Source of the DNA: an uncultured Candidatus Saccharibacteria bacterium
GTDB taxonomy: Bacteria; Patescibacteriota; Minisyncoccia; UBA9983
Assembly: GCA_964438405.1 (NCBI GenBank)
Contig: CAYTKF010000002.1
Location: 12,404 to 76,403 of the forward strand
Length of the DNA: 64,000 nucleotides
Reading direction: 5' to 3'
Under the pieces are notes generated by a model. That model was not told where the DNA came from. It saw nothing but the letters and a program-made list of their open reading frames with translations, and made no database searches. A program made the translations under genes and the position numbers. This document shows positions 1-64,000 of this stretch, in pieces; positions within the stretch are counted from its first letter, which is position 1, and each line of letters begins with the position of its first letter.

Positions 1-86
1 AAATAAAACCAGAAGTGAACCCGATTGAGGGCGGAAATATAGAAAGTCCTAAAGCGTAATTGTATTTACTTTGTAAATTCATAATT

Positions 87-116
87 GAATGCCGCCAAAG
101 AAAAACTTGGAAATTG
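87..116. repeat. Direct repeat copy 1 (GAAT-GCCGCCAAAGAAAAACTTGGAAATTG) bracketing a ~1-kb GC-rich cassette
   Basis: Near-identical 27-30 nt copy at 1091-1121 with one indel. The intervening ~1 kb is markedly more GC-rich than the rest of the window. Confidence 0.6.
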
Positions 117-425
117 TCAGCGGTGCGGCTCCGCCGCCTTTCCGTCCGCCAGCTGGCGGATTCGCGGGGGGACTTCCTCGCCGCCTGCGGCGGCGAAAGC
201 GGTTCGGACTAATTCAAGTATTCTGCAAAAATACAGGTTATGATATAATAAAAACATCGGCTCGCCTGCCCGCCTCTGGAGAGAACCATATTTTAATTTT
301 GGGAAAAGAAAATTTTTTAAGCATTGAATTCATAAGATTTTTGACAAGAAACAGCAGAAGTGCTGTTTTTTTAATTATCATTGTTTTCATTGATTTTTTG
401 TAGTATTCTTCCCATAGGAGGGTTT

Positions 426-917
426 ATGAAAACCTTGTTCGTTATCGCAACGTTTTTCTCGCTCACCGGACAAGCGTTCGCTTGCAGTTGTTTGGCACCG
501 AAGGTGTCAGACACTCTGAAGTGGGCAGATGTGGTGTTTTCGGGTGAGGTTATCAAGGTCCAATACGTGGACGCCAAGACCGAGAACATTTTCAACGAGC
601 CGCGGATCATCGTGACATTTAATGTTTCGGATTCGTGGAAGGGTAAAGTTCAGAAAACGATGACGCTTCACACCCGCTATAATATGACTTCATGTAGTGG
701 GCTGATCGTCAAAGAAGGCGATCGGTTTCTCATCTACGCTAAGCGTGTGAAGGCGGGGAATTGGCTTGGACGAGGCGGTGCGCTCAATGGCATCACTTTG
801 CCGAAGCCAGAAGACGATATCCTTCAACCCGGCATTTGTAACAGAAGTGGCCTTCTGGCCGACGCCGACGAGGATCTGAAGGCGCTCGGCCGATCGAAAG
901 CTCCTACCGATAACTAG
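426..917 (+). CDS. Secreted hypothetical protein (signal peptide; lipobox-like AFACSC)
   Basis: ORF 381..917 with an internal ATG preceded by a GGAGGG RBS. Hydrophobic N-terminus MKTLFVIATFFSLTGQAFAC. GC-rich, and located inside the repeat-bracketed cassette. Confidence 0.5.
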   Translation: MKTLFVIATFFSLTGQAFACSCLAPKVSDTLKWADVVFSGEVIKVQYVDAKTENIFNEPRIIVTFNVSDSWKGKVQKTMTLHTRYNMTSCSGLIVKEGDRFLIYAKRVKAGNWLGRGGALNGITLPKPEDDILQPGICNRSGLLADADEDLKALGRSKAPTDN

Positions 918-1090
918 ACGCGGTGGTTGTAGCCGCGCATCAGATCGGGTCGCTCCGCGATAATCTCAACGAGCGGCCCTTTTTCTTTTCAAAGAACAAG
1001 CAATTTGCCTCTAAAGCTAAAATTCGTTAGAATTTTAGTAGTTCGTCCCCTGAACTGCATTTTTCTGAAGCCCAAATGGTTGAGCTCAAA

Positions 1091-1121
1091 GAATTTGCCG
1101 CCAAAGAAAAACTTGAAATTG
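1091..1121. repeat. Direct repeat copy 2, overlapping the -35 region of the rnpB promoter
   Basis: Matches 87-116. Immediately followed by TTGCAA-16/17-TATAAT and the RNase P RNA 5' end. Confidence 0.6.
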
Positions 1122-1146
1122 CAATTTTATTTATTTTTGCTATAAT
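1119..1146 (+). promoter_or_regulatory. Sigma70-like promoter of rnpB (TTGCAA ... TATAAT)
   Basis: -10 TATAAT at 1141-1146 and -35 TTGCAA about 16 nt upstream. The RNase P RNA P1 stem starts about 7 nt downstream. Confidence 0.5.
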
Positions 1147-1152
1147 ATAGCC

Positions 1153-1595
1153 AGTTTTACATCGGGTGGTTGCCCGCCGAAGAGGCGGGAGGAAAGTCCG
1201 AACATCCGCGCATTTGCTTTGCAAATGCTAATCTTAAAAATCAAAAATCAAATCTCAAATCTTTTTGAGATTTTAGATTTAAGATTTTATTTTAGCGCGA
1301 GCGAAGTGAGCGCGACAATGGCAGTGGCTAACAGCCACGATTCAAAAAAGAAATTTTTTGAGTACAGACAGCGCAACAGAAAATATACAGCTTCAATATT
1401 AAGTTGGAGCAATGGTGAAATCGTGCATTAAGAGTGCACGCGTTGATATGGCAACATATCATTGTGGCAAACACTTGCCTGATGCAAGGCCGAATCCGCC
1501 TCATCGGCGGAGGTGCCGCTTGAGCCGTCAAGTAATTGATGAGCCTAGATAAATAACCACACAAAAACAGAATTCGGCTTATAGATGTAAAACTA
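1153..1595 (+). ncRNA. rnpB: RNase P RNA (bacterial type A) with a large AU-rich internal expansion
   Basis: P1 pairing AGTTTTACATC(1153-1163)/GATGTAAAACT(1584-1594). P3 hairpin GCCCGCCGAAGAGGCGGG. P4 5' strand GGAGGAAAGTCCGAAC. GGTGAAATCGTGCATTAAGAGTGCACGCG matches the GGGUGAAA...GGUAAGAGCGCACC block. GCTTGAGCC...GCCTAGATAAAT and the ACAGAATTCGGCTTAT P4 3' strand are also present. Confidence 0.85.
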
Positions 1596-1603
1596 AATAT
1601 ATG

Positions 1604-1640
1604 AAAACCCCGTCGCTCGCGAGCGACGGGGTTTTATTTC
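1604..1640. terminator. Bidirectional rho-independent terminator
   Basis: AAAACCCCGTCGC-TCGCGA-GCGACGGGGTTTTATTT: GC stem flanked by an A-run and a T-run, between rnpB (+) and the HTH gene (-). Confidence 0.7.
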
Positions 1641-1855
1641 TAATCTTCTATCAATTTTATTTTTAATTTTCTTGGTTTGTTCTTTTCTATTCTTTCCAAA
1701 AATTTTTCCAAATCAGCCCGGCGATAAAGTCTATAATTATTAACAGGATGCCGGTGAGCCGCCAATTGTCCCTTTTTATCCCAATTTCTAAGGGTTAATT
1801 CGGAAATCCCCAAAAATTCCGCTGCCTCCTTGATTCTTAGGTAATTCTTCCACAT
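1640..1855 (-). CDS. Small MerR/excisionase-family helix-turn-helix DNA-binding protein
   Basis: 71 aa. LRIKEAAEFLGISELTLRNWDKKG is a typical MerR-type/excisionase (Xis-like) HTH. Confidence 0.55.
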   Translation of the reverse strand: MWKNYLRIKEAAEFLGISELTLRNWDKKGQLAAHRHPVNNYRLYRRADLEKFLERIEKNKPRKLKIKLIED

Positions 1856-1866
1856 AATTAGAGTAT

Positions 1867-4230
1867 ATGGAAAATATTATCAAAAGACAACTCAATTTAG
1901 AAAGAGTGTCGTTTTTAATTATCAGTATTGTAATTTTTCTATTACCAGTTTTCGTTTTACCTTGGCAAAATACGGCCTTTGGTTTAGGCAAATCTTATCT
2001 GTTTTATGGAGGCATTTTGATTTGTTTTTTCTTCTGGCTTTCCTCTTCTTTACAAAAAGGTGAAATCACAATAGCCAAAAGCATTCTCTTTTTGGCCGGG
2101 GTTGGTTTAATTTTGGCATGGCTGTTTTCTTCAATTTTTTCTCCCAACAAACTTTTTTCTCTTATTGGCCAAGGATACGAGACAGATACTTTCGCATTCT
2201 TTCTAATTTCTGTTGTCGCGCTTTTTCTCGTAGCACAGCTTTTTAATTCAGAAAAAAGGGGTTTGATTTTTTACCTTTTAATTCTGGGCTCTGGCATTTT
2301 GGTTTTTCTATTTCAGCTTTTCCATGTTGTTTTTAAATTTGACCTCTTGCCGTTTAAGATTTTTACAAACCCTGTTTCCAATCTCATAGGCGGCTGGAAC
2401 GACTTAGGCATATTTTTCGGATTTGTCTGTTTGGTGTCATTAATCCTTTTTGAACTTTATAAAACAAACAAACTGCAGAGAATTTTATTCCTGATTAGTA
2501 TATTTCTGTCTTTATTGGCCATGGCGGTTGTTAATTTTTTTACCGGTTGGATAATCTTCGGCGTTTTCGCATTTGCTCTTTTTATTTATATATTCTCTCG
2601 TTCCTTCCAGCCCAACAATGATTTGACTGGTGTCCAACCAAGAGGTAATAATATTTTGCGTCTTTCTTTCTTTGTTTTTTTGATAGTCTTATCTTTTATT
2701 CTCGCCTCTAATACAATTGGCCAATTAAGCAATGCCATAGGCATAAACTATATTGAAGTCGGGCCTTCCTGGCAGGCAACCATAAATGTTATTAAAGAAA
2801 CCCTTAAGACAGACCCCATTACAGGATCCGGTCCCAATACCTTTGTTTATGATTGGCTTAGATATAAACCCCTGGCGGTGAATTCAACAATTTTTTGGAA
2901 TTTAAGATTTTCTTCCGGCGTAGGCCAAATTCCATCAATGTTTGCAACGGGCGGCGTCATAACTATTTTGGCAATTTTATTCTTTTTAGGGACAGTTGTT
3001 TTTTATGGATTTAAAACTTTGTCTTCCTATTATCAGAACGAATTAACAGGTGCTGTTTTAATGTCCTCTTTTTTGGGAAGTCTTTATCTGTGGTCATTTG
3101 TAATTTTTTATTCTCCTGGTTTTGTAATTTTTTCAATGGCCTTTTTAAGCACCGGTCTCTTGCTGGCGATGTTGGTCAATAGCCAGAAAATCGGGGTTAT
3201 GAAAATTTCTTTCTTAAGCAGTCCGCGCGCAGGATTTATTTCTGTTTTAAGCGTTGCCGTCTTGGTACTTGGAACAGTTTCGGCATTTTATCTTTTAATT
3301 CAGAAAGTCCAGGCCTCTTATCTTTATGAAAAAGCAACAGCTCCCTTGAACACCATGGCTGATGTTGATAGTGCGCAAAATTATTTATCAAGGGCAGTAA
3401 ATTTAGACAGCCAGGATTATTACCTTCGTTCTCTGGCTGAGATTGATTTGATTAAAATGCAGCAGGCGATATCTGACACAAGCCTTAGTCAGGACCAGGC
3501 AAGGACTAATTTTCAAAATGCTTTGGCATCGGCAATTCAAAATGCGCAGTCAGCCGTCCAAAGCAATATTCAGGAACCTCTTAACTGGCTGGAGCTCGGC
3601 CGAGTGTACGAATCTATCATTCCGCTTAAAATAACAGGCGCGGACACAATGGCTCTTAATTCTTATTCTGAGGCGTCTAAATATTCTCCCTTTGATCCCT
3701 CTGTTCTTTTGGCATCCGCTCGAGTCAAAATACAGATGCAAAATAATGATGATGCCAAAAAGCTTTTGGAATCAGCCATAAATATTAAAAATGATTATGC
3801 GCCGGCAATATTTCTGTTGAGCCAAATAGAGGCGCAGGCCGGCAATATAAAGGGCGCCATCAGCCATACTGAGCAGACGGCAATGCTGGCACCCAATGAC
3901 ATAGGAGTTCTTTTCCAGCTTGGACTTTTATATTATCAGGATAATAATTTTGACGGAGCAAGAATTGTTCTTGAAAGGGCAGTCAGTATTAACAGCGAAT
4001 ATGCCAATGCCAGATATTTTCTGGGTTTGGCTTATGACAAGCTGGGGCAGAAAAATGATGCTCTTGAACAATTTACAGTCATCAGCAAAACAAATCCAGA
4101 TAATGAAGAAATAAAAAAGATAATAGCGAATTTAACCGCCGGTAAACCAGCCCTGGATAAAATTTCTCCTCCAGCTCCGGCCCCGGAAAAAAGAAGCAGT
4201 CCGCCAATTAGTGAAAGCGGAAACAAATAA
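1867..4230 (+). CDS. Polytopic membrane protein (O-antigen ligase/Wzy-like N-terminal region) with C-terminal TPR repeats
   Basis: 787 aa. The first ~450 aa are very hydrophobic and multi-TM. The C-terminus has repeated TPR-like A/Y/L patterns (ARYFLGLAYDKLGQKNDALEQF). Confidence 0.5.
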   Translation: MENIIKRQLNLERVSFLIISIVIFLLPVFVLPWQNTAFGLGKSYLFYGGILICFFFWLSSSLQKGEITIAKSILFLAGVGLILAWLFSSIFSPNKLFSLIGQGYETDTFAFFLISVVALFLVAQLFNSEKRGLIFYLLILGSGILVFLFQLFHVVFKFDLLPFKIFTNPVSNLIGGWNDLGIFFGFVCLVSLILFELYKTNKLQRILFLISIFLSLLAMAVVNFFTGWIIFGVFAFALFIYIFSRSFQPNNDLTGVQPRGNNILRLSFFVFLIVLSFILASNTIGQLSNAIGINYIEVGPSWQATINVIKETLKTDPITGSGPNTFVYDWLRYKPLAVNSTIFWNLRFSSGVGQIPSMFATGGVITILAILFFLGTVVFYGFKTLSSYYQNELTGAVLMSSFLGSLYLWSFVIFYSPGFVIFSMAFLSTGLLLAMLVNSQKIGVMKISFLSSPRAGFISVLSVAVLVLGTVSAFYLLIQKVQASYLYEKATAPLNTMADVDSAQNYLSRAVNLDSQDYYLRSLAEIDLIKMQQAISDTSLSQDQARTNFQNALASAIQNAQSAVQSNIQEPLNWLELGRVYESIIPLKITGADTMALNSYSEASKYSPFDPSVLLASARVKIQMQNNDDAKKLLESAINIKNDYAPAIFLLSQIEAQAGNIKGAISHTEQTAMLAPNDIGVLFQLGLLYYQDNNFDGARIVLERAVSINSEYANARYFLGLAYDKLGQKNDALEQFTVISKTNPDNEEIKKIIANLTAGKPALDKISPPAPAPEKRSSPPISESGNK

Positions 4231-4239
4231 AAAATAACC

Positions 4240-5919
4240 GTGATAAAAAGAATTTTTGATCTTTTTAATCAGGAACTTAGCGGCCTGCATAAGGCCGCTA
4301 TGGTTTTGGCTGTTTCGTCTTTTGCCTCAGGCCTTCTGGCTCTTTTTAGGGACAGGCTTTTGGCAGGCACATTCGGCGCAGGCAGGTTTCTTGATGTTTA
4401 TTACGCCTCTTTTAAAATTCCAGATTTTTTATACACGATTTCTTTGGTAATAATTTCCGTTAATGTTTTGATACCTTCTTTTCTGGAAAAACTTTCTCAG
4501 TCTTCGCATGAGGCAAAAAAATTTTTTGATAACATTTTTTCCATTTTTTTGTTTGCGATTATTGTTTTAACCGGGATTACGTTTTTTTTAACTCCACAAT
4601 TGACCAATATTATTGCCCCGGGTTTTTCTGTTGAAGAAAAAAGACAGCTTATATTAATGGCCAGAATTCTTCTTCTGTCGCCGTTTTTGTTGGGTATTTC
4701 CAATTTATTTTCCGGCATAGTGCAATCTTTTAACAGGTTTTATGTTTATGCCCTGAGCCCGATTTTATATAATTTCGGCATAATTCTCGGCATTTTGTTT
4801 TTTTATCCGTATTTCGGAATTACGGGTCTGGCATTAGGCGTTGGTCTGGGAGCTCTTCTTCACGCCGGAGTGCAGATTCCAAGCATAATCAGTTCCGGTT
4901 TTGTTCCCAAAATTAAATTTAAACTGGATTTTAAAGAGGCGTGGAAGACTATCAAACTTTCTATTCCACGCACGCTCGGCTTGGGCATCAATCAGCTGGT
5001 TTTAATTTTTATAACAGCCTCTGCCTCTCTTTTTGCCGCGGGAAGTATCGCTGTTTTTAATATTTCCTATAATCTGCAGAGCGTGCCCATGGCCATAATC
5101 GGCATAAGCTACAGCGTGGCGGCCTTTCCCACACTTGCAAAACTTTTTGTATCAAACAAAAAAAAAGAATTTATAGAACACGCTGTCACGGCCATGCGCC
5201 AGATAATCTTTTGGTCTATCCCCGTGACAATTATTTTAATAGTTTTGCGTGCCCAGATCGTCAGAGTAATTTTTGGGTATGGCAATTTTGATTGGCAGGA
5301 TACGCGTCTCACCGCTGCCGGCCTGGCAATTTTTACTGTTTCTCTTTTGGCCCAGTCGCTGGTGGTGCTTTTTGTGAGAGCCTTTTACGCCGCAGGAAAA
5401 ACGTTAAAGCCCCTGATTATAAATGTTATTTCGTCAGTATTTATAATCGGCGGTTCTCTTTTGGCAGCCAATGTTCCCGGTATTGTAAATTTTGTTAAAC
5501 CATATATTGAAAATATTTTAAGAGTGAAAGATGTACCTGGTACAGAAATGCTTCTTCTACCAATATTTTTTTCCTTGGGCACCATAATCAACGCCTGCAT
5601 ACTCATAAAAATGTTTGCCAAAGAAGTCGAGCCGGTCTGGCATTACGTCCGGAAAACTTTTTTTGAGATTGTTGTTGCCTCGCTGGTCATGGGAATGGTG
5701 ACCTATGCCTCGCTTAATTTTTTGGACAAACTTTTTAATATTCAGACATTTATAGGAATTTTTCTGCAGGGATTTGTGTCAGCGTTATTCGGCCTGGGAT
5801 TCTGGTTTGGCGTTCTGCGTTCTGCAAAAAATAAAGAACTGGAAGAAATTATTTCCTCTCTCAAACAAAAATTCTGGAAAACTCCGGCCATTGCACCAGA
5901 ACCGGAAGAACTGCCATAG
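4240..5919 (+). CDS. murJ: Lipid II flippase MurJ/MviN
   Basis: 559 aa. The N-terminus LAVSSFASGLLALFRDRLLAGTFGAGRFLDVYYASFKIPDFLYT matches the MurJ signature. About 14 TM segments. Confidence 0.8.
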   Translation: MIKRIFDLFNQELSGLHKAAMVLAVSSFASGLLALFRDRLLAGTFGAGRFLDVYYASFKIPDFLYTISLVIISVNVLIPSFLEKLSQSSHEAKKFFDNIFSIFLFAIIVLTGITFFLTPQLTNIIAPGFSVEEKRQLILMARILLLSPFLLGISNLFSGIVQSFNRFYVYALSPILYNFGIILGILFFYPYFGITGLALGVGLGALLHAGVQIPSIISSGFVPKIKFKLDFKEAWKTIKLSIPRTLGLGINQLVLIFITASASLFAAGSIAVFNISYNLQSVPMAIIGISYSVAAFPTLAKLFVSNKKKEFIEHAVTAMRQIIFWSIPVTIILIVLRAQIVRVIFGYGNFDWQDTRLTAAGLAIFTVSLLAQSLVVLFVRAFYAAGKTLKPLIINVISSVFIIGGSLLAANVPGIVNFVKPYIENILRVKDVPGTEMLLLPIFFSLGTIINACILIKMFAKEVEPVWHYVRKTFFEIVVASLVMGMVTYASLNFLDKLFNIQTFIGIFLQGFVSALFGLGFWFGVLRSAKNKELEEIISSLKQKFWKTPAIAPEPEELP

Positions 5920-5922
5920 GGT

Positions 5923-5951
5923 TGACAGAAAATTTGTTTTGATTTAATATA
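5923..5951 (+). promoter_or_regulatory. Sigma70-like promoter (TTGACA-17-TAATAT) for the alpha-CTD-like gene
   Basis: GGTTGACAgaaaatttgttttgattTAATATacc followed by an AACGGAGGTG RBS and ATG at 5962. Confidence 0.5.
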
Positions 5952-5961
5952 CCAAACGGAG

Positions 5962-6681
5962 GTGGACAATATGTCCTTTAAAACCAAGAGGTTTGTTGAG
6001 TTCAATTTTGTTGTCTCTACAGAAGAACTTGGGCGTTGTCTTATCGATGAGTTAGGACAGGTAGTAAAACACCTACAACTTCTTGATAACGAAGGTCTTA
6101 AGTCAATAACAAAACGCTCTTTGAGCGGAAGCTTGAGATTGGAAAAGAGTGGGGTAGGACTAACCCTTTCTTTCTGTGAGGAAAAACAAACAGAAACGTC
6201 CAAAATAATGGCTACTTTCTGTGAAGAGACAGAAACATCTAAATTGGCTAGCTCTTTGAGTTTTTTTGCATCTGAACTTAAGGCATTACAAGAGAAGTAT
6301 TTTAGTTTGGTTAGCGGGACCATCGAGGGTAAATTTGTTTTGGCTGGTCCGGAATCACCGGGACCAGTTGAACAAGCGATTGCTGAACTTCCGCGACTTC
6401 CCGAAGAACTTCAAGAAGAGCAAGAAATTGACATGTCACGGTTTCCCAACTGGAATGGTTCACAAAAAGACCTGAAAACACTTCTTGCAACTCCATGGGA
6501 GAACAAGATGGAAGTAACTGTTAGGACATACAATCGTTTCAAAGATAACAACATTAGAACGATCGGCGATGTTGTTAAAAAAACAGAGGGTCAACTTTTG
6601 AACATAAAACATTTCGGCCACAAATCACTTAATGAAGTGAAAGGATGTTTGGAGCAAGTTGGTCTTAATCTGAAATCTTAG
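5962..6681 (+). CDS. Protein with a C-terminal RNA polymerase alpha-subunit CTD-like domain and a novel N-terminal region
   Basis: The C-terminal ~55 aa VTVRTYNRFKDNNIRTIGDVVKKTEGQLLNIKHFGHKSLNEVKGCLEQVGL follow the RpoA alphaCTD pattern (SVRSxNCL...IGDLV...TExELL...GxKSLxEIK). The N-terminus has no RpoA NTD features and contains an internal FCEEKQTETSKI/FCEETETSKL repeat. Confidence 0.55.
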   Translation: MDNMSFKTKRFVEFNFVVSTEELGRCLIDELGQVVKHLQLLDNEGLKSITKRSLSGSLRLEKSGVGLTLSFCEEKQTETSKIMATFCEETETSKLASSLSFFASELKALQEKYFSLVSGTIEGKFVLAGPESPGPVEQAIAELPRLPEELQEEQEIDMSRFPNWNGSQKDLKTLLATPWENKMEVTVRTYNRFKDNNIRTIGDVVKKTEGQLLNIKHFGHKSLNEVKGCLEQVGLNLKS

Positions 6682-6830
6682 TTGTTGTTCGTTCGTCGCC
6701 CGAATCTGAAAAGAGGAGGGCTTTTTGTTTGGTAAATTTTTTAAAAAACCGACTCTTATTTGCTATAGCTGATAAGAGTATAAAATTTAAAATTTGCTGA
6801 AAGTGTTAAAATAAATTAGTATTTATAATA

Positions 6831-9050
6831 ATGGAAGTTAAGAATATTCGGAATTTTTCCATTATTGCACATATTGACCACGGTAAGTCCACGTTGGCGG
6901 ATAGGTTTTTGGAAATCACTAAAACTGTCGAAAAAAGAAAAATGAAAGAGCAGTTTTTGGACCAGATGGAGCTGGAAAGAGAACGTGGAATAACTATTAA
7001 GATGCAACCCGTCAGAATGCTTTATAGCACGCGGATAGACGCGGATAAAGACGCAGATAAACGCGGATTACTATATGAAGATTTGACCTATAAATTAAGG
7101 GGCATGTTTTTTAATGTCTATAATAAACTTGGCCCGGGACACAAAAAGAATATCTATAGTAATGCCCTGGAAAAAGAGTTAATTAACAAGAACTTAAAAT
7201 TTGACAAAGAAAAAACAATGGAAGTTTTATATGACAATGAACAGGTTGGAATTTACAGACCAGATTTTGTTATTGAAGATAAAATTATTATCGAATTAAA
7301 AGCGCTACCCTTTATTGGTAAGTTAGAAAAAAAACAGATTTGGCATTATCTAAAAGGTTCAAATTACAGATTGGCATTATTGGTAAATTTTGGCGGAAGA
7401 GAATTACAAATAGAACGTATAATTTATGATAATATCCGCGACAATCAGCGTAATAATCAGCAAGAATCTGTGTATATTCTAAATTTGATTGACACTCCTG
7501 GGCATATTGATTTTTCATATGAGGTTTCGCGGGCGTTAAAGGCGGTTGAAGGCGCTGTGCTTCTTGTTGACGCCACTCAGGGCGTGCAGGCCCAGACAAT
7601 CGCCAACGTGGAAACGGCAAAATCTTTGGGTCTGACTATTATTCCAGTAATTAATAAAATAGATTTGGCATCAGCAATGATAGAAGAAACAAAAGAAGAA
7701 ATAAAAAAATTACTGGGCGAAACAGATATTTTGGAAGTGTCAGCCAAAAGCGGTCAGGGAGTGGAAGATTTGCTTCAAAAAATAATAAAAAGAGTGCCAG
7801 CGCCAAAATTTGAAAACGAATCTAGCCCTCGTGCCCTTGTTTTTGATTTTGAATATTCCAGCCATCAGGGAATTATTGCTTATATCAGAATGATAGACGG
7901 AGAAATAAAAAAAGGAGATGAACTTCTGCTTTCGCAGACAAAAGAAAAATTTGTTGTTGCCGAAACCGGAATTTTTCTGCCCAACCGGAATCCGGTTTTG
8001 AAATTAAGTGCGGGTGAAATCGGCTATATTGTTACAAATATTAAAAAGCCAAATGTGGCTGTTGTCGGAGATACTGTCATATCACAAAAAAATACACTGG
8101 CGCCTCTTTCTGGTTATCTTCAACCCAAGCCTGTTGTCTGGGCAAGCATATATCCTGAATCTCAGGATGATTTTGATGCGTTTAAACAAGCTCTGGAGAG
8201 ATTACGGCTCTCTGATAGTTCATTAAGTTTTGAGGAGGAGAATAATGGCGCATTGGGTCGTGGATTTAAATGCGGTTTTTTAGGCATGCTGCATTTGGAA
8301 ATTATCACAGAACGTTTGCGCCGCGAATTTAATCTTAAATTAATAACAGCGTCACCGACAGTCACTTATATGCTTGAACTTAAAGATAGTTCCCCAAAAG
8401 AAATTTATTCGCCGATTTCTTTTCCCGAGGAACATCTCATAAAAAAAATTTCAGAGCAATGGGCAGAATTGCAGATCATGGTTCCGTCGGAAAAAATGGG
8501 ATTGATTTTCCCTGTGCTTTACGACCACGAGGCTGAAGTTGGGGACACGGAAAAATTCGGAGAAAATCACACTCTTATAAAAGCCAAGATGCCGTTAAGA
8601 GAATTAATGCGTAATTTTTTTGATGAGCTCAAAAGCGCCACTTCCGGATATGGTTCTCTGGGGTATAAAATTTTGGGTTTTCAAGAAACGCCCCCGGGCA
8701 AAATAGTCCGTTTGGATATTTGGGTGGCAGACGAAATCATGCCGGTTTTTTCCCGTATAATAAGTAGAGAAAGAGTGGAATATGAATCCAGAAGAATCGT
8801 TGAAAAACTGGCGGAAATTATTCCCCGTCAGCTTTTTACAATAAAAATTCAGGCCAAGGCTCTGGGCAGAATTATTGCCTCGCGCTCCATTTCCGCTCTT
8901 AAAAAAGATGTCACCGGCTATCTTTACGGCGGAGACAGAACGCGCAAGATGAAACTTTGGCAGAAGCAGAAGCGCGGAAAAAAGAGAATGAAAGAATTTG
9001 GAAAGGTTAATATTCCCTCAGATGTTTTTATAAAGATGATGCAGAATTAA
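6831..9050 (+). CDS. lepA: Translation elongation factor 4 (LepA) carrying a ~150-aa in-frame inserted domain
   Basis: NIRNFSIIAHIDHGKSTLADR (G1), DTPGHIDF (G3), NKIDL (G4) and the LepA-specific C-terminus ...KKRMKEFGKVNIPSDVF. 739 aa against ~600 typical. Confidence 0.9.
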   Translation: MEVKNIRNFSIIAHIDHGKSTLADRFLEITKTVEKRKMKEQFLDQMELERERGITIKMQPVRMLYSTRIDADKDADKRGLLYEDLTYKLRGMFFNVYNKLGPGHKKNIYSNALEKELINKNLKFDKEKTMEVLYDNEQVGIYRPDFVIEDKIIIELKALPFIGKLEKKQIWHYLKGSNYRLALLVNFGGRELQIERIIYDNIRDNQRNNQQESVYILNLIDTPGHIDFSYEVSRALKAVEGAVLLVDATQGVQAQTIANVETAKSLGLTIIPVINKIDLASAMIEETKEEIKKLLGETDILEVSAKSGQGVEDLLQKIIKRVPAPKFENESSPRALVFDFEYSSHQGIIAYIRMIDGEIKKGDELLLSQTKEKFVVAETGIFLPNRNPVLKLSAGEIGYIVTNIKKPNVAVVGDTVISQKNTLAPLSGYLQPKPVVWASIYPESQDDFDAFKQALERLRLSDSSLSFEEENNGALGRGFKCGFLGMLHLEIITERLRREFNLKLITASPTVTYMLELKDSSPKEIYSPISFPEEHLIKKISEQWAELQIMVPSEKMGLIFPVLYDHEAEVGDTEKFGENHTLIKAKMPLRELMRNFFDELKSATSGYGSLGYKILGFQETPPGKIVRLDIWVADEIMPVFSRIISRERVEYESRRIVEKLAEIIPRQLFTIKIQAKALGRIIASRSISALKKDVTGYLYGGDRTRKMKLWQKQKRGKKRMKEFGKVNIPSDVFIKMMQN
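7028..7070 (+). repeat. Imperfect tandem repeats of ~12 nt (ACGCGGATAAAG-like, ~4 copies) inside lepA
   Basis: cACGCGGATAGACGCGGATAAAGACGCAGATAAACGCGGATTAc encodes STRIDADKDADKRG at the N-terminal junction of the inserted domain. Confidence 0.7.
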
Positions 9051-9169
9051 TTAAAAAAGGGGTATGAGCAGAAAGGCCACCATGCTTAAAACAGCAAGTA
9101 CTGATATAATTGTCCAGATTATTTGAAATTTTCTTTTTTGTTTGTTCACTGATATACTATAATAAATTT

Positions 9170-9556
9170 ATGAGCGGGTTTCAAGAGAAGAAAAACAGGG
9201 GAAAATTTATTTATTCTAAAAAATTTTTTGTTTTCTTGTTTCTTGTTTTTGTTTTTGTCGTCTATTCCACAGCCGGGGTTTATTTAAAAAGCCGCAGTGC
9301 CTCGCTTAAAAGCGATGAAATCCAGAAAGAATTGCAGGCAGCGCAGGAAAGAAAAAATAATATAGAGAATGAACTGGGCCGGCTTAACAGCCCGGCCGGC
9401 GAAGAAGAAGAAATACGCGGCAATCTTAACGTGGTAAAACCCGGAGAGAGTCTTTTGATAATCGTGGAAAAAAACAGCCAAAATGCTAATATAAATAATA
9501 ATAACAGCAATGGATTTTTTAACAGCATTATTGACTGGATAAAAAGCAAATTTTAA
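9170..9556 (+). CDS. FtsB/DivIC-like septum formation initiator (single TM plus coiled coil)
   Basis: N-terminal TM FVFLFLVFVFVVY followed by the coiled coil EIQKELQAAQERKNNIENELGRLN. The ATG at 9170 is preceded by TATACTATAAT. Confidence 0.45.
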   Translation: MSGFQEKKNRGKFIYSKKFFVFLFLVFVFVVYSTAGVYLKSRSASLKSDEIQKELQAAQERKNNIENELGRLNSPAGEEEEIRGNLNVVKPGESLLIIVEKNSQNANINNNNSNGFFNSIIDWIKSKF

Positions 9557-9558
9557 CC

Positions 9559-9629
9559 GCGGATATGGTTTAGTGGCAGAACGCGACCTTCCCAAGGTTG
9601 AGATCGGGGTTCGATTCCCCGTATCCGCA
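9559..9629 (+). tRNA. tRNA-Gly(CCC)
   Basis: Cloverleaf folds by hand: acceptor GCGGATA/TATCCGC, anticodon stem CGACC/GGTTG with loop TTCCCAA, T-arm CGGGG-TTCGATT-CCCCG. Confidence 0.8.
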
Positions 9630-9666
9630 TGTGTTAATTATTAAAAAAGACAAAAAAGAGGAATTT

Positions 9667-10476
9667 TTGGAAAAAACTAAGGGCAAGTTTGAGGTTTTTT
9701 CCGCCCAAGGCGGACCCGCCTCTGGCGGAGATTCCTTTAAAAAATATCTCCTACCCCCAATAGAAGATATTGAATCCAAACCACCTAAAAAATTTGTCAT
9801 TATTGGCCTAAGTGATTGTGATTTAGAAGCAATAATTCAGCTGGATGAAATAATGACAAGGCCAGTGCGAGATTCTCTTTACTGGCAAAGAAGGGAACAG
9901 GCGATTATTGTTGGTTCAGACGACAAAAACGCAAAAAAGTTTGTTGAAGATTATAAAGAATTTTTGGAGGAAACAATGGAAGCGTTGCTTCCACTTGGAA
10001 GCGTCGCTTCCAAGTGGGCTGACTGGACGAAGTCCATGCGCCAGCTTCTGCTTGATTCCGAGCTTTTGGCAAATGCAGTTGAATGGTCTCACGACCATAA
10101 AATCTGGGACGATTTGGCAATACGATGTTTGGGCTGTGGCATTTGCACTTATGTCTGCCCACTTTGTTACTGCTTTTCAATGGAGGATAGTGTCGGGTTT
10201 GATGGTGTATGTAAAAGATGCAAAAAATGGGACGCTTGCACCTTGCCGAATTTTTCAAAAATCGCCGGAGGACATGATTTTAGGCCGAGCATCAAAGAAA
10301 GATATTATAACTGGTTTTACCACAAATTCGTGCGCGCCTATAAAGAATATGGTAAATCCCAATGCGTCGGCTGTGGAAGATGCAAAAGCCAGTGTCCGGC
10401 TGGCATAGATATTTATGAAGTGTTAAAAATTATTTTAGAAGATTATGGAAAATATTTATCAGCCGCAAAAAATTAA
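9667..10476 (+). CDS. hydB: [NiFe]-hydrogenase (group 3b/sulfhydrogenase-like) beta subunit, Fe-S protein
   Basis: CxxCxxCxxxCP ferredoxin motifs (CLGCGICTYVCP and CVGCGRCKSQCP). First gene of the hyd operon. The start is uncertain because the ORF track start lies inside the tRNA; TTG at 9667 with an AGAGGA RBS is proposed. Confidence 0.6.
   Translation: MEKTKGKFEVFSAQGGPASGGDSFKKYLLPPIEDIESKPPKKFVIIGLSDCDLEAIIQLDEIMTRPVRDSLYWQRREQAIIVGSDDKNAKKFVEDYKEFLEETMEALLPLGSVASKWADWTKSMRQLLLDSELLANAVEWSHDHKIWDDLAIRCLGCGICTYVCPLCYCFSMEDSVGFDGVCKRCKKWDACTLPNFSKIAGGHDFRPSIKERYYNWFYHKFVRAYKEYGKSQCVGCGRCKSQCPAGIDIYEVLKIILEDYGKYLSAAKN
9977..10023. repeat. In-frame ~45-nt double-palindrome element inside hydB
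   Basis: TGGAAGC-GTT-GCTTCCA c TTGGAAGCG-T-CGCTTCCAA GTGGGCT. The reverse complement recurs at 13235-13278 inside hydA with 2-3 mismatches. Confidence 0.8.
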
Positions 10477-11212
10477 AATAAAAAAAGTTGAGGAACTTTC
10501 GCCAACCGTGAAGTTATTTCGGTTGGCGGGTAATTTTGTTTTTAAGCCTGGGCAATTCTTTCTGCTTGGCAGAATCGGTTATGGCGAGGCGCCGTTCGGC
10601 GCGCTTTCATCGCCGTACGAAAAAGATTATTTGGAATTTGCGATACGAGCCGTTGGAACTGTCACTAATTTTTTGCATACCCTAAAAAACGGCGATGAAA
10701 TTGAAATCCGGGGTCCGTTTGGCAATGGATTTCCTTTGGATTTTATAGAAAATAAAGATATTGTCATGGTCAGCGGTGGTTCCGGTATTCCGCCAATCGC
10801 GTCGCTTACAGAATACATTATCAAAAACCGCGAAAAATTTAAAAATGTTTATCTGCTTTACGGTTCAAAAACAGAAGAAGAAATTTTACTAAAAGACAGA
10901 TTTGAAAAATGGGGCGAGGCGCGAGTAAAAGTTATGATGCTCGCCGGCGGATTTGTAACTGACTTAATAAAAGATATAAACGTTGACGAGCAAAATGCCG
11001 TTTGCCTAATGTGCGGACCCGGGCCAATGACAGATGCCATAGAAAAAGTTATAAGGCCGCTCGGCATTTCCGACAGGAGAATTTTTGTAAGCATTGAACG
11101 CAGGATGCAGTGCGGAATAGGCAAGTGCCAGCATTGCACAACAGGAAGCAAATACACCTGTCTCGACGGTCCAGTGTTTTATTATGACGAAATAGACAAA
11201 AACTGGGATTAA
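10445..11212 (+). CDS. hydG: Hydrogenase gamma subunit: FAD/NAD(P)-binding oxidoreductase with a C-terminal 2Fe-2S cluster (PyrK-like)
   Basis: Ferredoxin-NADP reductase-like fold motifs (GSGIPP, LLYGSKTEEE) and the C-terminal CGxGxCxxC cluster motif CGIGKCQHCTTG...C. Confidence 0.7.
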   Translation: MENIYQPQKIKIKKVEELSPTVKLFRLAGNFVFKPGQFFLLGRIGYGEAPFGALSSPYEKDYLEFAIRAVGTVTNFLHTLKNGDEIEIRGPFGNGFPLDFIENKDIVMVSGGSGIPPIASLTEYIIKNREKFKNVYLLYGSKTEEEILLKDRFEKWGEARVKVMMLAGGFVTDLIKDINVDEQNAVCLMCGPGPMTDAIEKVIRPLGISDRRIFVSIERRMQCGIGKCQHCTTGSKYTCLDGPVFYYDEIDKNWD

Positions 11213-11277
11213 ACCACTGGGCTTGCTTTTCCCCTAGTATTTATTATCTTGGAACTAGAGGATTTTGCTGAAAGGAG

Positions 11278-11667
11278 GTGAGGAATATGACTATCAGCGA
11301 TCTCCAACAATTTGCTCTTAAGGTAGCCGGGCTCACGGCTGAGTATTTCGGGAGCATGGACACGGACAAGGTTCGTTTTCTCAATGAAATCTCAAGGGTC
11401 GTCAGGAGGAAAAAAGATGTAGCCACTCTGACTTGTTTCAATAGCCACATTCTTGTCTTCTGGCAAGGACGACAGAACACCATTTTTTCTCTTCTAAAAG
11501 AAGGAAGAAATGAATTGCCTGACAGCGAGATGATTGACTGGCGAAATGAAGCCCATGAGCATTTCAAAAGATTCTCTCACTTGAGATTTCAGGTGAGGGT
11601 TGGACGGATAGAATCAATTGTTGAAGAAATTCAAAAAATTGTTGACACCATCCGTCATGCTCCCTAA
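11278..11667 (+). CDS. Hypothetical 129-aa protein inserted between hydG and hydD
   Basis: Strong RBS AAAGGAGGTGAGG 6 nt before the ATG. GC-rich relative to its flanks. No recognisable motif. Confidence 0.45.
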   Translation: MRNMTISDLQQFALKVAGLTAEYFGSMDTDKVRFLNEISRVVRRKKDVATLTCFNSHILVFWQGRQNTIFSLLKEGRNELPDSEMIDWRNEAHEHFKRFSHLRFQVRVGRIESIVEEIQKIVDTIRHAP

Positions 11668-11731
11668 GGGGTTCTTTGATAACAAAGACCCCTTTCTGTT
11701 TAATACGGCTACCAAATGTTATAATTATTTT

Positions 11732-12475
11732 ATGAAACCCAAAGTTGCAATTTATGATTTTACAGACTGCGAGGGATGCGAAGTGAAGCTTATTTCTCTG
11801 CGCGAGAAATTACTTTTGATTGAAGATAAATTAAATATTGTTAACTGGCGTTTTGGTCAGGAAAAATTTAATGCCGGGCCCTATGACATTACAATTATAG
11901 AGGGAACGCCTATTACAGAAAGCGAAGTTAAATTATTAAAAGAATTAAGGCAAAATTCAAAAGTTTTAATTGCTCTTGGCGCCTGCGCTGGACTGGGCGG
12001 CATTCCCGCAATCATTCCGCAAAAAGACAGAAAATTTTGGTACGATAAAATTTACACTTCGCAATACACGCCCCAGGGCATAGACGCCTTACCGCTCTCT
12101 GCTTACGTACCAATTGATTTTACTATTCACGGATGTCCGGTTGATGAAAATGAGGTGGTGCGTGTCGTGGAGGAACTTTTAAGCGGTAAAAAACCACATT
12201 ACAGGGGCTATTCCGTATGTTTTGAGTGCAAGCTGGCTGGCAACGAGTGCAGAATAATAAATAACAAGCCGTGTCTTGGTCCCATAACGCAAGGCGGATG
12301 CAATGCAGTTTGTATCACGGGCGGCTCGCCGTGTTACGGATGTTTTGGTTTGCGAAGCGAGGCAAATATTCCAGCGCTTATAAAAATTTTAGAAAAACTA
12401 ACTAATATTAAGGTTGTAGAAAATTATCTCAGTATGTTTCATAATAGAACAAAAGAAATAAAAAATGATCACTAA
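11732..12475 (+). CDS. hydD: [NiFe]-hydrogenase small (delta) subunit
   Basis: MKPKVAIYDFTDCEGCE N-terminal Cys motif plus further Cys clusters, typical of group-3 small subunits and NuoB-like proteins. Confidence 0.7.
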   Translation: MKPKVAIYDFTDCEGCEVKLISLREKLLLIEDKLNIVNWRFGQEKFNAGPYDITIIEGTPITESEVKLLKELRQNSKVLIALGACAGLGGIPAIIPQKDRKFWYDKIYTSQYTPQGIDALPLSAYVPIDFTIHGCPVDENEVVRVVEELLSGKKPHYRGYSVCFECKLAGNECRIINNKPCLGPITQGGCNAVCITGGSPCYGCFGLRSEANIPALIKILEKLTNIKVVENYLSMFHNRTKEIKNDH

Positions 12476-13667
12476 CGAATTTATCGCAAAAATTGAGGGA
12501 CACGGAAGTTTAAAAATTGATTGGAGCGCAGGCAAAGTTAAACTTCATATTGACGAAGGCGAACGGCTTTTTGAAGGAATTTTAGTTAATAGGCCGGCAG
12601 AAAATGCTTCATGGATAACTCCGCGCATCTGCGGAGTTTGCCCGATTGCGCACAATCTTGCTTCGCTTTCTGCAATAGAAGACGCGCTTGGCATTAAAAT
12701 AACAGAAACTTCACAATTTTTAAGAGATTTAATGCAAACAGTTCAAATGATGCAAAGTCATGTCCTGCATTTGTTTTTTCTTGCCTTGCCGGATTATATC
12801 AGGATTGACAGAGGCACAGAATTAGCAAAAAAAGAACCTAACGCATTTAAAAAGGCATTGTTTATAAAAGAAATAAGCGATGAGATTGCAAGTGTTGTTG
12901 CCGGCAGAAATGTTCATCCCACAACAACAACCATCGGCGGATTTCATAAAATCCCTTCAAAAAAACAGCTTGAAAATCTGCTTAAAAAACTGGAAAAAGG
13001 CGAAAAAGATGCGGAATGGGTGCCGAAATATTTTTCTAAATTAAAATATCCGAAGTTAAAAGTTGATTTGGAACTGGTGGCAATCAGCGGAGACGAAGTT
13101 GTTTCTAATAAAGGCGGTAAATTTTTGATAAAAGATTACAAACAAAATATTGAGGAAGAATTACGAGATTATTCCACGGCTAAGTTCGGCAAACTTCAGG
13201 GCAGAGAGATAATGGTAGGGGCGTTGGCGAGATTAGCTCACTTGGAAGCGTCGCTTCCAAGTGGAAGCATCGCTTCCAAATTGGACTTTTCCAATCCCTT
13301 TCACAACAATCTCGCTCAGGCAATTGAAATAGAAATGTTTTATAAAAAGGCCGAGAAAATTATAAAAAAATTATTAAGCATAGAAATGGATAATAAAATA
13401 ATTCCAGCGTCAATTAGCGACGGTGCAGGTATCGGCGCAGTTGAGGCGCCCAGGGGCGGGCTTTACCATGAAATTCATGTCAATCAAGAGGGGATTGTCA
13501 CTTACGCAAATATTGTTACTCCAACAGTGCAAAATTTAACTTCTATAGAAAAATCAGCACAAGAATTATTAAATCAGACGAAAAAATTGGATAATAAAGA
13601 GAGAGAAAGATTATTGAACATGCTCGTCCGCAGCTACGACCCGTGCATAACCTGCTCAGTGCATTAA
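12465..13667 (+). CDS. hydA: [NiFe]-hydrogenase large (alpha) subunit
   Basis: N-terminal RICGVCPIAH (CxxC Ni ligands) and C-terminal DPCITCSVH (DPCxxCxxH motif). Confidence 0.8.
   Translation: MITNEFIAKIEGHGSLKIDWSAGKVKLHIDEGERLFEGILVNRPAENASWITPRICGVCPIAHNLASLSAIEDALGIKITETSQFLRDLMQTVQMMQSHVLHLFFLALPDYIRIDRGTELAKKEPNAFKKALFIKEISDEIASVVAGRNVHPTTTTIGGFHKIPSKKQLENLLKKLEKGEKDAEWVPKYFSKLKYPKLKVDLELVAISGDEVVSNKGGKFLIKDYKQNIEEELRDYSTAKFGKLQGREIMVGALARLAHLEASLPSGSIASKLDFSNPFHNNLAQAIEIEMFYKKAEKIIKKLLSIEMDNKIIPASISDGAGIGAVEAPRGGLYHEIHVNQEGIVTYANIVTPTVQNLTSIEKSAQELLNQTKKLDNKERERLLNMLVRSYDPCITCSVH
13235..13278. repeat. In-frame ~45-nt double-palindrome element inside hydA, inverted orientation of the hydB copy
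   Basis: AGCTCAC TTGGAAGCG-T-CGCTTCCAA g TGGAAGC-ATC-GCTTCCA encodes LEASLPSGSIASKL. Its reverse complement aligns with 9977-10023. Confidence 0.8.
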
Positions 13668-13699
13668 TTTTAAAAACAAAAAACGCCAGTGCTATAAAG

Positions 13700-14365
13700 T
13701 TAAACTTTATTCCTGGCGCGAAGCTTGTTAAACTTATCAAGAGAACGATGCGTCAGAACCGTAACGGCCCTGGCGTCAACAATATCGAGTTTTTCTATTA
13801 TGTGAGAAAAATGAATTGTTACTGGATCGCCGGCCTTAAGTTTGGCGAAAAAAATATTTTTTACTTCTTTCTGGTTTGGTCTTTCAGCAAGAACTAATTT
13901 CTTGTCGCGAATTTCAACGGGAAAATATTTTACAACAACTCTGTCAGGAAATATTCCGTTGACAACCGCCTGGTGTACAAAGCAGTCATCCACAAGGTTA
14001 ACGTCAATATGTTCGGAGGGAAGATTACTGATCGGCATGAGCGTGGTAAAATTGTGCCACAGCTCGCCGTCCAATTTCGGCCTTCCCCGCCAGTAATAAG
14101 AGATAACTCGCTGGTCAAACGGGTCCTCGACACCGTTTATTTCAGCTATGGTTTTGTAAAACCTATAGCTGTCAAATCTCTCAAGGATATTTCTGGCCGA
14201 ATCTTCTTTTAAATTCCCCAAAGAAAATTCCCTTAATCTTTCAGCCATGCCAAAATGCTTGGCGTGCTGGCAGTTAAAAGAATACCGGCATGCCAACTGC
14301 AATCCCTCTCGGTTCATCTCCTCATGTTCCTCTCTTGAATTAAATGTGCTGGGTATGTTTTCCAT
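13700..14365 (-). CDS. Hypothetical protein downstream of hypC
   Basis: 221-aa ORF overlapping the hypC stop. No motif recognised. A Cys pair CRYSFNCQH is present. Confidence 0.4.
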   Translation of the reverse strand: MENIPSTFNSREEHEEMNREGLQLACRYSFNCQHAKHFGMAERLREFSLGNLKEDSARNILERFDSYRFYKTIAEINGVEDPFDQRVISYYWRGRPKLDGELWHNFTTLMPISNLPSEHIDVNLVDDCFVHQAVVNGIFPDRVVVKYFPVEIRDKKLVLAERPNQKEVKNIFFAKLKAGDPVTIHFSHIIEKLDIVDARAVTVLTHRSLDKFNKLRARNKV

Positions 14366-14561
14366 TTACCAATTTTAAGATTTTTTTTGCCTCTGTCAAT
14401 GGAATTTTGTTAATAGCCATATCGCCGTGCGCAAGAATGTAATCGCCGACTTTCGGATATTTTATCAAACTTAAATCAACTGTATGGCTGTGGTTATACG
14501 AACCAACCACAGCTGTTTTGCCTTTAATCTTTAATATTTTCATCGGCGTTGCTAAACACAT
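14340..14561 (-). CDS. hypC: Hydrogenase maturation factor HypC/HupF
   Basis: 73 aa starting with MCLATP, the canonical HypC MCLAIP N-terminus. Confidence 0.8.
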   Translation of the reverse strand: MCLATPMKILKIKGKTAVVGSYNHSHTVDLSLIKYPKVGDYILAHGDMAINKIPLTEAKKILKLVNGKHTQHI

Positions 14562-14587
14562 AAAAATATGATAGCATAATATCCGTT

Positions 14588-14821
14588 ATGAAAAAAGTTA
14601 AAATTTATTCTACGCCTACATGCGTTTACTGCAGAATGGCTAAAGATTGGTTCAGCCAAAACAAAATATCTTTTGAAGAATACGATGTTTATATGGATGC
14701 AGAAAAAAGGAAAGAGATGATGGAAAAAACCGGTCAGATGGGAGTGCCAGTGATAATGGTTGATGAAGAAATAATTGTTGGCTTTGACAAAAAAAGGCTG
14801 GGAGAATTGCTGGAGATATAA
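14588..14821 (+). CDS. Glutaredoxin-like protein (NrdH/Grx family)
   Basis: 77 aa with CVYC active site (TPTCVYCRMAK) and GVPVIMVDEEIIVGFD. Confidence 0.75.
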   Translation: MKKVKIYSTPTCVYCRMAKDWFSQNKISFEEYDVYMDAEKRKEMMEKTGQMGVPVIMVDEEIIVGFDKKRLGELLEI

Positions 14822-14829
14822 ATTGGTGA

Positions 14830-14901
14830 GCCCTTGTAGCTCAACGGATAGAGCAATCCCGTCCTAAGGGAGAGATACGGGTTCAATTCCTGTCGAGGGC
14901 A
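14830..14901 (+). tRNA. tRNA-Arg(CCT)
   Basis: Acceptor GCCCTTG/CGAGGGC, D-arm TAGCTCAACGGATAGAGCA, anticodon loop GTCCTAA, T-arm ACGGG-TTCAATT-CCTGT. Confidence 0.7.
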
Positions 14902-14903
14902 TA

Positions 14904-14974
14904 GGGCCTATAGTATAGTGGCAGAACATCTCCATGGCATGGAGAAGGTCGGGGTTCGATTCCCCGTAGGTCCA
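14904..14974 (+). tRNA. tRNA-Ala(GGC)
   Basis: Acceptor GGGCCTA/TAGGTCC carrying the G3:U70 Ala identity pair. Anticodon loop ATGGCAT. T-arm CGGGG-TTCGATT-CCCCG. Confidence 0.75.
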
Positions 14975-14995
14975 AAGATGTGCTAATATTTATTT

Positions 14996-15235
14996 ATGCC
15001 AAACGAAGAATTAAAACAATTACTTAAACAGAATCTTGAAGTTTCGGAAGAAAGTTTAAAGATTTTGAAAAAGTTAAATAAGAGCAGAAGAATGGGTAGT
15101 TTATTTTTTGTTTTTAAGTGGTTGATTATTATAGGTTTGGCAATCGGCGCGTTTTACTATCTTGAACCGTATATAAACCAGATCAAAACAATGTACAGCC
15201 AAGTGCAGGATTTGCAGAAAATAATGCCGAAGTAG
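14996..15235 (+). CDS. Small hypothetical membrane protein (doubtful)
   Basis: 79-aa ORF with one TM segment. Its 3' end overlaps tRNA-Phe by 10 nt. Confidence 0.3.
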   Translation: MPNEELKQLLKQNLEVSEESLKILKKLNKSRRMGSLFFVFKWLIIIGLAIGAFYYLEPYINQIKTMYSQVQDLQKIMPK

Positions 15236-15297
15236 CTCAGTGGTAGAGCATTTCTCTGAAAAAGAAAGGGCCGTGAGTTCGATTCTCACCTTCGGCA
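15226..15297 (+). tRNA. tRNA-Phe(GAA)
   Basis: Acceptor GCCGAAG/CTTCGGC, D-arm TAGCTCAGTGGTAGAGCA, anticodon loop CTGAAAA, T-arm GTGAG-TTCGATT-CTCAC. Confidence 0.85.
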
Positions 15298-15314
15298 AAT
15301 TAAAAAGAAAATAT

Positions 15315-15767
15315 TTAGTCTCCTTTGATTTTGAGTTTTTGAATTCTTTCTTTGTCTAATTTTGGAAGTTTTATGCTGAGCATGCCGTCTTTTATGGAGG
15401 CATCGGCTTCATCCGGATCAACTTCCTGAGGAAGCAGAATTGAGCGCGAAAACGTTCCCCAGTAAAGCTCCTGGTAAAAATAATTTTCCCTTTCCACCCG
15501 GCGCCTGTCTTCGCGCTTTCCCTTAATGGTTACCATGTCGTGGGTGATGGTGACATCCAAATCTTCCGGTTTGAGGCCGGCTACAAACGATTGGATTATA
15601 ATTTCCGTTGGCGTCTGATAAACATCCATTGTCAGCTCAGCTTCCTCGTTTTCCTCTTCAATTTCTTTCATAAGATTCTTATTATCTACCGGCTCAAGAG
15701 AAAAAACATCTTCCTCATCTTCTCTCTGGCTACCTGTTAATTTCTCAAAAAAGGATTTCTTGTTCAT
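15315..15767 (-). CDS. Small heat-shock protein (Hsp20/alpha-crystallin family)
   Basis: 150 aa. Alpha-crystallin domain signatures MDVYQT...VTIKGKRE...GTFSRSILLP...DGMLSIKLPK. Confidence 0.8.
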   Translation of the reverse strand: MNKKSFFEKLTGSQREDEEDVFSLEPVDNKNLMKEIEEENEEAELTMDVYQTPTEIIIQSFVAGLKPEDLDVTITHDMVTIKGKREDRRRVERENYFYQELYWGTFSRSILLPQEVDPDEADASIKDGMLSIKLPKLDKERIQKLKIKGD

Positions 15768-15781
15768 AAATTTTTATAATT

Positions 15782-16462
15782 TTATTTTTTAATTCTTTTA
15801 ATTTTTTCAAAAATAAAGAAGATAATAATAATAAAAAACCAAAGCGGGATGAAAATTTTTAAAACATTTTCTCCGCCGTTATTAATTATAAAGTAATTAA
15901 AAAGAAAGTGCAAAAAACTTGCCAGCAATAATCCGCCGGCCAGGTTAATTTTGCGGTTTTCGCGGTGAAAAAACGAAAAGGCTAAGCTTGCACCCACAAC
16001 CGCTGAAGAGGCAGTATGGAGCAGCGTGGCTCCAATAAAGCGCAGATTGCCCGTAATTAACCCGGAGAGCATACCTCCAGCAGAAAAATCTTTAAACATA
16101 AAAAGAATGTTTTCCAGACAGGCAAATCCGAGCGCTGCTGTTATCAAATAAACCAGGGCATCTACGGGCTCGTCATAAGACGGCCTTCTTAAGGCAGCCC
16201 TATTGGCTGCGTAATATTTTGTGAATTCTTCTATTATGGCCCAGAAGAAGTACATAATTGCACCGGCAAAATAAAGTTTGACTGCGTATTCCAAAACAAG
16301 AGCAAAAGCAACAGCCATCATGCCGTATAAAAAAGTCAGAAGAAGAATTTTTTTGGGTTCAGGGTGCGGGTCCTCCCTTAACCAGAACCAAAGCCACAAA
16401 ATAGCGGGAATAAGTCCTCCGGCAATTGCGAATAAAATATTGTTCATATTTACTCCGGCCAT
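15782..16462 (-). CDS. PrsW-family intramembrane protease-like membrane protein
   Basis: 226 aa, multi-TM. The EEFTKYY, FxxxE and LHTASSAVVG segments are consistent with PrsW (EExxK/FxxxE/HxxxN-like) motifs. Confidence 0.5.
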   Translation of the reverse strand: MAGVNMNNILFAIAGGLIPAILWLWFWLREDPHPEPKKILLLTFLYGMMAVAFALVLEYAVKLYFAGAIMYFFWAIIEEFTKYYAANRAALRRPSYDEPVDALVYLITAALGFACLENILFMFKDFSAGGMLSGLITGNLRFIGATLLHTASSAVVGASLAFSFFHRENRKINLAGGLLLASFLHFLFNYFIINNGGENVLKIFIPLWFFIIIIFFIFEKIKRIKK

Positions 16463-18555
16463 TTTTCTATAATTAATAAATTATTTTTGTTCATCATGCT
16501 CCAGATTTCTTCTGTAATAAAGGGCATAAAAGGATGGAGAAGTGCAATGCATTTTGAAAAAATTTCATACATTGCTGTTTGCGAAATTTCTTCCTTTTTA
16601 TTCTCTTCTATTATTTTATCGCAGAAAGTGTGCCAAAAATAGTGATAAATTTTTTCCGCCGCCATGTAAAATTTAAAATTATCCATATCTTTGGTGATTG
16701 CCACGCATATTTTTTTAAATTCAGCCAAATATTTTTTATCCGCCTTCGCGCTTCGCGCTTCGGCGGACAAGTCTTTTTTACTCAGTACAAATCTTGCTGC
16801 GTTCCAAATTTTATTGGCAAAATTTTTATAGCCTTTTATTCTGTCTTCACTCAAGGCCAGCGATGTGTCTGGTGTGTTGCCGACAACCAAGCCGATTCTT
16901 AGGGCGTCAGTACCGAATTTTTTAGTCATATCAAGTGGGGTAATGACGTTGCCTTTACTTTTACTCATTTTTTGACCCTTGGCATCCAAAATCAGGCCGT
17001 GCATATAAACCGTATTAAACGGTAATTTTCCTGTGACATAAAGTCCGAGCATGAGCATTCTTGCCACCCAATGAAAAATATCGCCGCCGGTTTCAAGCAC
17101 GCTTGTTGGATAAAATTCTTTAAAATCTTTTCCACCCGGATAGCCGAGAGTCGCGAATGGCCACTGACCCGAGGAAAACCAGGTATCAAAAGTATCGTTG
17201 TCTTTTCTTACTTCGCCACCGCACTTGTCACATTTTGTTATTTTGTCTTCAAGATCAACGAATCCTTTTTCACACTTGTCGCAAATTTTCGCGGGAATGG
17301 GAATACCCCAGACAATTTGGCGGGAAATATTCCAATCAATAATATTTAGAAACCAATGGGAGGTGATTTTTTTGTAATGTTCGGGAATATAAATAATTTT
17401 ATCGGTATTTACTTTCTGGAGAGCCCCTTCCGCAAGCGGTTTCATTTTGACAAACCATTGGTTTTGAATTTGCGGTTCTATCGTCGTGCCGCACTTGTAG
17501 CAGGTGTGAACAACGTGTTTGTAGTTTTCATTAATTTTGACAACCAGGCCCTTGCCTTTAAGTTTTTCAATAATAAATGGGCGGGCTTTTTTGATGTGCA
17601 TTCCGGCGAATTCACCGGCAATCGGCAAAAGCTTTCCGCTCTCGTCAATAATTTGCTCTTTATCGAGGTTGTGCCGCGCGGCGATTTCAAAGTCAACCGG
17701 GTCGTGCCAAGGGGTGATTGTCATAACGCCGGTGCCGAAATCCATGTCAATCGCTTCATCTTTGACGATAGTCGCGGTAATCGGCCCGTTAATCCACTCA
17801 AGCTCAATTTTTTGGCCGTCTTTGTATTGCGTATATCGTTTATCTTTCGGATGCATTACGACATATTTATCTCCGAATTTTGTCTCTGGGCGCGACGTTG
17901 AAATTATAAATGGACCATATTTTAAGTAGTAATACGGTTCTGTTTTTTCTTCGTCTTTTATTTCAATATCGGCAAAAGATGTTTGATGTTTTGGACACCA
18001 ACTTATTATTCTTTTACCACGGTAAAGTAAGTTGTCATCAGATAGTTTTTTGAACGTGTTATAGACGGTTTTTATTATATTTGGGTCAAGAGTGAATTTT
18101 TCGCGCGACCAATCACAAGACGCGCCCATGGTCCGAATTTGTGACTCTATTTTTTTTGAATTATTTAGAGTAAATTCAAGGATTTCCTGATAAAGCCTTT
18201 TTGGTTCAATTTCAAATCGCGAACGGCCTTCTTTTTCTAGTTGTTTTTCGTAGACAACCTGGGTTTCAAAACCTGCATGGTCAAGACCTGGAAGCCACAG
18301 AGTTTTAAAGCCCCGCATTCTTTTATAACGGGTCATAATATCTTCAATAGTTAAAACAAGCGCGTGTCCTGCGTGCAGAGAACCGTTGGCATTGGTCGGG
18401 GGCATAATAATACAAAAGTTTTTCTTAGAATTTGGATTGTCAGCCCTAGGCTGATGCGCCTCGGGCGCAAAAAACCCGGACTTCTCCCATTTCTCATAAA
18501 TTTTTTCTTCAGTTAATTTTGGATCGTATGGTTTTAAAAGTTTATCGGGAATCAT
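16450..18555 (-). CDS. valS: Valyl-tRNA synthetase (short form)
   Basis: PPTNANGSLHAGHA (HIGH-type motif of ValRS), PGLDHAGFETQ and KMSKSKGN. 701 aa. Confidence 0.8.
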   Translation of the reverse strand: MIPDKLLKPYDPKLTEEKIYEKWEKSGFFAPEAHQPRADNPNSKKNFCIIMPPTNANGSLHAGHALVLTIEDIMTRYKRMRGFKTLWLPGLDHAGFETQVVYEKQLEKEGRSRFEIEPKRLYQEILEFTLNNSKKIESQIRTMGASCDWSREKFTLDPNIIKTVYNTFKKLSDDNLLYRGKRIISWCPKHQTSFADIEIKDEEKTEPYYYLKYGPFIISTSRPETKFGDKYVVMHPKDKRYTQYKDGQKIELEWINGPITATIVKDEAIDMDFGTGVMTITPWHDPVDFEIAARHNLDKEQIIDESGKLLPIAGEFAGMHIKKARPFIIEKLKGKGLVVKINENYKHVVHTCYKCGTTIEPQIQNQWFVKMKPLAEGALQKVNTDKIIYIPEHYKKITSHWFLNIIDWNISRQIVWGIPIPAKICDKCEKGFVDLEDKITKCDKCGGEVRKDNDTFDTWFSSGQWPFATLGYPGGKDFKEFYPTSVLETGGDIFHWVARMLMLGLYVTGKLPFNTVYMHGLILDAKGQKMSKSKGNVITPLDMTKKFGTDALRIGLVVGNTPDTSLALSEDRIKGYKNFANKIWNAARFVLSKKDLSAEARSAKADKKYLAEFKKICVAITKDMDNFKFYMAAEKIYHYFWHTFCDKIIEENKKEEISQTAMYEIFSKCIALLHPFMPFITEEIWSMMNKNNLLIIEKWPE

Positions 18556-19679
18556 AATTCTAGATTACCATTTGCAGCCATATTTTTCCAATTTTTTTGT
18601 GTATTGCTTTTTTGAGAACGGATTGCCGCGGCCATTGCTATCATTGCGGCATTGTCGCCGGTAAATCTGGTAATTGGTAATAAGTAATTCGTAATTGGTA
18701 ATTCTTTTTTGATTTTTTCTGCTAATTGTTTTCTTAATTCCGTATTTGCCGCAACACCACCACCAAGAATTATTGTTTTTACTTTATATTCTTTCGCCGC
18801 CCTAATTGTTTTTTTAATTAGTACGTCAATTGTGGCTTGCTGGAATTCGTGGCAAATTTTAGCAATTAAAGGGCGGGAAAATTTATTCCCTTTATCACGG
18901 GCAGCAAGGGAAATGATACGGGAATCAAATTTTTCCGCCCTTATGTCCCTTAGTAGATACAAAAGTGCGGTTTTTAATCCAGAAAAACTGAAATCATAAT
19001 CTTTGCTGTTAATCATCGGTCTTGGGAGATGTATCTGACTACTGACTACTGACGACTGACTACTTTTTGCCAGTTTTGCAATTTCCGGGCCGCCAGGATA
19101 GGGAAGCCCCAGCATTTTTGCCGCCTTATCAAATGCCTCGCCAACAGCGTCATCGCGAGTTGCACCAATAATTTTATATTTAAGCCAATCTTTAATTAAA
19201 ACTAATTCCGTATGACCACCACTAACCAGCAATGTGATTGCTGGAAATTTTAAATTTTTAATTTTTAATTTTAAATTTTGTTTTAGAAACACAGAAAAGA
19301 TATGTCCTTCCATGTGATTTATGCCGATTAATGGTTTGTTCCATTTTTTCGCCAATTCTTGAGAAAAATTTATGCCGGTCCAAAGAGCTGGTTCCAGACC
19401 CGGGCCTTGTGTCACGGCAATCAAATCAATATTTTTGAGATTTGATATTTGAGATTTAAGATTTAAGAAACCTGCCTTCTTTAATGCTTTATTAAGAACA
19501 ATGGGCAGGTTTCGTTCGTGTTCTCGTTTGGCTAAATTCGGCACAACTCCACCCCATTTTGCATGGATTTTAACTTGCGAAGCAACAATATTAGATAAAA
19601 TAGAAAACTTGCCGTTCTTAACTTTAAGCACGGCGATGGCTGTTTCATCGCAAGAAGTTTCAATGGCTAAAATAATCAT
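18552..19679 (-). CDS. tsaD: tRNA N6-adenosine threonylcarbamoyltransferase TsaD (Kae1/Gcp family) with low-complexity insertions
   Basis: MIILAIETSCDETAIAVL N-terminus, HMEGHI and GGVAANTELR. Several simple tandem DNA repeats occur inside the ORF. Confidence 0.85.
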   Translation of the reverse strand: MIILAIETSCDETAIAVLKVKNGKFSILSNIVASQVKIHAKWGGVVPNLAKREHERNLPIVLNKALKKAGFLNLKSQISNLKNIDLIAVTQGPGLEPALWTGINFSQELAKKWNKPLIGINHMEGHIFSVFLKQNLKLKIKNLKFPAITLLVSGGHTELVLIKDWLKYKIIGATRDDAVGEAFDKAAKMLGLPYPGGPEIAKLAKSSQSSVVSSQIHLPRPMINSKDYDFSFSGLKTALLYLLRDIRAEKFDSRIISLAARDKGNKFSRPLIAKICHEFQQATIDVLIKKTIRAAKEYKVKTIILGGGVAANTELRKQLAEKIKKELPITNYLLPITRFTGDNAAMIAMAAAIRSQKSNTQKNWKNMAANGNLEL

Positions 19680-20209
19680 ATTCTTTTTATTTCTATTAAA
19701 ATAGACGGAGAATTTTTAATAGTACCACCATCGACATAAAAATCAATCTTATTGCCGAAATATTTTTTTGCTTCTTTGATATTTTTCGCCGGCTTTTTGC
19801 CGGAAATATTGGCGCTGGGTGCAACAAGCGGACCGGTTTTGCGAAGCAAATTTAACAAATCTTTTTTTGCTGGTATTCTAAATGCAATAGTTTTTGTTCC
19901 GCGATGCAGATAAGAAAATTTTTTAGACGGACAAGATATAATAACGCTTGTCGGAACTTTGGTGTTAAACCAAATATTACTTAAAAAATTTTTTAACCTT
20001 GGCGTTAATTTTATATCAAAAATTTTTAAATCATTCAGCAAACCAATTAAAACAATCATGGGTTTTTTTAAATCCCGTTGGCGCAGTTTATAAATTCTTT
20101 CAACAGTATTCGACAATAGGGCAGAGCCAAGAATTCCATAAATCGTGTCCGTTGCCATCACCCCAATTCCGCCGGATTTTAAAATTTTAATTATATTATT
20201 TTGGCTCAT
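19676..20209 (-). CDS. tsaC: L-threonylcarbamoyladenylate synthase TsaC/YrdC/Sua5
   Basis: GGIGVMATDTIYGI and GPLVAPSANISGK motifs. Start placed at the internal Met (MSQNNIIKIL). Confidence 0.8.
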   Translation of the reverse strand: MSQNNIIKILKSGGIGVMATDTIYGILGSALLSNTVERIYKLRQRDLKKPMIVLIGLLNDLKIFDIKLTPRLKNFLSNIWFNTKVPTSVIISCPSKKFSYLHRGTKTIAFRIPAKKDLLNLLRKTGPLVAPSANISGKKPAKNIKEAKKYFGNKIDFYVDGGTIKNSPSILIEIKRI

Positions 20210-20885
20210 ATTTAAAATAATTATCAAGCAAAAAATCAATATCTTGATTTTCTTGCCATAACTTTCTCATTTTTTCAAAATATTTTACTCCGGTATAAGG
20301 TTTCTTTTTTGCTCCGTCAAATTTTAAAATTTTATAATAAGGGCTCCAATTTTCTATAACAGAATTAAAAACTTCGGAAATTTGCCAGACGTATTCTGCC
20401 TTTTTACCATGTTTTTTTGTGCCTTTATAATTATATTTTTTTGCCAAATAATCAAAGAAAATAAAGTGAAGTAATTCATGGCCGGTTACCATTATAGGAA
20501 ATTTACTTTGGCGCAGAGCAGGAAAGAAAAATGTTTTTTCTTTTATATTGCGAGGATACATGTCAAAAACACTTGCATAACCGATATATTTTCCTTTGGA
20601 CCAGGGATGGTTTTTGAAAATTTTATTTACTAAATCAAAATATTTTTTCTCAATGTTCTGCCATTCTTTTTTGATCTTTTTTACGTTTTTATCAATTTCT
20701 TCTTTGCGTAAATTAAAATTGTCTTGCACATATTTTTTTATTGTTTCATCTTTCTTCCCGTGCAGTTTTTCTGGCAAAAACATATTTAGAAACTTTATTC
20801 CGCCGGTAGAATACTTTTTGAAAAGAATATAATTTTCAATATCTTTATCCGCGCTTATTACAAATTTAACCTTGGGATTTTTCAT
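20196..20885 (-). CDS. Hypothetical protein with an HExxH motif (possible minimal Zn-peptidase)
   Basis: 229 aa with VTGHELLHFIF. No other recognisable features. Confidence 0.35.
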   Translation of the reverse strand: MKNPKVKFVISADKDIENYILFKKYSTGGIKFLNMFLPEKLHGKKDETIKKYVQDNFNLRKEEIDKNVKKIKKEWQNIEKKYFDLVNKIFKNHPWSKGKYIGYASVFDMYPRNIKEKTFFFPALRQSKFPIMVTGHELLHFIFFDYLAKKYNYKGTKKHGKKAEYVWQISEVFNSVIENWSPYYKILKFDGAKKKPYTGVKYFEKMRKLWQENQDIDFLLDNYFKYEPK

Positions 20886-21009
20886 AATATTAAAACTAAT
20901 TATAAATTAATGGTCCAAAATAAAAAAGGGGAGCGTTTCAACGTCTTTCGACTCCACGCCCCCCGCTCTGCACTCAACGCCGTCCCAGAGGGCTGTGGAT
21001 AAATAAAAA

Positions 21010-21099
21010 CGGAAGCGGGTGGATTCGAACCACCGATCCGCCTCAGCGGCGGATACCGCTTTTCGAGAGCGGCCCATTCAACCACTCTGGCACGCTTCC
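21010..21099 (-). tRNA. tRNA-Ser(CGA)
   Basis: Reverse complement reads GGAAGCG-TGCCAGAGTGGTTGAATGGG-CCGCT CTCGAAA AGCGG, then a long variable arm, then GGTGG-TTCGAAT-CCACC CGCTTCC G. Confidence 0.85.
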
Positions 21100-21113
21100 A
21101 TACAAAAACTTTT

Positions 21114-21185
21114 TGACCCTACCGGGAATCGAACCCGGATTTACACATTGAAAGCGTGCCGTCCTGACCATTAGACGATAGGGCC
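21114..21185 (-). tRNA. tRNA-Glu(TTC)
   Basis: Reverse complement gives acceptor GGCCCTA/TAGGGTC, anticodon loop CTTTCAA, T-arm CCGGG-TTCGATT-CCCGG. Confidence 0.7.
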
Positions 21186-21320
21186 TATTTGCTTGAAATT
21201 TTACCCCAAAAACAATAAAATGTAAATCTGTGAAAAATTTTAAAGAAAAAGTTTTTGATGTTGTTAAAAAAATTCCCAGAGGGTTGAAATTTTAAGTAAT
21301 TTTATTACAATAAGTAAGTT

Positions 21321-21392
21321 GCGCCCATAGCTCAGTGGTAGAGCGTTTCGTTGACATCGAAAAGGCCCGAAGTTCGATCCTTCGTGGGCGCA
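21321..21392 (+). tRNA. tRNA-Val(GAC)
   Basis: Acceptor GCGCCCA/TGGGCGC, D-arm TAGCTCAGTGGTAGAGCG, anticodon loop TTGACAT, T-arm CGAAG-TTCGATC-CTTCG. Confidence 0.85.
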
Positions 21393-21401
21393 TGGAAAAT
21401 T

Positions 21402-21644
21402 ATGTCAAAAAAAACAAAAATTATTCAGAAACGCGAAGAGTGCATTGGTTGCGGTTCTTGTACCATTGTTTGCCAGAAGTTTTGGAAGATGAACGAAAAA
21501 GATATGAAAGCAGATTTAATTGGTGGAAAAATTAATGACTCTGGCGAATACGAATTGGAGATAAAGAATATTAGCGCAGAGGATTTAGATTGTAATAAAC
21601 AGGCCGCAGATGTATGTCCTGTTAAAATAATTAAAATAATATGA
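21402..21644 (+). CDS. Small 4Fe-4S ferredoxin
   Basis: CIGCGSCTIVC ... CP cluster-binding pattern. 80 aa. ATGA overlap with trxB. Confidence 0.65.
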   Translation: MSKKTKIIQKREECIGCGSCTIVCQKFWKMNEKDMKADLIGGKINDSGEYELEIKNISAEDLDCNKQAADVCPVKIIKII

Positions 21645-22558
21645 TTTATGATGTTGCAATAATTGGAGGTTCGTTTGCCGGTCTCACTGCCGGCATTTAT
21701 TCCGCCAGAAAAAAACTTTCTACTATCATTCTCACAAAAAATCTCGGAGGCCAGGCAATACTTACCGAAGAAATAGGAAATTTTCCGGGATTCGAAAAAA
21801 TTTCCGGCAGAGAGCTGACACAAAAAATAACAGACCAAAATAAGAAATACGGCGTGGAGATAAAGGAAGGTACAGAAATAATTTCTATAAAAAAAGATGA
21901 AGAGGAGTTTGAAGTCCGACTTCGAAATCTCGAAGTCGGACTTCGGGCAAAATCAGTTATTATAGCGACTGGCAAAGAATACCGGCATTTGAATGTCCCA
22001 GGCGGTAAAGAATATGAAAATAAGGGCATAAGTTTTTGTTCCACCTGTGACGCCCCGCTTTTTGAAAACAAAGACGTGGCGGTTGTGGGCGGAGGAAATT
22101 CCGGATTATGCTCTAGCCGCGACCTTCTGGCATACGCCAATAAAATTTATGTTATGGATGTCCTGTCCCAAATAACAGGAGACGAGATTATCCAAGAGCA
22201 GTTGAAAAAAAGCGGCAAAGTAGAATTTATAACTAATGCCAAAATAAAAGAAATCAAGGGCGGAAATTTTGTGGAAAAAATTATTTATTCAGACGGAGAT
22301 GACGAAAAAGAATTGAATGTTCAGGGAATTTTTGTAAACATCGGCTGGATGCCATCAAGCGGATTGGCAAAAGAGCTGGTTAAAATAAACAAAGCCGGAG
22401 AAATAATAATTGACCACAATACCAATGAAACTTCGGTTCCGGGAATTTTCGCAGCCGGCGATGTCACTGACATAAAATACAAACAATGCGTCATAGCTGC
22501 TGCAGAGGGCGCAAAAGCAGCTCTCTCAGCCTACGAGTATTTAAAAAATAAAAAGTAA
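21641..22558 (+). CDS. trxB: Thioredoxin reductase
   Basis: YDVAIIGGSFAGLTAG FAD site, CSTCDAP redox-active CxxC, and GGGNSG NADPH site. Confidence 0.8.
   Translation: MIYDVAIIGGSFAGLTAGIYSARKKLSTIILTKNLGGQAILTEEIGNFPGFEKISGRELTQKITDQNKKYGVEIKEGTEIISIKKDEEEFEVRLRNLEVGLRAKSVIIATGKEYRHLNVPGGKEYENKGISFCSTCDAPLFENKDVAVVGGGNSGLCSSRDLLAYANKIYVMDVLSQITGDEIIQEQLKKSGKVEFITNAKIKEIKGGNFVEKIIYSDGDDEKELNVQGIFVNIGWMPSSGLAKELVKINKAGEIIIDHNTNETSVPGIFAAGDVTDIKYKQCVIAAAEGAKAALSAYEYLKNKK
21909..21947. repeat. In-frame tandem palindrome inside trxB
   Basis: TT GAAGTCCGACTTC GAAATCTC GAAGTCGGACTTC GGG. The two 14-nt arms are perfect reverse complements. Encodes FEVRLRNLEVGLRA. Confidence 0.75.
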
Positions 22559-23284
22559 TTATTTGCCGGTAGTATAAGTGCCGTTTAGAATCTGGTCAAT
22601 AATAACCTTAAGCTGTGCGTAAGGAAGTGCTCCGCTCACAGGATATTTGTCTCCGTTTTTGGTTAATATTACAGAATATGGCGTGCCCCGAGCGCCCGAG
22701 GCAACGGCGTCTTCATAATCCGTCTGCACCTTGGCTGCGAATTTCCCGCTACTCAGGCAATCATTAAATTTGTTTACATCAAGTCCGACATACTCGGCTA
22801 TTTTTGGAAGCTGGGTTGGATCTAATGTATCGTTTGAAGTTGTCACTTCAAAAAGACGGTTGACATAAGTCCAGAATTTGTCATTACCCCCAAGATCAGC
22901 CGCGCATTCTGTTGCCTCAGCCTCTTTTCTTGATTTTTGATGCAAGGAATCAAGCGGGAAGTGGCGAAGGACAAAACGCATCTTGCCTGCCTTTCCGTAT
23001 TCGTCCATCATCTGGTTTGCAGTGGCATTGAATGTTTTACAAAACGGGCATTCCAGATCAGTAAAGAGGATAAATGTCAGGTCGGCATTGGGGTTGCCAA
23101 GAATGTGGTCACTGGAGGTAACTTCTTTAGGTCCATCTAATTTTTGTCCTGAAGTAACATCTCCGGTTGCAGCCAGATTATCAGATGGTTTTTTTGTGTT
23201 GGTATTGGTGTAATAAACGGTTCCGGCAATAATTAATCCGGCAACTATAATTGATGCGGGCAAAGCCCAATTTTTATTTTCCAT
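22559..23284 (-). CDS. Membrane-anchored DsbA-like thiol:disulfide oxidoreductase
   Basis: N-terminal TM, thioredoxin fold with a CPFC active site (FTDLECPFCKTFN). Confidence 0.75.
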   Translation of the reverse strand: MENKNWALPASIIVAGLIIAGTVYYTNTNTKKPSDNLAATGDVTSGQKLDGPKEVTSSDHILGNPNADLTFILFTDLECPFCKTFNATANQMMDEYGKAGKMRFVLRHFPLDSLHQKSRKEAEATECAADLGGNDKFWTYVNRLFEVTTSNDTLDPTQLPKIAEYVGLDVNKFNDCLSSGKFAAKVQTDYEDAVASGARGTPYSVILTKNGDKYPVSGALPYAQLKVIIDQILNGTYTTGK

Positions 23285-23303
23285 AATACATTAATTATAT
23301 ACG

Positions 23304-24419
23304 CTATTTTTTTCTGCGCAAGAAAGCGGGAATGACACTCGTTGTTTCTTCTTCGTCTATAAGGTCTTTTTCTTTAATTTTTTCTTTGGCGCCGGGAGCG
23401 TCGGAATTAGATTGCCCCTGTCCTACAGCGGCTTGAAACAGCGATTGCTTCCTGACATTTTTTGCCTCAGGAAAGCCAGAGGCAATAACTGTCACCTTTA
23501 TCTCTCCGCGCTTTAATCTTTCGTCATTGATTGCTCCGAATATGACCTTGGCGTCTGAATCTATTGATTCTGTTATAATGTTTGCCGCGTTCTGGATTTC
23601 CAGCATGGTCATGTCTTCTCCTCCGGAAATGGCAAACAAAACGCCCTGCGCTCCCTCTATGGAAAGATCCAAAAGTGGAGAATTAATGGCCATACGAGCA
23701 GCCTCCTCAGCTCTATTTTCGCCCTGGGCTGAACCAATGCCCATTAGAGCAGAACCGGCATTTTGCATCACTGTTTTGACATCGGCGAAATCAACATTGA
23801 TGATGCCGGGCATTGTGATGAGGTCGGAAATGCCTTCCACCGCCTGTCTTAAAACATCGTCGCACATCTGAAAGGCGGAAATAAAAGTTGTCTGTTTGTC
23901 TATCAGCCCCAGAAGACGGTCATTGGGAATGACTATTACAGCATCAACAGCGTCGCGCAGATTAACAAGATATTCATCTGCAATTCTGGAACGCTGAGCT
24001 CCTTCAAAAGTAAAGGGCCGGGTAATAACGGCAATGGTTAAGATTCCTTGTTCCCTTGCGATTCTTGCCACAACAGGCGAAGCCCCGCTTGCAGTGCCCC
24101 CGCCGAATCCGCAGGCGATAAAAACCATGTCAGCGCCCTTGAGGGTTTCCTGAATGGCCTCTTTGGTTTCTTCCGCAGCTTTCTTTCCGATTTCAGGATC
24201 CATACCTCCGCCAAGACCGCGGGTTAAATTTTTTCCAATGTGAATTTTTTTAGAAGCAAGAGAGTGATGGAGTTTTTGCGCGTCAGTGTCAACAGCAATG
24301 AATTCCACTCCCTTGACCTTGGAGCGGACCATATGGTTGACAGAGTTGGTGCCGGAATTGCCGATGCCAACTACTTTAATCCTTGCAAAAGCCTCTATTT
24401 CAGGCGTTATTCTAGTCAT
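23304..24419 (-). CDS. ftsZ: Cell division GTPase FtsZ
   Basis: [13 protein letters not shown] tubulin signature, NTDAQ, and the C-terminal variable linker. Confidence 0.95.
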
Positions 24420-24460
24420 ACCATAAGACTAGCACACCAGTCATTTAGCGGTCAACTAGA

Positions 24461-25666
24461 TTACGGCATCAGATTTTTAAACCACCTTCCCATGTTTGAA
24501 AAGATGCCGCGAGCGGAAATTGTAGAATTTGAAAGTTCTGTTGATGATTCTGTTGTTGACATTAAACATAATCCCAAAGCTGTTGACCATGCCGGGTCGT
24601 TGAAAATCATTTCTTTGGTTGAATTGGTGTTGGCAGTGATATTTCTTGAAGAATTATTTATTGTTGTTGCGTAGCTTCCGATTTTCGCCGGCAAATGCAG
24701 GCTGCTCTTGGCAATATCTTCCAAACTAAAAAGACTTGAACCTCCGCCGGTTAAAATTATTCCACCGGGAAGCATTTCCTGTCTTCCGATTTTTTTGAGG
24801 TGGTTTTCTATCAATTCAAAAATGTCATCCATGCGCGCCTCAATAATATCCTCTAGTTTTCTTTTTGGCGGCGGATTTTCTGTACCGTAATTTATCTTCA
24901 TTTTTTCTGCCTCTTCCAATGGGATTTGAAAGCCCAATGCAATATCGCTTGTTATGTAGTTGGAACCGATAAGAAATACCTCTAAAGAAATAGGCAGTCC
25001 TTCTTCAAAAACAATAACAGAAACAGTTGTGGAGCCGATATTTACCAGGACACAGCCGACCTCTTTCTGATTTTTTGTGAGAAGGGCGTTGGCCATTGCC
25101 AGAGGAGAGGCAATAATGTCATCAACAACCACGCCTGCTCCCTCAACGCATTTTATCAAATTAGAGATGTGTTGATTGAGGCAGGTTATAAAAAGAGTTT
25201 CTGTTTCCAGTTTTGAGCCGGTCATGCCAGCAGGCCTGCCCCAGACAAGATTGTTGTCTATCTTAAAATACAAGGGAATGGAATGAATGATTCTGCGATT
25301 GGAAATATTCGGCAGATTTGCCTCGCTTTGCTCTACAACTCTTTTAACGTCATTGTCCGTAACTTCGCCGTCGGCGCGCGATATCATGACCATACCTTTT
25401 GATTTTATGGAACCAAGGCCGATTCCATTTACGGCAACAACACTGTTTTTAATGGAAACGCCTGATGTTTTTTCTGCAGAATGCAGGGCAAGAGAGATGC
25501 TTTTGGTGGCGTTTTCTATGTCAGACACAAAACCCTTTTTTATGCCGTCAGACGGCTTTTGGCTGGCGCTTAAAATATTTAATCCGCCGTCTTTTTTTTC
25601 TTCAGCCACAATGACTCTTATGGTAGAGCTTCCCGCGTCTATGCCTGTTATAATATTTCTTGCCAC
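24461..25666 (-). CDS. ftsA: Cell division protein FtsA
   Basis: Actin-like ATPase N-terminus IITGIDAGSSTIRVIV, DIGSTTVSV-like segment, LTGGGS. Immediately upstream of ftsZ. Confidence 0.85.
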   Translation of the reverse strand: MARNIITGIDAGSSTIRVIVAEEKKDGGLNILSASQKPSDGIKKGFVSDIENATKSISLALHSAEKTSGVSIKNSVVAVNGIGLGSIKSKGMVMISRADGEVTDNDVKRVVEQSEANLPNISNRRIIHSIPLYFKIDNNLVWGRPAGMTGSKLETETLFITCLNQHISNLIKCVEGAGVVVDDIIASPLAMANALLTKNQKEVGCVLVNIGSTTVSVIVFEEGLPISLEVFLIGSNYITSDIALGFQIPLEEAEKMKINYGTENPPPKRKLEDIIEARMDDIFELIENHLKKIGRQEMLPGGIILTGGGSSLFSLEDIAKSSLHLPAKIGSYATTINNSSRNITANTNSTKEMIFNDPAWSTALGLCLMSTTESSTELSNSTISARGIFSNMGRWFKNLMP

Positions 25667-25700
25667 TTTAATTAAAATTCTAAATTCTAAATACTAAATT

Positions 25701-26015
25701 CTAAACTTTGGTGTTAATTTTAAATAGTTCGGCTAATTGTTTTTCTTTGGTGTTCATTTTTTTGCCGTGCTCTAAACCCCTTAAGTGGAGAAGAGAATGG
25801 AGAAATAAATAATCTGCGTTCTTTATGTTTTTTTTACTTATTAAAATCTCTCCGCTGTTTTTTGAATAAAGAAAAGAAAGAACATTTGCCGGCTTATTTT
25901 TTTTGCGGTACATCTTGTTGAATTTTTTCATCAAAAAACTTTCAACAAAGGCAACGCTCAAATCAAAATTCTTACCAAGCACTTTCTTCTTAATCTCCTC
26001 CCACTTTCTCCTCAT
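25701..26015 (-). CDS. ybeY: rRNA maturation endoribonuclease YbeY (short form)
   Basis: KNKPANVLSF and HSLLHLRGLEH match the YbeY KDKPTDVLSF / HGxLHLxGYDH motifs. Only 104 aa; the N-terminus may be mis-called. Confidence 0.65.
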   Translation of the reverse strand: MRRKWEEIKKKVLGKNFDLSVAFVESFLMKKFNKMYRKKNKPANVLSFLYSKNSGEILISKKNIKNADYLFLHSLLHLRGLEHGKKMNTKEKQLAELFKINTKV

Positions 26016-26131
26016 AATTTTAACACAAATAATTTATATTGCTATTTTACTAAAAAAATAGGGTGTAGTCAAAATATTGACTTTTTTGTGGTGATATTGC
26101 TAGTATAGAAAACGGAAGGAGGTTCATTTAG

Positions 26132-26512
26132 ATGAGCCAGCTGAATCAACAAGAAAAAGAAAGGTTCGTATTATTGCTCCTCAAAGGCCATAATTTGTGG
26201 AGCGACGAAGATATTACGGTCCTTTTGGCCCATTCTGAAGAAATTAAAGAAATAGTCTATATTCTTTGGAGATCTTTTCCTGAATTCATTGAACAGGTTC
26301 GAAGATACCGTGCTCGCAAAAAGGAACTTTCCAAGCTTCCAACCGAGGAATTGCTTGTAAAACAGAGGGCTATCAGTGATCACAGGGCGGCTGCGATGGC
26401 GAATGACCCGGACGACACAGAACTTCCTGACTCGTTTTTTGAGGCGCCACCCTTTTATTCTGACGAAAGTATTATCTACGAAATTCTTGAAGAAAGGAAA
26501 ATGGCCGCTTAA
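26132..26512 (+). CDS. Hypothetical acidic protein
   Basis: 126 aa, RBS GGAAGGAGG, own promoter-like TTGACT...TAGTAT, own terminator. No recognisable motif. Confidence 0.45.
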   Translation: MSQLNQQEKERFVLLLLKGHNLWSDEDITVLLAHSEEIKEIVYILWRSFPEFIEQVRRYRARKKELSKLPTEELLVKQRAISDHRAAAMANDPDDTELPDSFFEAPPFYSDESIIYEILEERKMAA

Positions 26513-26537
26513 GGGCAATAATCTTTTTTTTGAACAA

Positions 26538-26570
26538 AGCTGTTGGTTCGCCAACAGCCCTTTTTTTATT
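26538..26570 (+). terminator. Rho-independent terminator
   Basis: AGCTGTTGG-TTCG-CCAACAGC followed by CCTTTTTTTATT. Confidence 0.7.
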
Positions 26571-26787
26571 CTATTTTTCCTAATTTTCTTAAAAGCTCCC
26601 GTTCTTTGCGTTTTCCCGCGCGTTTGAGAGCGTCTTTTTTCTTTTTCAATTCTGATTTTGGGCGCGTCTTAAATCGGTTTTTGCGAACCAATGGCAAAAT
26701 CCCCGAGTCCTTGATTCTTTTGGTGAATCTTCTTATCAAATTAACGCTTGATTCTCCTTCGCCCCGCCTTACTTCTATCATAGGCAT
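26566..26787 (-). CDS. rpsU: Ribosomal protein S21
   Basis: MPMIEVRRGE...LRRFTKRIKDSGIL...RKNRFKTRPKSELKKKKDALKRAGKRKER, the typical basic S21. Confidence 0.85.
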   Translation of the reverse strand: MPMIEVRRGEGESSVNLIRRFTKRIKDSGILPLVRKNRFKTRPKSELKKKKDALKRAGKRKERELLRKLGKIE

Positions 26788-26794
26788 AATTAAT

Positions 26795-28096
26795 TTAGTG
26801 TTCAGCTAATTTCTTTTTAATAATTTCGACAACATCTTTTATTGGCACTGTTTCCTGACTGCCGGAATTCATATCCCGGACAATGATCGAATTTTCCATG
26901 CTTTCTTTTTGCCCCAAGATCAAAGCATAATTGACATTAAATTTTGATGCAAGATTGAGCTGGCCCCGCAGACTGTCTTTGCTGATGGACTGCGATAAAG
27001 GAAGTTTTGCCTTTCTGAACATTTCTATAACGTTTAAACTTTTATTTCTGGCTCCGGCGCCTAGCTGAATAAGAAAGACTTTTGGCTGGCGCTTTGGTCT
27101 CGGTGCAATATTTTTTTCTTTCATCAATTGCACAATTCTGTCCATACCAATGGACACTCCGGCAGCTGGCACATCTTTTTTCCCTAAAATTTTTGCGAGA
27201 TAATCATAACGGCCTCCGCCTGCCAGGGCATCTTCTAGTGGTTCTTTATTCTCGAAAAATTCAAAAACGGTTCGGTCGTAATAATCCAAACCGCGCACAA
27301 GATGGTTGTTTAAGAAATAGGGAATTTTGACAGAATCAAGCGATTCCAAAACTTCCATAAAGTGGCGCTTGCAGTTGTAGCATAAATGGTCTGTCATCTG
27401 AGGAGCGTCTTTTTTAAAGGCAATGCATTTTTCTTCTTTGCAGTCCAGAAGGCGCAGGGGATTTTCTTTTAATCTTCTTTTGCAGTCAGCACACAGATTA
27501 TTTATTCTTTTCTTATAATAATTGATAAGTTCTTTTTTAAATGCGGGCCGGCATTCTTTGTCGCCCAGAGAATTTATGTGTACAATTAAAGGTCCCAGCC
27601 CAAGTTCCTGAAAAATGAGATAAATAACCTGGATTATTATTGTTTCTGCAATTGGTTTTTCTTCACCCAAAATTTCCAGGCCGAACTGCTGGAATTCCCT
27701 GAAGCGGTTTTTCTGCGGATTTTCATGTCTGAATGCAGAGCCCTTGTACCAGAGCATAACCGGCTGAGGCAGAATGTGCATGCCGTGTTCGAGATAGGCG
27801 CGCATCACTCCGGCAGTAAATTCAGGACGCAGACTTAATTTGTCGCCGCCTCTTGTTTTGAGTGAATACATTTCTTTTTCCACAATATCTGTTGACGCTC
27901 CGACTCCTGCGGTAAAAATTTCCGTTCTTTCCAAATGGGGGATTTGTATGGGATGGAAGCCGTAATAAGAGGCAATTTCTTCCGCCCTGTCATAAATATT
28001 TTGAAAGTAAACATAATCATCGGCCAAAATGTCGCGCATGCCCTTGGGAGACTGAAGAAGTATTTTTTGTTTTTCTGTTTTATTTGGCATATGCAT
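26795..28096 (-). CDS. hisS: Histidyl-tRNA synthetase
   Basis: Class II motifs and the HisRS-specific AGGGRYDYL. A Cys4-like segment CADCKRRL...CKEEKC...CYNCKRHF lies in the insertion domain. Confidence 0.8.
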   Translation of the reverse strand: MHMPNKTEKQKILLQSPKGMRDILADDYVYFQNIYDRAEEIASYYGFHPIQIPHLERTEIFTAGVGASTDIVEKEMYSLKTRGGDKLSLRPEFTAGVMRAYLEHGMHILPQPVMLWYKGSAFRHENPQKNRFREFQQFGLEILGEEKPIAETIIIQVIYLIFQELGLGPLIVHINSLGDKECRPAFKKELINYYKKRINNLCADCKRRLKENPLRLLDCKEEKCIAFKKDAPQMTDHLCYNCKRHFMEVLESLDSVKIPYFLNNHLVRGLDYYDRTVFEFFENKEPLEDALAGGGRYDYLAKILGKKDVPAAGVSIGMDRIVQLMKEKNIAPRPKRQPKVFLIQLGAGARNKSLNVIEMFRKAKLPLSQSISKDSLRGQLNLASKFNVNYALILGQKESMENSIIVRDMNSGSQETVPIKDVVEIIKKKLAEH

Positions 28097-28580
28097 AACC
28101 TGGGAATAATCCTATTTTATTAAAAGGCCAGAGCCGGACAAGCGCTCTTCCGACCAAAAGGTTTTGGGATACTGTGCCCCAAACGCGGGAGTCAGAACTT
28201 TGAGTGGAATTATCTCCCAAAACATAATATTCTCCGTCCTGAAGAGTTACATCCTTGCCATTTATTTTAACCACGTCTTCAGGTACACCCTCAATTCTTT
28301 TTATAAAAAATTTTGACTGGTCAAGCGGATAGCGAAAAACAACCACATCTCCGATTTTCGGCGCTTCAAAACGATAAGTCAATTCATCTATAATTAAGTA
28401 ATCGCCGTTGTTAAAAGCAGGCTCCATAGACGGCCCGCTCACAATAAACGGCTGGGCGATCCAGAAGCGGATGGGCAAAACTATCAAGGTGGCAATAATG
28501 GCAAACTTAAAAATTTCCCAAAGAGAACTTTTTTGTTTTTCTTGCACCCCGTTAGAAATTTTTTTTTCTGTTTCATCCAT
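28080..28580 (-). CDS. lepB: Signal peptidase I
   Basis: GPSMEPAF (catalytic Ser box), GDNSTQSSDSRVWG and an N-terminal TM. Confidence 0.85.
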   Translation of the reverse strand: MDETEKKISNGVQEKQKSSLWEIFKFAIIATLIVLPIRFWIAQPFIVSGPSMEPAFNNGDYLIIDELTYRFEAPKIGDVVVFRYPLDQSKFFIKRIEGVPEDVVKINGKDVTLQDGEYYVLGDNSTQSSDSRVWGTVSQNLLVGRALVRLWPFNKIGLFPGYAYAK

Positions 28581-28690
28581 AATATTTATTTACCCCGTTA
28601 AAATTTCTAACGGGGCAAGTTTAAAATAATAATACAGTATTGCTTCGTTTTGCGCAAGAGCACAAAAGAAAACAGCTGTCTTTCGACAGC

Positions 28691-29002
28691 TTAATCATCC
28701 AACAAAGAACTTGGTGTTCTTACGGCTTCGTGCGTTGCACAAAACATATTTTTCAAATGAGCAATATTCGTGCGGTCGTAAATTCCGATTACGCCGAATC
28801 GACAGCCGTATTCGCAGATACGAGATTCAGTGCCGATTTTATATGTTCCTCTTTCAAGGGGGGATCTGAACATCCATACCCCATTTTCCAAATCAACCCT
28901 TTCGACGTGTGCTGGCAGATTATCTATATTTAATTCCTTTAATTTTGTGTAGCAAGTATTACCTGAATAGGATAAAACAACCAAATTTCTTGCGTCGTAC
29001 AT
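28691..29002 (-). CDS. Hypothetical protein
   Basis: 103-aa ORF with good coding appearance. No motif recognised. Confidence 0.35.
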   Translation of the reverse strand: MYDARNLVVLSYSGNTCYTKLKELNIDNLPAHVERVDLENGVWMFRSPLERGTYKIGTESRICEYGCRFGVIGIYDRTNIAHLKNMFCATHEAVRTPSSLLDD

Positions 29003-29106
29003 TGCGCACCTCCAACGATAAAACTACCAATCCGTCTTCGGTCTGTCAAGCTAAACTGCAAATATCAATTAGTAAAAATAAACGTATGTCTAAATTTACT
29101 AACAGA

Positions 29107-29706
29107 CTAGATTTTGAAAAAGGTTCTTATTTTGTTTTCGTGGAGTATTTTTTCAACGGTTAGGATTTCTACAAACGGTTCTATTTGAAAAACATTTGCT
29201 ACAAAAAGAATTTCATCTTCGCAGTCGTAAGGATAAACCCAGACGCTTTTCTGTAACTGGAAAAAATTTAAATCTTTTAATTTATTCCTTAAGGCATTTC
29301 GCGCCCTAGTAAACCTATTGGGAATATCAAAAATTACAGCTCGCCATTTTCTATCCCAATGTTTGGGTTGAGAAATAGAAAGGGAGTCAATAGAAAATTC
29401 TTTGATTCTCTTTTTACCCTTATTTGTCAGTTCAATTTTAATTTTGTCATTTTTTTCATAAATAACCTTTATAAAATTTCCTCTTTTGAGGGTATAGAAT
29501 GCCGTATTCAATTCTTTTTTAGAATATTTTTTTGATCTTCTAAAACTCTCGAATGCCTGAAAAACGTTGGGTGCCGTAGCGGCTACAAAAAATATTCCGG
29601 TAATAGCGATTATTACAAGCACTACTTTTGTGGCGGTTGCATATCCACTGTCAGAATTAAGAAAATCCTCAGTTTTCTTTTTTAATAAAGACAAATTATT
29701 TTCCAT
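29107..29706 (-). CDS. Membrane-anchored protein with a PaaX-like C-terminal domain
   Basis: N-terminal TM VVLVIIAITGIFFVAA. The C-terminus HWDRKWRAVIFDIPNRFTRARNALRNKLKDLNFFQLQKSVWVYPYD follows the PaaX_C pattern (WDGxWxxVxFxxPE...R..LR..L...GF..L..SVWV.P). Confidence 0.45.
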   Translation of the reverse strand: MENNLSLLKKKTEDFLNSDSGYATATKVVLVIIAITGIFFVAATAPNVFQAFESFRRSKKYSKKELNTAFYTLKRGNFIKVIYEKNDKIKIELTNKGKKRIKEFSIDSLSISQPKHWDRKWRAVIFDIPNRFTRARNALRNKLKDLNFFQLQKSVWVYPYDCEDEILFVANVFQIEPFVEILTVEKILHENKIRTFFKI

Positions 29707-29826
29707 AATCTTAATTTTACCTCTTCTATAATTATTTGTAAAATAAAACATATGTCTAAAATTACAAATGAGATAATTCAATTAAATTATTGGTTTTTGT
29801 AAAATTTTGTTTTATAATCTTTTCAT

Positions 29827-30342
29827 ATGCATTACGTTGTTGGTTTGGGAAATCCTGGAGAGGAATATGAATTGACTCGGCATAACACGGGCAGAATTAT
29901 TCTTGCTGATTTTGATGGTGGTAAAAATATTAAAGTTATTTTTCCCGATAATTTTATGAATAATTCCGGTAAGATTTTGAAGCCAATCATCACCTCAAAA
30001 AATAAGGCGCACAATCTTATAGTTGTTCATGATGACTTAGATTTGCCGTTAGGCAAGTTTAAAATTGTTTTTAACCGCGATTCAGCAGGACACAAAGGCG
30101 TGGAGTCAATAATAAAAAATATCAAAACAAAAGAATTTGTAAGAATCAGGGTGGGAATTTCTCCGGTAACGCCAAGCGGTAAAATAAAAAAGCCGGATGC
30201 CAAAAAAGTCATAAACCACATAATTGGCAAATTCAAACCAATAGAATTAAAAACTATAAAAAAACTTTCCAAAAAAATCACCTCGGCAATAGAGATGATA
30301 ATAGACGAAGGTGTTCAAAAGGCGATGAGTATATATAATTAA
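29827..30342 (+). CDS. pth: Peptidyl-tRNA hydrolase
   Basis: VVGLGNPGEEYELTRHNTG near the N-terminus and the HDDLDLPLGK motif. Confidence 0.9.
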   Translation: MHYVVGLGNPGEEYELTRHNTGRIILADFDGGKNIKVIFPDNFMNNSGKILKPIITSKNKAHNLIVVHDDLDLPLGKFKIVFNRDSAGHKGVESIIKNIKTKEFVRIRVGISPVTPSGKIKKPDAKKVINHIIGKFKPIELKTIKKLSKKITSAIEMIIDEGVQKAMSIYN

Positions 30343-30344
30343 AA

Positions 30345-30420
30345 CCCACCCAACCCTCCCTTATCAGGGAGGGAGTTTTATTTTTTCCTCCCCTTGATAA
30401 AGGGGAGGTCAGGTGGGGGT
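30345..30420. terminator. Nested double-hairpin terminator region between convergent pth and rpsA
   Basis: CCCACC..[CCCTCCC-TTATCA-GGGAGGG]-AGTTTTATTTTTT-[CCTCCCC-TTGATAA-AGGGGAGG]..GGTGGGGG. Confidence 0.6.
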
Positions 30421-31496
30421 TACTCTCCCACGTAATTTAGAATCAGTCTGTGGTCTTTGGGTTCAAAAATTAGAATTTGGAACGGGTAAGTTTTGCCCAG
30501 TTCCAGTTTTTCTTTCATATCTTGTTCTGATTTGAATTTAGAAATATGCACCAGGCCGGCAATGCCTTCCTCAATGCTCACCAGCGCTCCGTGCCTATTG
30601 AATTTTATGACAACGCCCTTAACGATATCCGAGACATGATATTTTTCTTTGACCTCGTTCCATGGATTGGGCTTCAGGCTTTTTATGGAAAGCGATATTT
30701 TGCCGTCGGCAATATTTATAACCTGGGCCGTGATTTTTTGCCCCACCTTAAACATATCTGACGGATTTTCAACCAATGACCAGTCCAATTCCGAAATATG
30801 CACCAGCCCCTCCAAACTCTCTGCAATTTTTACAAAAACCCCGAAATCAACAACGCCCGTGATATCTCCCTCAACAATATCTCCAATTTTGTATTTGGAA
30901 ACTATTTCTTTCATTTCCTCCATATCAGTGTCTTTTTCCGAAAAAATTAATTTTTTTTCTTTTTGATTGACCGCGATAATCACAACCTTAATTTTTTCCC
31001 CCATCATTTTTTTAAGTTCCTCTTCAACTTTTTCTTTGTCGCCGTCCTGCACTCGCGGATGATGTTCTGCCTTAAGCTGGGAGGCGGGGAGAAAACCCTG
31101 TATGGCCTTCCATTCCAAAATCAAACCACCCTTGTTCGCTCCCATAATGGGGAGGGTGAGATGAGTTTTTTCTTTTTGTAAATCTTCGGCCTCGCGCCAG
31201 ACAATTTCTTTTTTTGCCTCGCGCAAAGAAAGGGAGACGTAGCCGTCCTCATTTTCCAGTTCCAGAATCTTGGCAATTATTTTGTCACCCGGCTTCAGTG
31301 ATTTTATTATATCTTTGGCATTATTAAATTCCCGGCCGTAAATTATGCCGGTTCTGAAGGGTGATAAATCAACAAAAAGCATCGAACCTTCCTGTATTAT
31401 AACCTCGCCCTCTATCAAATCTTCAATCCTTGGCAGAGTGATAACCATTTCTTTATCCATGTTTTTTAAGTATATAGATAAAACAAATTTTTGCAA
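30420..31496 (-). CDS. rpsA: Ribosomal protein S1 (short, 4 S1 domains)
   Basis: Repeated S1/OB-fold motifs (GxV.G.V..I...G.FV.L). 358 aa. Confidence 0.75.
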   Translation of the reverse strand: MQKFVLSIYLKNMDKEMVITLPRIEDLIEGEVIIQEGSMLFVDLSPFRTGIIYGREFNNAKDIIKSLKPGDKIIAKILELENEDGYVSLSLREAKKEIVWREAEDLQKEKTHLTLPIMGANKGGLILEWKAIQGFLPASQLKAEHHPRVQDGDKEKVEEELKKMMGEKIKVVIIAVNQKEKKLIFSEKDTDMEEMKEIVSKYKIGDIVEGDITGVVDFGVFVKIAESLEGLVHISELDWSLVENPSDMFKVGQKITAQVINIADGKISLSIKSLKPNPWNEVKEKYHVSDIVKGVVIKFNRHGALVSIEEGIAGLVHISKFKSEQDMKEKLELGKTYPFQILIFEPKDHRLILNYVGE

Positions 31497-31516
31497 GAAT
31501 ATGTTAGAATATTATT

Positions 31517-32383
31517 ATGGCCATAGAAATTAAGGAAAACGAAATATTGGCCAACCATTCCACGTTTAAAATCGGCGGGCCAGCGAGGTATTTTACGACT
31601 GTTAAAAATAAAGAAGAAATTATAGAGGCCTTAAATTTTGCTAAAGATAAAAATTTGTCATATTTTGTGATTGGATGTGGAAGCAATATATTATTTAACG
31701 ATAAAGGATTTGATGGACTAATAATAAAAATTCAAATTTCAAGTTTTAAGATTCAGAATTCTATTATCACTGCCGGTTCCGGTTTTTTACTCAGCCAGCT
31801 ACTGAATTTCTGCATTCAAAATAATTTGTCAGGTCTGGAATGGGCTGTCGGCATTCCCGGAACAATCGGCGGAGCAATTGCGGACAACTGCGGAGCTTAC
31901 CTCAAAAGCATTTCCGAATCGGTTTTAAATGTTCTAGTTTTAGACAAAAATGGCAATACAAAAAATTATAATAGAGAAGAATGCAAATTTATTTACCGCG
32001 GAAGCAGGTTTAAAAGTTTAGATAATAAAGAAATTATTTTAGAAGCGGAATTTTCTTTTGAAAAAAGCGACAGAGACGTAAAAGAAAAAGTCAAAAATAT
32101 TTTGGAACAGAGAAAAGGAAAAATTCCTAGCCTTTCGTCTGTCGGATGCATATTTAAAAACGACAAAGAAAAGGCAGTAATTGCAGGCAAACTTATAGAA
32201 CAATGCGGATTGGCCGGCCATACCATTGGTCATGCCCAAATATCTGAATTACATACAAATATCATTGTAAATCTGGGCGGAGCAACGTCAAAAGACGTAC
32301 TGGAGCTTATCAGCCTTTGCAAGCAAAAAGTCAGGGAAAAGTTTAATGTGGAGCTTGAAGAAGAGGTGGTAATAATGCTATAA
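31517..32383 (+). CDS. murB: UDP-N-acetylenolpyruvoylglucosamine reductase
   Basis: FKIGGPARYF FAD-binding motif, GIPGTIGGAI, and C-terminal NLGGATSKDVLELI. Confidence 0.85.
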   Translation: MAIEIKENEILANHSTFKIGGPARYFTTVKNKEEIIEALNFAKDKNLSYFVIGCGSNILFNDKGFDGLIIKIQISSFKIQNSIITAGSGFLLSQLLNFCIQNNLSGLEWAVGIPGTIGGAIADNCGAYLKSISESVLNVLVLDKNGNTKNYNREECKFIYRGSRFKSLDNKEIILEAEFSFEKSDRDVKEKVKNILEQRKGKIPSLSSVGCIFKNDKEKAVIAGKLIEQCGLAGHTIGHAQISELHTNIIVNLGGATSKDVLELISLCKQKVREKFNVELEEEVVIML

Positions 32384-32390
32384 TTAATTC

Positions 32391-32996
32391 ATGGTTATCA
32401 CTTATTACGGAGCGGCGTGTTTTAGGGTGCAGTCTGGCGAGACTGTGCTTGTTTTTAACCCGCCGTCAAAAGATTCTGCTTTTAAATCCCCGCGTTTTCA
32501 GGCAAACATGGTTTTAATCAGTAAGAATGATAAGGATTTTAACGGCGCTGAAAGCATAGGCTCCAAAGACGAGGGCAAGCAAATTCTGGCCATAACCGGA
32601 CCGGGAGAATATGAATCCGGAGGCATACATATAAAAGGAATTTTAAATTCCGATAATTCCAACACGGTTTACACACTTGAGTTTGAGGATATAAAAATTT
32701 GCCACCTAGGCGCATTTGATGAAAAAGATTTGAAACCGGAGATGAAGGAAGAAGTCGGCGAAGTGGATATTTTATTCGCGCCGATTTCTGAAGATGACGG
32801 AGAAAGAGCGGGCAAGCTTATTGCCCAACTGGAGCCCAAAATTGCCATTCCCATGCATTTTAAAGAGGGAGCCCTTAAAAAATTTTTAAAAGAGGTTGGG
32901 GAATCGGGAATCCAACCAATGGATAAATTAACCATTAAGAAAAAAGAAATGAGCGACCAGAAAACGCGCGTGGTCGTTCTTTCACCAATGCTGTAA
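32391..32996 (+). CDS. MBL-fold metallo-hydrolase-like protein
   Basis: 201 aa, beta-lactamase-fold pattern. Weak. Confidence 0.4.
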   Translation: MVITYYGAACFRVQSGETVLVFNPPSKDSAFKSPRFQANMVLISKNDKDFNGAESIGSKDEGKQILAITGPGEYESGGIHIKGILNSDNSNTVYTLEFEDIKICHLGAFDEKDLKPEMKEEVGEVDILFAPISEDDGERAGKLIAQLEPKIAIPMHFKEGALKKFLKEVGESGIQPMDKLTIKKKEMSDQKTRVVVLSPML

Positions 32997-33000
32997 TTTT

Positions 33001-33270
33001 ATGTCCTTAATGAGAAGACTTGAAAATTTACAGAAAAAGCCCGAATCAATAAGGAGGCGGGTTTTATTTGTAAGCGTGGCAGTGATAATGTTTATTGTTA
33101 TTGTTATCTGGATTTCTACTTTTAAAATTTCTCTTAAGCCGGCAGAAGAGGCAGAAGCTGATTTCACTCCCTTTAAAATTTTTATAGACGTTGCAAAAGA
33201 CGGCTATAACGTTTCCATTGGAAGCGTTAAGACCGTGTTCGACCAAATAATGAAAATAAAAAATGAGTGA
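33001..33270 (+). CDS. Small membrane-anchored hypothetical protein
   Basis: 89 aa with one TM ([18 protein letters not shown]). Overlaps the gyrA start. Confidence 0.4.
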
Positions 33271-35701
33271 TAAAGACAAAAAAATAATTCCGGCTGAGAT
33301 AAGCAGGGAGATGCGCGCGTCTTATCTTGACTATGCCATGTCCGTGATTGTTTCGCGCGCTCTGCCTGATGTTCGGGACGGACTCAAACCTGTCCATCGC
33401 AGAATCCTTTATTCTATGCACGAACTAGGGCTTGACCATTCAGCGAAATTTCGGAAGTCAGCATTAATTGTCGGAGATACACTCGGAAAATATCATCCCC
33501 ATGGCGACGTTGCCGTTTACGACACCATGGCCAGAATGGCACAGGATTTTTTGATGAGGTATCCGCTTGTTGATGGTCAGGGCAATTGGGGTTCTGTTGA
33601 CGGCGACTCGCCAGCTGCCATGCGTTACACAGAGGCAAAAATGACTTCCATCGCCGGCGAAATGCTCAGGGATATAGAAAAAGAAACAGTTGATTTCCGT
33701 CCCAATTACGACAATCGCCTTAAAGAGCCAGTGGTTTTACCCAGTCGCATCCCCAATCTTCTTATAAATGGTTCTTTGGGTATTGCCGTTGGTATGGCCA
33801 CAAATATTCCTCCGCACAATCTGACTGAAGTTGTGGATGCCACTAGCTATCTCATAGATAATCCCAAGGCAGATACAGAAGATTTGATGCAGTTTATAAA
33901 GGGACCGGATTTTCCCACCGGTGGTTTAATTTTTAATAATAATGATATCCAACAGGCCTATGCAACAGGCAGAGGCGGAGTGGTCACGCGCGGCGAGGCG
34001 GAAATTGTGGAAAAGAAAACAGGCAACTTTCAGATTTTAATTTCGTCAATTCCTTATCAGGTTAATAAATCAGAATTAATTATGGGAATGGCAGAATTGG
34101 TGCACGAAAAAAAAATAGAAGGTATAAAAGATATCCGCGACGAATCAGACAGAGAGGGTTTGCAGATTGCCATTGATTTGAAACAAGGTATAAACCCGCA
34201 GAAAATTTTAAATAATTTATACAAACACACTGCTTTAGAGCGCACTTATCATTTTAATATGATTGCCTTGATTGACGGAGGCATCCAGCCCCAGGTTCTG
34301 CGCCTGGAGGATATTCTTAAGAATTTTATAGAACACAGGAGAATTGTTGTGGAGCGCAGGGCCAAGTTTGAGCTTAACCGCGCCCTGGAGCGCGCGCATA
34401 TTTTGGAAGGGCTCAAAAAAGCGCTTGACCACATTGACGCCATCATAAAAATAATTAAGGCATCAGCAGATAAGGAAGTCGCGCATAAGAACCTGATGAA
34501 AAAGTTTGATTTCTCTGACGCACAGGCAACAGCCATTTTAGAAATGAAATTGCAGACACTGGCTGGTCTTGAAAGACAAAAAATAGAAAATGAACTGGAA
34601 GAAAAAATAAAACTCATAAAAGAATTGCGTGTGCTTCTCGCAGACCCGAAGAAAATTTTAAAAGTCATCAAAGACGAGCTGCTTGAAATTAAAAATAAAT
34701 ACGGAGATGAAAGGAAGACAAAGATTATGGCCCGGGCTGCCAAGGTGATGTCAAATGATGATTTGGTGCCGGAAAAAGAACAGGTAATGACTTTAACCTC
34801 AGGCGGATATATCAAGCGCACAGATCCCGAGGCATATAAGGCGCAGAAGCGTGGCGGCATTGGAGTTATTGACATGGATACCAAAGAAGAGGATTTTGTA
34901 AATATTTTTGTCACCGCAAACACGCATGATGATTTATTGTTTTTTACAGACAAAGGAAAGGCCTATCAGATAAAAATGTATGATTTGCCGGAAGGCAAAC
35001 GTGCGACCAAAGGCAAATCAATTGTTAATTTTCTTTCCACAACCGGCGAGGAAAAAGTTACATCTGTTTTAGTATTTCCCAAGTCGGCAAAAGAAATGCC
35101 TGGTTCGCTTGCAATGGTTACAAAAAATGGTGTTGTTAAAAAGGTTGATGTTTCGAGTTTTAAGGAAGTGAGGCGCAATGGAATCATCGCCATAAAACTT
35201 TCCAAGGACGATGAACTCAAATTCAGTTTTTTGGTGAATAAGAGCGAGAATATAATTTTGGCCAGCAAACGTGGCCAGTCAATAATGTTTAAAGAATCTG
35301 ATGTGCGCGCAATGGGAAGATCTGCCGGCGGAGTCCGGGCAATAAGATTAAAAACAGATGAATTAGTGGGCGCAGGTGCGGCCAATCCCAAAGACAAAGA
35401 GCAGCATTTCTTGACTATGAGCAAAAAAGGATTTGGCAAAAAAACCAGCATCAAGGGTTACCGTTTGCAGAAACGCGGCGGTTCGGGAATTAAAACAGCA
35501 AAAATTACGGAAAAGACCGGCCCGCTAATGATTGCCAAAGTTGTTGACCCGGAGTCGCAAGAAATTATAGCCATCTCTCAAAAAGGACAGGTGATAAGAA
35601 CAACTATGAACAGCATTCCAATTTTGGGCAGACAGACCCAGGGCGTTAGAATAATGAAATTAAAAGCAGGGGATTCAATCGCCTCATTAACATGCTTGTA
35701 A
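33263..35701 (+). CDS. gyrA: DNA gyrase subunit A
   Basis: [26 protein letters not shown], active-site region DGxGNWGSxDGD, and a C-terminal beta-pinwheel region. Confidence 0.95.
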
Positions 35702-35726
35702 ATTTAAATTGTGGTAAAATAAAAGT

Positions 35727-36266
35727 GTGTTTGTCAGACCTGAGGAAGTTATAAAAAATTTTGGACTTGAACCGGGAATGATGGTGGCTGATTTTGGCTG
35801 CGGTCTCGGCCATTATTCTCTTGCCGCGGCAAAAAGAGTTGCTCCAAACGGCGTTGTCTATGCAATTGACGTGCAAAAAGAACTGCTTCAATCGGTAAAA
35901 TCTCAGGCTGAGCTGGACCAGATTAAAAATCTCCAGATAATCTGGGCTGACCTTGAAGTTCCCAATGGCTCCCGTCTCAATGTCGGCGCCCTTGATTTTA
36001 TTATCATCTCCAATATCTTATTTCAGGCTCAACACAGGGAACAGCTTGCAAAAGAGGCTTTCAGAATTTTAAAAGACGGCGGGAAAACTGGTATAATAGA
36101 ATGGGAACCGTATCAGAAAGATTTGGCTCTTAAGGCTGGTCCCCCTCCGGAAAAAAGAATTTCCCAAGAGGAAATAAAAAAAATATTTATGGCAAACGGT
36201 TTCAAAATTGATAAAGAATTTGTTCCCGGAGACGACCATTACGGATTAATATTTCGTAAAGCATGA
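35727..36266 (+). CDS. Class I SAM-dependent methyltransferase
   Basis: VADFGCGLGHYS (motif I GxGxG) and DFIIISNI (motif II). Confidence 0.65.
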   Translation: MFVRPEEVIKNFGLEPGMMVADFGCGLGHYSLAAAKRVAPNGVVYAIDVQKELLQSVKSQAELDQIKNLQIIWADLEVPNGSRLNVGALDFIIISNILFQAQHREQLAKEAFRILKDGGKTGIIEWEPYQKDLALKAGPPPEKRISQEEIKKIFMANGFKIDKEFVPGDDHYGLIFRKA

Positions 36267-37582
36267 GCAAACTTCAGATAATTTTAATCGCCGTATTTTC
36301 AATAGTCGCGCTTATAGCAGTTTTAATGTTTGCTGGTTTGATACCCGGTTTTAAGGGCGGGGGCGGACAGATAACAGGTGCGGCAGTAACAATGTGGGGG
36401 ATATTTCCACAGCAACAGATGACACAACTTGTTCAAACCCTAAACGAAAACAACAAAGCCCTTTTTCAGCTTTCTTACAAAGAGCAGAAACTAGTTGATT
36501 ATAGAGATACGCTTTTAAATGCCATGGCCTCAGGCAACGGTCCTGATATTTGGATGATGACGCAGGATATCATAATAAGCGATAAATCAAAAGTTTATCT
36601 TATACCATTTCAATCCATCAATGAAAGAGATTTTAAAGATACTTTTATAGATGAAGGGGAATTATTTTTTAATTATCAGAAAGATGTTTCCAATAATACG
36701 ACAAAAAGCATAATCGGACTGCCTTTGGCCATAGACCCGATTGTCCTTTTTTGGAACAAGGATATTTTTTCTTCCAACGGCGTCAGCCAGCCCCCGAAGA
36801 CATGGGATGAATTTATGACAGATGTTCAGACATTCACTCAAAAAGACGAGGCCGGAAATATAATTACGGCCGGTACTGCAATGGGCAAATTTTCCAACAT
36901 CAAGAACGCAAAATATATTCTTTCTATGCTTATACTTCAAGGCGGAAATGAAATAATAGAGCCGGATACAATGGATGTTGTTTTGGGAGAAAAGGGAAAT
37001 AATCTCATTGACCCAGCAGAAAGCGCCCTAAGGTTTTTTAACGAATTTTCCAATCCCAATAAAATTTCTTACACCTGGAACGAAGCCTTGCCTTCCTCTG
37101 AAACAATGTTTTCCAACGGCTCTTTGGCAATGTATTTCGGTTTTGCCAGCGAAATGGATACCATAAAACAAAAAAATCCCCATCTTAATTTTGACATCAC
37201 AGAAGTTCCGCAGATAAAAGATAGTAAAAACAAAACAACATTTGGAAAAATTTACGGCTTAGTTATTTCCAAGTCCTCTAAAAATTTACAGGCGTCGTTC
37301 TCCGCAATCGCGGCAATGGCCAATGCTGATTTTGAGCGGCAATTTTCAAATGCATTTAATCTTGGTCCAGCAAGAAGAGATATATTGGCGGAAAAAGCAA
37401 CCAGCCCGTTTTTATCCGTTGTCTACAAGTCATCAATAATGTCCAAGGCGTGGCTGGAACCGGACCCGGCGCAAGTTTCAGCCATTTTTAAAAATATGGT
37501 AGAATCAACAGCATCAGGCAGGACAAATTTTTCCGATGCCATCAGCAATGCAAAAAGACAGATAGAACAGTTGTTGAGGTAA
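36263..37582 (+). CDS. Extracellular solute-binding protein (ABC transporter SBP family 1-like) with N-terminal anchor
   Basis: N-terminal TM. GLPLAIDPIVLFWNKDIF resembles the SBP_bac_1 core. 439 aa. Confidence 0.5.
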   Translation: MSKLQIILIAVFSIVALIAVLMFAGLIPGFKGGGGQITGAAVTMWGIFPQQQMTQLVQTLNENNKALFQLSYKEQKLVDYRDTLLNAMASGNGPDIWMMTQDIIISDKSKVYLIPFQSINERDFKDTFIDEGELFFNYQKDVSNNTTKSIIGLPLAIDPIVLFWNKDIFSSNGVSQPPKTWDEFMTDVQTFTQKDEAGNIITAGTAMGKFSNIKNAKYILSMLILQGGNEIIEPDTMDVVLGEKGNNLIDPAESALRFFNEFSNPNKISYTWNEALPSSETMFSNGSLAMYFGFASEMDTIKQKNPHLNFDITEVPQIKDSKNKTTFGKIYGLVISKSSKNLQASFSAIAAMANADFERQFSNAFNLGPARRDILAEKATSPFLSVVYKSSIMSKAWLEPDPAQVSAIFKNMVESTASGRTNFSDAISNAKRQIEQLLR

Positions 37583-37596
37583 ATTAAAAACGTAAA

Positions 37597-38031
37597 ATGA
37601 AAAATGCAAAATTAAAATCTAAAATTCAAAATTGTTTTAAGTTTTTAGTTGTCGTTTTTAGTTTTTCATTTTTACTTTTAAATTTGAGCTTCGTTCACGC
37701 TGCTGCTCTTGTTCCCTGTGGAACAAAAGATAACCCTACTGCCTGCACCATCTGCGATCTCTTTAAGCTTGTCAAAAATATTGTTAATTTTCTTACCATT
37801 GATATTGCTACGCCATTGGCAATTATTATTTTGATTTACGGTGGAGTGAAATTGATAACTGCCGGCGGGTCAGAAGAAAAAGTAAAACAGGGCCAGACAG
37901 CAGTGAGAAGGGCGGCTTACGGCTTATTGTTTGTTTTCGGCGCCTGGCTCATAGTAAATACTCTTTTGACCTGGGTTGGAAACAGCGATTTATTAAAGTC
38001 TTATTGGCCAGGACTTAGTGGCTGTGTATAA
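37597..38031 (+). CDS. VirB2/TrbC-like pilin-type small membrane protein, paralog 1
   Basis: Signal peptide, then helix-polar loop-helix LAIIILIYGGVKLITAGGSEEKVKQGQ...YGLLFVFGAWLIV. One of four tandem paralogs. Confidence 0.45.
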   Translation: MKNAKLKSKIQNCFKFLVVVFSFSFLLLNLSFVHAAALVPCGTKDNPTACTICDLFKLVKNIVNFLTIDIATPLAIIILIYGGVKLITAGGSEEKVKQGQTAVRRAAYGLLFVFGAWLIVNTLLTWVGNSDLLKSYWPGLSGCV

Positions 38032-38072
38032 AATTTTTGATGAATAAAAATATTTTGGTATAATAAATAAAG

Positions 38073-38423
38073 ATGGGCAATAAAATTAAAAAAATATTTT
38101 TCTGGATAGGGGTGAATATGATTTTAATCAGGCCAGCAATGGCCAGCACTTGCGTCAGCGGAGGCGGGCTTACTAATCCGTTAAATTCCTGTTCTTTTGC
38201 AGAATTAGTTACAACCATTGCCAATTTGGCAATGAAAATCGGCATTCCCATTGCAGCCATATTTATAATTTACGCTGGCTTGCAATTTGTCACAGCCAGG
38301 GGAAACGAAGAAAAATTAAAATCAGCAAAGACAAATTTTTACTGGGCAATGATAGGCACAGCCATACTTTTGGGAGCAAATGTCATTGCCACAGCAATAT
38401 CAGAAACAATCAAAGGGTTTTAA
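38073..38423 (+). CDS. VirB2/TrbC-like pilin-type small membrane protein, paralog 2
   Basis: IAAIFIIYAGLQFVTARGNEEKLKSAKT...AMIGTAILLGANVIATA. Confidence 0.45.
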   Translation: MGNKIKKIFFWIGVNMILIRPAMASTCVSGGGLTNPLNSCSFAELVTTIANLAMKIGIPIAAIFIIYAGLQFVTARGNEEKLKSAKTNFYWAMIGTAILLGANVIATAISETIKGF

Positions 38424-38460
38424 AATTATTCACCTTGTCAAATAATTTTAAATTTCTGGA

Positions 38461-38727
38461 ATGCAATATTATTATACATATATACTAAAATCAGAGAAGG
38501 ATGGTAAATTATATACTGGATATACAAAAAATTTAAAATTAAGATTTGAGCAACATATTAAAGGATTAATAGAATCAACCAAAAACAGGAAGCCATTAAA
38601 ATTAATATATTATGAAGCATGTTTAAATCAGCAAGATGCCACGAAGAGAGAAAAGTACTTAAAGACATATTTAGGAAAAATGTTTTTAAGAAACAGGCTT
38701 GCTAGGTGGATTTCACAAAGTGATTAA
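38461..38727 (+). CDS. GIY-YIG nuclease domain protein (YhbQ/UPF0213-like)
   Basis: YYTYILKSEKDGKLYTGYTKNLKLRFEQH matches the GIY-x10-YIG...R..H core. 88 aa. Confidence 0.75.
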   Translation: MQYYYTYILKSEKDGKLYTGYTKNLKLRFEQHIKGLIESTKNRKPLKLIYYEACLNQQDATKREKYLKTYLGKMFLRNRLARWISQSD

Positions 38728-38787
38728 TCTACGATAGCTCAAATCTTATTTAACAGGGTAAAGGTCGAAAAATAAAACATAAAATTT

Positions 38788-39120
38788 ATGAAAAAATTTA
38801 TCGCAATCGGTTTAGCATTAGCGCCGTCACTGGCATTTGCGGCCGATATCAATTCTATATTAGGAGTGATAAGAAACATTCTTAATACGCTTGTTCCGCT
38901 TCTTATTGGTATTGCAGTTGTTGTTTTCCTTTGGGGAGTTATCAAATATATTACTGCCGGAGGAGATGAGGAAAAAAGAAAAGAGGCGCGCAATATGATG
39001 ATGTACGGCATTATCGGTTTGTTTGTGATGGTGGCTGTCTGGGGTTTGGTTGCTGTTTTGGGCAACACTTTGGGTGTTCAGCCCGGAGGTACAGCACCAG
39101 GCGTTCCCACACTCCCGTAA
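38788..39120 (+). CDS. VirB2/TrbC-like pilin-type small membrane protein, paralog 3
   Basis: Signal peptide MKKFIAIGLALAPSLAFA. LLIGIAVVVFLWGVIKYITAGGDEEKRKEARN...YGIIGLFVMVAVWGLV. Confidence 0.45.
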   Translation: MKKFIAIGLALAPSLAFAADINSILGVIRNILNTLVPLLIGIAVVVFLWGVIKYITAGGDEEKRKEARNMMMYGIIGLFVMVAVWGLVAVLGNTLGVQPGGTAPGVPTLP

Positions 39121-39124
39121 TCTT

Positions 39125-39382
39125 ATGAGTTCAGCCGCAGCCGACACTTTAATTTCCAAAATAAATACACAGATTCTCAATCCCATTATTGGGTTATTAA
39201 TTGCCATTGGTTTGGTTGTTTTTCTTTACGGTGTGGTGGAATTTCTTGCCGGAGCAGATAATCAGGAAAAAAGAGAGCAGGGCAAAAAACATATGATTTG
39301 GGGAATTATCGGCCTGTTCATAATGGTTGGCGTGTTTGGTTTGATGGAGGTAGTTGTGAATTTTATAAACAGTTTGAAGTAA
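39125..39382 (+). CDS. VirB2/TrbC-like pilin-type small membrane protein, paralog 4
   Basis: IGLLIAIGLVVFLYGVVEFLAGADNQEKREQGKK...WGIIGLFIMVGVFGLM. Start placed at the internal Met after the paralog 3 stop. Confidence 0.4.
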   Translation: MSSAAADTLISKINTQILNPIIGLLIAIGLVVFLYGVVEFLAGADNQEKREQGKKHMIWGIIGLFIMVGVFGLMEVVVNFINSLK

Positions 39383-39385
39383 AAA

Positions 39386-39424
39386 GAAAAAAGGGCATCC
39401 CGCTACAGCTGGATGCCTTTTGAT
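39386..39424. terminator. Bidirectional rho-independent terminator
   Basis: AAAAAGGGCATCC-CGCTACAGCT-GGATGCCCTTTTGATTT. Confidence 0.7.
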
Positions 39425-39443
39425 TTGTACAAAAAAGTGCTAA

Positions 39444-40121
39444 TTATTTTTTCTCTATCCAGAGATTTGCGGAAAAATTTTCTTTATCCTTAATCCAGCC
39501 AATGGCTGAATTTTCTTCGGAATCGGGAGAAAATTGAAGATTGAAATCGCCCCAACCTCCAATATCTCTCCATCTTCCGTTATAGGAAATTCCGTCTTCA
39601 GAATTTCCCACAAGAGTTCCGTTTCCGCGGACGCCGATAAATTTTACCAAGAGAGATTTCTCGTCGCGTTTGTCTATGATGCAGGGCATGCATCTTTGAG
39701 AAACGAGACTTACCAGATTTTGGCCTGGCTGTAACTTCCAGCATAACCAGTAGCTGGGCTTGGCAGCGATTTCGCGAGTGATTTCCGGTTTGGACGTCCT
39801 AGCCGGCCGCAACCGTGGCTGCGCGGTTGCCTTCCGGCTTGCCGTGACAGGTAGTTCCAGTGGTACAGGAGTTTTGGAACTTTGATACTTCTGCCAGCCC
39901 CAGTATCCTCCGCCGGCCACTACGGCGATAAAGACCAGCCATCCCAGCCAAGCAAAACTGAATCTTCTTGGTGGCGCCGGCGTAGCTGGCACAGGTTTTG
40001 TTGGAGCAGGAGTTGGGGTCGCGTTTTTGATCCCTTTTTTTCTACTGGCCGTAATGAGAAAAATCACCAATAATACAATAGTTCCCAGGAAACTCCACAA
40101 GAGTAATTTGATGAACATCAA
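39444..40121 (-). CDS. Hypothetical bitopic membrane protein with a Pro/Thr-rich linker
   Basis: 225 aa, two TM segments. The linker is encoded by a GC-rich segment containing an imperfect palindrome (39795-39835). Confidence 0.4.
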   Translation of the reverse strand: MMFIKLLLWSFLGTIVLLVIFLITASRKKGIKNATPTPAPTKPVPATPAPPRRFSFAWLGWLVFIAVVAGGGYWGWQKYQSSKTPVPLELPVTASRKATAQPRLRPARTSKPEITREIAAKPSYWLCWKLQPGQNLVSLVSQRCMPCIIDKRDEKSLLVKFIGVRGNGTLVGNSEDGISYNGRWRDIGGWGDFNLQFSPDSEENSAIGWIKDKENFSANLWIEKK

Positions 40122-41290
40122 CTGCCACCTTTCTTGCCGAGCAATCCTTCAATAAAACCTTGAATGGATCCGAAGGGAAGAAAGAGTTTAGTGGCTTGGC
40201 CTTTGCTGGCTTCACGGATTGTTTCGCCGGCAAAAACCATCTCACCCTGCAATCCTTCTTCTTTGACCGCCAGCGTGATTTTTTTGAAACGATCATATTC
40301 AGCGTCACGTAGAGTGGCGATTCTTAGTGCCTCTCTATCGGCCGCAGCCTGCGCCGTGGCCTGCTTAGTGAATCCCTCTGGAAGCTCTACTTCAAGAAAC
40401 TGAATCCTCTTCACTTGTGCGCCGTATCTGTCCAAAACGTACTCTGTAAGTTGCATGCCTCCGCCAGTGAGTGACTTCAAGAAAGCTTCATCTTTATCAT
40501 GTTCCAAAACCTCCTTTTTTTGAAGTACCGCATCGTACTTATTCCAGGCAACCCACGATCTCAGCGCTGATTCAATGGCAAAAAGTGTGACATCAAGCCA
40601 CTTGTCAACGCGGAAGAGCGCCTTGTATGGATTTAGTATTCTAAGGGTTACCACCGCGTAGATAGTAACCGGCATCCAGCTATCTTTAACGTCAGCATCC
40701 CGGAGGATGATCAGGTAATTAGCGTCTCGCAAATAAATGTAGTCGAGTTGTTTTGAGAATGAAACAGCCCATTGTCCATTCGGAAGTTCTTTTTGAGAAA
40801 CAAAACCCTCCTCTGGTTTCTCCTCATTCACTTTTATGTTTCTAGTTACGACCCACCGGAAGTTGTATCGGTGGATCTCATCAACAGTGGGAATGCCCAA
40901 CCAACGGATTCCTCCAAGTTTTTTTCTTTTCTTCTCTTTTTTTAGTTCTTCGACGATATTTCCTTTTTCATCCTCTGTATATCCTTTATATGCCATCAGG
41001 CCCTTACGGAAAGATCCGGCCCGCACGACCGCTTTCCACTCGCCTTCGTTGACGAGCGTAAGGAAAAAATCCCGATCCGCGATCCAGCGGAGAATTATAG
41101 GCAAAAGGATTGGGCTCATAACAACAAGTGCCAAACCTACGCCTAACAAAATCGGAACCCAACTCGGAGCATTTGTCAGGGATTCTACTAAATCCGGTCC
41201 CAACAAAATAATCCCAAAAACTAGAAGTGAAGCCGAAATAACAACAAGTAGAGACAAAACAGCAAGAAAAACAATCTTGATAATCCTCAT
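40118..41290 (-). CDS. SPFH/band-7 (stomatin/prohibitin/HflC-like) domain membrane protein
   Basis: N-terminal TMs, then a PVTIYAVVTLRILNPYKALFRV-type SPFH core and a C-terminal coiled coil (AQAAADREALRIATLRDAEYDRF). Confidence 0.55.
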   Translation of the reverse strand: MRIIKIVFLAVLSLLVVISASLLVFGIILLGPDLVESLTNAPSWVPILLGVGLALVVMSPILLPIILRWIADRDFFLTLVNEGEWKAVVRAGSFRKGLMAYKGYTEDEKGNIVEELKKEKKRKKLGGIRWLGIPTVDEIHRYNFRWVVTRNIKVNEEKPEEGFVSQKELPNGQWAVSFSKQLDYIYLRDANYLIILRDADVKDSWMPVTIYAVVTLRILNPYKALFRVDKWLDVTLFAIESALRSWVAWNKYDAVLQKKEVLEHDKDEAFLKSLTGGGMQLTEYVLDRYGAQVKRIQFLEVELPEGFTKQATAQAAADREALRIATLRDAEYDRFKKITLAVKEEGLQGEMVFAGETIREASKGQATKLFLPFGSIQGFIEGLLGKKGGS

Positions 41291-41420
41291 CTCTTTTTAC
41301 CTCCCTTTCTTTCCTTTCCTTATTCAGTTGTTAAAACTGCAAATTCCGTACTCATTCATACTATATAAATATAAAAAAGTCAACCCTAAACAGGATTGAC
41401 CTTTTTAATCGGAATTATTT

Positions 41421-41636
41421 TTATGCCATCGGGGCCACTGCTTTTCTGCCCATTTTTCCCACAGCAAAAATCAAGTAGAGAGCCGAGAGTCCAACCAAAA
41501 CATAAACCACGCGCGACAGAGCTGACATGTCTCCCAAAACAGCTGCAACCAAATCCCAGTTAAGAAGTCCAACAAGTCCCCAGTTTAGACCGCCAATGAT
41601 AACAAGTATTATTGCTATCCAATCAAGCGTTTTCAT
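41421..41636 (-). CDS. DUF378-like small membrane protein
   Basis: 71 aa. DWIAIILVIIGGLNWGLVGLLNWDLVAAVLG is typical of the DUF378/YuzA family. Confidence 0.6.
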   Translation of the reverse strand: MKTLDWIAIILVIIGGLNWGLVGLLNWDLVAAVLGDMSALSRVVYVLVGLSALYLIFAVGKMGRKAVAPMA

Positions 41637-41803
41637 AAATTATTTTAAAATTGCGTTTATAAAAATGACCTTTCTTATATTTTACCACTTATCTATAATC
41701 TTTTAATTAAAAAGTGGATAAAACCCCAAAAACAAAGGCCGCCCATGGCTAGGGCGACCTTATTAAATATCGCATATTCAGCGTTACATCTATTACAACA
41801 AGC

Positions 41804-42106
41804 TCAATGCGGTTTAGGTTTTCTTTTTTCTAGTTTTTCTTCTATTTTCTTTTCCGCGCGTTCCCGATTGAGTACTATTCTGGCCAATTCTAATTGATAA
41901 CTTGGCGGTTCGTCAGGATATAAACTTTTTATTATTCCTATTTGTTTTTTGAGTTCCGGATCAAGAGCTTTTTTTATCAGCTCGCCCTTTTCATTAAAAA
42001 TGTTTCCAAGCGCGTCTTGAAATTGGCCGTTGCCAATCGGCTTTAATGCCTCGCCCTCTTTGGGCTCTTCAAACATCGGCATTGTGAACGGGTCTCTTTC
42101 GCTCAT
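41804..42106 (-). CDS. Hypothetical small protein
   Basis: 100-aa charged ORF followed by a terminator hairpin at 41740-41768. Confidence 0.4.
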   Translation of the reverse strand: MSERDPFTMPMFEEPKEGEALKPIGNGQFQDALGNIFNEKGELIKKALDPELKKQIGIIKSLYPDEPPSYQLELARIVLNRERAEKKIEEKLEKRKPKPH

Positions 42107-42209
42107 AAATTAATTATAACTTATCTTAATGTTATTTCAATTATCTCTGAGCGTCCAGTGGTGCGCATTGCCGGACCCCATGTGCCCACACCACTTGAGG
42201 TATAAATAA

Positions 42210-42252
42210 TTATGTTCAACATTAATTATGTTCAACATCTTATGTTCAACAT
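42210..42252. repeat. Three tandem copies of TTATGTTCAACAT, the last extended to GTTCAACATCGGAAGTCGC
   Basis: Copies at 42210-42222, 42226-42238 and 42240-42252. The motif GTTC(A/G)ACATCGGAAGTC recurs at 47949-47964. Confidence 0.7.
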
Positions 42253-42406
42253 CGGAAGTCGCACACCTAAGGCGATGACCGAAGCCAGAAATAAATACCA
42301 AAAAATTCCCAATGCAATGCCGGCAAGAATATAAAACCATCGGCTGAAAAAATTATCAACCACATGCGACAAAAAAGCCGAGGCAATAAACTCGCAACAT
42401 ACAATT

Positions 42407-42481
42407 TGGCTCCGGCACCTGGATTCGAACCAGGAACCTTCTCCTTAACAGGGAGCCGCTCTACCGTTGAGCTATGCCGGA
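42407..42481 (-). tRNA. tRNA-Asn(GTT) with encoded CCA
   Basis: Reverse complement reads TCCGGCA-TAGCTCAACGGTAGAGCG-GCTCC CTGTTAA GGAGA-AGGT-TCCTGG-TTCGAAT-CCAGGT-GCCGGA-GCCA. Confidence 0.8.
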
Positions 42482-42706
42482 ATCTGTTATGATTTTAATG
42501 GAAAATTTTTATACATGCAAGTTAATTTTTAAAAAAGAAAAACTCGCCTTTTTAGGGGACGGGTTTGTTGAGTGTGGCCGGTAAGCTTTGTCCCATTGCG
42601 GGACTTCCAGAGGAGTCTGGAGGGGCTGCTGCCGACCACGCATTAGGGAGCAACATCCTAATTAAAGTTTATCCCTTATATATTTATCGTCAATACAATT
42701 TATCTT

Positions 42707-42735
42707 TGACAAAAATATTTCAATATGCTAATATT
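42707..42735 (+). promoter_or_regulatory. Sigma70-like promoter (TTGACA-17-TAATAT) of the cold-shock gene
   Basis: TCTTTGACAaaaatatttcaatatgcTAATATtaat about 60 nt upstream of the csp ATG. Confidence 0.5.
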
Positions 42736-42793
42736 AATAACGTCAGAGATGGGGTCGCATTTCTAGATAGTCTTTATAATTTAACAACGAAAC

Positions 42794-42994
42794 ATGACAG
42801 GAACTATCAAGACACTTGTTGCAGACAGAGGATTTGGATTTATTGCCCGCGAAGGCGAGACAAAAGATCTTTTCTTTCACTCAAAAGATTTGAGTGGTGT
42901 GACATATGATGAATTGAAGATAGGTGATTCCGTTACTTTTGAGGTTGAGGAGGGCGAAAAAGGCCCTGCAGCCAAAAACGTGGCGCGCGCCTAA
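42794..42994 (+). CDS. csp: Cold-shock protein (CspA family)
   Basis: GTIKTLVADRGFGFIAREG...DLFFHSKDL contains the RNP1/RNP2 motifs. 66 aa. Confidence 0.9.
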   Translation: MTGTIKTLVADRGFGFIAREGETKDLFFHSKDLSGVTYDELKIGDSVTFEVEEGEKGPAAKNVARA

Positions 42995-43010
42995 AACTTC
43001 AGTTTTAAAG

Positions 43011-43041
43011 AAAAACCATCCGCCCAGGGCGGATGGTTTTT
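43011..43041 (+). terminator. Rho-independent terminator
   Basis: AAAAACCATCCGCCC-AGG-GCGGATGGTTTTTCTTTTT. Confidence 0.8.
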
Positions 43042-43077
43042 CTTTTTGTTGCAACTTGTTAAGATAAAAATAGTCCA

Positions 43078-43093
43078 ACATTCTTGAGAATGT
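43078..43093. promoter_or_regulatory. Operator-like palindrome ACATTCT-TG-AGAATGT overlapping the putative arsR promoter
   Basis: 7-bp perfect inverted arms. TTGAGA lies inside it as a possible -35, and TAATAT sits 17 nt downstream. The ATG at 43119 follows within ~7 nt, so the mRNA may be leaderless. Confidence 0.55.
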
Positions 43094-43118
43094 AGGAATA
43101 TTATTGTAATATTAAAAT

Positions 43119-43406
43119 ATGGAAAAGAAAATAAAAACATCAAAACAAGTTGAGAGGCACCTTAAGGGTGTCGCAAACCATCGCCGTATTGATATTTTAA
43201 TTTTAGTCGGCGAGAGCAGGGGAATTACTCTTGAAAAAATTGCAGAGAATTTAGACGGCAACATTAAAACAATTTCAGAACATACGCGCCGTTTGGTACA
43301 TGCCGGTTTATTAAACAAAAAATATCAAGGCCGAAACGTAATTCATACCCTGTCGCCCTACGGAGAAATTATATCCAGATTTATAAAAACATTCTCACAT
43401 TCTTGA
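43119..43406 (+). CDS. ArsR/SmtB-family metalloregulatory transcriptional repressor
   Basis: Winged-helix pattern LKGVANHRRIDILILVGESRGITLEKIAENLDGNIKTISEHTRRLVHAGLL. Confidence 0.75.
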   Translation: MEKKIKTSKQVERHLKGVANHRRIDILILVGESRGITLEKIAENLDGNIKTISEHTRRLVHAGLLNKKYQGRNVIHTLSPYGEIISRFIKTFSHS

Positions 43407-43420
43407 GAATATGAGAATGT
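43389..43420. promoter_or_regulatory. Second operator-like palindrome spanning the arsR stop
   Basis: ACATTCTCA-CATTCTTGAGAATA-TGAGAATGT. 9-bp outer arms plus an inner copy that matches the upstream operator with one mismatch. Confidence 0.5.
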
Positions 43421-43467
43421 TTGTGTGTTGGTTTTCTTTTTCTGTAAGTTTGGTAAAATTTAAACAT

Positions 43468-43626
43468 ATGAACAAAGGCACATCAGGAGCAGTCTACGGG
43501 TTAGGCCTGATCGGCGCGGCAATTTATTACATCCAGCAGGCCGACACCTTCTGGCTCGGCGTCCTGGGCATACTAAAGGCAATTGTCTGGCCGGCATTTC
43601 TAATTTACAAACTACTGGGTTTGTAA
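43468..43626 (+). CDS. Small two-TM membrane protein
   Basis: MNKGTSGAVYGLGLIGAAIYYI...LGILKAIVWPAFLIYKLLGL. Confidence 0.45.
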   Translation: MNKGTSGAVYGLGLIGAAIYYIQQADTFWLGVLGILKAIVWPAFLIYKLLGL

Positions 43627-43633
43627 AGTAAAA

Positions 43634-43828
43634 ATGGAATGTCGAAAAGAGAAAAATTTAAAGACGTGTCCGTGCACCTATCCGGATTGCGCCCGAAAAG
43701 GAATTTGCTGTGAATGTATACGTCACCATCTGGCAAACGATGAACTGCCCGGCTGCTGTTTTTCCAAAGAAACAGAAAAAACTTTCGACCGCTCAATCGA
43801 GAGGTTTATTAAAGAAAGAGTTAGTTAA
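43634..43828 (+). CDS. Small Cys-rich protein (9 Cys in 64 aa), candidate metal-binding protein
   Basis: CRKEKNLKTCPCTYPDCARKGICCECIRHH...PGCC. Third gene after the ArsR/SmtB-like regulator. Confidence 0.45.
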   Translation: MECRKEKNLKTCPCTYPDCARKGICCECIRHHLANDELPGCCFSKETEKTFDRSIERFIKERVS

Positions 43829-44023
43829 ATAAGATTATGAAAAACTACGCCAAAGTTGGCAATAGGCAAGGTAAGCCGGCGTATCGGACGCCGTCGAGTT
43901 TTCGGTATCGGAAATTTATGAAAGTCAGCAAAAATAAAAAGAGGCTGACAGATATTGCATAATATGTTAATATCCTTGGAAGAAAGCGATTAAAGGTCAT
44001 TATAAGCTTTTATCAATTAATTT

Positions 44024-45283
44024 ATGCACAAAAAAACAATATTATCGTTATCCATCGTTGCTCTCCTGATGACAGGATCAATGATGTTGGCCGGCCATGC
44101 GGCAGCTGCCTCGCTTACCCAGAGCCAGATCCAGGCAGTTGTATCTCTGCTTCAGGCCTTTGGAGTCAGCACAACAACGATTTCATCCGTTCAGACCACG
44201 CTTTCCGGAGGCGAAGTTACAAGCACTTCGGCAACCAGCAGCACAACATTGATGACGGGAAATATGATAGGGTTCCTGCGTTTTGGTGCCAAAGGAAATG
44301 GCGTCAAGATACTGCAGATTGTTCTTGCGGCTGATCCATCTGTCTATCCTGAGGGTGTTATCAGTGGATACTTCGGTACACTGACGCAGAACGCACTTAA
44401 GCGCTATCAGAAAAAGTACGGGCTTGAGCAGGTCGGCTACATTGGACCCAAGACTTTAAAAAAACTTGAGGATGATATGGATGAGAATCCTGTTGCTACC
44501 GAATCGAACGACTCTAATAATGCGACCTCAACGGTCAGTGTCGGAAACAACAAACATCTGTGCGTTGCTGTTCCGCCCGGACACCTTATAGCTCCGGGGT
44601 GGCTGCGCAAACAAGGAGGCCAGCGACCGGAAATCCCTTCTTGCCAAGTTCTTCCGCCCGGCATTCAGAATAAATTATCAGGCGGCACTACCACGACACC
44701 GGACACAACAGCACCGGTGCTCTCGGCTATCACAGTGGGTTCCATTACCTCTTCAAGTGCAGTGATTTCCTGGACAACCAACGAGAATGCGACAAGCAAG
44801 GTGAATTACGGAACAACAACTGCCTACGGTTCTGAGGCAGCGCTCGGTAACACACTTTCCCTTACTCACAGCGTTTCGCTCTCTGGTCTCGCGAGCTCAA
44901 CACTTTACCACTTCCGCGTGACTTCCAAAGACTCCTCGCTAAATACTGCTACATCGAGCGATATGACATTTACAACGCTTGCTGCACCTGACACGACAGT
45001 GCCTGCCATTTCGGGGGTATCGGTAGGATTCATTGCTTCAACCTCGGCACAGATTTTATGGACAACCAACGAGAACGCGACAAGCAAGGTCTATTTCAGA
45101 ACAGTAACACCGCTTATCCTGAGCACCGCGGCAACAACTTCCTCAACCGTGCTCTCCACCTCGCACTCCCTGACACTTTCGCCGTTGACTGCTTCAACGA
45201 CCTACTACTACATTATTGAATCAGCGGACGCTTCAAATAATACTGCAACCACAAGCCAGGCCAGCTTTTTAACGACTAACTAA
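44024..45283 (+). CDS. Secreted protein with a peptidoglycan-binding domain and two fibronectin-III-like repeats
   Basis: Signal peptide. PG_binding_1-like GVKILQIVLAADPSVYPEGVISGYFGTLTQNALKRYQKKYGL. Two ~100-aa repeats each containing ISWTTNENATSKV ... LYHFRV / YYYII. Confidence 0.55.
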   Translation: MHKKTILSLSIVALLMTGSMMLAGHAAAASLTQSQIQAVVSLLQAFGVSTTTISSVQTTLSGGEVTSTSATSSTTLMTGNMIGFLRFGAKGNGVKILQIVLAADPSVYPEGVISGYFGTLTQNALKRYQKKYGLEQVGYIGPKTLKKLEDDMDENPVATESNDSNNATSTVSVGNNKHLCVAVPPGHLIAPGWLRKQGGQRPEIPSCQVLPPGIQNKLSGGTTTTPDTTAPVLSAITVGSITSSSAVISWTTNENATSKVNYGTTTAYGSEAALGNTLSLTHSVSLSGLASSTLYHFRVTSKDSSLNTATSSDMTFTTLAAPDTTVPAISGVSVGFIASTSAQILWTTNENATSKVYFRTVTPLILSTAATTSSTVLSTSHSLTLSPLTASTTYYYIIESADASNNTATTSQASFLTTN

Positions 45284-45295
45284 GGCTTTTTGGCA

Positions 45296-45327
45296 AAAAC
45301 AGCCCCGTCATTGCGGGGCTGTTTTTG
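45296..45327. terminator. Bidirectional rho-independent terminator
   Basis: AAAAACAGCCCCG-TCATT-GCGGGGCTGTTTTTGTT. Confidence 0.8.
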
Positions 45328-45332
45328 TTGAC

Positions 45333-45746
45333 ATGAAAAAAGAACGGCGATGGGTTATAATTATATTAATGGAAAGAAACATTAGTAAATCTTTATATTG
45401 GACGCCGAGGGTTTTGTCCATACTTTTTATTTTGTTTCTGGCGCTTTTTTCGCTGGATATTTTTGAAATGAAGCTCGGTTTTTGGGGAACAGCGGTTGGT
45501 TTGTTTATGCACAATATTCCGTCGTTGGTTTTATTGATTGTTTTATTGATATCATGGAAGCACGAAATTGTGGGAGGAGTTGCTTTTATTCTGGCCGGCA
45601 TATTATATATTGTTCTCTTAATGAGAAATCCCTTTGAGTGGTATATGTTAACCTGGGCATTGCAAATTTCCGGTGTGGCATTTCTTGTAGGAATTTTATT
45701 TATTGTCGGCTGGCGCAAAAAGAGAAAAAAGTCAGAAGTCCAATAA
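45333..45746 (+). CDS. Hypothetical multi-TM membrane protein
   Basis: 137 aa with four hydrophobic segments. An antisense ORF 45308-45775 is the alternative. Confidence 0.4.
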   Translation: MKKERRWVIIILMERNISKSLYWTPRVLSILFILFLALFSLDIFEMKLGFWGTAVGLFMHNIPSLVLLIVLLISWKHEIVGGVAFILAGILYIVLLMRNPFEWYMLTWALQISGVAFLVGILFIVGWRKKRKKSEVQ

Positions 45747-45820
45747 TTAACAAAAAGCCCCACGTCCGTTTGCAACGAATGTAGGGCCGTAGCGAATATC
45801 AGAAGAGATAAGAATTTGCG

Positions 45821-46234
45821 CTAGTCGTCCAATTTGATTTTGAATTTCTTTGCCCAGTTTTCATCTTCGGACGAAAAAGTGCCGAGCTCAATTTTTCCGT
45901 CTTCTCTGACTTTGGGCTGAACCGGTTTTGGTGATTGTTGGGAAATTGGCGCAATTTCTCCAATAAGTGCAAGATTTATTCCGAAGCCGGCTTCGCGAAG
46001 AGCTTGGAGCGCCCACAAAAAATCAGTGCTTTCTGAAAGTGCTTCTGTGACAGCCGAACTCATCCTCTCTGCCAATTCGGCTATTTTTTTCTTGTCTACA
46101 ATTACAGTCTGGCATTTTGCCCCGCAAGTGGGGCAGGTAACTTCAACGATCCTTCCATAATTTTTTTTTGAGATGGTCAATCTCAAAGTAATATTACAAT
46201 CTGGGCATGGCAGGTACTGATATTCTTTTTCCAA
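45821..46234 (-). CDS. Hypothetical protein with an N-terminal zinc-ribbon
   Basis: CPDC...CPTCGAKC, followed by a charged C-terminal region. Confidence 0.4.
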   Translation of the reverse strand: MEKEYQYLPCPDCNITLRLTISKKNYGRIVEVTCPTCGAKCQTVIVDKKKIAELAERMSSAVTEALSESTDFLWALQALREAGFGINLALIGEIAPISQQSPKPVQPKVREDGKIELGTFSSEDENWAKKFKIKLDD

Positions 46235-46325
46235 AGTACACCTCCTTGTTTCGTTTGAAACAATATAATATTATAATGATTTAGTCAAATAATTAAACAT
46301 AATGCGAAAAATTTGGTAAAATAAA

Positions 46326-46694
46326 TTGTATCTCTTGATAATTTTTGAAAATCTGGTAAAATTATATTTGGAAGGGAGGCAAAAGGAATTGATTAAAAAA
46401 TTGCCGAAACGCCAGAGGCCGAGCTTCTGGTGGGATGTTTTTATCAAAGGAGAGGAGGCGGACTATTTTCTCCGCCGGACAAAGGCAGTATCTGCTGAGA
46501 AGGCCGTGAACAATGTCTGGTTTACGGAAATCAAAGAACTTTATTCTTTAGACGGCAGGATGGAGGAGGCAAAAGAGATTAGATTTAAGATGTACGCCAA
46601 ATTGGCTTCTTTCCCGGCACCGAGACGATTGCGGCGTTATCGTCATCATCGCCGCATTCCTGGTCAACTTTTCCTTTTTCGTACAAAAAAATAG
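46326..46694 (+). CDS. Hypothetical protein (weak)
   Basis: 122-aa ORF with a basic C-terminus RRLRRYRHHRR. Start uncertain. Confidence 0.25.
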   Translation: MYLLIIFENLVKLYLEGRQKELIKKLPKRQRPSFWWDVFIKGEEADYFLRRTKAVSAEKAVNNVWFTEIKELYSLDGRMEEAKEIRFKMYAKLASFPAPRRLRRYRHHRRIPGQLFLFRTKK

Positions 46695-46764
46695 AAACAC
46701 CATACCTGGTTTATAATGCGGGCCTGGTGTTTTTTATTATATTGATACGGGGTATAATAATAGT

Positions 46765-47925
46765 ATGAGCCTGAACTTAAAGATTTTATTGTCCGCTGGC
46801 ATCTTGGTGCTGATTGGCATCGTGGCAGGCTATTATTTCATATTTTTTAAAGAATGCCCGGCTTCTTGCGATGATGGCAATTCTTGCACGATTGATTTTT
46901 GTTCTAAAAGCACAGACTATAAATGCGAAACAAGGCCTGTCCCAAATTGTTGCGGCAATAAATCCTGCGAATCTCCGGAAAATTACGAAAGTTGCGCGAT
47001 AGATTGTCCCAATTGTGACGACAACAATAATTGTACGAAAGAATCATACGATTATCACGAGAAAAAATGTGTTAACGCGCCGATTCTTACTGCTGTTTGC
47101 TGTGGGAATACGGTTTGCGAAGTAAATGAGAATTATACTACCTGCGCTAGAGATTGCCCTAATTGTAGTGATGATAATAAATGCACAAAAGATTCTTACG
47201 ATTACCACAAACAAAAATGTCTCAACGAAATTATTATTCCCTGTTGCGGCAACGGCATATGCGACAAAGGCGTTGAAACGCGATCAAATTGTTCTGTTGA
47301 TTGCCCGAGTTGCGATGATAATAATCGGTTAACCAGCGACAGCTTTAATTATACGACCCAAAAATGCGTTAATACCGTGACACATTATTTTATTGAAGAT
47401 TTTGAAAGCGGCATTCAAAACTGGAGCTTTGGCGGAGAAGGAGGAACCTGGTCTACGATTAAAGAAGGTTCCAATACTGTTTTAAGGGGAGTAGGCCACA
47501 ATTGGGCAGGTCTTCAAAATAAAGAATGGAAAGATTATATTTTTAAAACTAAATTCAAGATTATCAAAGGATTTGTCCATTTTAATTATCGTGTCAAACA
47601 AGAAGAAGGGAACACAACCAGATATTTTATCGGTTTAGGTAGCGGACATGTCAATATATCTAAACAAATCAGGGAAAACTTCTATTCTGACCTGGCTCGA
47701 GCCGATAATGTAAACTTAGGTAGCGGCTGGCATATTATGGAAATAAGGGGCTATGGAAATACTCTTAATGTTTTGGTCGATGGAGCGCTTTTGATAAAAT
47801 ACACAGATGAAACAAGTCCTGTACTTTCTGGCGGCATAACGCTTGAAACCCATGACGATTCAGAATACTGGATAGATGATATTGAGATTAAGGTGATCAA
47901 GCAAACTGATGTCGTTTTTCCTTAA
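46765..47925 (+). CDS. Membrane-anchored protein with four Cys-rich repeats and a C-terminal jelly-roll (DUF1080/LamG-like) domain
   Basis: N-terminal TM. Four repeats of C..CG...CE..ENY..CA.DCPNC.D.N.CT.DSYDY...KC. The C-terminus WSFGGEGGTWS...WKDYIFKTKF...GWHIMEIRGYGNTLNVLVDG resembles 3-keto-disaccharide hydrolase-like domains. Confidence 0.45.
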   Translation: MSLNLKILLSAGILVLIGIVAGYYFIFFKECPASCDDGNSCTIDFCSKSTDYKCETRPVPNCCGNKSCESPENYESCAIDCPNCDDNNNCTKESYDYHEKKCVNAPILTAVCCGNTVCEVNENYTTCARDCPNCSDDNKCTKDSYDYHKQKCLNEIIIPCCGNGICDKGVETRSNCSVDCPSCDDNNRLTSDSFNYTTQKCVNTVTHYFIEDFESGIQNWSFGGEGGTWSTIKEGSNTVLRGVGHNWAGLQNKEWKDYIFKTKFKIIKGFVHFNYRVKQEEGNTTRYFIGLGSGHVNISKQIRENFYSDLARADNVNLGSGWHIMEIRGYGNTLNVLVDGALLIKYTDETSPVLSGGITLETHDDSEYWIDDIEIKVIKQTDVVFP

Positions 47926-47973
47926 AAGGTCGAATAATTACCCATTTTGTTCGACATCGGAAGTCCAACAGTT

Positions 47974-49374
47974 TTAAAAATTCTCCAGCGAATTTAGTTT
48001 TGCCCTGGTTTTCGGACCCACTGTTCCGTAGCCAGCCTCGCCCTGTTTGGCAATGTTATATTTTTCTTGGAAACGCTTTATTGCGCGCTCTGTTGCCAAA
48101 CCAAAATATCCCGTTATCAGTCCCTCCGGATAAAGAGTTTGGTTTTGCGCCAGAAATTTTTGCAAGCCTGTTACATGGTTTCCTCTTGAACCTTTTTTAA
48201 GAGATTGTGTAAAGACAATAGTTTTTATTATTTTTTGCGGCGCCTCGCCCGTTTGTACTGACGGAGGCGTTGCAGCTGGTGGCGAGGCGCTATTCTGTCC
48301 GGCCGGAATAACAGTGATATCTAATTTTTTGCTTTTGGTCCCGTCGTATGTTCCGTCTGCATTTTGCGGCAAAAGATACAGAGAAAGATATTGATAAGAA
48401 TTAAAATTGTTTAAAAAATAAAGAGTGATGGTGGAAATTGTTGGAAGACTCCGGCTGAAAGCAGGAGTATTGCAGGGGAGTTTGCTGCTGGTTGTCGTAC
48501 CCACGCTGACTGAATTACTGCAGGTAATCTGAAAATTTACGCCTGAAGCCTTGGGAGCGCTCCATGAAAAAACAAGAGAATTACCCGACGATATCTGCGT
48601 ATTGGAAACATTAAAAGAATCAATCAGTATGCTCGGTTGAACAGGTTTTCCCGCAATATCAAGGGAAAGAGAAAGGGCGTGAGTGGCATCGTACAATCCC
48701 GTTGCAATCATGGGCAATATTGTTGCTCTTAATGAAGTTGCGAATAAAGATGAATTGGTAAAAGTAAAAGAAGATGAACCAGACATCCCCAGGCTGGAAC
48801 TAAAGACTGGTGTATTGCAAGGCAGGGATGTCTGTGTTGAATCTCCAGAAACAAAAACCTGTACCCCTGCAATGCAATCAAACTGAAGATTCGTGCCGCT
48901 GACATCATGTCCGACCCAGGAAAGGGTGACGGTAGTAGTTGCAACCACGGTTGTGGCTGAAGAATAAAAATCTGTTATGGGATGGGGAGTTGTATTGGCT
49001 GTAATATAAACACTTTTGGCACCCGCGTCATAATCTGCGCCATTTAAATCTTTAGGATAAACAGTGGCATTTATAACAACGGTTCCCCCGCTGACATTAA
49101 TAATATTGAAGCCAATAGAATCGGAAATGCCGGAACTGGCAGGAATTCTTTGGTTGCAGGGAAAAGTTGTTCCGTCTGTTTTAATAATTTTCACTCCCAG
49201 CGGACAATTAAAATACAAATTATTCCCGCTACTTCCCTCCATGGTCCAGGAAAGAATTGTCGTGTAGCCGGAATTTATCGCTGAAGGACTGGCAGTAAAA
49301 GAAGTAATTGTTGGACTAACATCGGCAAAAGAAGGTATGGGTAATAAAAATAATAAAAGAAATATAAGAGGCAT
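47974..49374 (-). CDS. Secreted protein with N-terminal Ig-like repeats and a C-terminal peptidoglycan-binding domain
   Basis: Signal peptide. Three ~100-aa repeats (ITSFTASPS...LSW). The C-terminus VTGLQKFLAQNQTLYPEGLITGYFGLATERAIKRFQEKY is PG_binding_1-like. Confidence 0.5.
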   Translation of the reverse strand: MPLIFLLLFLLPIPSFADVSPTITSFTASPSAINSGYTTILSWTMEGSSGNNLYFNCPLGVKIIKTDGTTFPCNQRIPASSGISDSIGFNIINVSGGTVVINATVYPKDLNGADYDAGAKSVYITANTTPHPITDFYSSATTVVATTTVTLSWVGHDVSGTNLQFDCIAGVQVFVSGDSTQTSLPCNTPVFSSSLGMSGSSSFTFTNSSLFATSLRATILPMIATGLYDATHALSLSLDIAGKPVQPSILIDSFNVSNTQISSGNSLVFSWSAPKASGVNFQITCSNSVSVGTTTSSKLPCNTPAFSRSLPTISTITLYFLNNFNSYQYLSLYLLPQNADGTYDGTKSKKLDITVIPAGQNSASPPAATPPSVQTGEAPQKIIKTIVFTQSLKKGSRGNHVTGLQKFLAQNQTLYPEGLITGYFGLATERAIKRFQEKYNIAKQGEAGYGTVGPKTRAKLNSLENF

Positions 49375-49428
49375 TATCTTTATTATATACTTTATCTCTC
49401 AACTGTGATAGAATAGTAGAATAGAAAT

Positions 49429-49824
49429 ATGGAAAAGGTAAAAAGCGACTTGGATGAAAAATTCCAAAGGGTTTTAAAAACGCCCGCGAGTTTTGATTTT
49501 TTTGTGGCAATCCACGATTTTGTTGAGCATATAGAACTGAATTCATCTCTTTCTGACACTCTTTCTCAGCGCACAAAACCCAATAGGGAGCTTGGCATTC
49601 CCAACAAATACAGCCACTTGAAAGAAATTTATCAGGGGCTGGAAGATGCAGGCGCCAAACCAGGCGTTGATCTGGGACATGTCAGATACATGGTCATCCA
49701 GGATTTAAATAAAATCCGGAACAAAAATTTTTCCGACAGCAATTCTTTCTGGAAAAAACGCGAATTATTCAGAAAATTAACAGGTGAGATATACGAAAGA
49801 CTAAATCCCGCTCCGGTGCTATAA
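49429..49824 (+). CDS. Hypothetical protein
   Basis: 131-aa ORF. No motif. Confidence 0.35.
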   Translation: MEKVKSDLDEKFQRVLKTPASFDFFVAIHDFVEHIELNSSLSDTLSQRTKPNRELGIPNKYSHLKEIYQGLEDAGAKPGVDLGHVRYMVIQDLNKIRNKNFSDSNSFWKKRELFRKLTGEIYERLNPAPVL

Positions 49825-49852
49825 TTTAAATAGACCTTGAAAGGAGGTTTCT

Positions 49853-50212
49853 ATGTTCTTTCGCAAGCGTAAAGAGCGCCTTGTCATGCTGGCTTTTGTG
49901 GAAAACGAACTTGGAGACTTACTCCAACCGTTTCCAAGGGTTCGCATAGAGGTGCGACACGAAAAAAAACAGAGTACATTCTTGATTCACCAAAAGCGCG
50001 GAGAGGGCGAGGAGGATTTGTATTCTTTTGCCTGGATGAAAATTATCTGGGCCAATCCCAAAAAAGAAGAAAGAGTTATTTTTTCAACGCGGAAGATACA
50101 TCCTGATGTCCGCTTCTGCTCCATTGCTGAAGTTTACGACACAATACGCGAAATTGTACATTTTTTAGAAAAATACAACACCTTGGGGGAGCGAATCATT
50201 TTGCTCCCCTAA
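49853..50212 (+). CDS. Hypothetical protein
   Basis: 119-aa ORF preceded by an AAAGGAGG RBS. Confidence 0.4.
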   Translation: MFFRKRKERLVMLAFVENELGDLLQPFPRVRIEVRHEKKQSTFLIHQKRGEGEEDLYSFAWMKIIWANPKKEERVIFSTRKIHPDVRFCSIAEVYDTIREIVHFLEKYNTLGERIILLP

Positions 50213-50223
50213 GTTTTTATTTT

Positions 50224-50613
50224 ATGTTGAATTTTAAACGGGAAGAATTTGAAAAATTTGTTGAGGAAGGAATAAAAGCCATTCCGGAAAAATTTTTGCA
50301 CAAGCTGAATAATGTGGCAGTTGTTGTTGAGGATGAGCCGACTAAAGAACAGAAAAATAAACTGGGTCTGGCTAGCGGCACAACGCTTCTCGGCCTGTAT
50401 GAAGGCGTGCCCCAGCTAAAACGGGGAACAAATTACAGCGCGGTTCTGCCTGACAAAATAACCATTTTTCAAAAACCCATTGAGGCAGTGGCCCGCGGTG
50501 AAAAAGATATTAAAGAAATTGTTAAAAATACCGTCTGGCACGAAATCGCCCATCATTTTGGAATGGATGAGGCGCGGGTGTGCAAAGCAGAAGCCAAAAG
50601 ACGCAAAAAATGA
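50224..50613 (+). CDS. Zincin-like metallopeptidase-fold protein (minimal HExxH protein)
   Basis: C-terminal WHEIAHHFGMDEA (HExxH). 129 aa. Confidence 0.6.
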   Translation: MLNFKREEFEKFVEEGIKAIPEKFLHKLNNVAVVVEDEPTKEQKNKLGLASGTTLLGLYEGVPQLKRGTNYSAVLPDKITIFQKPIEAVARGEKDIKEIVKNTVWHEIAHHFGMDEARVCKAEAKRRKK

Positions 50614-51623
50614 TAAAATACAGTCCGGTTATGCTCAAAAAAATTTTTATTTTAATAATTGTTTTTTTGCCCCTGCCGCTTTTTGCAGCCACCCGGGTTT
50701 TTTATTTTCGGGACAGCACTCTGGCGCGTGAATCGCTTTTTAATTACCCCAGTTATATTGACGTGCTTGCTCCGCAGGCCTATGCGGTTGACGAGAATGG
50801 AAGCATTTCCGGAAGCATTGACGCAAAAATTCTCGCGTTTACAAAAAAGAAAAAAATAAAAGTGATGCCCCTTCTTACAAACGGTAAATTCACCCAGAAA
50901 TCTTATCAGGCTATTTTGGATAACGGCTCTCTGCAGGATTCTGTCATTGCCACTCTCATTGCAAAAGCCAAACAAAATAATTTTTACGGCTGGCAGATTG
51001 ATTTTGAACAGATGGACGTATCATACAGAGATAAATTTTCCAATTTTATTGCCAAGATGCATACAGAATTCAAGAAAAATAATTTAATTTTGAGCGTTGC
51101 GGTTATTGCGCAAGTTTCAGAGAGGCCGGAAGACTACAAGGACAGTCTTTGGCAAGATTTAATCGGCGTTTATGATTACAAAGTTTTAGCTGAAAATACG
51201 AATTTCGTGAGCGTCATGTCTTACGACGACCCGGAATCAAGAGGTCCGGTTGTGGAAATGTCCTGGCTCAAGCGTGTTTTGGAACATAGCCTGAAATTTA
51301 TTCCGGCTGAAAAACTTTCAATGGGCATCGCACTTTATTACTGGAAATGGGATGATAAAACAGGCAAGCGGGTTGAGTCAGGCGGACGAAAGGGCATTAA
51401 CAATGTTTTGACAAAATATAAATACGTTTATCATTACAGTACAAAACATGACGTTCCCTATCTCACTTACAAAGTAAAAGGCAGGCCGTACACGCTATGG
51501 TATGAGAACGCGCGGAGCATTAAGAAAAAAATAGATTTAATCAAAAAATACAAATTGCACGGTTTTTCCGCCTGGGCTCTTGGTCTGGAACTGACAAATA
51601 TCTATCCGTCAATTAGACAATAA
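50610..51623 (+). CDS. Glycoside hydrolase family 18-like secreted protein (cell-wall hydrolase type)
   Basis: Signal peptide. FYGWQIDFEQM matches the GH18 DGxDxDWE catalytic motif. ATGA-coupled to the preceding gene. Confidence 0.6.
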   Translation: MIKYSPVMLKKIFILIIVFLPLPLFAATRVFYFRDSTLARESLFNYPSYIDVLAPQAYAVDENGSISGSIDAKILAFTKKKKIKVMPLLTNGKFTQKSYQAILDNGSLQDSVIATLIAKAKQNNFYGWQIDFEQMDVSYRDKFSNFIAKMHTEFKKNNLILSVAVIAQVSERPEDYKDSLWQDLIGVYDYKVLAENTNFVSVMSYDDPESRGPVVEMSWLKRVLEHSLKFIPAEKLSMGIALYYWKWDDKTGKRVESGGRKGINNVLTKYKYVYHYSTKHDVPYLTYKVKGRPYTLWYENARSIKKKIDLIKKYKLHGFSAWALGLELTNIYPSIRQ

Positions 51624-51663
51624 AACTTAAATATAGATATTATTAATTATTAAATAAAATTAT

Positions 51664-52062
51664 ATGAAGGGATATGTTGCGAACATAGAAAAAGATACGC
51701 TTGCGAATGAAAATTTTCGCAAGGTGCTTTATACAAGCAAGCATAGCCAGCTGGTGCTGATGAGCTTGAAGCCCAAAGAAGAAATTGGCATGGAAGTGCA
51801 TCCTGACAATGACCAGTTTTTCAGGATTGAAAAGGGGACGGGAAAGTGCATTATTGACGGCAATGAATACGAGATTAAAGACGGGACAGCCGTGGTTGTG
51901 CCGGCTGGCGCAGAGCATAATGTCATTAATATTTCAGAAACAGAAGATTTGAAACTTTATACAATTTATTCCCCGGCGCACCATAAAGACGGAATCGTGC
52001 GTATAACAAAAGCAGAGGCCGTTGCCAATGAAGCAGAGTTTGACGGCATGACAACGGAATAA
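51664..52062 (+). CDS. Cupin domain protein
   Basis: GMEVHPDNDQFFRIEKGTGKCIIDG...VVVPAGAEHNVIN: cupin_2 two-His motifs. Confidence 0.7.
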   Translation: MKGYVANIEKDTLANENFRKVLYTSKHSQLVLMSLKPKEEIGMEVHPDNDQFFRIEKGTGKCIIDGNEYEIKDGTAVVVPAGAEHNVINISETEDLKLYTIYSPAHHKDGIVRITKAEAVANEAEFDGMTTE

Positions 52063-52258
52063 AATGAGAAGTTCTAAAATTTTATTATGGGCAGGCCGAT
52101 TTATTTGTATTTCAACGGCCTTAAAAAAGAGGGGATAAATTTATTAATTTTGACGGCACTATTTCTCTTTTTGTTTACTCTGATTGTTTTTACCTCACTT
52201 TTGTTATAATAGATTTCTCCGTCTTTTTAAATTCAAAAAAATCAGCTATAATTTATTT

Positions 52259-52903
52259 ATGTTTAAATCCATCAATAAAGTAATAATGAATTTGATTTTG
52301 TCAGACGTGGCTTTGCTTACCGGTTTGGGTCTTGGCGCGCCGATTTTCGCGCTTTTTTTAACTGACCATATTCAGGGCGCCAATATTGAGACAGCCGGCT
52401 TTGCCGCCGCTGCTTATTGGATTATTCATTCTTTGGCAATGATTCCCATTGGCAAATATTTGGATAAAAATCATGGGGAAAAAGACGATTTATGGGCTAT
52501 TGTTTTGGGAAATATTTTAGCTGCTATTGCTGTTTGGGGTTATATATTTTCTGAATATCCGTGGCATATTTATATTTTGCAGGGACTTTATGGATTGGGT
52601 ATGGCAATGAACATGGCTGGTTATACTGCCATTTTTACCCGGCACATAGACAAAGGAGGAGAGGCATACGAATGGAGCGTGAGAGGCGCGTGGGTGGGGA
52701 TTGGCACAGCAGTCTCCGGCGGTTTGGGCGGATGGTTTGCGTACCACTTCGGCTTTACCGCGCTTTTTACAGTGGTGATACTTTTTGTTTTATTCTCCGC
52801 GCTTCTGCCGTTTTTTATATTTAAAGAAATGAGCCCGCGGGACAAAAAAGAGCCAATTTTCCCAGAAATAAAAATCATGCAACCCCCGTCGCCAAAAGAA
52901 TAA
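52259..52903 (+). CDS. Six-TM membrane protein (MFS-like half transporter?)
   Basis: Hydrophobic helices throughout. Start at the internal ATG after a TATAAT-like box. Confidence 0.35.
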   Translation: MFKSINKVIMNLILSDVALLTGLGLGAPIFALFLTDHIQGANIETAGFAAAAYWIIHSLAMIPIGKYLDKNHGEKDDLWAIVLGNILAAIAVWGYIFSEYPWHIYILQGLYGLGMAMNMAGYTAIFTRHIDKGGEAYEWSVRGAWVGIGTAVSGGLGGWFAYHFGFTALFTVVILFVLFSALLPFFIFKEMSPRDKKEPIFPEIKIMQPPSPKE

Positions 52904-52950
52904 AATGAGCAAATGAGCAAACGATAACGGTTGTCGTTTGAAAAATAGTT

Positions 52951-53586
52951 ATGAAAATTACAAAATTTGGACATTGCTGTTTGTTAATTGAAGAAAACAG
53001 AATCAGAATTTTAACCGACCCTGGCGTTTATTCAACACAACAAAATAATATAAAAAATATTGATGTTGTGCTTATAACCCACGAGCATTATGACCATCTG
53101 CATATTGATTCTTTAAAAATTGTTCTTGGAAATAACCCACAGGCCAAAATTATTACAAATAAAAGCGTGGGCGCACTTTTAGAAAAAGAGAATATTTCTT
53201 TTGAAATTATTGAAGACGGCCAAAACTATAACGCAAAAGGAATTTTAATTGAGGGTTTTGGCAAATATCATGCCTTAATGTATACATCTATTCTGTCGAT
53301 TCAAAATACAGGATACTTTATTGCCAATCGTCTTTTTTATCCCGGAGATGCTTTTACAAATCCCAATAAACAAGTTGAAATTTTGGCTTTGCCAATTGCC
53401 GGACCGTGGATGAAATTAGCAGAGGCAATTGATTATGCGCTTGAAATTAAACCCAAAATTTGTTTTCCAGTACATGAAAGTATATTGAAATCGCCCGGTT
53501 CAACGCACCGAATACCGTCGCAAGTTTTAGAACCCCATGGTATAAAATTTATGGTTTTGGAAATAGACAAAGAAACGGAAATATAA
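52951..53586 (+). CDS. MBL-fold metallo-hydrolase
   Basis: VLITHEHYDHL (HxHxDH motif). Confidence 0.7.
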   Translation: MKITKFGHCCLLIEENRIRILTDPGVYSTQQNNIKNIDVVLITHEHYDHLHIDSLKIVLGNNPQAKIITNKSVGALLEKENISFEIIEDGQNYNAKGILIEGFGKYHALMYTSILSIQNTGYFIANRLFYPGDAFTNPNKQVEILALPIAGPWMKLAEAIDYALEIKPKICFPVHESILKSPGSTHRIPSQVLEPHGIKFMVLEIDKETEI

Positions 53587-53587
53587 T

Positions 53588-54316
53588 ATGAATGTGGCGG
53601 CGGAAAAACATTATTTGCATTTTTTGCAGGAAATAAAAAGGAATGCGGGAAAGGAAACAAGGGAGCAAAAAGAGTGGCTAAAAAAATACATGGGCACAAA
53701 GAAGATTTATTATTCTGTAAAATCAGGAACAAAAAATCAGCTCATCAAAAATTGGATTAAAAATAATAAAGATATTTCTCCTGCAGAATACGAAGGTTTA
53801 TTAAATCTTCTTTATAAAGGAAAATCTCATGAAGAATTTAGTTTTGCGGGCAGATTGTTAGAATATTTGTCTAAACTTAGAGAACAAATTAATATCAATT
53901 GTTTGGACAAATGGCTTGATAATGCAGAGGGGTGGGGAGAAGTTGATTCAATATGCCAATCAAATTTTTCATCAAAGGAATTACTGACAAATTGGGAGAA
54001 TTGGAGAAAAATGATATTAAGGTTTTCTAAAGATAGCAATATCCATAAAAGAAGAGCGAGTTTGGTTTTGTTGACCAAACCAGTAAGAGAATCGGCAGAT
54101 AAAAGATTATCAGACCTTGCTTTTGCCGTTATAAACAAACTTAAAAAAGAAAAAGATATTTTAATTACAAAAGCGATTTCCTGGCTGTTAAGAGATTTGA
54201 TAAAAAATAATCGGATATTGGTTAAAAATTATTTAGAAAATAATAACGATCTTCCTCGGATAGCAATAAGGGAAACCAAAAACAAACTGTTAACGGGAAA
54301 AAAATCGATTGGTTGA
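53588..54316 (+). CDS. DNA alkylation repair enzyme-like HEAT-repeat protein (AlkC/AlkD family)
   Basis: 242-aa helical-repeat protein with WGEVDSICQSNF and ISWLLRDLIKNN-type segments typical of the DNA_alkylation family. Confidence 0.5.
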   Translation: MNVAAEKHYLHFLQEIKRNAGKETREQKEWLKKYMGTKKIYYSVKSGTKNQLIKNWIKNNKDISPAEYEGLLNLLYKGKSHEEFSFAGRLLEYLSKLREQININCLDKWLDNAEGWGEVDSICQSNFSSKELLTNWENWRKMILRFSKDSNIHKRRASLVLLTKPVRESADKRLSDLAFAVINKLKKEKDILITKAISWLLRDLIKNNRILVKNYLENNNDLPRIAIRETKNKLLTGKKSIG

Positions 54317-54341
54317 AAAAAGAAATAAGATTATAATTTTT

Positions 54342-54608
54342 TTATTTTTCCAATTCTGCAATTTGCTGTTTTTTGACCTCTATGAGTTCTTTGATTCTTT
54401 GAATTTGGGTATTATCGGCCGCTCTTGCTTCGCCCGAAGCGCCGCTTCGCATTCCCATGCCCATTTCTACACTAGAAAGCCATTGCTCAAGATCAGCTAA
54501 CCCCTTAAGCAGTTTAGCCTTTTCTTCCTCTTTTGTTTTTTCTTGGCTTTTATAGCCAAAAACTTCTAAAAAATTCATATATTTTATTATATCATAATTC
54601 TGATACAA
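54342..54608 (-). CDS. Hypothetical coiled-coil protein
   Basis: 88-aa charged ORF. Confidence 0.35.
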   Translation of the reverse strand: MYQNYDIIKYMNFLEVFGYKSQEKTKEEEKAKLLKGLADLEQWLSSVEMGMGMRSGASGEARAADNTQIQRIKELIEVKKQQIAELEK

Positions 54609-54615
54609 TTTAAAT

Positions 54616-56319
54616 ATGGAGAACCAAGAGCTCGCGAAGATTTTTTATGAGATGGCGGTTTATTTGGAGATGATGGATGAGGTGGTTTTTAAGTTTAAGG
54701 CGTATGAGAAAGCTGGCCAGAGCATAGAGGGTTTGGCAGAAAGCGTTGAAGAAATTTATAAAAGAGGCGGCATCAAGGCACTAATGGAAATTCCGGGCAT
54801 CGGCAAGAATATCGCTGAAAAAATCAGCGAATATTTGCGAACCGGAAAAATCCGCGAATATCTGCAATTAAAGAAGAAAATTCCAGTTGATTTAGGTGGG
54901 CTGATGAAAATTGAAGGTGTCGGACCGAAGAAAATAAAAGTTTTATATAAAAAATTAAAAATAAGGAACGCCAAAGAATTGGAGATAGCTGCTAAGAAGG
55001 GAAAAATAAGCAAATTAAAAAACTTCGGCGAGAAGAGCGAAAAAAATATTCTGGAAAGCATCGAATTTCTTAAAAGAAGCAAGGGAAGGTTTTTAATCAG
55101 TGAAATTCTGCCTGTTGTGCGCGAAATTGTTGCCAAATTAAAGTCCTTAAAAGAAGTTAAACAAATAAGCCTGGCCGGCTCTCTGCGCAGAATGAAAGAA
55201 ACAATAGGGGACGCGGATATTCTTGCTGTTGCCAATAAATCTGATAAAGTTATGGATTATTTTGTTTCTCTGCCAGGAGTTGTAAAAATATGGGGAAAGG
55301 GCGCGACAAAATCTTCTGTAAGAATGAAACACGGGTTTGATGTAGATTTGCGCGTTGTGCCGGAAAAAAGTTTTGGTTCTGCCTTGCAATATTTTACCGG
55401 TTCCAAAGAACACAATATTGCCACGCGCAAAATTGCCATAGAAAAAGGATTTAAGCTGAACGAATACGGAATCAAAACAGAAAAAGAAGTTTACGCTAGG
55501 CTTGGTCTGCCATATATAGAGCCGGAATTAAGAGAAAATACAGGAGAGATAAAAGTGGCCTTAAAAAATAAATTGCCCAAGCTGGTTGAATTAAAAGATA
55601 TCCATGGCGATTTACAAATACATTCAACTTGGTCTGATGGCGTAAATTCTATTAAAGAAATGGCGGAAACGGCACAAAAAATTGGTTATGAATATATTGC
55701 CATTACTGATCACGTTGGCAGATTAAAAATTGCCGGAGCAATGGCTGAGAGCCAAATCAAAAGACAATGGCAAGAAATTGATAAACTTAACAAGTCGTTT
55801 GGCAATCCGCCGGCTGGCGGATTTAAAATATTAAAGGGCGCTGAAGTTGACATTAATCCGGACGGCACAATAGCCTGCGATGATAAAATTTTATCACAGT
55901 TCGATGTTGTCCTTGGTTCTCTGCATTCAAGTTTTAAAATTCCAAAAGAAAAAATGACAAAGAGATTGGTCCGCGCCATGGAAAATCCGTATGTTGATAT
56001 TATCGCGCATCCCACAACCAGATTAATTGCTAGGCGCGACGAAGTGGTGCTTGATTGGGAAGAAATTTTTAAGATAGCAAAACGCACGGGCACGATTTTG
56101 GAAATTAATGCTTATCCGGCCCGTCTTGATTTAAAAGATGTTTATATAAAACAGGCAATAGAAGCGGGAGTAATACTTTCTTTGGGCACTGATTCGCATG
56201 AAAAATCGCAATTGCATTTTATGGAATACGGCGTTTCTCAGGCGCGCCGTGGTTGGGCAGAAAAGAAAAATATTGTAAATTGCTGGCCATTAGATAAACT
56301 TTTGAATTTTTTGAAATAA
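54616..56319 (+). CDS. polX: Family X DNA polymerase with C-terminal PHP domain (PolX)
   Basis: N-terminal HhH motifs (IPGIGKNIAEKI, IEGVGPKKIK), Pol-beta-like palm (GSLRR...GDADIL) and PHP domain (HSTWSDG...ITDH...HPT). Confidence 0.85.
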   Translation: MENQELAKIFYEMAVYLEMMDEVVFKFKAYEKAGQSIEGLAESVEEIYKRGGIKALMEIPGIGKNIAEKISEYLRTGKIREYLQLKKKIPVDLGGLMKIEGVGPKKIKVLYKKLKIRNAKELEIAAKKGKISKLKNFGEKSEKNILESIEFLKRSKGRFLISEILPVVREIVAKLKSLKEVKQISLAGSLRRMKETIGDADILAVANKSDKVMDYFVSLPGVVKIWGKGATKSSVRMKHGFDVDLRVVPEKSFGSALQYFTGSKEHNIATRKIAIEKGFKLNEYGIKTEKEVYARLGLPYIEPELRENTGEIKVALKNKLPKLVELKDIHGDLQIHSTWSDGVNSIKEMAETAQKIGYEYIAITDHVGRLKIAGAMAESQIKRQWQEIDKLNKSFGNPPAGGFKILKGAEVDINPDGTIACDDKILSQFDVVLGSLHSSFKIPKEKMTKRLVRAMENPYVDIIAHPTTRLIARRDEVVLDWEEIFKIAKRTGTILEINAYPARLDLKDVYIKQAIEAGVILSLGTDSHEKSQLHFMEYGVSQARRGWAEKKNIVNCWPLDKLLNFLK

Positions 56320-56326
56320 AAAATGC

Positions 56327-56372
56327 CCGGCAGATAGGCGATACCCACTCGATAGGATCGCCTTTTCTGCCG
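56327..56372 (-). terminator. Long GC-rich hairpin, functional as a terminator on the minus strand
   Basis: GCCCGGCAGA-TAGGCGAT...ATCGCC-TTT-TCTGCCGGGC, with an A-run on the plus side and a T-run on the minus strand. Confidence 0.5.
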
Positions 56373-56668
56373 GGCCGCGTCAGCAGCCGCTCGGACAGTG
56401 GGCTACTCGACGCAAAAAGAACCTTCGTCGCAACATTGCACCCCTTTATTGGTCTATTTAAATGATATACAATTAATTTTACAATGTCAAGCTCGCCATT
56501 TATTTATAGGTTTCTTTCAAAAAAAACTTCAATTCCTTTTTGATATTCGCCGCCAAACTGGCCATGAATGCACAATAAGAGTCGGAATGTGAAGCTTGCT
56601 GGCGCTTTCGGCAGGCGAAACCCTTTTCATACGGGGTTCATACCTGATTGTTCTAATAAATCCAAAGA

Positions 56669-57682
56669 TCATAGATACTTTGATAATATAAGGTACAAAA
56701 ATTTATAAAAATCGCCGGCAGTCGGCAAATAGAGACGGCGTATATTTTGCCAAGTCAAAGGTTTGTAGTCACCGTGTTCAAAGATGGTGGTGAGCGCGAA
56801 TTGCGTCGGCACGCGGCCACTGAGGGCGTCGCGGAGGCGCATTGATTCAGTATAGGGGATGTAGCGGTCGTCTGTGGAGTGAAGAATAAAGAATTCCGCG
56901 GCGCTGCGTTCAATGTACTGAGAGGGCGAAAGGACGCGGCGCAGCTCAGCGAATTCCGTGCTTTCTAGAAAGTTTTCCTCTGTCAGGCCGTGATAGGCCA
57001 GTGTGTTCTTAAGGATATCGCGCGCGTAGTCGGCCGGCTCCAGATTACCCTCGATAGTTCCATAGGAAAAATTCCCGGTCGCTAAAAACTGTGCGGCGTT
57101 TTGCAGGTCATAATAGCCGCCAAAGCTCACCACGAAGGAGACATCGTCCCTTATCCTTGGATCAGCGGCGGCGGCGATCGTGGGTCCGTTGCCGTAGCTT
57201 AAGCCCATGAGGCCAAGTTTTTCAATCTTCAACTCGGGATGATTTTTGAGAAAGAGCGCGGTGGAGACCACATCACCTATATCCTTGGGTGTGATAATTT
57301 GCTGGTCTTCAAACCGCCAAGGAATGACGGCGACAAAACCGCTCCGGACAAATGTGTCGGCCAGATTGATAAGCCGCGGATCCTGCGGGCCAGGACCGAT
57401 GAGCGGCGTGTAGATGATTAGGGCGCTGCGCGGTTTTTTGGCAGCCGGCCGGTACATATACAGGGTCAGGGTGCGGCCGTCCACGCTTTGAATCTCCTGT
57501 TTTTCCTGGAGCGGCGTTTCAGTGAGCCACTGTAGCGGCCGCCAATCACCCTGCGGAATGAGTACATTGACAGCCACCGCGATAGTTTTCAGACCAACCC
57601 TGATCAATGGAATCAGTAGTATCGCCAAGAGAATGATGAGGGCGATAGCCAGCGCTATTTTTAGGCTTCGAGAAAGTTTCAT
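56669..57682 (-). CDS. Membrane-anchored alpha/beta-hydrolase (dienelactone hydrolase/peptidase S9-like)
   Basis: N-terminal TM. GLMGLSYGNG (nucleophile elbow GxSxG) and a C-terminal HGDY-type segment. Distinctly GC-rich. Confidence 0.55.
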   Translation of the reverse strand: MKLSRSLKIALAIALIILLAILLIPLIRVGLKTIAVAVNVLIPQGDWRPLQWLTETPLQEKQEIQSVDGRTLTLYMYRPAAKKPRSALIIYTPLIGPGPQDPRLINLADTFVRSGFVAVIPWRFEDQQIITPKDIGDVVSTALFLKNHPELKIEKLGLMGLSYGNGPTIAAAADPRIRDDVSFVVSFGGYYDLQNAAQFLATGNFSYGTIEGNLEPADYARDILKNTLAYHGLTEENFLESTEFAELRRVLSPSQYIERSAAEFFILHSTDDRYIPYTESMRLRDALSGRVPTQFALTTIFEHGDYKPLTWQNIRRLYLPTAGDFYKFLYLILSKYL

Positions 57683-57776
57683 AGTTATAATTGCCTCTTT
57701 AGTATATACTAAAGAGTGAATGTTTGGTATAATTAAATAAGAAAAAAGAAGCTCTTTTTACCAAGGAGGCGATAAG

Positions 57777-58396
57777 ATGCAAAGCAAGAGTTTGGAAGAA
57801 AAATTATCTGCCTATTTTTGCGGCATAAGGGCAGATAGAGAGAATTCAGAAGTTGTCTTTGTTCTGCCCAAAGCAATTCGGCGATATCAGAATGTACCAA
57901 ATCACCCCCGGATTTTAGTCTTGGAAATCCGGATAAGAGAAGCAGATATCAATACCTTGTTCGCCTTTGCAATTGCGGAGAACGAATTTGTTCTGGATAA
58001 GGATAGTATAGCCGTAGCCAAAGATGAGAACAACAAGGTTTTGTGGCACGGCTATGGCCAACCTCTTTGTCTGCTTCACAGAGAGAGAGAGGAGGATTCT
58101 ATTTACGGCCAGAGAGCCATTTGTATATCTTCGGTCTCTTGCCGGATTACACCCGGTACGAAATTTATAAGGCCGAGGTGGAAATGGTTGGCGAAGGCGG
58201 CAGGCTTCTCTGGCAGAAAATTTGCGAAGGTCAATGTTTTTGCCAGGACAGGACAATGACGGCAGAGCAGAAAAGCTACGAGGAGTGGCCACCCCTAGCA
58301 AAGTTGTTTGAGAACCCGTCTTTTCAAGACAAATTCAGGCCGTACATTTTGGGAGGACAAATTCCTCCTTGCAGTTGTTATGAACGGAAAATCTAA
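57777..58396 (+). pseudogene. Hypothetical gene split across two frames at an (AG)6 tract (frameshifted or phase-variable)
   Basis: ORF 57777-58259 (frame 0) has a good RBS (AAGGAGG) and a plausible N-terminus. ORF 58043-58396 (frame +2) has the more plausible C-terminus. The frames meet at AGAGAGAGAGAG (58080-58091). Confidence 0.45.
58080..58091. repeat. (AG)6 dinucleotide repeat at the frame junction
   Basis: CACAGAGAGAGAGAGGAGG read directly from the sequence. Confidence 0.9.
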
Positions 58397-58461
58397 ATCA
58401 AAATTGGTTTTCCGTTTTTCTCTTTCTATTTTTGAGATATAATTGAATTTATAGTGTCAAA

Positions 58462-58532
58462 CGGAGTGTAGTATAGCGGCAGTATTTACCCTTGGGGTGG
58501 GTAAGGCCCGAGTTCGACTCTCGGCACTCCGA
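58462..58532 (+). tRNA. tRNA-Pro(GGG)
   Basis: Acceptor CGGAGTG/CACTCCG is perfect. Anticodon stem TACCC/GGGTA with loop TTGGGGT. T-arm CCGAG-TTCGACT-CTCGG. Confidence 0.75.
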
Positions 58533-58533
58533 T

Positions 58534-59145
58534 ATGAAAAAATTATTTTTAGACATAGAAACTATTCCAGCAGACGAATCCCAGCACGGCGTTCTGGAAG
58601 AAATTTACGAATACAAAAAATCAAAAGGCAAAAAAGTAACAGATGATTTTGAAAGTTATTTAATACAGACTAATTTTGACGGTGCATTTGGCAGAATATT
58701 GTGTATCGGTTTGGCTGTGAATGACGAGCCAATAAAAGCCCTAACCGGAGACGAAAAAGAAATTCTTAAAAATTTTTGGGAAGAGGCGAGAGACGCCAAT
58801 CTTTTTGTGGGCCACACTATTTTTGATTTTGATATGCGTTTTATTTATCAGCGCTCAATTGTTTTAGGTGTTAAGCCGACGCAGGATTTGAGTTTCGCGC
58901 GATACAGAAGCAATCCCATTTTTGACACAATGTACGAATGGTCAAAATGGGACACACACAGTAAAATTTCTCTTGACACCTTGACTCGCGCCATGGGCAT
59001 TGCCTCGCCCAAAGAAGGAGGCATCGATGGCTCAAAAGTTTTTGACTATTACAAAGCCGGCAAACTTGATGAAATTTATGAATACTGCAAGGCAGACGTA
59101 GAAGCCGTGCGGCAAGTCTACAAGAAAATGGTTTTTGAAAAATGA
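58534..59145 (+). CDS. DEDD-type 3'-5' exonuclease (PolB-exonuclease-like, RNase H fold)
   Basis: LFLDIETIP (Exo I DxE), HTIFDFDMRF (Exo II-like), YCKADVEAVRQVY (Exo III YxxxD). Confidence 0.65.
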   Translation: MKKLFLDIETIPADESQHGVLEEIYEYKKSKGKKVTDDFESYLIQTNFDGAFGRILCIGLAVNDEPIKALTGDEKEILKNFWEEARDANLFVGHTIFDFDMRFIYQRSIVLGVKPTQDLSFARYRSNPIFDTMYEWSKWDTHSKISLDTLTRAMGIASPKEGGIDGSKVFDYYKAGKLDEIYEYCKADVEAVRQVYKKMVFEK

Positions 59146-59951
59146 AAAAAACAATTTTAATTATCGGAGTGATTATTGTGGCGGCGGGATTGTTTTTTAT
59201 TTTTTTCACCCGTACTGAAGAGCCTATTGAAAATCAAAATATCAATATCAAAGTAAACTCGCCCGCGCCAAACGAAGTTGTAAAAAGTCAGTTGCAATTA
59301 ACGGGTGAAGTCAGAACATGGTATTTTGAGGGAAGTTTCCCCGTAAAAATTTTGGACGCAAACGGAAAAGTTTTGGGTAATTCTTATGTCATGGCGCAAG
59401 GGGACTGGATGACAACAAATTTTGTAGCATTTAAGGGCGAGATAGATTTTACGCCGAGTAAAACAGAAACAGGAAAAATTGTTTTTATGAAAGATAATCC
59501 GTCGGGCCTAGCGGAACACGACGAAAGTTTTGAATTGCCGATAAAATTTGACATGACGACGGGTACACAGATATTAAAGATTTATTTTAACAACAATAAT
59601 CTTGACCCACAAATCTCGTGCAATAAAGTTTTTCCAGTTGAGAGAGAAGTTTATAAAACAGACGCGCCGGCACGACGGGCGCTGGAATTACTGCTGAAGG
59701 GTCCGGCGCAGGATGAAATTAATTCAGGATATTTAACCAGCATTAATTCTGGAGTAAAAATTCAGAGTATCACAATTCAAAACAACGTTGCCAAAGTTGA
59801 TTTTGACGAACAACTAGAAAATGCAGTTGGCGGTTCGTGCCGTGTTTCCGCCATTAGAGCGCAAATAACAGAAACTTTAAAACAATTCTCAAGCGTCAAA
59901 AGTGTAATCATTTCTATCAACGGCAGAACAGAGGACATCTTGCAACCGTAA
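59142..59951 (+). CDS. Membrane-anchored Gmad2/GerMN-domain protein
   Basis: N-terminal TM. Ig-like Gmad2-type region (LQLTGEVRTWYFEGSFPVKILD) and a C-terminal GerMN-like domain (ARRALELLLKGPAQDE...). Confidence 0.5.
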   Translation: MKKTILIIGVIIVAAGLFFIFFTRTEEPIENQNINIKVNSPAPNEVVKSQLQLTGEVRTWYFEGSFPVKILDANGKVLGNSYVMAQGDWMTTNFVAFKGEIDFTPSKTETGKIVFMKDNPSGLAEHDESFELPIKFDMTTGTQILKIYFNNNNLDPQISCNKVFPVEREVYKTDAPARRALELLLKGPAQDEINSGYLTSINSGVKIQSITIQNNVAKVDFDEQLENAVGGSCRVSAIRAQITETLKQFSSVKSVIISINGRTEDILQP

Positions 59952-59955
59952 AAAT

Positions 59956-60642
59956 ATGGACAACATTCTTGAAGTGAAAAATTTGAGCGTGGAGTTTAGT
60001 GGGGAGAGAGTTATTGATGATTTGAGTTTTAATTTAGCTGAAAAAGAAAATCTGGTTGTCATTGGACCCAATGGCGCGGGCAAGAGTGTTTTACTTCGCG
60101 CGCTTTTGGGGGTTGTAGAATATAAGGGCGAAATAAAATGGAAGAGTGGCATAAAAATTGGTTATGTCCCGCAAAAATTTTTTATTGATAAAAATTTGCC
60201 GCTGAGTGTCAGCGAATTTTTTGGATTTAAAAAACTCGGAGAAGAAAAAACAAAAGAGGTGCTAAAAACAGTCGGTATAAATGATTTAAATATTTTAAAC
60301 AAGAAAATCGGAGTTATTTCTTTTGGCCAATTACAGCGCGTTTTAATCGCATGGGCATTAATAGACAAGCCCGATATTCTTCTTTTTGACGAGCCATTTT
60401 CCGGCATTGATGTCAAGGGCGAGGAAACAATTTATGAACTTTTGGAACAAATAGAAAAAGATTTAAATCTGACCATAATTTTAATCACTCACGATTTGAG
60501 CATTGTTCATAAATTTGCAGATACGGTTTTATGTTTGAACAAAGAAACAATTTGTTACGGTGCACCGCAGACAGCGTTGGATTATTCAGCCATTAAAAAT
60601 CTTTATGGAGGAGATGTAAAATTTTATCATCATGACCATTAA
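59956..60642 (+). CDS. znuC: ABC transporter ATP-binding protein (metal/Zn-Mn type)
   Basis: Walker A GPNGAGKS, signature FSGGQLQRV-like ISFGQLQRV, Walker B ILLFDEP. Confidence 0.8.
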   Translation: MDNILEVKNLSVEFSGERVIDDLSFNLAEKENLVVIGPNGAGKSVLLRALLGVVEYKGEIKWKSGIKIGYVPQKFFIDKNLPLSVSEFFGFKKLGEEKTKEVLKTVGINDLNILNKKIGVISFGQLQRVLIAWALIDKPDILLFDEPFSGIDVKGEETIYELLEQIEKDLNLTIILITHDLSIVHKFADTVLCLNKETICYGAPQTALDYSAIKNLYGGDVKFYHHDH

Positions 60643-61393
60643 TATTTACAGTTTGATAACGGCGATTTTTGTCGGCGGAGTAGCCGGTTATCTTGGCTCT
60701 CTAATGCTCACCAAAAAAATGGCATTGGTTGGGGACGCGCTTGGCCATGTGGCATTGCCGGGCATGGGTTTGGCTCTGCTCTTGGGTTTGAATATTTCTT
60801 TGGGTGCTTTTATCTTTTTATTTTTTGGCGTTTTGGCAATATGGTTTTTGGAATCAAAAACAGAATTGGCAACGGAAACCCTTGTGGGAATAATTTTTGT
60901 TTTAAGTCTGGCAATCGGTTTTCTTGTCACGCCTCAGCCGGATTTAATAGAGGCTCTGGTGGGCGATATATCAAGGGTTAATTTTTTTGATACGGCGCTG
61001 GCAATAATTTTAAGCATTTTAGTATTTTTTGTTGTAAAAAATATTTATAATAAAATTATTCTTTCGTCTCTTTCTGAAGATTTGGCCGCGGCCAATAAAA
61101 TCAATGCCAAAAAATTAAACTTAATTTATCTTTTTGCCATTGCAGTGATAGTGGCCATTGGCGTGAAAGTGGCGGGTTCGCTTCTCATCGGCGCATTGGT
61201 AATTATTCCGGCTGCCACGGCAAAAAATATCAGCAAAAACATGCGCCAGTATGTTTGCTGGTCTTTAATTTTCGGCGCATTGAGCTGTTTGTCAGGCGTT
61301 TTGCTTTCTGTTTTTGTTGGTTTTCCAGCCGGGCCGCTCACTATTTTAGCAGGCATTTTATTTTTTGGATTTTCTTTAATTTTTAAAATATAA
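60632..61393 (+). CDS. znuB: ABC-3 family metal transporter permease
   Basis: About 8 TM segments. LMLTKKMALVGDALGH resembles the ZnuB/MntB N-terminus. Confidence 0.75.
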   Translation: MTINIYSLITAIFVGGVAGYLGSLMLTKKMALVGDALGHVALPGMGLALLLGLNISLGAFIFLFFGVLAIWFLESKTELATETLVGIIFVLSLAIGFLVTPQPDLIEALVGDISRVNFFDTALAIILSILVFFVVKNIYNKIILSSLSEDLAAANKINAKKLNLIYLFAIAVIVAIGVKVAGSLLIGALVIIPAATAKNISKNMRQYVCWSLIFGALSCLSGVLLSVFVGFPAGPLTILAGILFFGFSLIFKI

Positions 61394-61404
61394 TTAATAT
61401 AAAT

Positions 61405-62130
61405 ATGATAACCCGAGATATTTTTAATCTACATAATGCGGTCACCGTGGTTTCAGAAACGTGCGACATAGAAACAATAAAAAATTTGGAAAGCCATAAA
61501 GTGCCCTATATTGGGCCGAGTCCGTTTTCTTTCATTCTCTTTACAGACAAAAATTTGACCCGGGAGGCGCTTTCAAGACAGGGCTTGAATTTACCCAAGG
61601 GTTTGGTTTTTAAAAAAGGGGATTATCATATTGATTGCGCAAGAAAAATTCTAAATTTTATAAATCCGCCGTGGTTTGTGAGGCCGTCGTTAAAAATTGC
61701 CAATGATTTTTTGGAATTGGCTTCGGAAATAAGCAAGGCGTTCGGCGATTATGAAAAAATAATTATTGAAGAGTATATTTGGGGACGAGGCGTGGAATGC
61801 GGAATTGTGGAAAATTTCCGCGGACAGGAACTTTACGCGCTTCCGGTTGTGGAAGAAAAAATTTTCTGCCCGGCAGGTTTTAATTTGCAGACAAAAAGGG
61901 GAATAGAAAATATGGCAAAGATTGCGCACAATGCGCTTCATTCCAGATATTATTCAAGCCACGATTTTATTGTTTCTGAAAGGCCTGGAAAAGATAAGGG
62001 AAAAATTTATATTTTAGATTCTAAATTTTATCCTTTGCCTCAAGCTCAAGCGACAAAAGCGCTTGAGGCAATCGGGGTTTCTTATCAGGATTTTTTGGAA
62101 CATCTTGTAAATTTGGCCCTTGAGAATTAA
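61405..62130 (+). CDS. ATP-grasp domain protein (D-Ala-D-Ala ligase C-terminal-like, truncated)
   Basis: WFVRPS, IIEEYIWGRGVECGIV and LPVVEEKIF match the ATP-grasp core of Ddl. The Ddl N-terminal domain is missing. Confidence 0.5.
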   Translation: MITRDIFNLHNAVTVVSETCDIETIKNLESHKVPYIGPSPFSFILFTDKNLTREALSRQGLNLPKGLVFKKGDYHIDCARKILNFINPPWFVRPSLKIANDFLELASEISKAFGDYEKIIIEEYIWGRGVECGIVENFRGQELYALPVVEEKIFCPAGFNLQTKRGIENMAKIAHNALHSRYYSSHDFIVSERPGKDKGKIYILDSKFYPLPQAQATKALEAIGVSYQDFLEHLVNLALEN

Positions 62131-62296
62131 AAAAGCGGCGCTTTGGCAGATTTTCGCAAAGAGTCAAGCGCCGCTCGCGGGAGACGGTTGAAGCCGCCGG
62201 CTCATAGGCGTCATCCCCGACTATTTTTATTATACCAAAAAAGAAAATAAAAGCAAAAGTCCCGCCAGAGCAGGACTTCTAATAAGAACAAAATGG

Positions 62297-62554
62297 TTAC
62301 TGACTTCTGTATTGACGGGCCCGCCACCAACGTTCAATCTCGCACTCGAGATATGCCCCGGTGGCAATAACCACGACGCCACCTAAAAAAAGAAATCCAA
62401 TATCAATGATAAGGCTGGACATTGTTTCAGCCTCACCAATCCATTTCGCAGCACTGGCCATAATGCCAATGCCGAAGAAAAACATAACGGCAAAAATGAT
62501 GTTTCCGCCGGCATCCATGATACCGACTATCTTTTGATTCTCGTTGATATTCAC
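62297..62554 (-). CDS. Small two-TM hypothetical membrane protein
   Basis: 85-aa ORF. Hydrophobic. Confidence 0.4.
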   Translation of the reverse strand: MNINENQKIVGIMDAGGNIIFAVMFFFGIGIMASAAKWIGEAETMSSLIIDIGFLFLGGVVVIATGAYLECEIERWWRARQYRSQ

Positions 62555-62596
62555 GTACCACCTCCATCTATTATAATATACGAGAAACTAAAAAAG

Positions 62597-63172
62597 TCAA
62601 ATTTTTTCTTTGAGTTTTTTGGAAAGAATAAAGCGCTGGAATAAAATTATCAATACAAAAAGACCCAGAAGAATAAATTCTGTATATTTTAAATATTTAT
62701 CAACAAGGGAGAAAACGGCTTTTAATCCAAAACCTAAGCCAATAAAAATTGCCATCCAGATAATTAAAACAGGAATAATTTCCTCAATGTATTTTTTTAT
62801 ACCAGTTCCAACCACCCCAGCTCTTACAATTGCCGGTCTATGCGTTCCATAAATAAATTTTGAAATAAGTAAAGTAGTTTTCGGTCGTTTTATAAAATGC
62901 TCGTCAAAATAGCTTGTTTTAGAAATAACCCATTGGCTAATTTTAGAGCTGTGGTTTTTTATCCGGTCTCCGATTTCGTACCAGATTAAATTTTCAGTCA
63001 GTGCGCCAAAAAAGGCGGGAATGATAAGGAGCAGATGCGAGGCTTCGTTTCCCTTTAACAAAAAACCAACCACAAGCAAGGCAATGTTCCCATCTATCAG
63101 CATTCCAATAAAAACAAACAAATAAAGCCAGTCGCCAAATCCATTAAGATAATTAAAAATAAAAGAATCCAT
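62597..63172 (-). CDS. DedA/VTT-domain (SNARE-associated) membrane protein
   Basis: GNIALLVVGFLL...IIPAFFGALTENLIWYEIG...FIYGTHRPAIVRAGV is the DedA pattern. Start trimmed to the internal Met to avoid the tRNA. Confidence 0.65.
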   Translation of the reverse strand: MDSFIFNYLNGFGDWLYLFVFIGMLIDGNIALLVVGFLLKGNEASHLLLIIPAFFGALTENLIWYEIGDRIKNHSSKISQWVISKTSYFDEHFIKRPKTTLLISKFIYGTHRPAIVRAGVVGTGIKKYIEEIIPVLIIWMAIFIGLGFGLKAVFSLVDKYLKYTEFILLGLFVLIILFQRFILSKKLKEKI

Positions 63173-63174
63173 TA

Positions 63175-63245
63175 TGGACCTACGGGGAGTCGGACCCCGG
63201 CCTCCCGGATGCAAACCGGGTGCTCTACCACTAAGCTATAGGCCC
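63175..63245 (-). tRNA. tRNA-Ala(TGC)
   Basis: Reverse complement gives acceptor GGGCCTA/TAGGTCC with the G3:U70 pair, anticodon loop TTTGCAT, T-arm GGGTC... CCGGG-GTCCGACT-CCCCG. Confidence 0.75.
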
Positions 63246-63288
63246 AGTATTTATTGTATTTTAGCAAATTTTTTGCTTTAATCAATCT

Positions 63289-64000
63289 ATGTCATTAAGT
63301 ATCGGTATTGTCGGCCTTCCCAATGTTGGCAAGTCAACGCTGTTTAAGGCCTTAACGAAAAAGCAGGTTGATATTGCCAATTATCCTTTTACCACTATTG
63401 AGCCGAATGTAGCTGTTGTTTCTGTTAAAGATGAAAATTTGGAAAAACTTTCTAAAATTCTATCCCGTGAAGCGGGACTGGAGAAAATTACGCCCGCCTT
63501 TGTTGAATTTATTGATATTGCTGGTTTGGTTAAAGAGGCTCATTTGGGCAAGGGTTTGGGAAATAAATTTTTGGCCAAAATCAGAGAGGCAAGCATTTTG
63601 GTGGAAGTAGTTAGGGTTTTCGAAGATAAAAACGTTGCCCACGTTGAAAATTCAGTTGACCCAGAAAGAGATATCAAAATTATTGAAGAAGAATTAAAAG
63701 AGGCGGGAATAGATAAGCCGATAATTCTCTTTTTCAACACTGATTTAAAAGACGAATTGGAAATAAGTGAATTGAGTGAAGAGGAAAAAAAAGATTTAGG
63801 AATAAAAAGTTCTAATCTACTGGACAATTTAATCAAGAATTGCTACCAAACCTTAGATTTGGTCACTTTTTACACCATCAAGGGCGGAAAAGAAGCAAGG
63901 GCGACAAAAATTAAAAGAGGAGGGAATATTTTGGAAGCGGCTGAAAAAATCCACAGCGATTTCAAAGAAAAATTCATTAAGGCGGAAGTAGTTAATGTCA
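63289..64000 (+). CDS. ychF: Ribosome-binding ATPase YchF (Obg family), 3'-partial
   Basis: SLSIGIVGLPNVGKSTLFKALT (G1), NYPFTTIEPN (G2), DIAGLVKEAH (G3). Runs off the window end. Confidence 0.85.
   Translation, partial: MSLSIGIVGLPNVGKSTLFKALTKKQVDIANYPFTTIEPNVAVVSVKDENLEKLSKILSREAGLEKITPAFVEFIDIAGLVKEAHLGKGLGNKFLAKIREASILVEVVRVFEDKNVAHVENSVDPERDIKIIEEELKEAGIDKPIILFFNTDLKDELEISELSEEEKKDLGIKSSNLLDNLIKNCYQTLDLVTFYTIKGGKEARATKIKRGGNILEAAEKIHSDFKEKFIKAEVVNV

Follow-up and report, generated by a model that had tools for sequence, protein, structure and literature searches.

What can the C-terminal domain of the RNA polymerase alpha subunit (alpha-CTD) do at the end of a protein that is not an alpha subunit? 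Residues of the E. coli domain touch the minor groove and the backbone of A/T-rich UP-element DNA; an alpha-CTD in isolation binds DNA only weakly. The question is raised by a gene on the forward strand of a 64,000-nucleotide stretch of DNA from an uncultured Candidatus Saccharibacteria bacterium, referred to below as the window. An earlier note on this DNA assigned the end of the product to the alpha-CTD family, considered the remainder unrelated to the alpha dimerisation domain, and suggested that the orphaned domain could serve as a decoy or an adaptor.

An open reading frame does occupy positions 5962–6681 of the forward strand; the preferred gene within it runs from ATG 5971 to the stop codon ending at 6681 and encodes 236 residues. 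Because the GTG at 5962, where the gene had been taken to start, falls inside the GGAGG of the Shine-Dalgarno sequence, and because public gene calls agree, ATG 5971 is the likely start. The identical 236-aa product is found in the public gene calls of six other, independent contigs, from three ENA assemblies and as many Logan runs, and the DNA of the gene is 100% identical in all seven copies. Codon usage was assessed with log-odds trained on 26 long ORFs from the 64-kb window. The in-frame values range from 0.20 to 0.38 across all four quarters of the gene, as compared with 0.335 ± 0.109 for 60-codon blocks of the training genes, and the remaining two forward frames give values from −0.42 to −0.77. 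Since codon usage is gene-like in every quarter, the N-terminal part is coding and is not a spurious upstream extension. An antisense ORF of 193 aa at 5742–6323 behaves as a shadow ORF. The gene had also been described as GC-richer than its neighbours, which the numbers contradict: its GC content is 0.397, against 0.399 for murJ, 0.384 for lepA and a window mean of 0.397. It lies at the 49.5th percentile among 711-bp windows of the 64-kb stretch, and no GC or compositional anomaly relative to the window is seen at the gene.

The sequence features that had been proposed to drive expression are present (Table 1). The TTGACA-17-TAATAT element, confirmed as a promoter-like match, sits in the 51-nt spacer between murJ and the gene and is the sole such site within 5600–7000. 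It implies a transcription start at about 5957 and thus a leader of approximately 14 nt. Sites matching the consensus in at least 10 of 12 positions number 46 in the window, compared with 21.7 ± 4.5 in first-order Markov simulations, which is an approximately two-fold enrichment under which about half of the sites are expected by chance. Because of this enrichment, and because many of these sites lie directly upstream of genes or RNA genes, the sigma-70-type consensus seems to apply in the host and the site upstream of the gene seems credible. The strong ribosome-binding site of the earlier note is likewise found. Downstream of the gene, a hairpin was considered as an intrinsic terminator and rejected, its stability being no better than that of shuffled sequences (z 0.26). 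Between this hairpin and lepA, no promoter-like site matching at least 9 of 12 positions was found; therefore, read-through from the gene into lepA, and with it co-transcription, is possible. It is firmly shown that the gene is real, that it is probably expressed, and that its product is not RpoA but carries an alpha-CTD that is intact.

Table 1. Features of the alpha-CTD gene and its surroundings (positions in the window)
Feature	Position	Strand	Description
15.7-kb block	5920–21634		Absent at the same position in two syntenic relatives, where murJ adjoins trxB
Sigma-70-type promoter-like site	5922–5950	+	TTGACA-17 nt-TAATAT; consensus match 10/12
Shine-Dalgarno sequence	5959–5963	+	GGAGG, 7 nt before ATG 5971
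Alpha-CTD gene	5971–6681	+	CDS for 236 aa, ending in TAG; N-terminal orphan domain followed by acidic Pro-rich tether and alpha-CTD
N-terminal part	5971–6303	+	aa 1–111; three Cys (23, 69, 84); pI 5.9
Short internal duplication	6170–6243	+	6170–6204 vs 6215–6243, 80–83% identical, 6-nt indel
Acidic proline-rich segment	6304–6462	+	aa 112–164; pI 4.1, 6 Pro, 10 D+E
Alpha-CTD-type helix-hairpin-helix domain	6463–6678	+	aa 165–236; Pfam core aa 179–229, nt 6505–6657
Weak terminator-like hairpin	6698–6732	+	GCCC...GGGC then UUUUUGUUUGG; −11.1 kcal/mol

The assignment of the C-terminus to the alpha-CTD family is borne out by both sequence and structure comparisons. The PF03118 model matches with 57.5 bits against a cut-off of 23.8 (E 1.1e-15) over aa 179–229, the single stretch of this kind that Pfam detects in the protein. 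A phmmer search of PDB sequences returned 43 RpoA chains, every one of them matched through the CTD, with mycobacterial and Streptomyces alpha subunits as the best matches (E ~3e-11). Relative to residues 260–314 of E. coli alpha, which aligned cleanly, 25 of 55 positions (45%) are identical. An AlphaFold (AF2) model, for which aligned CTD segments of homologues served as input, is good for the CTD only; it is confident over aa ~150–236, with pLDDT values of 88–97. When compared by Foldseek, the CTD model superimposes on alpha-CTDs solved by crystallography and cryo-EM with TM scores of 0.92–0.95 and rmsd values of 0.7–1.0 Å (for example 1z3e_B, 8hvr_K, 7vpd_S and 1lb2_E). Alpha-CTDs whose structures were determined in complex with DNA (3n4m, 3n97 and 9zum) are matched as well. 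The domain is basic (pI 9.6) and lies behind an acidic tether.

The rest of the protein does not resemble the alpha subunit, in agreement with the earlier note. Of the families that make up the alpha dimerisation and assembly domain, neither PF01193 (RNA_pol_L) nor its insert PF01000 (RNA_pol_A_bac) is matched even at E≤10, and Smith-Waterman comparison with the RpoA sequences of E. coli and B. subtilis and with a printed segment of M. tuberculosis RpoA gives scores no better than those of shuffles. The z values for aa 1–117 and aa 118–178 are 0.57–0.75, with one of −1.21, the M. tuberculosis segment being compared with aa 118–178 only; the alignment of the tether to the RpoA inter-domain linker (z ~0.6) is not significant by itself. 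Eight NCBIfam RpoA models match over the last ~60 positions only, with 39–60 bits against cut-offs of 228–523; among the RpoA equivalogs, TIGR02027 and PRK05182 give 54–60 bits and lie below their cut-offs of 227.8–434. Some HMM alignments extend to aa 118–137, which corresponds to the RpoA linker and the last helix of its N-terminal domain, and the top Foldseek matches align ~190 columns with RpoA chains of full length. Both observations prompted the idea that the tether, or the whole N-terminus, is a degenerate RpoA remnant. The idea was rejected on the shuffle-level scores and on the rmsd of the long structural alignments, which is 15–22 Å; the E-values of these alignments are no better than those of CTD-only matches. 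Only the CTD is demonstrably RpoA-like.

The position of the gene is also unlike that of rpoA, which is usually located within an rpsM-rpsK-rpsD-rpoA-rplQ cluster. The gene lies outside any ribosomal-protein/rpoA cluster and is flanked by murJ and lepA. Because the protein is without the assembly and dimerisation domain, is encoded outside the rpoA cluster and scores below the RpoA cut-offs, the protein that bears this alpha-CTD is ruled out as an alpha subunit of RNA polymerase. In structural terms, then, the domain is orphaned from alpha as had been proposed. A tblastn search of the window with the CTD and with E. coli RpoA found no other alpha-CTD, alpha N-terminal domain or rpoA. A run of ORFs at 49.4–52.1 kb, which by size could have been S13-S11-S4-rpoA-L17, was dismissed; its first two ORFs have no assignment, and the others encode zincin, GH18 and cupin proteins. 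On general grounds, the alpha assembly domain is indispensable to bacteria, and therefore the protein described here is presumably not the only alpha of its genome.

The residues through which the alpha-CTD contacts DNA were located by adding 80 to the numbering of the protein, as mapped on the E. coli sequence. The "265 determinant" of the E. coli domain, made up of R265, N268, N294, G296, K298, S299 and E302, contacts DNA. Six of these seven residues are kept in the present protein as R185, N188, G216, K218, S219 and E222. The seventh is changed: N294 is replaced by His214 at a position occupied by Asn in at least 90% of the aligned CTDs. In addition, the conserved N-C-L has become N-R-F; the near-invariant positions of the family, as judged from the aligned CTDs, are otherwise kept. 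Consequently, the DNA affinity of the domain may differ owing to His214 and N-R-F. Because the DNA-contact residues are largely intact, UP-element-like DNA binding by the CTD is plausible. Compared with a typical RpoA alpha-CTD, the domain thus shares family, fold and a preceding flexible segment, whereas it differs in these two substitutions, in ending at the last helix, and in being without the alpha N-terminal domain and the rpoA neighbourhood.

The N-terminal part is an orphan in every collection searched. A word-indexed search of 5.8 billion protein clusters with aa 1–165 returned only the protein itself at E≤10, and comparison of the same segment with PDB sequences gave nothing relevant. 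No match to the N-terminal part was obtained in Pfam, NCBIfam, PHROGs or PADLOC, and it is absent from all 149 top CTD matches (phmmer --max). When the full-length protein was used as the phmmer query against 1.84 billion representatives, the best 150 matches were CTD-only, and weaker N-terminal matches could rank below these. The AF2 model predicts a beta-alpha-beta-beta-alpha arrangement for aa 1–111 with low confidence (pLDDT 40–69). The internal peptide repeat recorded earlier is real and small, pairing FCEEKQTETSK (aa 68–78) with FCEETETSK (aa 83–91); the underlying duplication is not reported by Tandem Repeats Finder. The segment that follows, aa 112–164, reads as a flexible tether, as it is predicted to be largely disordered up to ~aa 150 (pLDDT 41–62).

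The surroundings of the gene bear on its possible origin. The gene order is a TPR membrane protein, murJ, the alpha-CTD gene, lepA, ftsB/divIC, a tRNA and NiFe-hydrogenase genes. Farther downstream lie hsp20, prsW, a class I aminoacyl-tRNA synthetase, tsaD and sua5, and then trxB, a dsbA-like gene, ftsZ, ftsA, ybeY and hisS. The neighbours are ordinary chromosomal housekeeping genes. When the representative genomes of GTDB were scanned with MurJ, two relatives emerged (L007 and L008), whose MurJ proteins are 56% and 51% identical to that of the window. Both are collinear by tblastx with the window at 750–5920 and 21634–28021, and the MAG of the second comes from run DRR093004, from deep-sea massive sulfide deposits (PMC6946796). 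The 15.7-kb block between these collinear parts begins at its left edge with the alpha-CTD gene and continues, according to Pfam, with lepA, ftsB/divIC, the NiFe-hydrogenase genes, hsp20, prsW, the class I aminoacyl-tRNA synthetase, tsaD, sua5 and tRNAs. The block is housekeeping in content. It is a rearrangement, not an island, with the alpha-CTD gene at the breakpoint. By synteny, there is no orthologue of the gene in the two relatives. A mobile-element or phage origin was considered and set aside, there being no PHROG match at E≤1, no IMG/VR relative, and housekeeping genes on both sides; PADLOC anti-phage defence models likewise gave no match at E≤1.

The distribution of the domain gives a different picture from that of the whole protein. 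The earlier note implied that an orphan alpha-CTD is a rarity, whereas PF03118 outside RpoA is in fact very common. The phmmer search of 1.84 billion representatives gave 2915 matches at E≤1e-3, and all of the best 149 carry at least two alpha-CTD copies. Among 99 matches that were scanned against Pfam, PF03118 was present in all 99, TPR in 42 and sigma-70 region 4 in 12; an architecture of TPR and two CTDs measures ~440 aa, and one protein has 11 CTD copies. These proteins from uncultured or environmental bacteria are the best-scoring relatives of the CTD studied here and share with it the occurrence of PF03118 outside RpoA. They differ from it in having two or more CTDs, many with TPR or sigma region 4, whereas the present protein has one CTD and no TPR, and its N-terminal part is found in none of the top 149. 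The architecture of the protein itself, which the earlier note suggested looking for in related genomes and phages, was not found elsewhere. No full-length homologue appeared among the best 150 matches in the 1.84 billion representatives, nor in the 5.8 billion clusters, the GTDB genomes, IMG/VR or the JGI metagenomes.

Other proteins with alpha-CTD-like domains offer partial parallels. Foldseek against BFVD identifies small phage proteins annotated as alpha-CTD, including proteins of 111–139 aa from uncultured Caudovirales, one of 149 aa from Mycobacterium phage Mithril and one of 240 aa from Rhodococcus phage Finch. Like the present protein, these are short non-RpoA proteins with one alpha-CTD-like domain, but they resemble it weakly and over the CTD only (best E 4e-4), and the present gene sits among housekeeping genes with average GC. 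A tblastn search of phage records found rpoA-like CTDs only, at 35–38% identity. Two NCBIfam models that align to the CTD region score far under their family cut-offs, so that the protein is a member of neither: NF005841 (PRK07758, a hypothetical family of 95 aa) reaches 14.6 of 115 bits over aa 189–235, and NF011498 (PRK14906, a beta-prime variant) 22.9 of 1437 bits over aa 180–232. These matches suggest that alpha-CTD-like modules occur in other protein contexts. Francisella has two rpoA genes, whose products alpha1 and alpha2 are both full-length subunits that assemble into RNA polymerase (PMC3294249); it resembles the present case in having a second alpha-CTD-bearing gene per genome, whereas the present protein is without the assembly domain. 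Full-text literature searches turned up no characterised free or orphan alpha-CTD protein. Non-RpoA alpha-CTD proteins are thus a well populated kind that is functionally unexplored.

The relation of the CTD to its homologues also bears on its age. Its best single-domain score against the best 149 matches is 50.6 bits, and its identity is 31–42% in the alignment of CTD segments and about 35–50% to the nearest sequences, which makes it roughly equidistant from all others. Because no single-CTD protein reaches the 61 bits at which the best 149 of the 2915 matches end, the domain was not copied recently from any rpoA sampled, presumably that of the host included. Its divergence, combined with retention of the near-invariant positions of the family, argues for long-term constraint rather than for a fresh, decaying copy.

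On this basis, the reading favoured here, which is held tentatively and at a little below an even chance, is that of a lineage-restricted accessory protein in which a free, tethered alpha-CTD-type domain binds A/T-rich upstream DNA and the N-terminus serves self-association or binding to a partner. The CTD would act as a free module on A/T-rich DNA upstream of promoters, and the orphan N-terminal domain would supply self-association or a partner contact; because the N-terminal fold is of low confidence, self-association is a guess. At A/T-rich sites the protein could compete with, or substitute for, the polymerase's own alpha-CTDs and so modulate transcription. Against this reading speak the weak DNA binding of isolated alpha-CTDs, the absence of orthologues from the collections searched, and the replacements at N294 and N-C-L.

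Proteins rather than DNA might instead be the main target, with the free alpha-CTD titrating regulators whose usual contact is the alpha-CTD of the polymerase, or bridging them to another partner through the N-terminal domain, as the words decoy and adaptor implied. The alpha-CTD surface is a known protein-docking platform, since Foldseek also matches its solved complexes with Spx, CAP, AfsR and RpaA; in the present protein the CTD fold is intact, and E261, T285 and E286 of the activator and sigma patches are kept as E181, T205 and E206. Such patches are, however, species-specific, and four further positions are changed (D258 to N, D259 to K, V287 to G and E288 to Q). Moreover, the region of E. 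coli R317 would lie past the C-terminus, as the protein stops right after the last helix, and with murJ and lepA as neighbours no candidate partner gene adjoins. A role of this kind is therefore regarded as unlikely. The domain might also work in trans on the polymerase, either with alpha split, so that rpoA is without its CTD, or with the N-terminal domain docking on RNA polymerase to provide a third alpha-CTD. A globular domain, a long flexible tether and a CTD do mimic the architecture of alpha, and full-length RpoA chains head the Foldseek matches. These long alignments nevertheless have the high rmsd values and unimproved E-values given above, the N-terminal part and the tether are without significant sequence similarity to RpoA (z 0.6–0.75), and we know of no earlier case of a bacterial alpha that is split, which makes this arrangement highly improbable.

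An explanation without any selected function has to be weighed as well, namely that an alpha-CTD fragment was fused to unrelated sequence during the rearrangement of the 15.7-kb block and that the resulting chimera is young or transient. As a singleton, the gene is restricted to a single population, it lies exactly at the synteny breakpoint relative to the two relatives, and its N-terminal part, an ORFan, contains a small duplication of recent date and has a low-confidence fold. The CTD does not fit this account, as it is no recent copy and keeps its conserved residues, no single-CTD RpoA-type protein above 61 bits being among the best matches. Nor do the gene-like codon usage throughout the frame, the consensus-like promoter and the strong Shine-Dalgarno sequence. 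The relatives, with MurJ identities of 51–56%, are distant, so that absence of the gene from them says little about its age. Such a chimera is considered unlikely on the whole, with a far from negligible chance of being the right explanation.

The favoured reading of a DNA-binding accessory protein can be extended to a broader role, in which the free, tethered alpha-CTD would be a global tuner of UP-element-dependent promoters in a bacterium whose relatives are without the gene, either by occupying A/T-rich upstream DNA in competition with the alpha-CTDs of the polymerase or by docking on RNA polymerase through the orphan N-terminal domain as an additional alpha-CTD. This extension is distinctly unlikely; we know of no characterised example of transcription control by a detached part of the polymerase. 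If true, it would mean that a DNA-recognition module of the polymerase works apart from the polymerase. As it stands, the gene is a fusion of an ORFan to a well-known domain, restricted to a single population, and one more sign that PF03118 is mobile. Since PF03118 is in use as a phylogenomic marker (PMC3663571), a caution for marker-gene pipelines is that a match to it need not be rpoA. If the protein functions as proposed, it would provide a handle on the large uncharacterised pool of non-RpoA alpha-CTD proteins in metagenomes and phages.

The lepA gene, which encodes EF4, contains about 135 additional amino acids in frame within its GTPase domain. This extra segment contains a domain with the PD-(D/E)XK nuclease fold, which Pfam PDDEXK_3 matches at aa 84-196 with 106.7 bits. 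It is flanked by the ERERGITIK and DTPGH motifs of the LepA GTPase domain, and the GTP_EFTU match on LepA is split into two stretches. An identical 739-aa LepA product is called on the ENA contigs, public contigs carrying the same locus. The segment could represent a domain insertion or the remnant of a mobile element in a conserved translation factor.

The lepA gene belongs to a 15.7-kb housekeeping block, which also includes ftsB, a NiFe-hydrogenase operon, hsp20, prsW, an aaRS gene, tsaD, sua5, and seven tRNAs. At this position, the two nearest syntenic relatives, in which murJ abuts trxB, carry a short intergenic spacer alone. Three tRNA genes (21010-21392) are located at the right edge of the block. 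The hydrogenase genes encode a 4Fe-4S protein and three subunits (FAD/NAD-binding, small, and large). On the ENA contig, hypC and a glutaredoxin gene are found close to them.

Coordinates of the features discussed (window numbering unless a relative is named)
Feature	Position	Strand	Context
lepA (EF4) with insertion	6831-9050; insertion nt ~7026-7445, about aa 66-205	+	Pfam matches
15.7-kb housekeeping block	5920-21634		between murJ and trxB; compared with relatives L007 (6606-6682) and L008 (515-567)
NiFe-hydrogenase gene set	9598-13667	+	directly 3' of lepA, ftsB, and a tRNA
Sigma-70-like promoter match	38037-38064		then ATG 38073
Sigma-70-like promoter match	42140-42113	-	then start 42106
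Sigma-70-like promoter match	14399-14372	-	then start 14365
Sigma-70-like promoter match	1119-1146		then RNase P RNA at 1154

In several cases among the top-scoring sigma-70-like promoter sites, only 7-9 nt separate the end of the site from a start codon or an RNA 5' end. This spacing hints that mRNAs of the source organism may be leaderless or have very short leaders.

Within the alpha-CTD gene, an internal GGGAG lies 6 nt 5' of the Met180 ATG (window 6495-6510, + strand; ..tGGGAGaacaagATGgaa..). Initiation at this ATG could in principle yield a putative 57-aa product consisting of the alpha-CTD core alone; it is just as possible that the GGGAG arises by chance from the codons for W-E-N-K-M.

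The 149 best of 2915 matches to the alpha-CTD protein comprise a large population of uncharacterised proteins with 2-11 tandem alpha-CTD domains each, including one 1031-aa protein with 11 copies. Fusions to other domains are frequent: of the 99 proteins scanned against Pfam, 42 carry TPR repeats and 12 carry sigma-70 region 4. As a class, these multi-alpha-CTD proteins look more interesting than the single alpha-CTD gene (5971-6681).

Follow-up and report, generated by a model that had tools for sequence, protein, structure and literature searches.

The lepA gene (EF4) of the 64,000-nucleotide stretch of DNA analysed here (the window) is interrupted in frame by an insert in which a nuclease domain lies between two repeat arms of opposite orientation. 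We consider it probable that this insert belongs to a family of selfish cassettes of Patescibacteria (CPR), which spread horizontally, sit in frame and are translated with their hosts, the copy in the window being probably inactivated. No description of in-frame GxxExxY cassettes in CPR was found in the literature searched.

Anatomy of the insert in lepA

The interrupted ORF belongs to translation elongation factor 4. It scores 709.5 bits against TIGR01393 lepA (cutoff 533.9), a match split over two stretches, the C-terminal one (aa 209-738) corresponding to model positions 64-593. The G1 (AHIDHGKST), G2 (RGITIK), G3 (DTPGH) and G4 (NKID) motifs are all kept, as is the LepA_C domain (PF06421, E 2.5e-34), and PF00009, PF03144, PF14492 and PF00679 are matched as well. 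The gene and the element comprise the following parts:

6831-9050, + strand: lepA (EF4) ORF of 739 aa, with the cassette inserted in frame
6831-7028, + strand: host part 1, LepA residues 1-66, with the P-loop, switch I and strand beta2 ...PVRMLYS (strand at residues 60-66 in the model)
7029-7067, + strand: 5' arm, four 8-mers (ACGCGGAT, ACGCGGAT, ACGCAGAT, ACGCGGAT) whose starts are 10, 12 and 10 nt apart
7068-7427, + strand: core, 120 codons, GxxExxY/PDDEXK_3 nuclease domain, LLYEDLTYK...LQIERIIY
7146-7148, + strand: position of the signature Glu, AAG = Lys at core position 27 (E27K)
7263-7301, + strand: PD...ExK catalytic motif, intact, with Asp at 7263-7265, Glu at 7293-7295 and Lys at 7299-7301
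7428-7460, + strand: 3' arm, reverse-complement 8-mers ATCCGCG, ATCAGCG and ATCAGC, translated as DNIRDNQRNNQ and predicted to be disordered
7461-9050, + strand: host part 2, with the remainder of the hairpin loop (QESV), strand beta3 YILNLIDTPGH and the rest of LepA

The insert enters the G domain of LepA at the hairpin between strands beta2 and beta3, a place that holds 2-6 residues in close relatives (PVRMIY-KE-YILNLIDTPGH in the closest ones). Both anchors of the GITIK..DTPGH segment could be located in 116 of the 119 closest LepA relatives, and the segment measures 26 or 30 aa in 101 of these 116, compared to 173 aa in the window LepA. Thus an insertion of ~144-150 aa is real, in agreement with a sequence-only reading of this DNA that had placed a ~150-aa in-frame insert between switch I and G3. 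The bounds given there, 7026-7475, contain the insert but overshoot it by one host codon at the left end and by five at the right; as our best estimate we place the element proper at 7029-7460 (432 nt), to within a few bases. The junction peptides of the window LepA are MLYSTRIDADK on the N-terminal side (7028/7029) and NNQQESVYILNL on the C-terminal side (7460/7461).

The element consists of three parts: a 5' arm, the 120-codon nuclease core, and a 3' arm in which the 8-mers are reverse-complemented. The 5' arm is translated as TRIDADKDADKRG, predicted to be disordered (pLDDT<50), and the final T of its fourth 8-mer doubles as the first base of the core. The repeats from which the N-terminal junction had been said to be built are present at 7029-7068, as three ACGCGGATA-like units spaced by 10 and 12 nt. 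At the C-terminal junction, the sequence-only reading had overlooked the reverse-complement motif (7433-7462). Inverted repeats are found at 7018-7068 and 7433-7462; the arms of the window copy are short, with a complementarity of ~71-73%, and the RNA fold of 7000-7500 is no better than that of shuffled sequence (z 0.11). Within the 64-kb window, tblastn and a search for motif clusters found no second cassette copy and no ORF-less arm pair.

LepA residues 84-198 match the complete TIGR04256 GxxExxY model (positions 1-116 of 116) with 111.4 bits (cutoff 35), and the core matches positions 2-116 of the 117 of PF13366 PDDEXK_3 with 106.7 bits (cutoff 22, E 1.2e-30), so that the GxxExxY/PD-(D/E)XK domain recognised earlier is confirmed as complete. 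The core has neither a start nor a stop codon of its own, and both the PD...(D/E)xK residues and the restriction-endonuclease-like fold are present. In the predicted structure, pLDDT is >90 in the core and <50 in the arms, while host strands beta2 and beta3 are retained; the core is predicted to fold as an independent domain on the host protein, the point that the sequence-only reading had wanted checked.

The GxxExxY motif itself reads GHKKNIY in the window, while the other 80 of the 81 copies compared keep the Glu. The E-D-E-K residues are complete in those 80, the window copy being the exception. Judged by its sequence, the domain is a GxxExxY member by descent, though one without the signature residue. 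As the signature glutamate is lost in this copy alone (E27K), it is probably inactivated, and LepA would be tolerating a catalytically dead, immobilised passenger. The earlier question, domesticated or still mobile, therefore has a divided answer: the family looks mobile and selected for nuclease function, the window copy probably inactivated.

Nuclease activity of the family cores is a plausible expectation from their sequences. A survey of PD-(D/E)XK proteins gives the function of GxxExxY/PDDEXK_3 as 'Unknown', with no biochemistry for the family (PMC3424549). The family comprises 8,111 cluster representatives at E<=1e-3. A PDB search with the core profile returned T7 endonuclease I at an insignificant E of 0.14, which gives no support for junction resolvase activity, and PHROGs yielded only a weak 'endonuclease' match (E 0.005).

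Recurrence and patchy distribution in Patescibacteria

Using tblastn, which is blind to the host frame, 267 confirmed matches were located in Patescibacteria genomes, and the best 80 of these were analysed. All of these best 80 are in frame within long ORFs, the hosts being LepA (35) and RecG (37), plus ValS, LeuS, SecA, GT2, GT4 and Wzy. A protein-cluster search adds GatB, RtcB, DHFR, AsnB, P-type ATPase and transketolase-like proteins, among others, and more than 15 unrelated host protein families carry the cassette. The insertion site is constant in each host: in LepA it adjoins G3 DTPGH, ~35 other LepA genes from independent MAGs having the cassette at the same site as the window, and in RecG it lies between helicase motifs II and III. 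The statement that GxxExxY proteins are normally free-standing thus does not hold for the window's clade, in which 80/80 of the best of 267 matches sit in hosts. Free-standing relatives do exist, 47-54% identical to the core, and the intergenic ones examined bear the same 8-mer arrays; the arms travel together with the core.

The arm arrays are of the ACGCGGAT/ATCCGCGT type, with ACGCGGATATCCGCGT as the perfect palindrome form and an 8-mer consensus ACGC[G/A/T]GA[T/C] recurring about once per 10-12 bp. In the 5' arms of 71 elements, 223 forward 8-mers and 1 reversed were counted, against 214 reversed and 5 forward ones in the 3' arms; the modal spacing is 10 nt. All three reading frames are used (51/83/89), and the constraint therefore acts on DNA or RNA and not on the peptide. 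Placement of the core precisely at the palindrome centre (GAT^ATC) was rejected as a general rule, being true of the window's subgroup only; arm-core distances vary among subfamilies.

Part of this picture would also be expected if the insertion were ancient and vertically inherited, now fixed, immobile and possibly useful in LepA, RecG and other hosts (exaptation), the absences being losses. The site is constant in each host, core dN/dS values of 0.04-0.26 show strong purifying selection, the core is more conserved than its host, and its nearest neighbour usually sits in the same host gene. We consider this explanation unlikely, given that one kind of cassette, arms included, recurs in the >15 unrelated host proteins and in intergenic DNA, and that the domain is absent from all 119 closest LepA relatives (60-74% identical), so that precise loss down to a hairpin of 2-6 residues would have to recur often. 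The site is empty in a syntenic relative (L084), and the window LepA is nested in a 59-tip clade whose other tips are all empty, Fitch parsimony requiring at least 8 changes. Moreover, core and host identities are incongruent: the window core is 74% identical to that of L004 while the LepA parts of the same pair are 50% identical, and the correlation between core and host identity is weak (Spearman 0.16-0.24), although the sample (best 80 of 267) is biased to conserved cores, which weakens the host-versus-core comparison. The nearest neighbour of some cores sits in a different host gene, and core similarity between LepA and RecG (0.58) is close to that within one host (0.61). The core has a lower GC than the host gene in 79 of 80 copies. 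The PADLOC defence-system models gave no match to the cassette core.

In keeping with horizontal spread of a selfish cassette, we propose from these sequence comparisons that the window copy was gained after its LepA lineage split from the closest sampled relatives. The nearest empty site (L084) is 74% identical in protein, too diverged to place the element ends or a target-site duplication. The MAG CAYISL01 contains two cassette copies which are only 63% identical and thus give no sign of recent intragenomic transposition. No phage carrier of the cassette was found in IMG/VR, and the JGI metagenomes contained no strain-level empty lepA allele, the filled allele being equally absent since the strain is not in that collection. 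The mobile origin that the sequence-only reading had suspected is supported by the recurrence in unrelated hosts with the same arms and with the patchy distribution, the insert being missing in the closest LepA orthologs and found in the ~35 others.

Excision, splicing and assembly as alternatives

The arms could also act at the RNA level, pairing as a stem in the manner of rRNA intervening sequences or bulge-helix-bulge introns, so that the cassette is cut from the mRNA, the ends are rejoined and mature LepA is free of it. Inverted-repeat arms could juxtapose the host ends, and the arms of one element pair better with each other than with foreign arms (-0.78 vs -0.66 kcal/mol/nt, p 5e-5; shuffled -0.41); small ORFs are, furthermore, known in the stem-loop intervening sequences of rRNA. 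However, excision needs neither a preserved frame nor the absence of stops, and both are maintained, with arms of very different lengths, in 80/80 full cassettes and in 17/17 ORF-less arm pairs, which lie in frame in long ORFs at the LepA and RecG cassette sites. The 5' arm has no in-frame ATG in 63 of 71 copies, yet dN/dS of the core indicates purifying selection, and the core must therefore be translated within the host ORF. In addition, insertions fall in loops of the host fold, the stem in the window is weak, and Rfam gave no match at E<=1 in 6800-7700, intron or other; at gathering thresholds, the whole window contains only RNase P RNA and tRNAs. Removal at the RNA level is thus improbable.

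Removal by protein splicing, as in an intein, would suit the niche: the cassette sits in LepA and RecG where inteins typically do, in conserved motifs of essential NTPases, and it carries a nuclease. We give this very little credence: Pfam and NCBIfam scans contain no Hint/intein domain, the junctions are variable and of low complexity, lacking both a conserved Cys/Ser/Thr as first residue and, at the C-junction, a His-Asn pair with a nucleophile, and ~25 residues of repeat-encoded linker are too few for a splicing domain. Finally, an assembly or sequencing chimera (an objection raised in the sequence-only reading) or a pseudogenised lepA, which the many partial proteins and short contigs among database homologues could suggest, is dismissed, because the locus is identical across three assemblies (two independent ENA assemblies, L085 and L086, match the window at 99.99-100% identity over 7-8 kb, insert included), the ~35 other LepA genes share the architecture, and the ORF is intact with LepA motifs and domains scoring normally.

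Proposed mode of spread and comparison with known systems

A selfish cassette of this kind would persist without RNA or protein splicing, translated along with its host. Its seat would be a loop on the surface of a conserved host protein that is expressed at a high level; there the arms would serve as hydrophilic, disordered linkers, and the core would form a domain of its own, attached to the outside of the host fold. In the window, the product would be a LepA fusion protein that the cell tolerates. Selection could keep the nuclease active because the cassette would pass horizontally, in a homing-like manner that we infer, from one lineage to another at matching conserved sites. As to mechanism, we would guess that the nuclease binds as a dimer to the palindromic arm arrays, or to their centre, and that a copy with a core serves as template when the cut is repaired; on this view an ORF-less arm pair would be a landing pad still empty or what is left of a decayed cassette. 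For this, a 120-aa nuclease tethered in its host must dimerise and find DNA, the feasibility of which is not obvious for every host.

More tentatively, and with clearly less confidence than in the selfish cassette itself, the family might be a new class of autonomous mobile element: a nuclease without expression signals or splicing of its own, for which the 8-mer arrays would be both dimer recognition site and landing pad, the core homing into ORF-less arm pairs, and which would be the long-missing kind of autonomous partner for in-frame palindromic repeats like the Rickettsia palindromic elements (RPEs). In such an element the stop-free arms would be usable as linkers in any reading frame, the core would be self-folding, and survival in essential genes would depend on nothing but translatability.

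RPEs are palindromic, lie in frame in protein-coding genes, and add a peptide that has been judged compatible with the host fold (PMC10969869). These MITE-like elements share with the cassette inverted repeats, unrelated housekeeping-gene hosts and residence in a reduced-genome bacterium. The window element has terminal inverted repeats and belongs to a family with recurrent in-frame insertion, as RPEs do, but it departs from them in having an enzyme: RPEs are ~150 bp long and non-autonomous, with no known enzyme, whereas the cassette carries a conserved nuclease domain under selection. Being small and non-autonomous fits only the ORF-less derivatives at other loci, and these arm pairs behave as RPEs do. 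The cassette arms are 10-nt-periodic 8-mer arrays, and the cassette occurs in Patescibacteria.

Like inteins and homing endonuclease genes, the cassette bears a nuclease, occupies conserved sites of essential genes, and is patchy and incongruent with its hosts; the degenerate window copy and the ORF-less remnants would agree with a homing cycle in which elements invade, decay and are lost. The PD-(D/E)XK fold is itself represented among homing endonucleases by I-Ssp6803I. Unlike inteins and introns, the cassette has neither a Hint domain nor an intron RNA, and with no splicing apparatus it stays in the mature protein. Its own inverted-repeat arms are a feature that homing endonuclease genes do not have, and where these reside in introns, inteins or intergenic DNA, the window cassette is nested in a host ORF.

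Free-standing GxxExxY proteins have the same domain, while the window's copy is nested, without start or stop, and has Lys in place of the eponymous Glu. The Cas4/RecB-type nucleases SSO0001 (4ic1) and Pcal_0546 (4r5q) are alike at the level of the fold only (~20% identity); the window core is about half their size, lacks the cysteines of an Fe-S cluster and is not in a CRISPR context. The ORF-bearing intervening sequences of 23S rRNA resemble the cassette in placing a small ORF between inverted repeats inside a conserved gene. They are excised by RNase III, which leaves the rRNA fragmented; the host of the cassette is, in contrast, an mRNA whose frame is preserved. The link that had been drawn between GxxExxY proteins and these intervening sequences may be a confusion with PF05635.

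If our reading is true, selfish DNA would have a third way of residing in essential genes, beside introns and inteins: remaining in a loop of the protein with built-in flexible linkers. RPE-type repeats, whose mobilisation was never explained, would gain a testable candidate for an enzyme-bearing relative, and the GxxExxY/PDDEXK_3 family a biological context. The insertions also show at which loops these proteins accommodate an entire additional domain, knowledge of use in protein engineering. Marker alignments of Patescibacteria (LepA, RecG, SecA, aminoacyl-tRNA synthetases) include these insertions of 130-250 residues, and annotation pipelines name such LepA and glycosyltransferase genes 'GxxExxY protein'.

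A nuclease-fold domain within LepA

The lepA gene of the window holds in frame a cassette composed of a 5' arm, a nuclease core and a 3' arm, positioned as follows.

6831-9050, + strand: lepA ORF, 739 aa, TIGR01393 equivalog match
7029-7067, + strand: 5' arm (our placement)
7068-7427, + strand: core (our placement)
7428-7460, + strand: 3' arm (our placement; whole element 432 nt)

The ORF matches TIGR01393 (LepA/EF4) with 709.5 bits (cutoff 533.9) in two stretches, the C-terminal one covering residues 209-738 (model positions 64-593), and profile scans recover GTP_EFTU, domain II, EFG_III, EFG_C and LepA_C, with no intein domain. The complete GxxExxY model TIGR04256 (1-116 of 116, 111 bits, cutoff 35) aligns to residues 84-198, which also match PF13366 (PDDEXK_3) with an E value of 1.2e-30; this bears out the claim of a sequence-only reading that such a domain lies inside the LepA GTPase domain. 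Alignment to orthologs confirms that it is an insertion: the closest relatives read PVRMIY-KE-YILNLIDTPGH at this position, and of the 116 close relatives with both anchors detected, 101 have a span of 26 or 30 residues from GITIK to DTPGH, against 173 in the window. The residues S (7026-7028) and QESV (7461-7472) of the window approximate the six-residue loops of relatives, such as YSLQSTLY. Two independent ENA assemblies are 99.99-100% identical to the window over 7-8 kb, insert included; a sequencing chimera, named at the outset as fatal to the claim, is therefore excluded. Going by the names of its LepA relatives, the window belongs to a Patescibacteria (CPR) genome. The GC content is 39.7% for the window, and 31.8% for the core against 37-40% for the host gene.

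AlphaFold2 confidently predicts the core (pLDDT 92.9) as alpha-alpha-beta-beta-beta-beta-alpha-beta-beta, and the nearest solved structures are PD-(D/E)XK nucleases. In a model of LepA residues 1-340 the core exceeds pLDDT 90, both arms fall below 50 and the host strands beta2 (60-66) and beta3 (214-220) are retained, in agreement with an independently folding domain. The finding is real and its first interpretation essentially right, with a wider phenomenon behind it.

Eight LepA relatives (P0129, P0145, P0154, P0176, P0178, P0180, P0225 and P0232) carry other short in-frame inserts in the same beta2-beta3 hairpin (window 7026-7475). These 11-40 extra residues, e.g. WHPQSQISNLKSQKDLEIRNWKLEI..FILNL, resemble the translation of AT-rich palindromic repeats from a different family. 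In CPR bacteria, then, the hairpin loop seems to be a general hotspot where repeats insert in frame. Directly upstream of lepA, a 236-239-aa ORF (5962-6681, + strand), whose sole recorded Pfam match is PF03118 (RNA polymerase alpha C-terminal domain), encodes a stand-alone alpha-CTD-like protein. The bacterial RNase P class A RNA at 1154-1597 (+ strand) matches over 444 nt against a 367-position model, and probably also holds extra inserted sequence.

Cassette architecture and hosts

In the cassette, 8-mer arrays in inverted orientation flank a nuclease-fold core, and the whole lies in frame at loops of conserved proteins. Insert DNA from a GT2 glycosyltransferase (L001), a LepA (L002) and a DHFR (L003) follows a common plan: a 5' arm of 3-5 copies of ACGC[G/T]GA[T/C], a core of constantly 120 codons (LLYEDLTYK...IKRIVY) and a 3' arm of reverse-complement units. 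The tandem repeats first reported at the N-terminal junction are present in the window, and their 8-mer, described there for that junction only, returns reverse-complemented at the C-terminal one (7018-7068 against 7433-7462). Across 71 elements from LepA and RecG, 5' arms hold 223 forward 8-mers and 1 reversed, and 3' arms 214 reversed and 5 forward. Their spacing has its mode at 10 nt, followed by 11 and 12, which is no multiple of three and close to one helical turn. All three reading frames are used (51/83/89), and the 8-mer is therefore conserved at the nucleic-acid rather than the peptide level. Arms pair better with their own partner (-0.78 kcal/mol per nt) than with those of other elements (-0.66, p 5e-5) or shuffled ones (-0.41). 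The encoded peptides are rich in T, D, A, N and Q in the 5' arm and in S, A, R and E in the 3' arm. Within the subgroup of the window, core codon 1 directly follows the last 5' unit, and the first 3' unit begins 5-7 nt past the last core codon; other subfamilies have an additional spacer between arm and core.

With the insert and short LepA flanks as protein query, about 25 LepA fragments with PF13366 inside PF00009 were retrieved, together with a GT2 glycosyltransferase and a DHFR carrying the insert at 53-62% identity. When the core alignment was run against GTDB, with each species represented by a single genome, tblastn confirmed 267 matches; nearly all of the best 80 are labelled as Patescibacteria MAGs. 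In each of these 80 the core lies inside a long ORF, with no fewer than 58 codons upstream of it and no fewer than 82 downstream, a count not built into the search, as tblastn is blind to the host frame. Among these best 80, LepA is the host in 35 (34 at the window's site, PVRMxY / YILNLIDTPGH, and L041 at a second one) and RecG in 37, between helicase motif II (DEQHRFG) and motif III (SATPIPRT). The remaining 8 include, by Pfam, ValS, LeuS, SecA, GT4, GT2, a Wzy-type ligase, a membrane protein with two different PDDEXK_3 inserts, and a host without Pfam assignment (L043). HMMER, run exhaustively over 1.84 billion cluster representatives, detected 8,111 GxxExxY family members at E<=1e-3; the ~45 best are mostly internal domains of long proteins, and inspection by eye added GatB, RtcB, asparagine synthase, P-type ATPase, riboflavin kinase, a transketolase/E1-beta-like protein, alpha/beta hydrolase and many GT4 enzymes as hosts.

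Three relatives of 132, 132 and 124 aa, whose identity to the core of the window is 49-54%, are free-standing in intergenic DNA, with their own ATG and stop codon, each between arrays of the 8-mer. One of them (L091) has six motif matches upstream and four reverse-complement ones downstream (more by eye when degenerate copies are included), with stops in all frames. Arms thus flank nested and intergenic cores alike, and arms and core form a unit in genes or outside them. Free-standing copies may be commoner at lower similarity than the best 80 of 267.

The same LeuS locus (L071:3152-6895) that holds a nuclease cassette also holds an in-frame alpha/beta serine hydrolase domain (PF06821/PF00561, residues ~658-822). 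In the membrane protein (L029:2876-5461, MAG DAIDAM010000003.1) one of the two inserts is of the cassette family; the second is more divergent (IIEKDLSYKLSG...NPKRVLN) and lies between different repeat peptides (YSADSDTFGNSDY / YSDNSDSFGYSDY), which suggests sister cassette families with other arm motifs. GenBank/NCBI annotation calls two of these proteins, a LepA fragment and a GT2 glycosyltransferase (P0009 and P0015), simply "GxxExxY protein", after the domain nested in them. Among LepA entries with the insert, many are partial and lie at short-contig ends, and assemblies may break at the cassette.

Selection, distribution and derivatives lacking the core

The core is under purifying selection, its distribution is patchy and incongruent, and ORF-less derivatives occupy the same sites. 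For pairs 79-98% identical in protein, dN/dS is 0.04-0.26, with synonymous sites frequently saturated. Of 81 copies, 80 retain the presumed catalytic E27, D66, E76 and K78, the window being the sole exception (E27 to Lys, AAG at 7146-7148); its copy is most simply read from sequence as inactivated and heading for decay, while LepA itself looks intact. Of 71 nested copies, 63 lack an in-frame ATG in the 5' arm, and in no case does a stop codon follow the core. Since protein-level selection acts on a segment without its own start or stop, the core is very probably translated within the host polypeptide. This, together with a frame universally kept through arms of 21-303 nt, is the main argument against removal of the cassette at the RNA level; no Rfam family matched in the insert region. 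Translated with its host, the cassette would in all likelihood provide disordered linkers (the arms) and a core that folds next to the host domain.

PF13366 is absent from all 119 closest LepA relatives of the window (60-74% identical over 524 C-terminal residues). The closest (P0122, locus L084) has an empty site and shares the gene order around lepA, with MurJ upstream and DivIC, ferredoxin-type, NAD-binding and hydrogenase genes downstream; a PP2C phosphatase gene takes the position of the alpha-CTD-like ORF. Of the 119 empty LepAs, 116 are nearer to the window's LepA than is any LepA with the insert (best 0.60). A neighbour-joining tree of 154 C-terminal parts, a crude method, places the window in a clade of 59 tips with no other carrier, and Fitch parsimony gives at least 8 state changes. 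Cores of the window and a LepA at L004 are 74% identical and their LepA parts 50%; in 27 of 33 comparisons the similarity of the cores exceeds that of the hosts. Across pairs, core identity rises only weakly with host identity (Spearman 0.16 for LepA, 0.24 for RecG). Core identity is 0.58 between LepA and RecG and 0.61 within one host, and for some cores the nearest neighbour lies in another host (ValS L008 with LepA L004, 0.78). Conserved cores are over-represented in the best-80 sample. Core GC is below host-gene GC in 79 of 80 loci (0.32 vs 0.45). The distribution points to horizontal spread.

In 651 kb of fetched loci, 17 ORF-less arm pairs (a forward array, then a reverse array within 60 nt) were found, all in frame within long ORFs. 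They recur at LepA sites of full cassettes, namely the beta2-beta3 loop, VPPP/RALIFDF and GDTI/LPGYKEPKPVVF; an arm-pair-like second segment was also seen by eye after NKID in other sequences. Arrays abut within 0-6 nt, with no core remnant, in 9 of the 17, and touch with zero gap at L008 (..INAD/IRVN..). At the GDTI/LPGY site, the arm pair of L012 (..RTNAEK-IQRGSASSQRESA..) and the full element of L041 (..RTNAET-GG[core]DTARD-IPRGSASSQRKLA..) are essentially the same but for the core, which is compatible with either core entry or core loss. In one LepA fragment (P0012) the 3' junction is duplicated (..SAQVEGVILNLID/DSARTSALSALSQRNSAQIEDYVLNLIDTP), with two copies of the 3' arm and beta3 start, as if a second insertion or repair event had occurred at the same site.

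Possible mechanism and related elements

The host gene very probably supplies promoter, ribosome-binding site and a high expression level. The cassette family appears to be selfish and to reach the same conserved sites by horizontal, homing-like spread, which would also account for the nuclease residues staying intact. We speculate that the nuclease, as a dimer like many PD-(D/E)XK enzymes, could recognise the palindromic arm arrays, whose period of ~10 bp would place successive sites on one helix face, and could cut at or near the array centre, ORF-less arm pairs being its landing pads.

The nearest analogue is the Rickettsia palindromic element, a MITE-like palindrome that inserts in frame into numerous unrelated genes and is judged compatible with the fold of its hosts (PMC10969869); those elements carry no enzyme, whereas the cassette has a nuclease core. 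Inteins and intron-borne homing endonucleases share its niche and population pattern, but they splice. GxxExxY/PDDEXK_3 is of unknown function in a PD-(D/E)XK survey (PMC3424549), and searches for GxxExxY, PDDEXK_3/PF13366 and CPR in-frame insertions gave no description of this arrangement in full-text literature, which mostly excludes subscription journals. We rate the cassette as in-frame selfish palindromic DNA with its own nuclease, and there is a substantial chance that it merits the rank of a new mobile-element class.

Elsewhere in the GxxExxY family, many proteins of ~260-275 aa (P0260, P0267, P0269, P0273, P0278 and others) consist of two tandem domains, and in another group, of 430-530 aa, the domain occupies the very N-terminus (residues 9-132).

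Follow-up and report, generated by a model that had tools for sequence, protein, structure and literature searches.

Among the closest described counterparts of the element analysed here are the Rickettsia palindromic elements (RPE; Ogata et al. 2000, 2002), repeats of ~100–150 bp that are restricted to Rickettsia and occur in frame within numerous unrelated genes, often essential ones, of a bacterium with a small genome (PMC10969869). They are translated as an extra peptide, believed to be accommodated at the protein surface, and several families coexist (PMC10969869). The element described below, from Patescibacteria (CPR), likewise consists of in-frame, translated palindromes in many unrelated genes. 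However, the sequences are unrelated, the Patescibacteria element is a 39–42 nt doublet of 17-nt hairpins, and it occurs across that group, with genome-specific variants and a candidate transposase.

The REPIN-RAYT systems share other features with it: two inverted short palindromic units combine into a single long hairpin, the master sequence is particular to each genome, and hairpins of the same kind flank a Y1 HUH transposase gene (PMC3116915, PMC3337134, PMC5581495). REPs are extragenic by definition and number tens to hundreds per genome (PMC3116915, PMC3337134, PMC5581495), whereas the Patescibacteria copies are intragenic and in frame, with 1–6 exact doublets per genome, far below classical REPIN populations. 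They also lack the GTAG/CGTC tag, their conserved 5′ tag being ACT, and the Patescibacteria Y1 proteins fall under the NCBIfam RAYT cut-off. With IS200/IS605 (ISDra2 TnpA, PDB 2xm3) the element has in common a Y1 HUH enzyme, subterminal hairpins that bracket the gene (loci L036 and L041) and an orientation bias (33:7), as expected from single-strand transposition. In contrast to IS200/IS605, the dispersed copies are without a gene of their own, the Y1 gene seems to have a fixed position, upstream of lepA, in three genomes, and a target tetra- or pentanucleotide was not found for the element. The mitochondrial DNA of chytrids and Allomyces holds double-hairpin elements of ~40 nt, made of two hairpins, inside genes; they are similar in size and build, but organellar, eukaryotic and without sequence relation, and serve as a lead only. 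Translated inverted repeats in coding sequence are also known as intragenic MITEs of Coxiella burnetii (PMC5896051) and as mitochondrial coding palindromes of Nematomorpha (PMC6649704). Both differ from the present element in size, sequence and host; the Nematomorpha palindromes reach 284 bp and do not represent one unit copied to many places. No description of the present family was found in the searchable literature.

Two double hairpins in one hydrogenase operon

The window, the whole stretch of 64 kb (64,000 nucleotides) that was analysed, encodes a group-3b [NiFe] hydrogenase on its + strand. The genes are hydB for the Fe-S (beta) subunit (9667–10476; Pfam Fer4_22, 2e-29; also called in the independent contig L001, and aligned with 120 homologues), hydG for the FAD/NAD-binding gamma subunit (10445–11212; NAD_binding_1, DHODB_Fe-S_bind), hydD for the small (delta) subunit (11657–12475; Oxidored_q6; also called in L001) and hydA for the [NiFe] large subunit (12465–13667; NiFeSe_Hases, 1e-37, and alignments).

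A repeat search of the window revealed a 44-nt inverted repeat (9977–10020 and 13235–13278), 93% complementary with three mismatches, which confirmed an earlier note's claim that the same element lies in opposite orientations in hydB and hydA. That note had placed two to three mismatches at the palindrome centres; two are indeed at unit centres, but the third is in the flank (GTGGGCT vs GTGAGCT). Each copy consists of two adjacent 17-nt hairpin units, and the repeated core is 39 nt long (ACT + 17 + 2 + 17). The 19-nt palindrome TTGGAAGCG-N-CGCTTCCAA occurs four times in the window, against 0.05 expected from shuffles, as two adjoining units at each of the two sites.

The hydA copy (13240–13278, + strand; 39 nt, 13 codons) reads ACT-TGGAAGCGTCGCTTCCA-AG-TGGAAGCATCGCTTCCA and has the orientation of most copies, its conserved ACT end lying 5′ on the coding strand. 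The hydB copy (9977–10015, - strand) reads TGGAAGCGTTGCTTCCA-CT-TGGAAGCGTCGCTTCCA-AGT on the + strand and has the minority orientation (PLG). As the note had stated, the ORF translations place both in frame: the former in the ORF 12465–13667, as (H)LEASLPSGSIASK, and the latter in the ORF 9598–10476 (Fer4_22, HydB), as MEALLPLGSVASK(W). RNA folds were -26.0 kcal/mol (z -4.95) for the hydA copy and -25.8 kcal/mol (z -4.83) for the hydB copy. The long palindrome is imperfect in both (15/17 arm positions symmetrical), and the two copies may therefore be old and inactive. The intervening hydG and hydD are without the element, and the window holds no family doublet beyond these two.

Palindromes can cause mis-assembly, but an assembly or chimera artefact can practically be dismissed because four independent assemblies agree. 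Independent ENA and Logan assemblies match the window exactly over 100-nt blocks round both sites; two MEGAHIT assemblies from different samples and two Logan assemblies from different runs all have the hydA site unchanged, and both sites lie on one contig, L001, in the same arrangement as in the window, the three shorter independent assemblies covering the hydA site only. Family members also occur across hundreds of kb of other assemblies.

Insertion loops and other coding palindromes

Alignments with 120 orthologues each showed both insertion sites to be hypervariable loops, differing in length and sequence: in HydB a linker between EFLEE and DWTKSMRQLLLDSELL, and in HydA a loop between GALARLA and KLDFSNPFHNN. 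Relative to short-loop orthologues the net gain is ~6–10 residues, fewer than the ~14 claimed earlier. In an AF2 model of HydA, the element (residues 258–272) lies between helices 253–259 and 278–304. The HydB model has only two segments with pLDDT<50, 108–113 and 16–20, and these coincide with its two palindromic inserts, the double hairpin and a second in-frame hairpin pair of a different family (9700–9735, + strand; CCGCC[CAA]GGCGG-AC-CCGCC[TCT]GGCGG). This pair encodes SAQGGPASGG, a peptide also found in the LepA linker of other CPR (P0347, P0359); coding palindromes of more than one kind are thus present in hydB.

Three HydA orthologues carry other palindromes in the same loop, namely GCGAAGC/GCTTCGC (L005), ATCGGAT/ATCCGAT (L006) and a 48-nt perfect palindrome (L161), and their peptides all differ. 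The earlier note had named orthologues sharing the peptide over divergent DNA as evidence against an insertion; the opposite was seen, the DNA palindrome being kept and the peptide changing. It is thus the nucleotides and not the peptide that are conserved, with compensatory changes preserving the palindrome. The hydA site would have been occupied since before related lineages split, and the hydB copy appears confined to the source lineage.

Elsewhere in the window, a TrxB-like ORF (21641–22558) contains an in-frame perfect palindrome (21911–21944, + strand), GAAGTCCGACTTCGA[AATC]TCGAAGTCGGACTTC, translated as FEVRLRNLEVGLR. Its inner core, GAAGTC[C/G]GACTTC, is that of the commonest variant of the family elsewhere, while its outer arms differ. 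The acceptor stem of a tRNA-Ser gene is indeed GGAAGCG/CGCTTCC, as noted before, but a link to the element is unlikely because the element's inner bases vary between genomes, and the match is probably coincidental.

A repeat family across Patescibacteria

The GTDB species genomes (596 Gb) were scanned with a pattern of 20 specified bases. This yielded 72 loci (75 sites), where less than one was expected by chance; 64 of the copies are in 41 Patescibacteria genomes. The consensus is directional, 5′-ACT TGGAA-N7-TTCCA AG TGGAA-N7′-TTCCA-3′ (39 nt, 13 codons), with a near-invariant 5′ ACT and a weaker 3′ AGT. Since N7′ is the reverse complement of N7, exactly so in 54 of the 64 Patescibacteria copies, the element can fold as one long or two short hairpins. 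Most copies (58/64) lie inside ORFs 150 aa or longer, and the frame LExxLPxGxxxSK is the one used in 50 of these 58 (P = 1e-16); the remainder are in the other two frames or outside long ORFs. Most variants are free of stop codons. Host genes include TopA, LepA, MnmA, CysS, MiaA, RpoC and FtsK, which have no function in common, and the family is not specific to hydrogenase. The suggestion of an RPE-like element inserted in non-homologous genes is borne out by this distribution, and by the hypervariable loops, the conservation of nucleotides over peptide and the differences in presence between close relatives. We conclude that the two blocks in the window are probably copies of a dispersed, in-frame Patescibacteria repeat family.

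The earlier note had alternatively proposed a binding or recombination site common to the two hydrogenase genes. Such a cis-acting site could bind a regulator, or allow recombination that inverts the 3.2-kb hydB-hydA segment as an on/off switch, and the presence of just two, inverted family copies in 64 kb, in the same operon, would fit. It is nevertheless very unlikely, and is not supported because the family extends to so many other genes and genomes. Most CPR hydrogenase operons have the element in neither loop, and no other HydB among the 120 homologues carries it. Flipping the segment would destroy both genes, and L001, the only independent contig spanning both sites, shows the arrangement of the window.

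Selection at the protein level for the motif LExxLPSGxxxSK, with DNA similarity as a by-product, is consistent with the predominant frame and with a Pro-Ser-Gly turn, plausible in a loop. However, the residues encoded by the inner bases vary freely while the bases covary for the palindrome, and it is the palindromic DNA alone that gives the opposite orientation a peptide of the same kind. Copies also occur out of this frame, most orthologues are without the element, and it is modelled with low or moderate confidence. We regard this explanation as extremely improbable.

Turnover and a candidate Y1 transposase

Gain and loss were seen between close relatives. LepA P0241 carries the element, P0242 (89% identical) does not, P0243 (80%) has another variant, and P0244–P0250 are without it; for every host gene most orthologues lack it, and other, unrelated palindromes are also present in these loops. 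The variable inner 7-mer follows the genome and not the insertion site: the 7-mers are identical in 25 of 36 pairs from the same genome, compared with 4.4% of pairs from different genomes (permutation p < 2e-4), whereas orthologous sites of different genomes are mostly 4–7 bases apart. Neither a target-site duplication nor a clean empty site was seen at the compared loci. The element-free L164 loop, for example, holds other residues (GAT AAG GTT TTGGAA GGT), and simple insertion is therefore not demonstrated base for base. Furthermore, the same loop is occupied in TopA and MnmA proteins just 42–54% identical, which calls for either very old copies that have stayed perfect or recurrent hits at few permissive sites.

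Such persistence, the perfect palindromes, the strong folds (-26 to -42 kcal/mol, z -4.8 to -8.8) and the low copy number, as in parS-type sites, would also suit a nucleic-acid structure useful to the host, such as a chromosome-organiser binding site, a translation pause that helps the protein to fold or receive its cofactor, or a signal for processing or stabilising the mRNA. This is unlikely given the turnover between close relatives, the absence of the element from most orthologues, the presence of unrelated palindromes in the same loops and the lack of a common host function; no Rfam family matches the element.

Spread could also be free of a transposase, with replication template switching (quasi-palindrome correction) making and perfecting the hairpins and short-patch gene conversion or microhomology-mediated copying dispersing them. 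The perfectly symmetrical arms despite many inner sequences, the homogeneity of variants within a genome, the missing target-site duplication and the inverted window copies 3.2 kb apart speak for this. Against it, the outer arms and 5′ ACT are conserved across distant Patescibacteria lineages, which points to a common recognised sequence, the coding-strand orientation is biased, Y1 genes are bracketed by hairpins that share their core with doublets, and template switching leaves 39-nt blocks in unrelated genes unexplained. We consider this route improbable as well.

Y1_Tnp genes (RAYT/IS200-like Y1 HUH; Pfam E down to 7e-11) were found in 6 of 62 element-bearing Patescibacteria loci and also beside lepA in three Giovannonibacteria; none was found within the 64-kb window. 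The sole NCBIfam match of the proteins is the REP-associated tyrosine transposase, below its cut-off (44 vs 80 bits), and their profile matches ISDra2 TnpA with the HUH motif and Tyr aligned. Hairpins lie at the 3′ ends of these genes, and several of the genes have them at either end. The L036 gene is flanked on both sides by GTCCGAAACT[T/A]AGTTTCGGTCA, whose 13-nt core is that of the doublets in the same genome, and in L033 a single family unit adjoins the Y1 stop codon. Hairpins also lie at or in the 3′ end of the gene in L041, L017 and L164–L166, those of L041 and L164–L166 not being members of the family. In three related genomes the gene has the same position, upstream of lepA, which suggests vertical inheritance there. 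A Y1-transposase step in making or keeping the copies is, on this evidence, quite possible, if somewhat short of probable.

The best reading is that of an intragenic, REPIN-like relative of the Rickettsia palindromic elements, perhaps mobilised by a Y1 transposase. The element would be DNA of a selfish or near-neutral kind, persisting in these gene-dense genomes only at places that tolerate 13 translated residues, LExxLPSGxxxSK presumably forming a Pro-Ser-Gly turn accepted as a surface loop; the flexible loops of HydB and HydA may be such permissive places. In REPIN-RAYT fashion, a RAYT/IS200-like Y1 HUH transposase that works on the single-stranded hairpin could both copy the element and keep its palindrome. 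If true, this would be mobile, selfish DNA whose survival depends on its translation into a harmless loop at the protein surface, housekeeping genes included.

Two hairpin doublets in a hydrogenase operon

A repeat search of the window recovered the 44-nt inverted repeat that the earlier note had placed in frame in hydB and hydA. Its two blocks are 93% complementary and read, on the plus strand, TGGAAGCGTTGCTTCCA-CT-TGGAAGCGTCGCTTCCA-AGTGGGCT at 9977–10020 and AGCTCACT-TGGAAGCGTCGCTTCCA-AG-TGGAAGCATCGCTTCCA at 13235–13278. They differ by three mismatches, two at unit centres and one in the flank, and both are in frame in ORFs with Fer4_22 (hydB) and NiFeSe_Hases (hydA) domains. Each block contains a 39-nt double hairpin of ACT, two 17-nt units and a 2-nt centre, located at 9977–10015 in hydB (minus strand) and 13240–13278 in hydA (plus strand). 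The 19-nt palindrome TTGGAAGCG-N-CGCTTCCAA has four matches in the window, two adjacent units per site, compared with 0.05 expected in shuffled sequences; no family units beyond these four were found in the 64 kb, which gives a total of two elements. The inner variant GC...GC is common to both copies, and LEASLPSGSIASK and MEALLPLGSVASK are examples of element-encoded peptides. The RNA of the window copies is predicted to fold at -26 kcal/mol (z about -4.9), and perfect copies elsewhere in the family go down to -42 kcal/mol. No Rfam family matched the site, the sole match being a chance-level miRNA hairpin far below threshold.

The Pfam domains of the host operon, in the gene order hydB-hydG-(ORF)-hydD-hydA, are those of a group-3b [NiFe] hydrogenase with four subunits (Fe-S beta, FAD/NAD gamma, small delta and large alpha). 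Its homologues carry sulfhydrogenase subunit names, and the names of homologues place the organism in the Patescibacteria (CPR). Between hydG and hydD, a 126-aa ORF without a Pfam match (11287–11667) is called as a gene; a related operon (locus L162) has hydG followed directly by hydD. In three related loci of other Patescibacteria (L159, L160 and L161) the operon is split by MurD-like and MurC-like Mur-ligase genes between hydD and hydA.

Alignment of 120 homologues of each protein places both segments in intervals that are highly variable in length and sequence. GALARLA and KLDFxNPFHNN are the conserved neighbours of the HydA block, and EFFEE and xWSxSMRxLLLDSELL those of the HydB block. Most CPR HydA have a short loop here (e.g. 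LALGDNKKYKLDF), the canonical segment of distant group-3b enzymes is longer, and the net gain relative to short-loop orthologues is about 6–10 residues. The element is missing from every other HydB in the set of 120, which makes the hydB copy lineage-specific. At the hydA site several lineages share it. HydA loci from metagenomes gave no extra family members and mostly encode short-loop orthologues without palindromes, which serve as the baseline state. In the AlphaFold model of HydB, pLDDT falls below 50 only at residues 16–20 and 108–113, its two palindromic inserts, and in the HydA model the element is located between two helices with moderate confidence.

An assembly artefact is ruled out. 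An identical HydA protein recurs in four assemblies of different samples (two ENA, two Logan), the 100-nt blocks at the sites are identical across assemblies, and one independent contig holds both sites.

The element is present at the same HydA loop in three orthologues about 70% identical (loci L005, L006 and L161). It reads TTGGAAGCGAAGCTTCCA-AG-TGGAAGCTTCGCTTCCAAG in L005 and TTGGAAATCGGATTTCCA-AG-TGGAAATCCGATTTCCAAG in L006, and in L161 it is a perfect 48-nt palindrome with a 24-bp stem. All three are perfect palindromes whose peptides differ, and a GC-to-AT change is mirrored symmetrically across all four arms. An ancestral peptide kept on divergent DNA would have argued against an insertion; the opposite is seen, and judged from these sequences it is the nucleotides of the element that are conserved, not the peptide. 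At the same loop L162 has an unrelated palindrome, AACACCGAGTGTT[8]AACACTCGGTGTT, and L159 an imperfect one of another type. The latter belongs to a different repeat, SLKT(D/V)NKGNLTE(T/A)K, present in both the HydA and HydB loops of other Patescibacteria lineages (proteins P0042, P0048 and P0012 on one side, and P0126, P0127, P0133, P0134, P0136, P0160 and P0167 on the other). Here again one element occurs in two non-homologous subunits; its DNA in L159 is an imperfect long inverted repeat.

A repeat family dispersed in Patescibacteria genes

One genome per GTDB species was scanned for TGGAA-N7-TTCCA-NN-TGGAA-N7-TTCCA, a pattern with 20 specified bases for which fewer than one chance match is expected. 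The scan yielded 75 sites in 72 loci. Once a tandem repeat without relation to the family and four single matches in other phyla had been left out, 64 sites in 41 Patescibacteria genomes were retained. The carriers are Giovannoni-, Sacchari-, Moran-, Nomura-, Zambryski-, Niyogi-, Kaiser- and Vogelbacteria, and Paceibacterota. In 54 of the 64 copies the two N7 stretches are exact reverse complements of each other, in 46 each unit is itself a hairpin (7-bp stem, 3-nt loop), and the long hairpin is the minimum-energy fold. Elements range from 39 to 42 nt, and most variants lack stop codons in all six frames.

Within ORFs of at least 150 aa lie 58 of the 64 copies, and 50 of these 58 are read in the frame LExxLPxGxxxSK (P = 1e-16). 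Host genes include those for DNA topoisomerase I, LepA, MnmA, CysS, MiaA, RpoC and FtsK. With copies turned so that the centre reads AG, ACT at the 5' flank is near-invariant (48, 50 and 54 of 54), and conservation of AGT at the 3' flank is weaker. This makes the element directional and defines a core of 39 nt, equal to 13 codons. Relative to the coding strand, 33 copies have the AG orientation (PSG) and 7 have CT (PLG); in the window, the hydA copy has the common orientation and the hydB copy the rare one. Exact doublets, the only form counted, number one to six per species genome, and elements were also few in 745 kb of loci chosen without regard to them.

There is high confidence that the two blocks belong to a dispersed in-frame repeat family. 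A binding or recombination site shared by the hydrogenase genes, the alternative offered in the earlier note, is not supported, because family copies occur in many other genes. A phage origin was likewise rejected, since neither the family pattern nor the window variant occurs in the viral contigs of IMG/VR. The likeness to the tRNA-Ser gene is real as far as it goes: the acceptor stem of tRNA-Ser CGA (21009–21100, minus strand), GGAAGCG/CGCTTCC, shares its 7 bp with the arms and, with the T before it, matches 9–10 nt of them (ATGGAAGCGT). An origin from this gene is set aside because the matching positions are exactly those that vary from genome to genome, and the match is probably coincidental.

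Turnover and a candidate Y1 transposase

The inner 7-mer tracks the genome, not the insertion site. It is identical in 25 of 36 same-genome pairs compared with 4.4% of between-genome pairs (permutation p < 2e-4), and in six of six in JAHIOX01; orthologous sites in different genomes mostly show 4–7 differences over the seven positions. The family thus has genome-specific master sequences, as REPINs do.

Turnover of the element is observed at the LepA linker (PAPK...RALIFDF). The LepA protein P0241 carries HLETEFPSGNSVSK where P0242, 89% identical, has DKVLEG instead; P0243 (80%) carries NLEARLPSGSRASL, and P0244–P0250 (80%) are without an element. More distant LepA have other coding palindromes in their linkers. 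The "empty" P0242 site (L164, around 1540–1560) keeps a lone TTGGAA in GAT AAG GTT TTGGAA GGT, which could be a vestige of an element since lost or a favoured target.

Directly upstream of lepA, three Giovannonibacteria encode a Y1_Tnp (IS200-like) protein of 216–230 aa (L164 358–1050, L165 328–1017 and L166 316–1008). RAYTs are inherited vertically as one copy per genome, and the shared position beside lepA may hint at this. Further Y1 genes are found in L036 (5420–6070), L041 (185–826), L022, L044, L017 and L033. Homologues occur in 6 of 62 element-bearing 8-kb Patescibacteria loci; none was found in the CPR hydA loci, nor in the 64-kb window by tblastn or an HMM of seven homologues. The Pfam match (PF01797) is above its cut-off. 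The only NCBIfam match is to the REP-associated tyrosine transposase NF047646 (E = 2e-11), with scores of 29–44 bits that lie below the equivalog cut-off of 80. Searching the PDB with one Y1 sequence gave no match; a profile of the seven homologues was needed to match ISDra2 TnpA (E = 0.004), and it matched E. coli TnpA-REP weakly. NHYH/NHFH and Y141 are invariant in the Y1 alignment; the residues of ISDra2 TnpA that align with them are its HUH motif and Y132. By Pfam and alignment, the proteins thus have the Y1 HUH fold, HUH motif and catalytic tyrosine of a RAYT.

Several of these genes have hairpins at their ends, the architecture of REP/REPIN-RAYT and IS200/IS605 systems (PMC3116915, PMC5581495). 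In L036 (MFHO01; hairpin sequence GTCCGAAACTTAGTTTCGGTCA, doublet ACT-TGGAAACTAAGTTTCCA), GTCCGAAACT[T/A]AGTTTCGGTCA has one copy at the Y1 stop codon, one 18 nt before the start and one within the gene. These hairpins share the 13-nt core GAAACTNAGTTTC with the doublets of that genome, one of which is located in the gene next to Y1. L033 has one family unit (ATGGAAGCTTAGCTTCCAT) immediately next to the stop codon of Y1. A hairpin with the core of the genome's doublets is thus present on both sides of Y1 in L036, and a family unit on one side in L033. The remaining hairpins are of other kinds: inverted copies of another hairpin flank Y1 in L041, and in L017 and L164–L166 a hairpin of other type is encoded in frame in the Y1 C-terminus, e.g. 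NVRHRVSD from GTCCGACAC[CGA]GTGTCGGAC.

We infer, with low to moderate confidence, that a Y1 transposase may drive the family and be responsible for the spread of the hairpin doublets. Such a mechanism agrees with the doublet shape, the genome-specific masters, the bias in orientation and the directional 5' tag. Counting against it are the lack of a Y1 gene in the window, the low copy numbers, the lack of a target-site duplication and the several Y1 hairpins of other types.

Other coding palindromes and known repeat systems

The window contains 22 GC-rich perfect hairpins with stems of at least 8 bp, a ninefold excess over the 2.4 +/- 1.3 of shuffled sequences, and several of them are in frame in genes. 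A second in-frame hairpin family is formed by CCGCC[3-4 nt]GGCGG. It occurs as a doublet (CCGCC[N3]GGCGG) in the N-terminal part of hydB (9700–9735), read as (S)AQGGPASGG, and as units at 55804–55823 (ORF 54604–56319) and 145–196 (ORF 89–403), read as NPPAGGF and PPAGGFAGG. The peptide (S)AQGGPASGG is also present in the LepA linker of the Terrybacteria-like P0347 and P0359. In a TrxB-like ORF (21641–22558), a perfect palindrome with a 15-bp stem at 21911–21944, GAAGTCCGACTTCGA[AATC]TCGAAGTCGGACTTC, is in frame as FEVRLRNLEVGLR; its core GAAGTC[C/G]GACTTC is the commonest family variant elsewhere (GTCCGAC/GTCGGAC), with different outer arms. Coding palindromes appear to be a general feature of the source genome.

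Three perfect palindromes with 14–19-bp stems and A/T-rich ends (1604–1635, 43007–43045 and 45294–45327) lie outside long ORFs, the longest open frames across them being 48–157 aa. They resemble bidirectional intrinsic terminators and form part of the hairpin excess. The LepA/EF4 of the window (6831–9050) is 739 aa long because a complete PD-(D/E)XK nuclease domain (PDDEXK_3, 1e-30) is inserted in frame at residues 84–196, in the GTPase domain between the switch region and the DTPGH motif. The same domain is present in another CPR LepA, P0301 (789 aa); no intein-type domain was detected.

The comparison with Rickettsia palindromic elements (RPEs) made in the earlier note holds as to behaviour: a palindromic repeat is inserted in frame in unrelated protein genes, here in 41 genomes and in variable loops. 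RPEs are in-frame selfish DNA of about 100–150 bp in essential genes of Rickettsia (PMC10969869), whereas the present element is three times shorter (39–42 nt), REPIN-shaped and found in an unrelated host, the Patescibacteria; it is set apart from RPEs by size and host, as these are described in that review. Like a REPIN, it consists of two inverted palindromic units in one hairpin. REPINs are, however, extragenic, whereas most family copies, and both in the window, are intragenic. REPINs number tens to hundreds per genome; the scan, which covered the exact pattern, gave few. It also differs from MITEs, which have terminal inverted repeats, target-site duplications and a parent IS: no flanking direct repeats were found at the 54 oriented copies, nor a target-site duplication in the filled/empty LepA pair. 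No description of palindromic, MITE-, RPE- or REPIN-type repeats of this kind in CPR was found in the literature searched.

In-frame coding palindromes have so far been held peculiar to Rickettsia, and REPs and REPINs extragenic by definition. The element unites both ideas, being a REPIN-shaped doublet inside essential genes across a huge and poorly understood radiation. Its variants are genome-specific, there are signs that it was recently gained and lost, and a single-strand transposase is a candidate for its mobilisation. It is tempting to speculate, and we do so tentatively, that Patescibacteria carry REPIN-RAYT-like replicators whose habitat has shifted from intergenic to coding DNA. A number of hairpin-doublet families, mobilised by domesticated Y1 HUH transposases, may invade permissive loops of essential proteins, come and go there, and be a main cause of length-variable CPR insertions, a partnership that would persist in genomes almost free of non-coding DNA. 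If confirmed, the element would account for some of the unusual insertions in CPR proteins, provide markers for strain tracking, and alert those who annotate genes or predict structures to the repeat origin of such loops. It would furthermore offer a natural experiment on the survival of selfish DNA in streamlined genomes, and on the protein sites that tolerate 13 extra residues.
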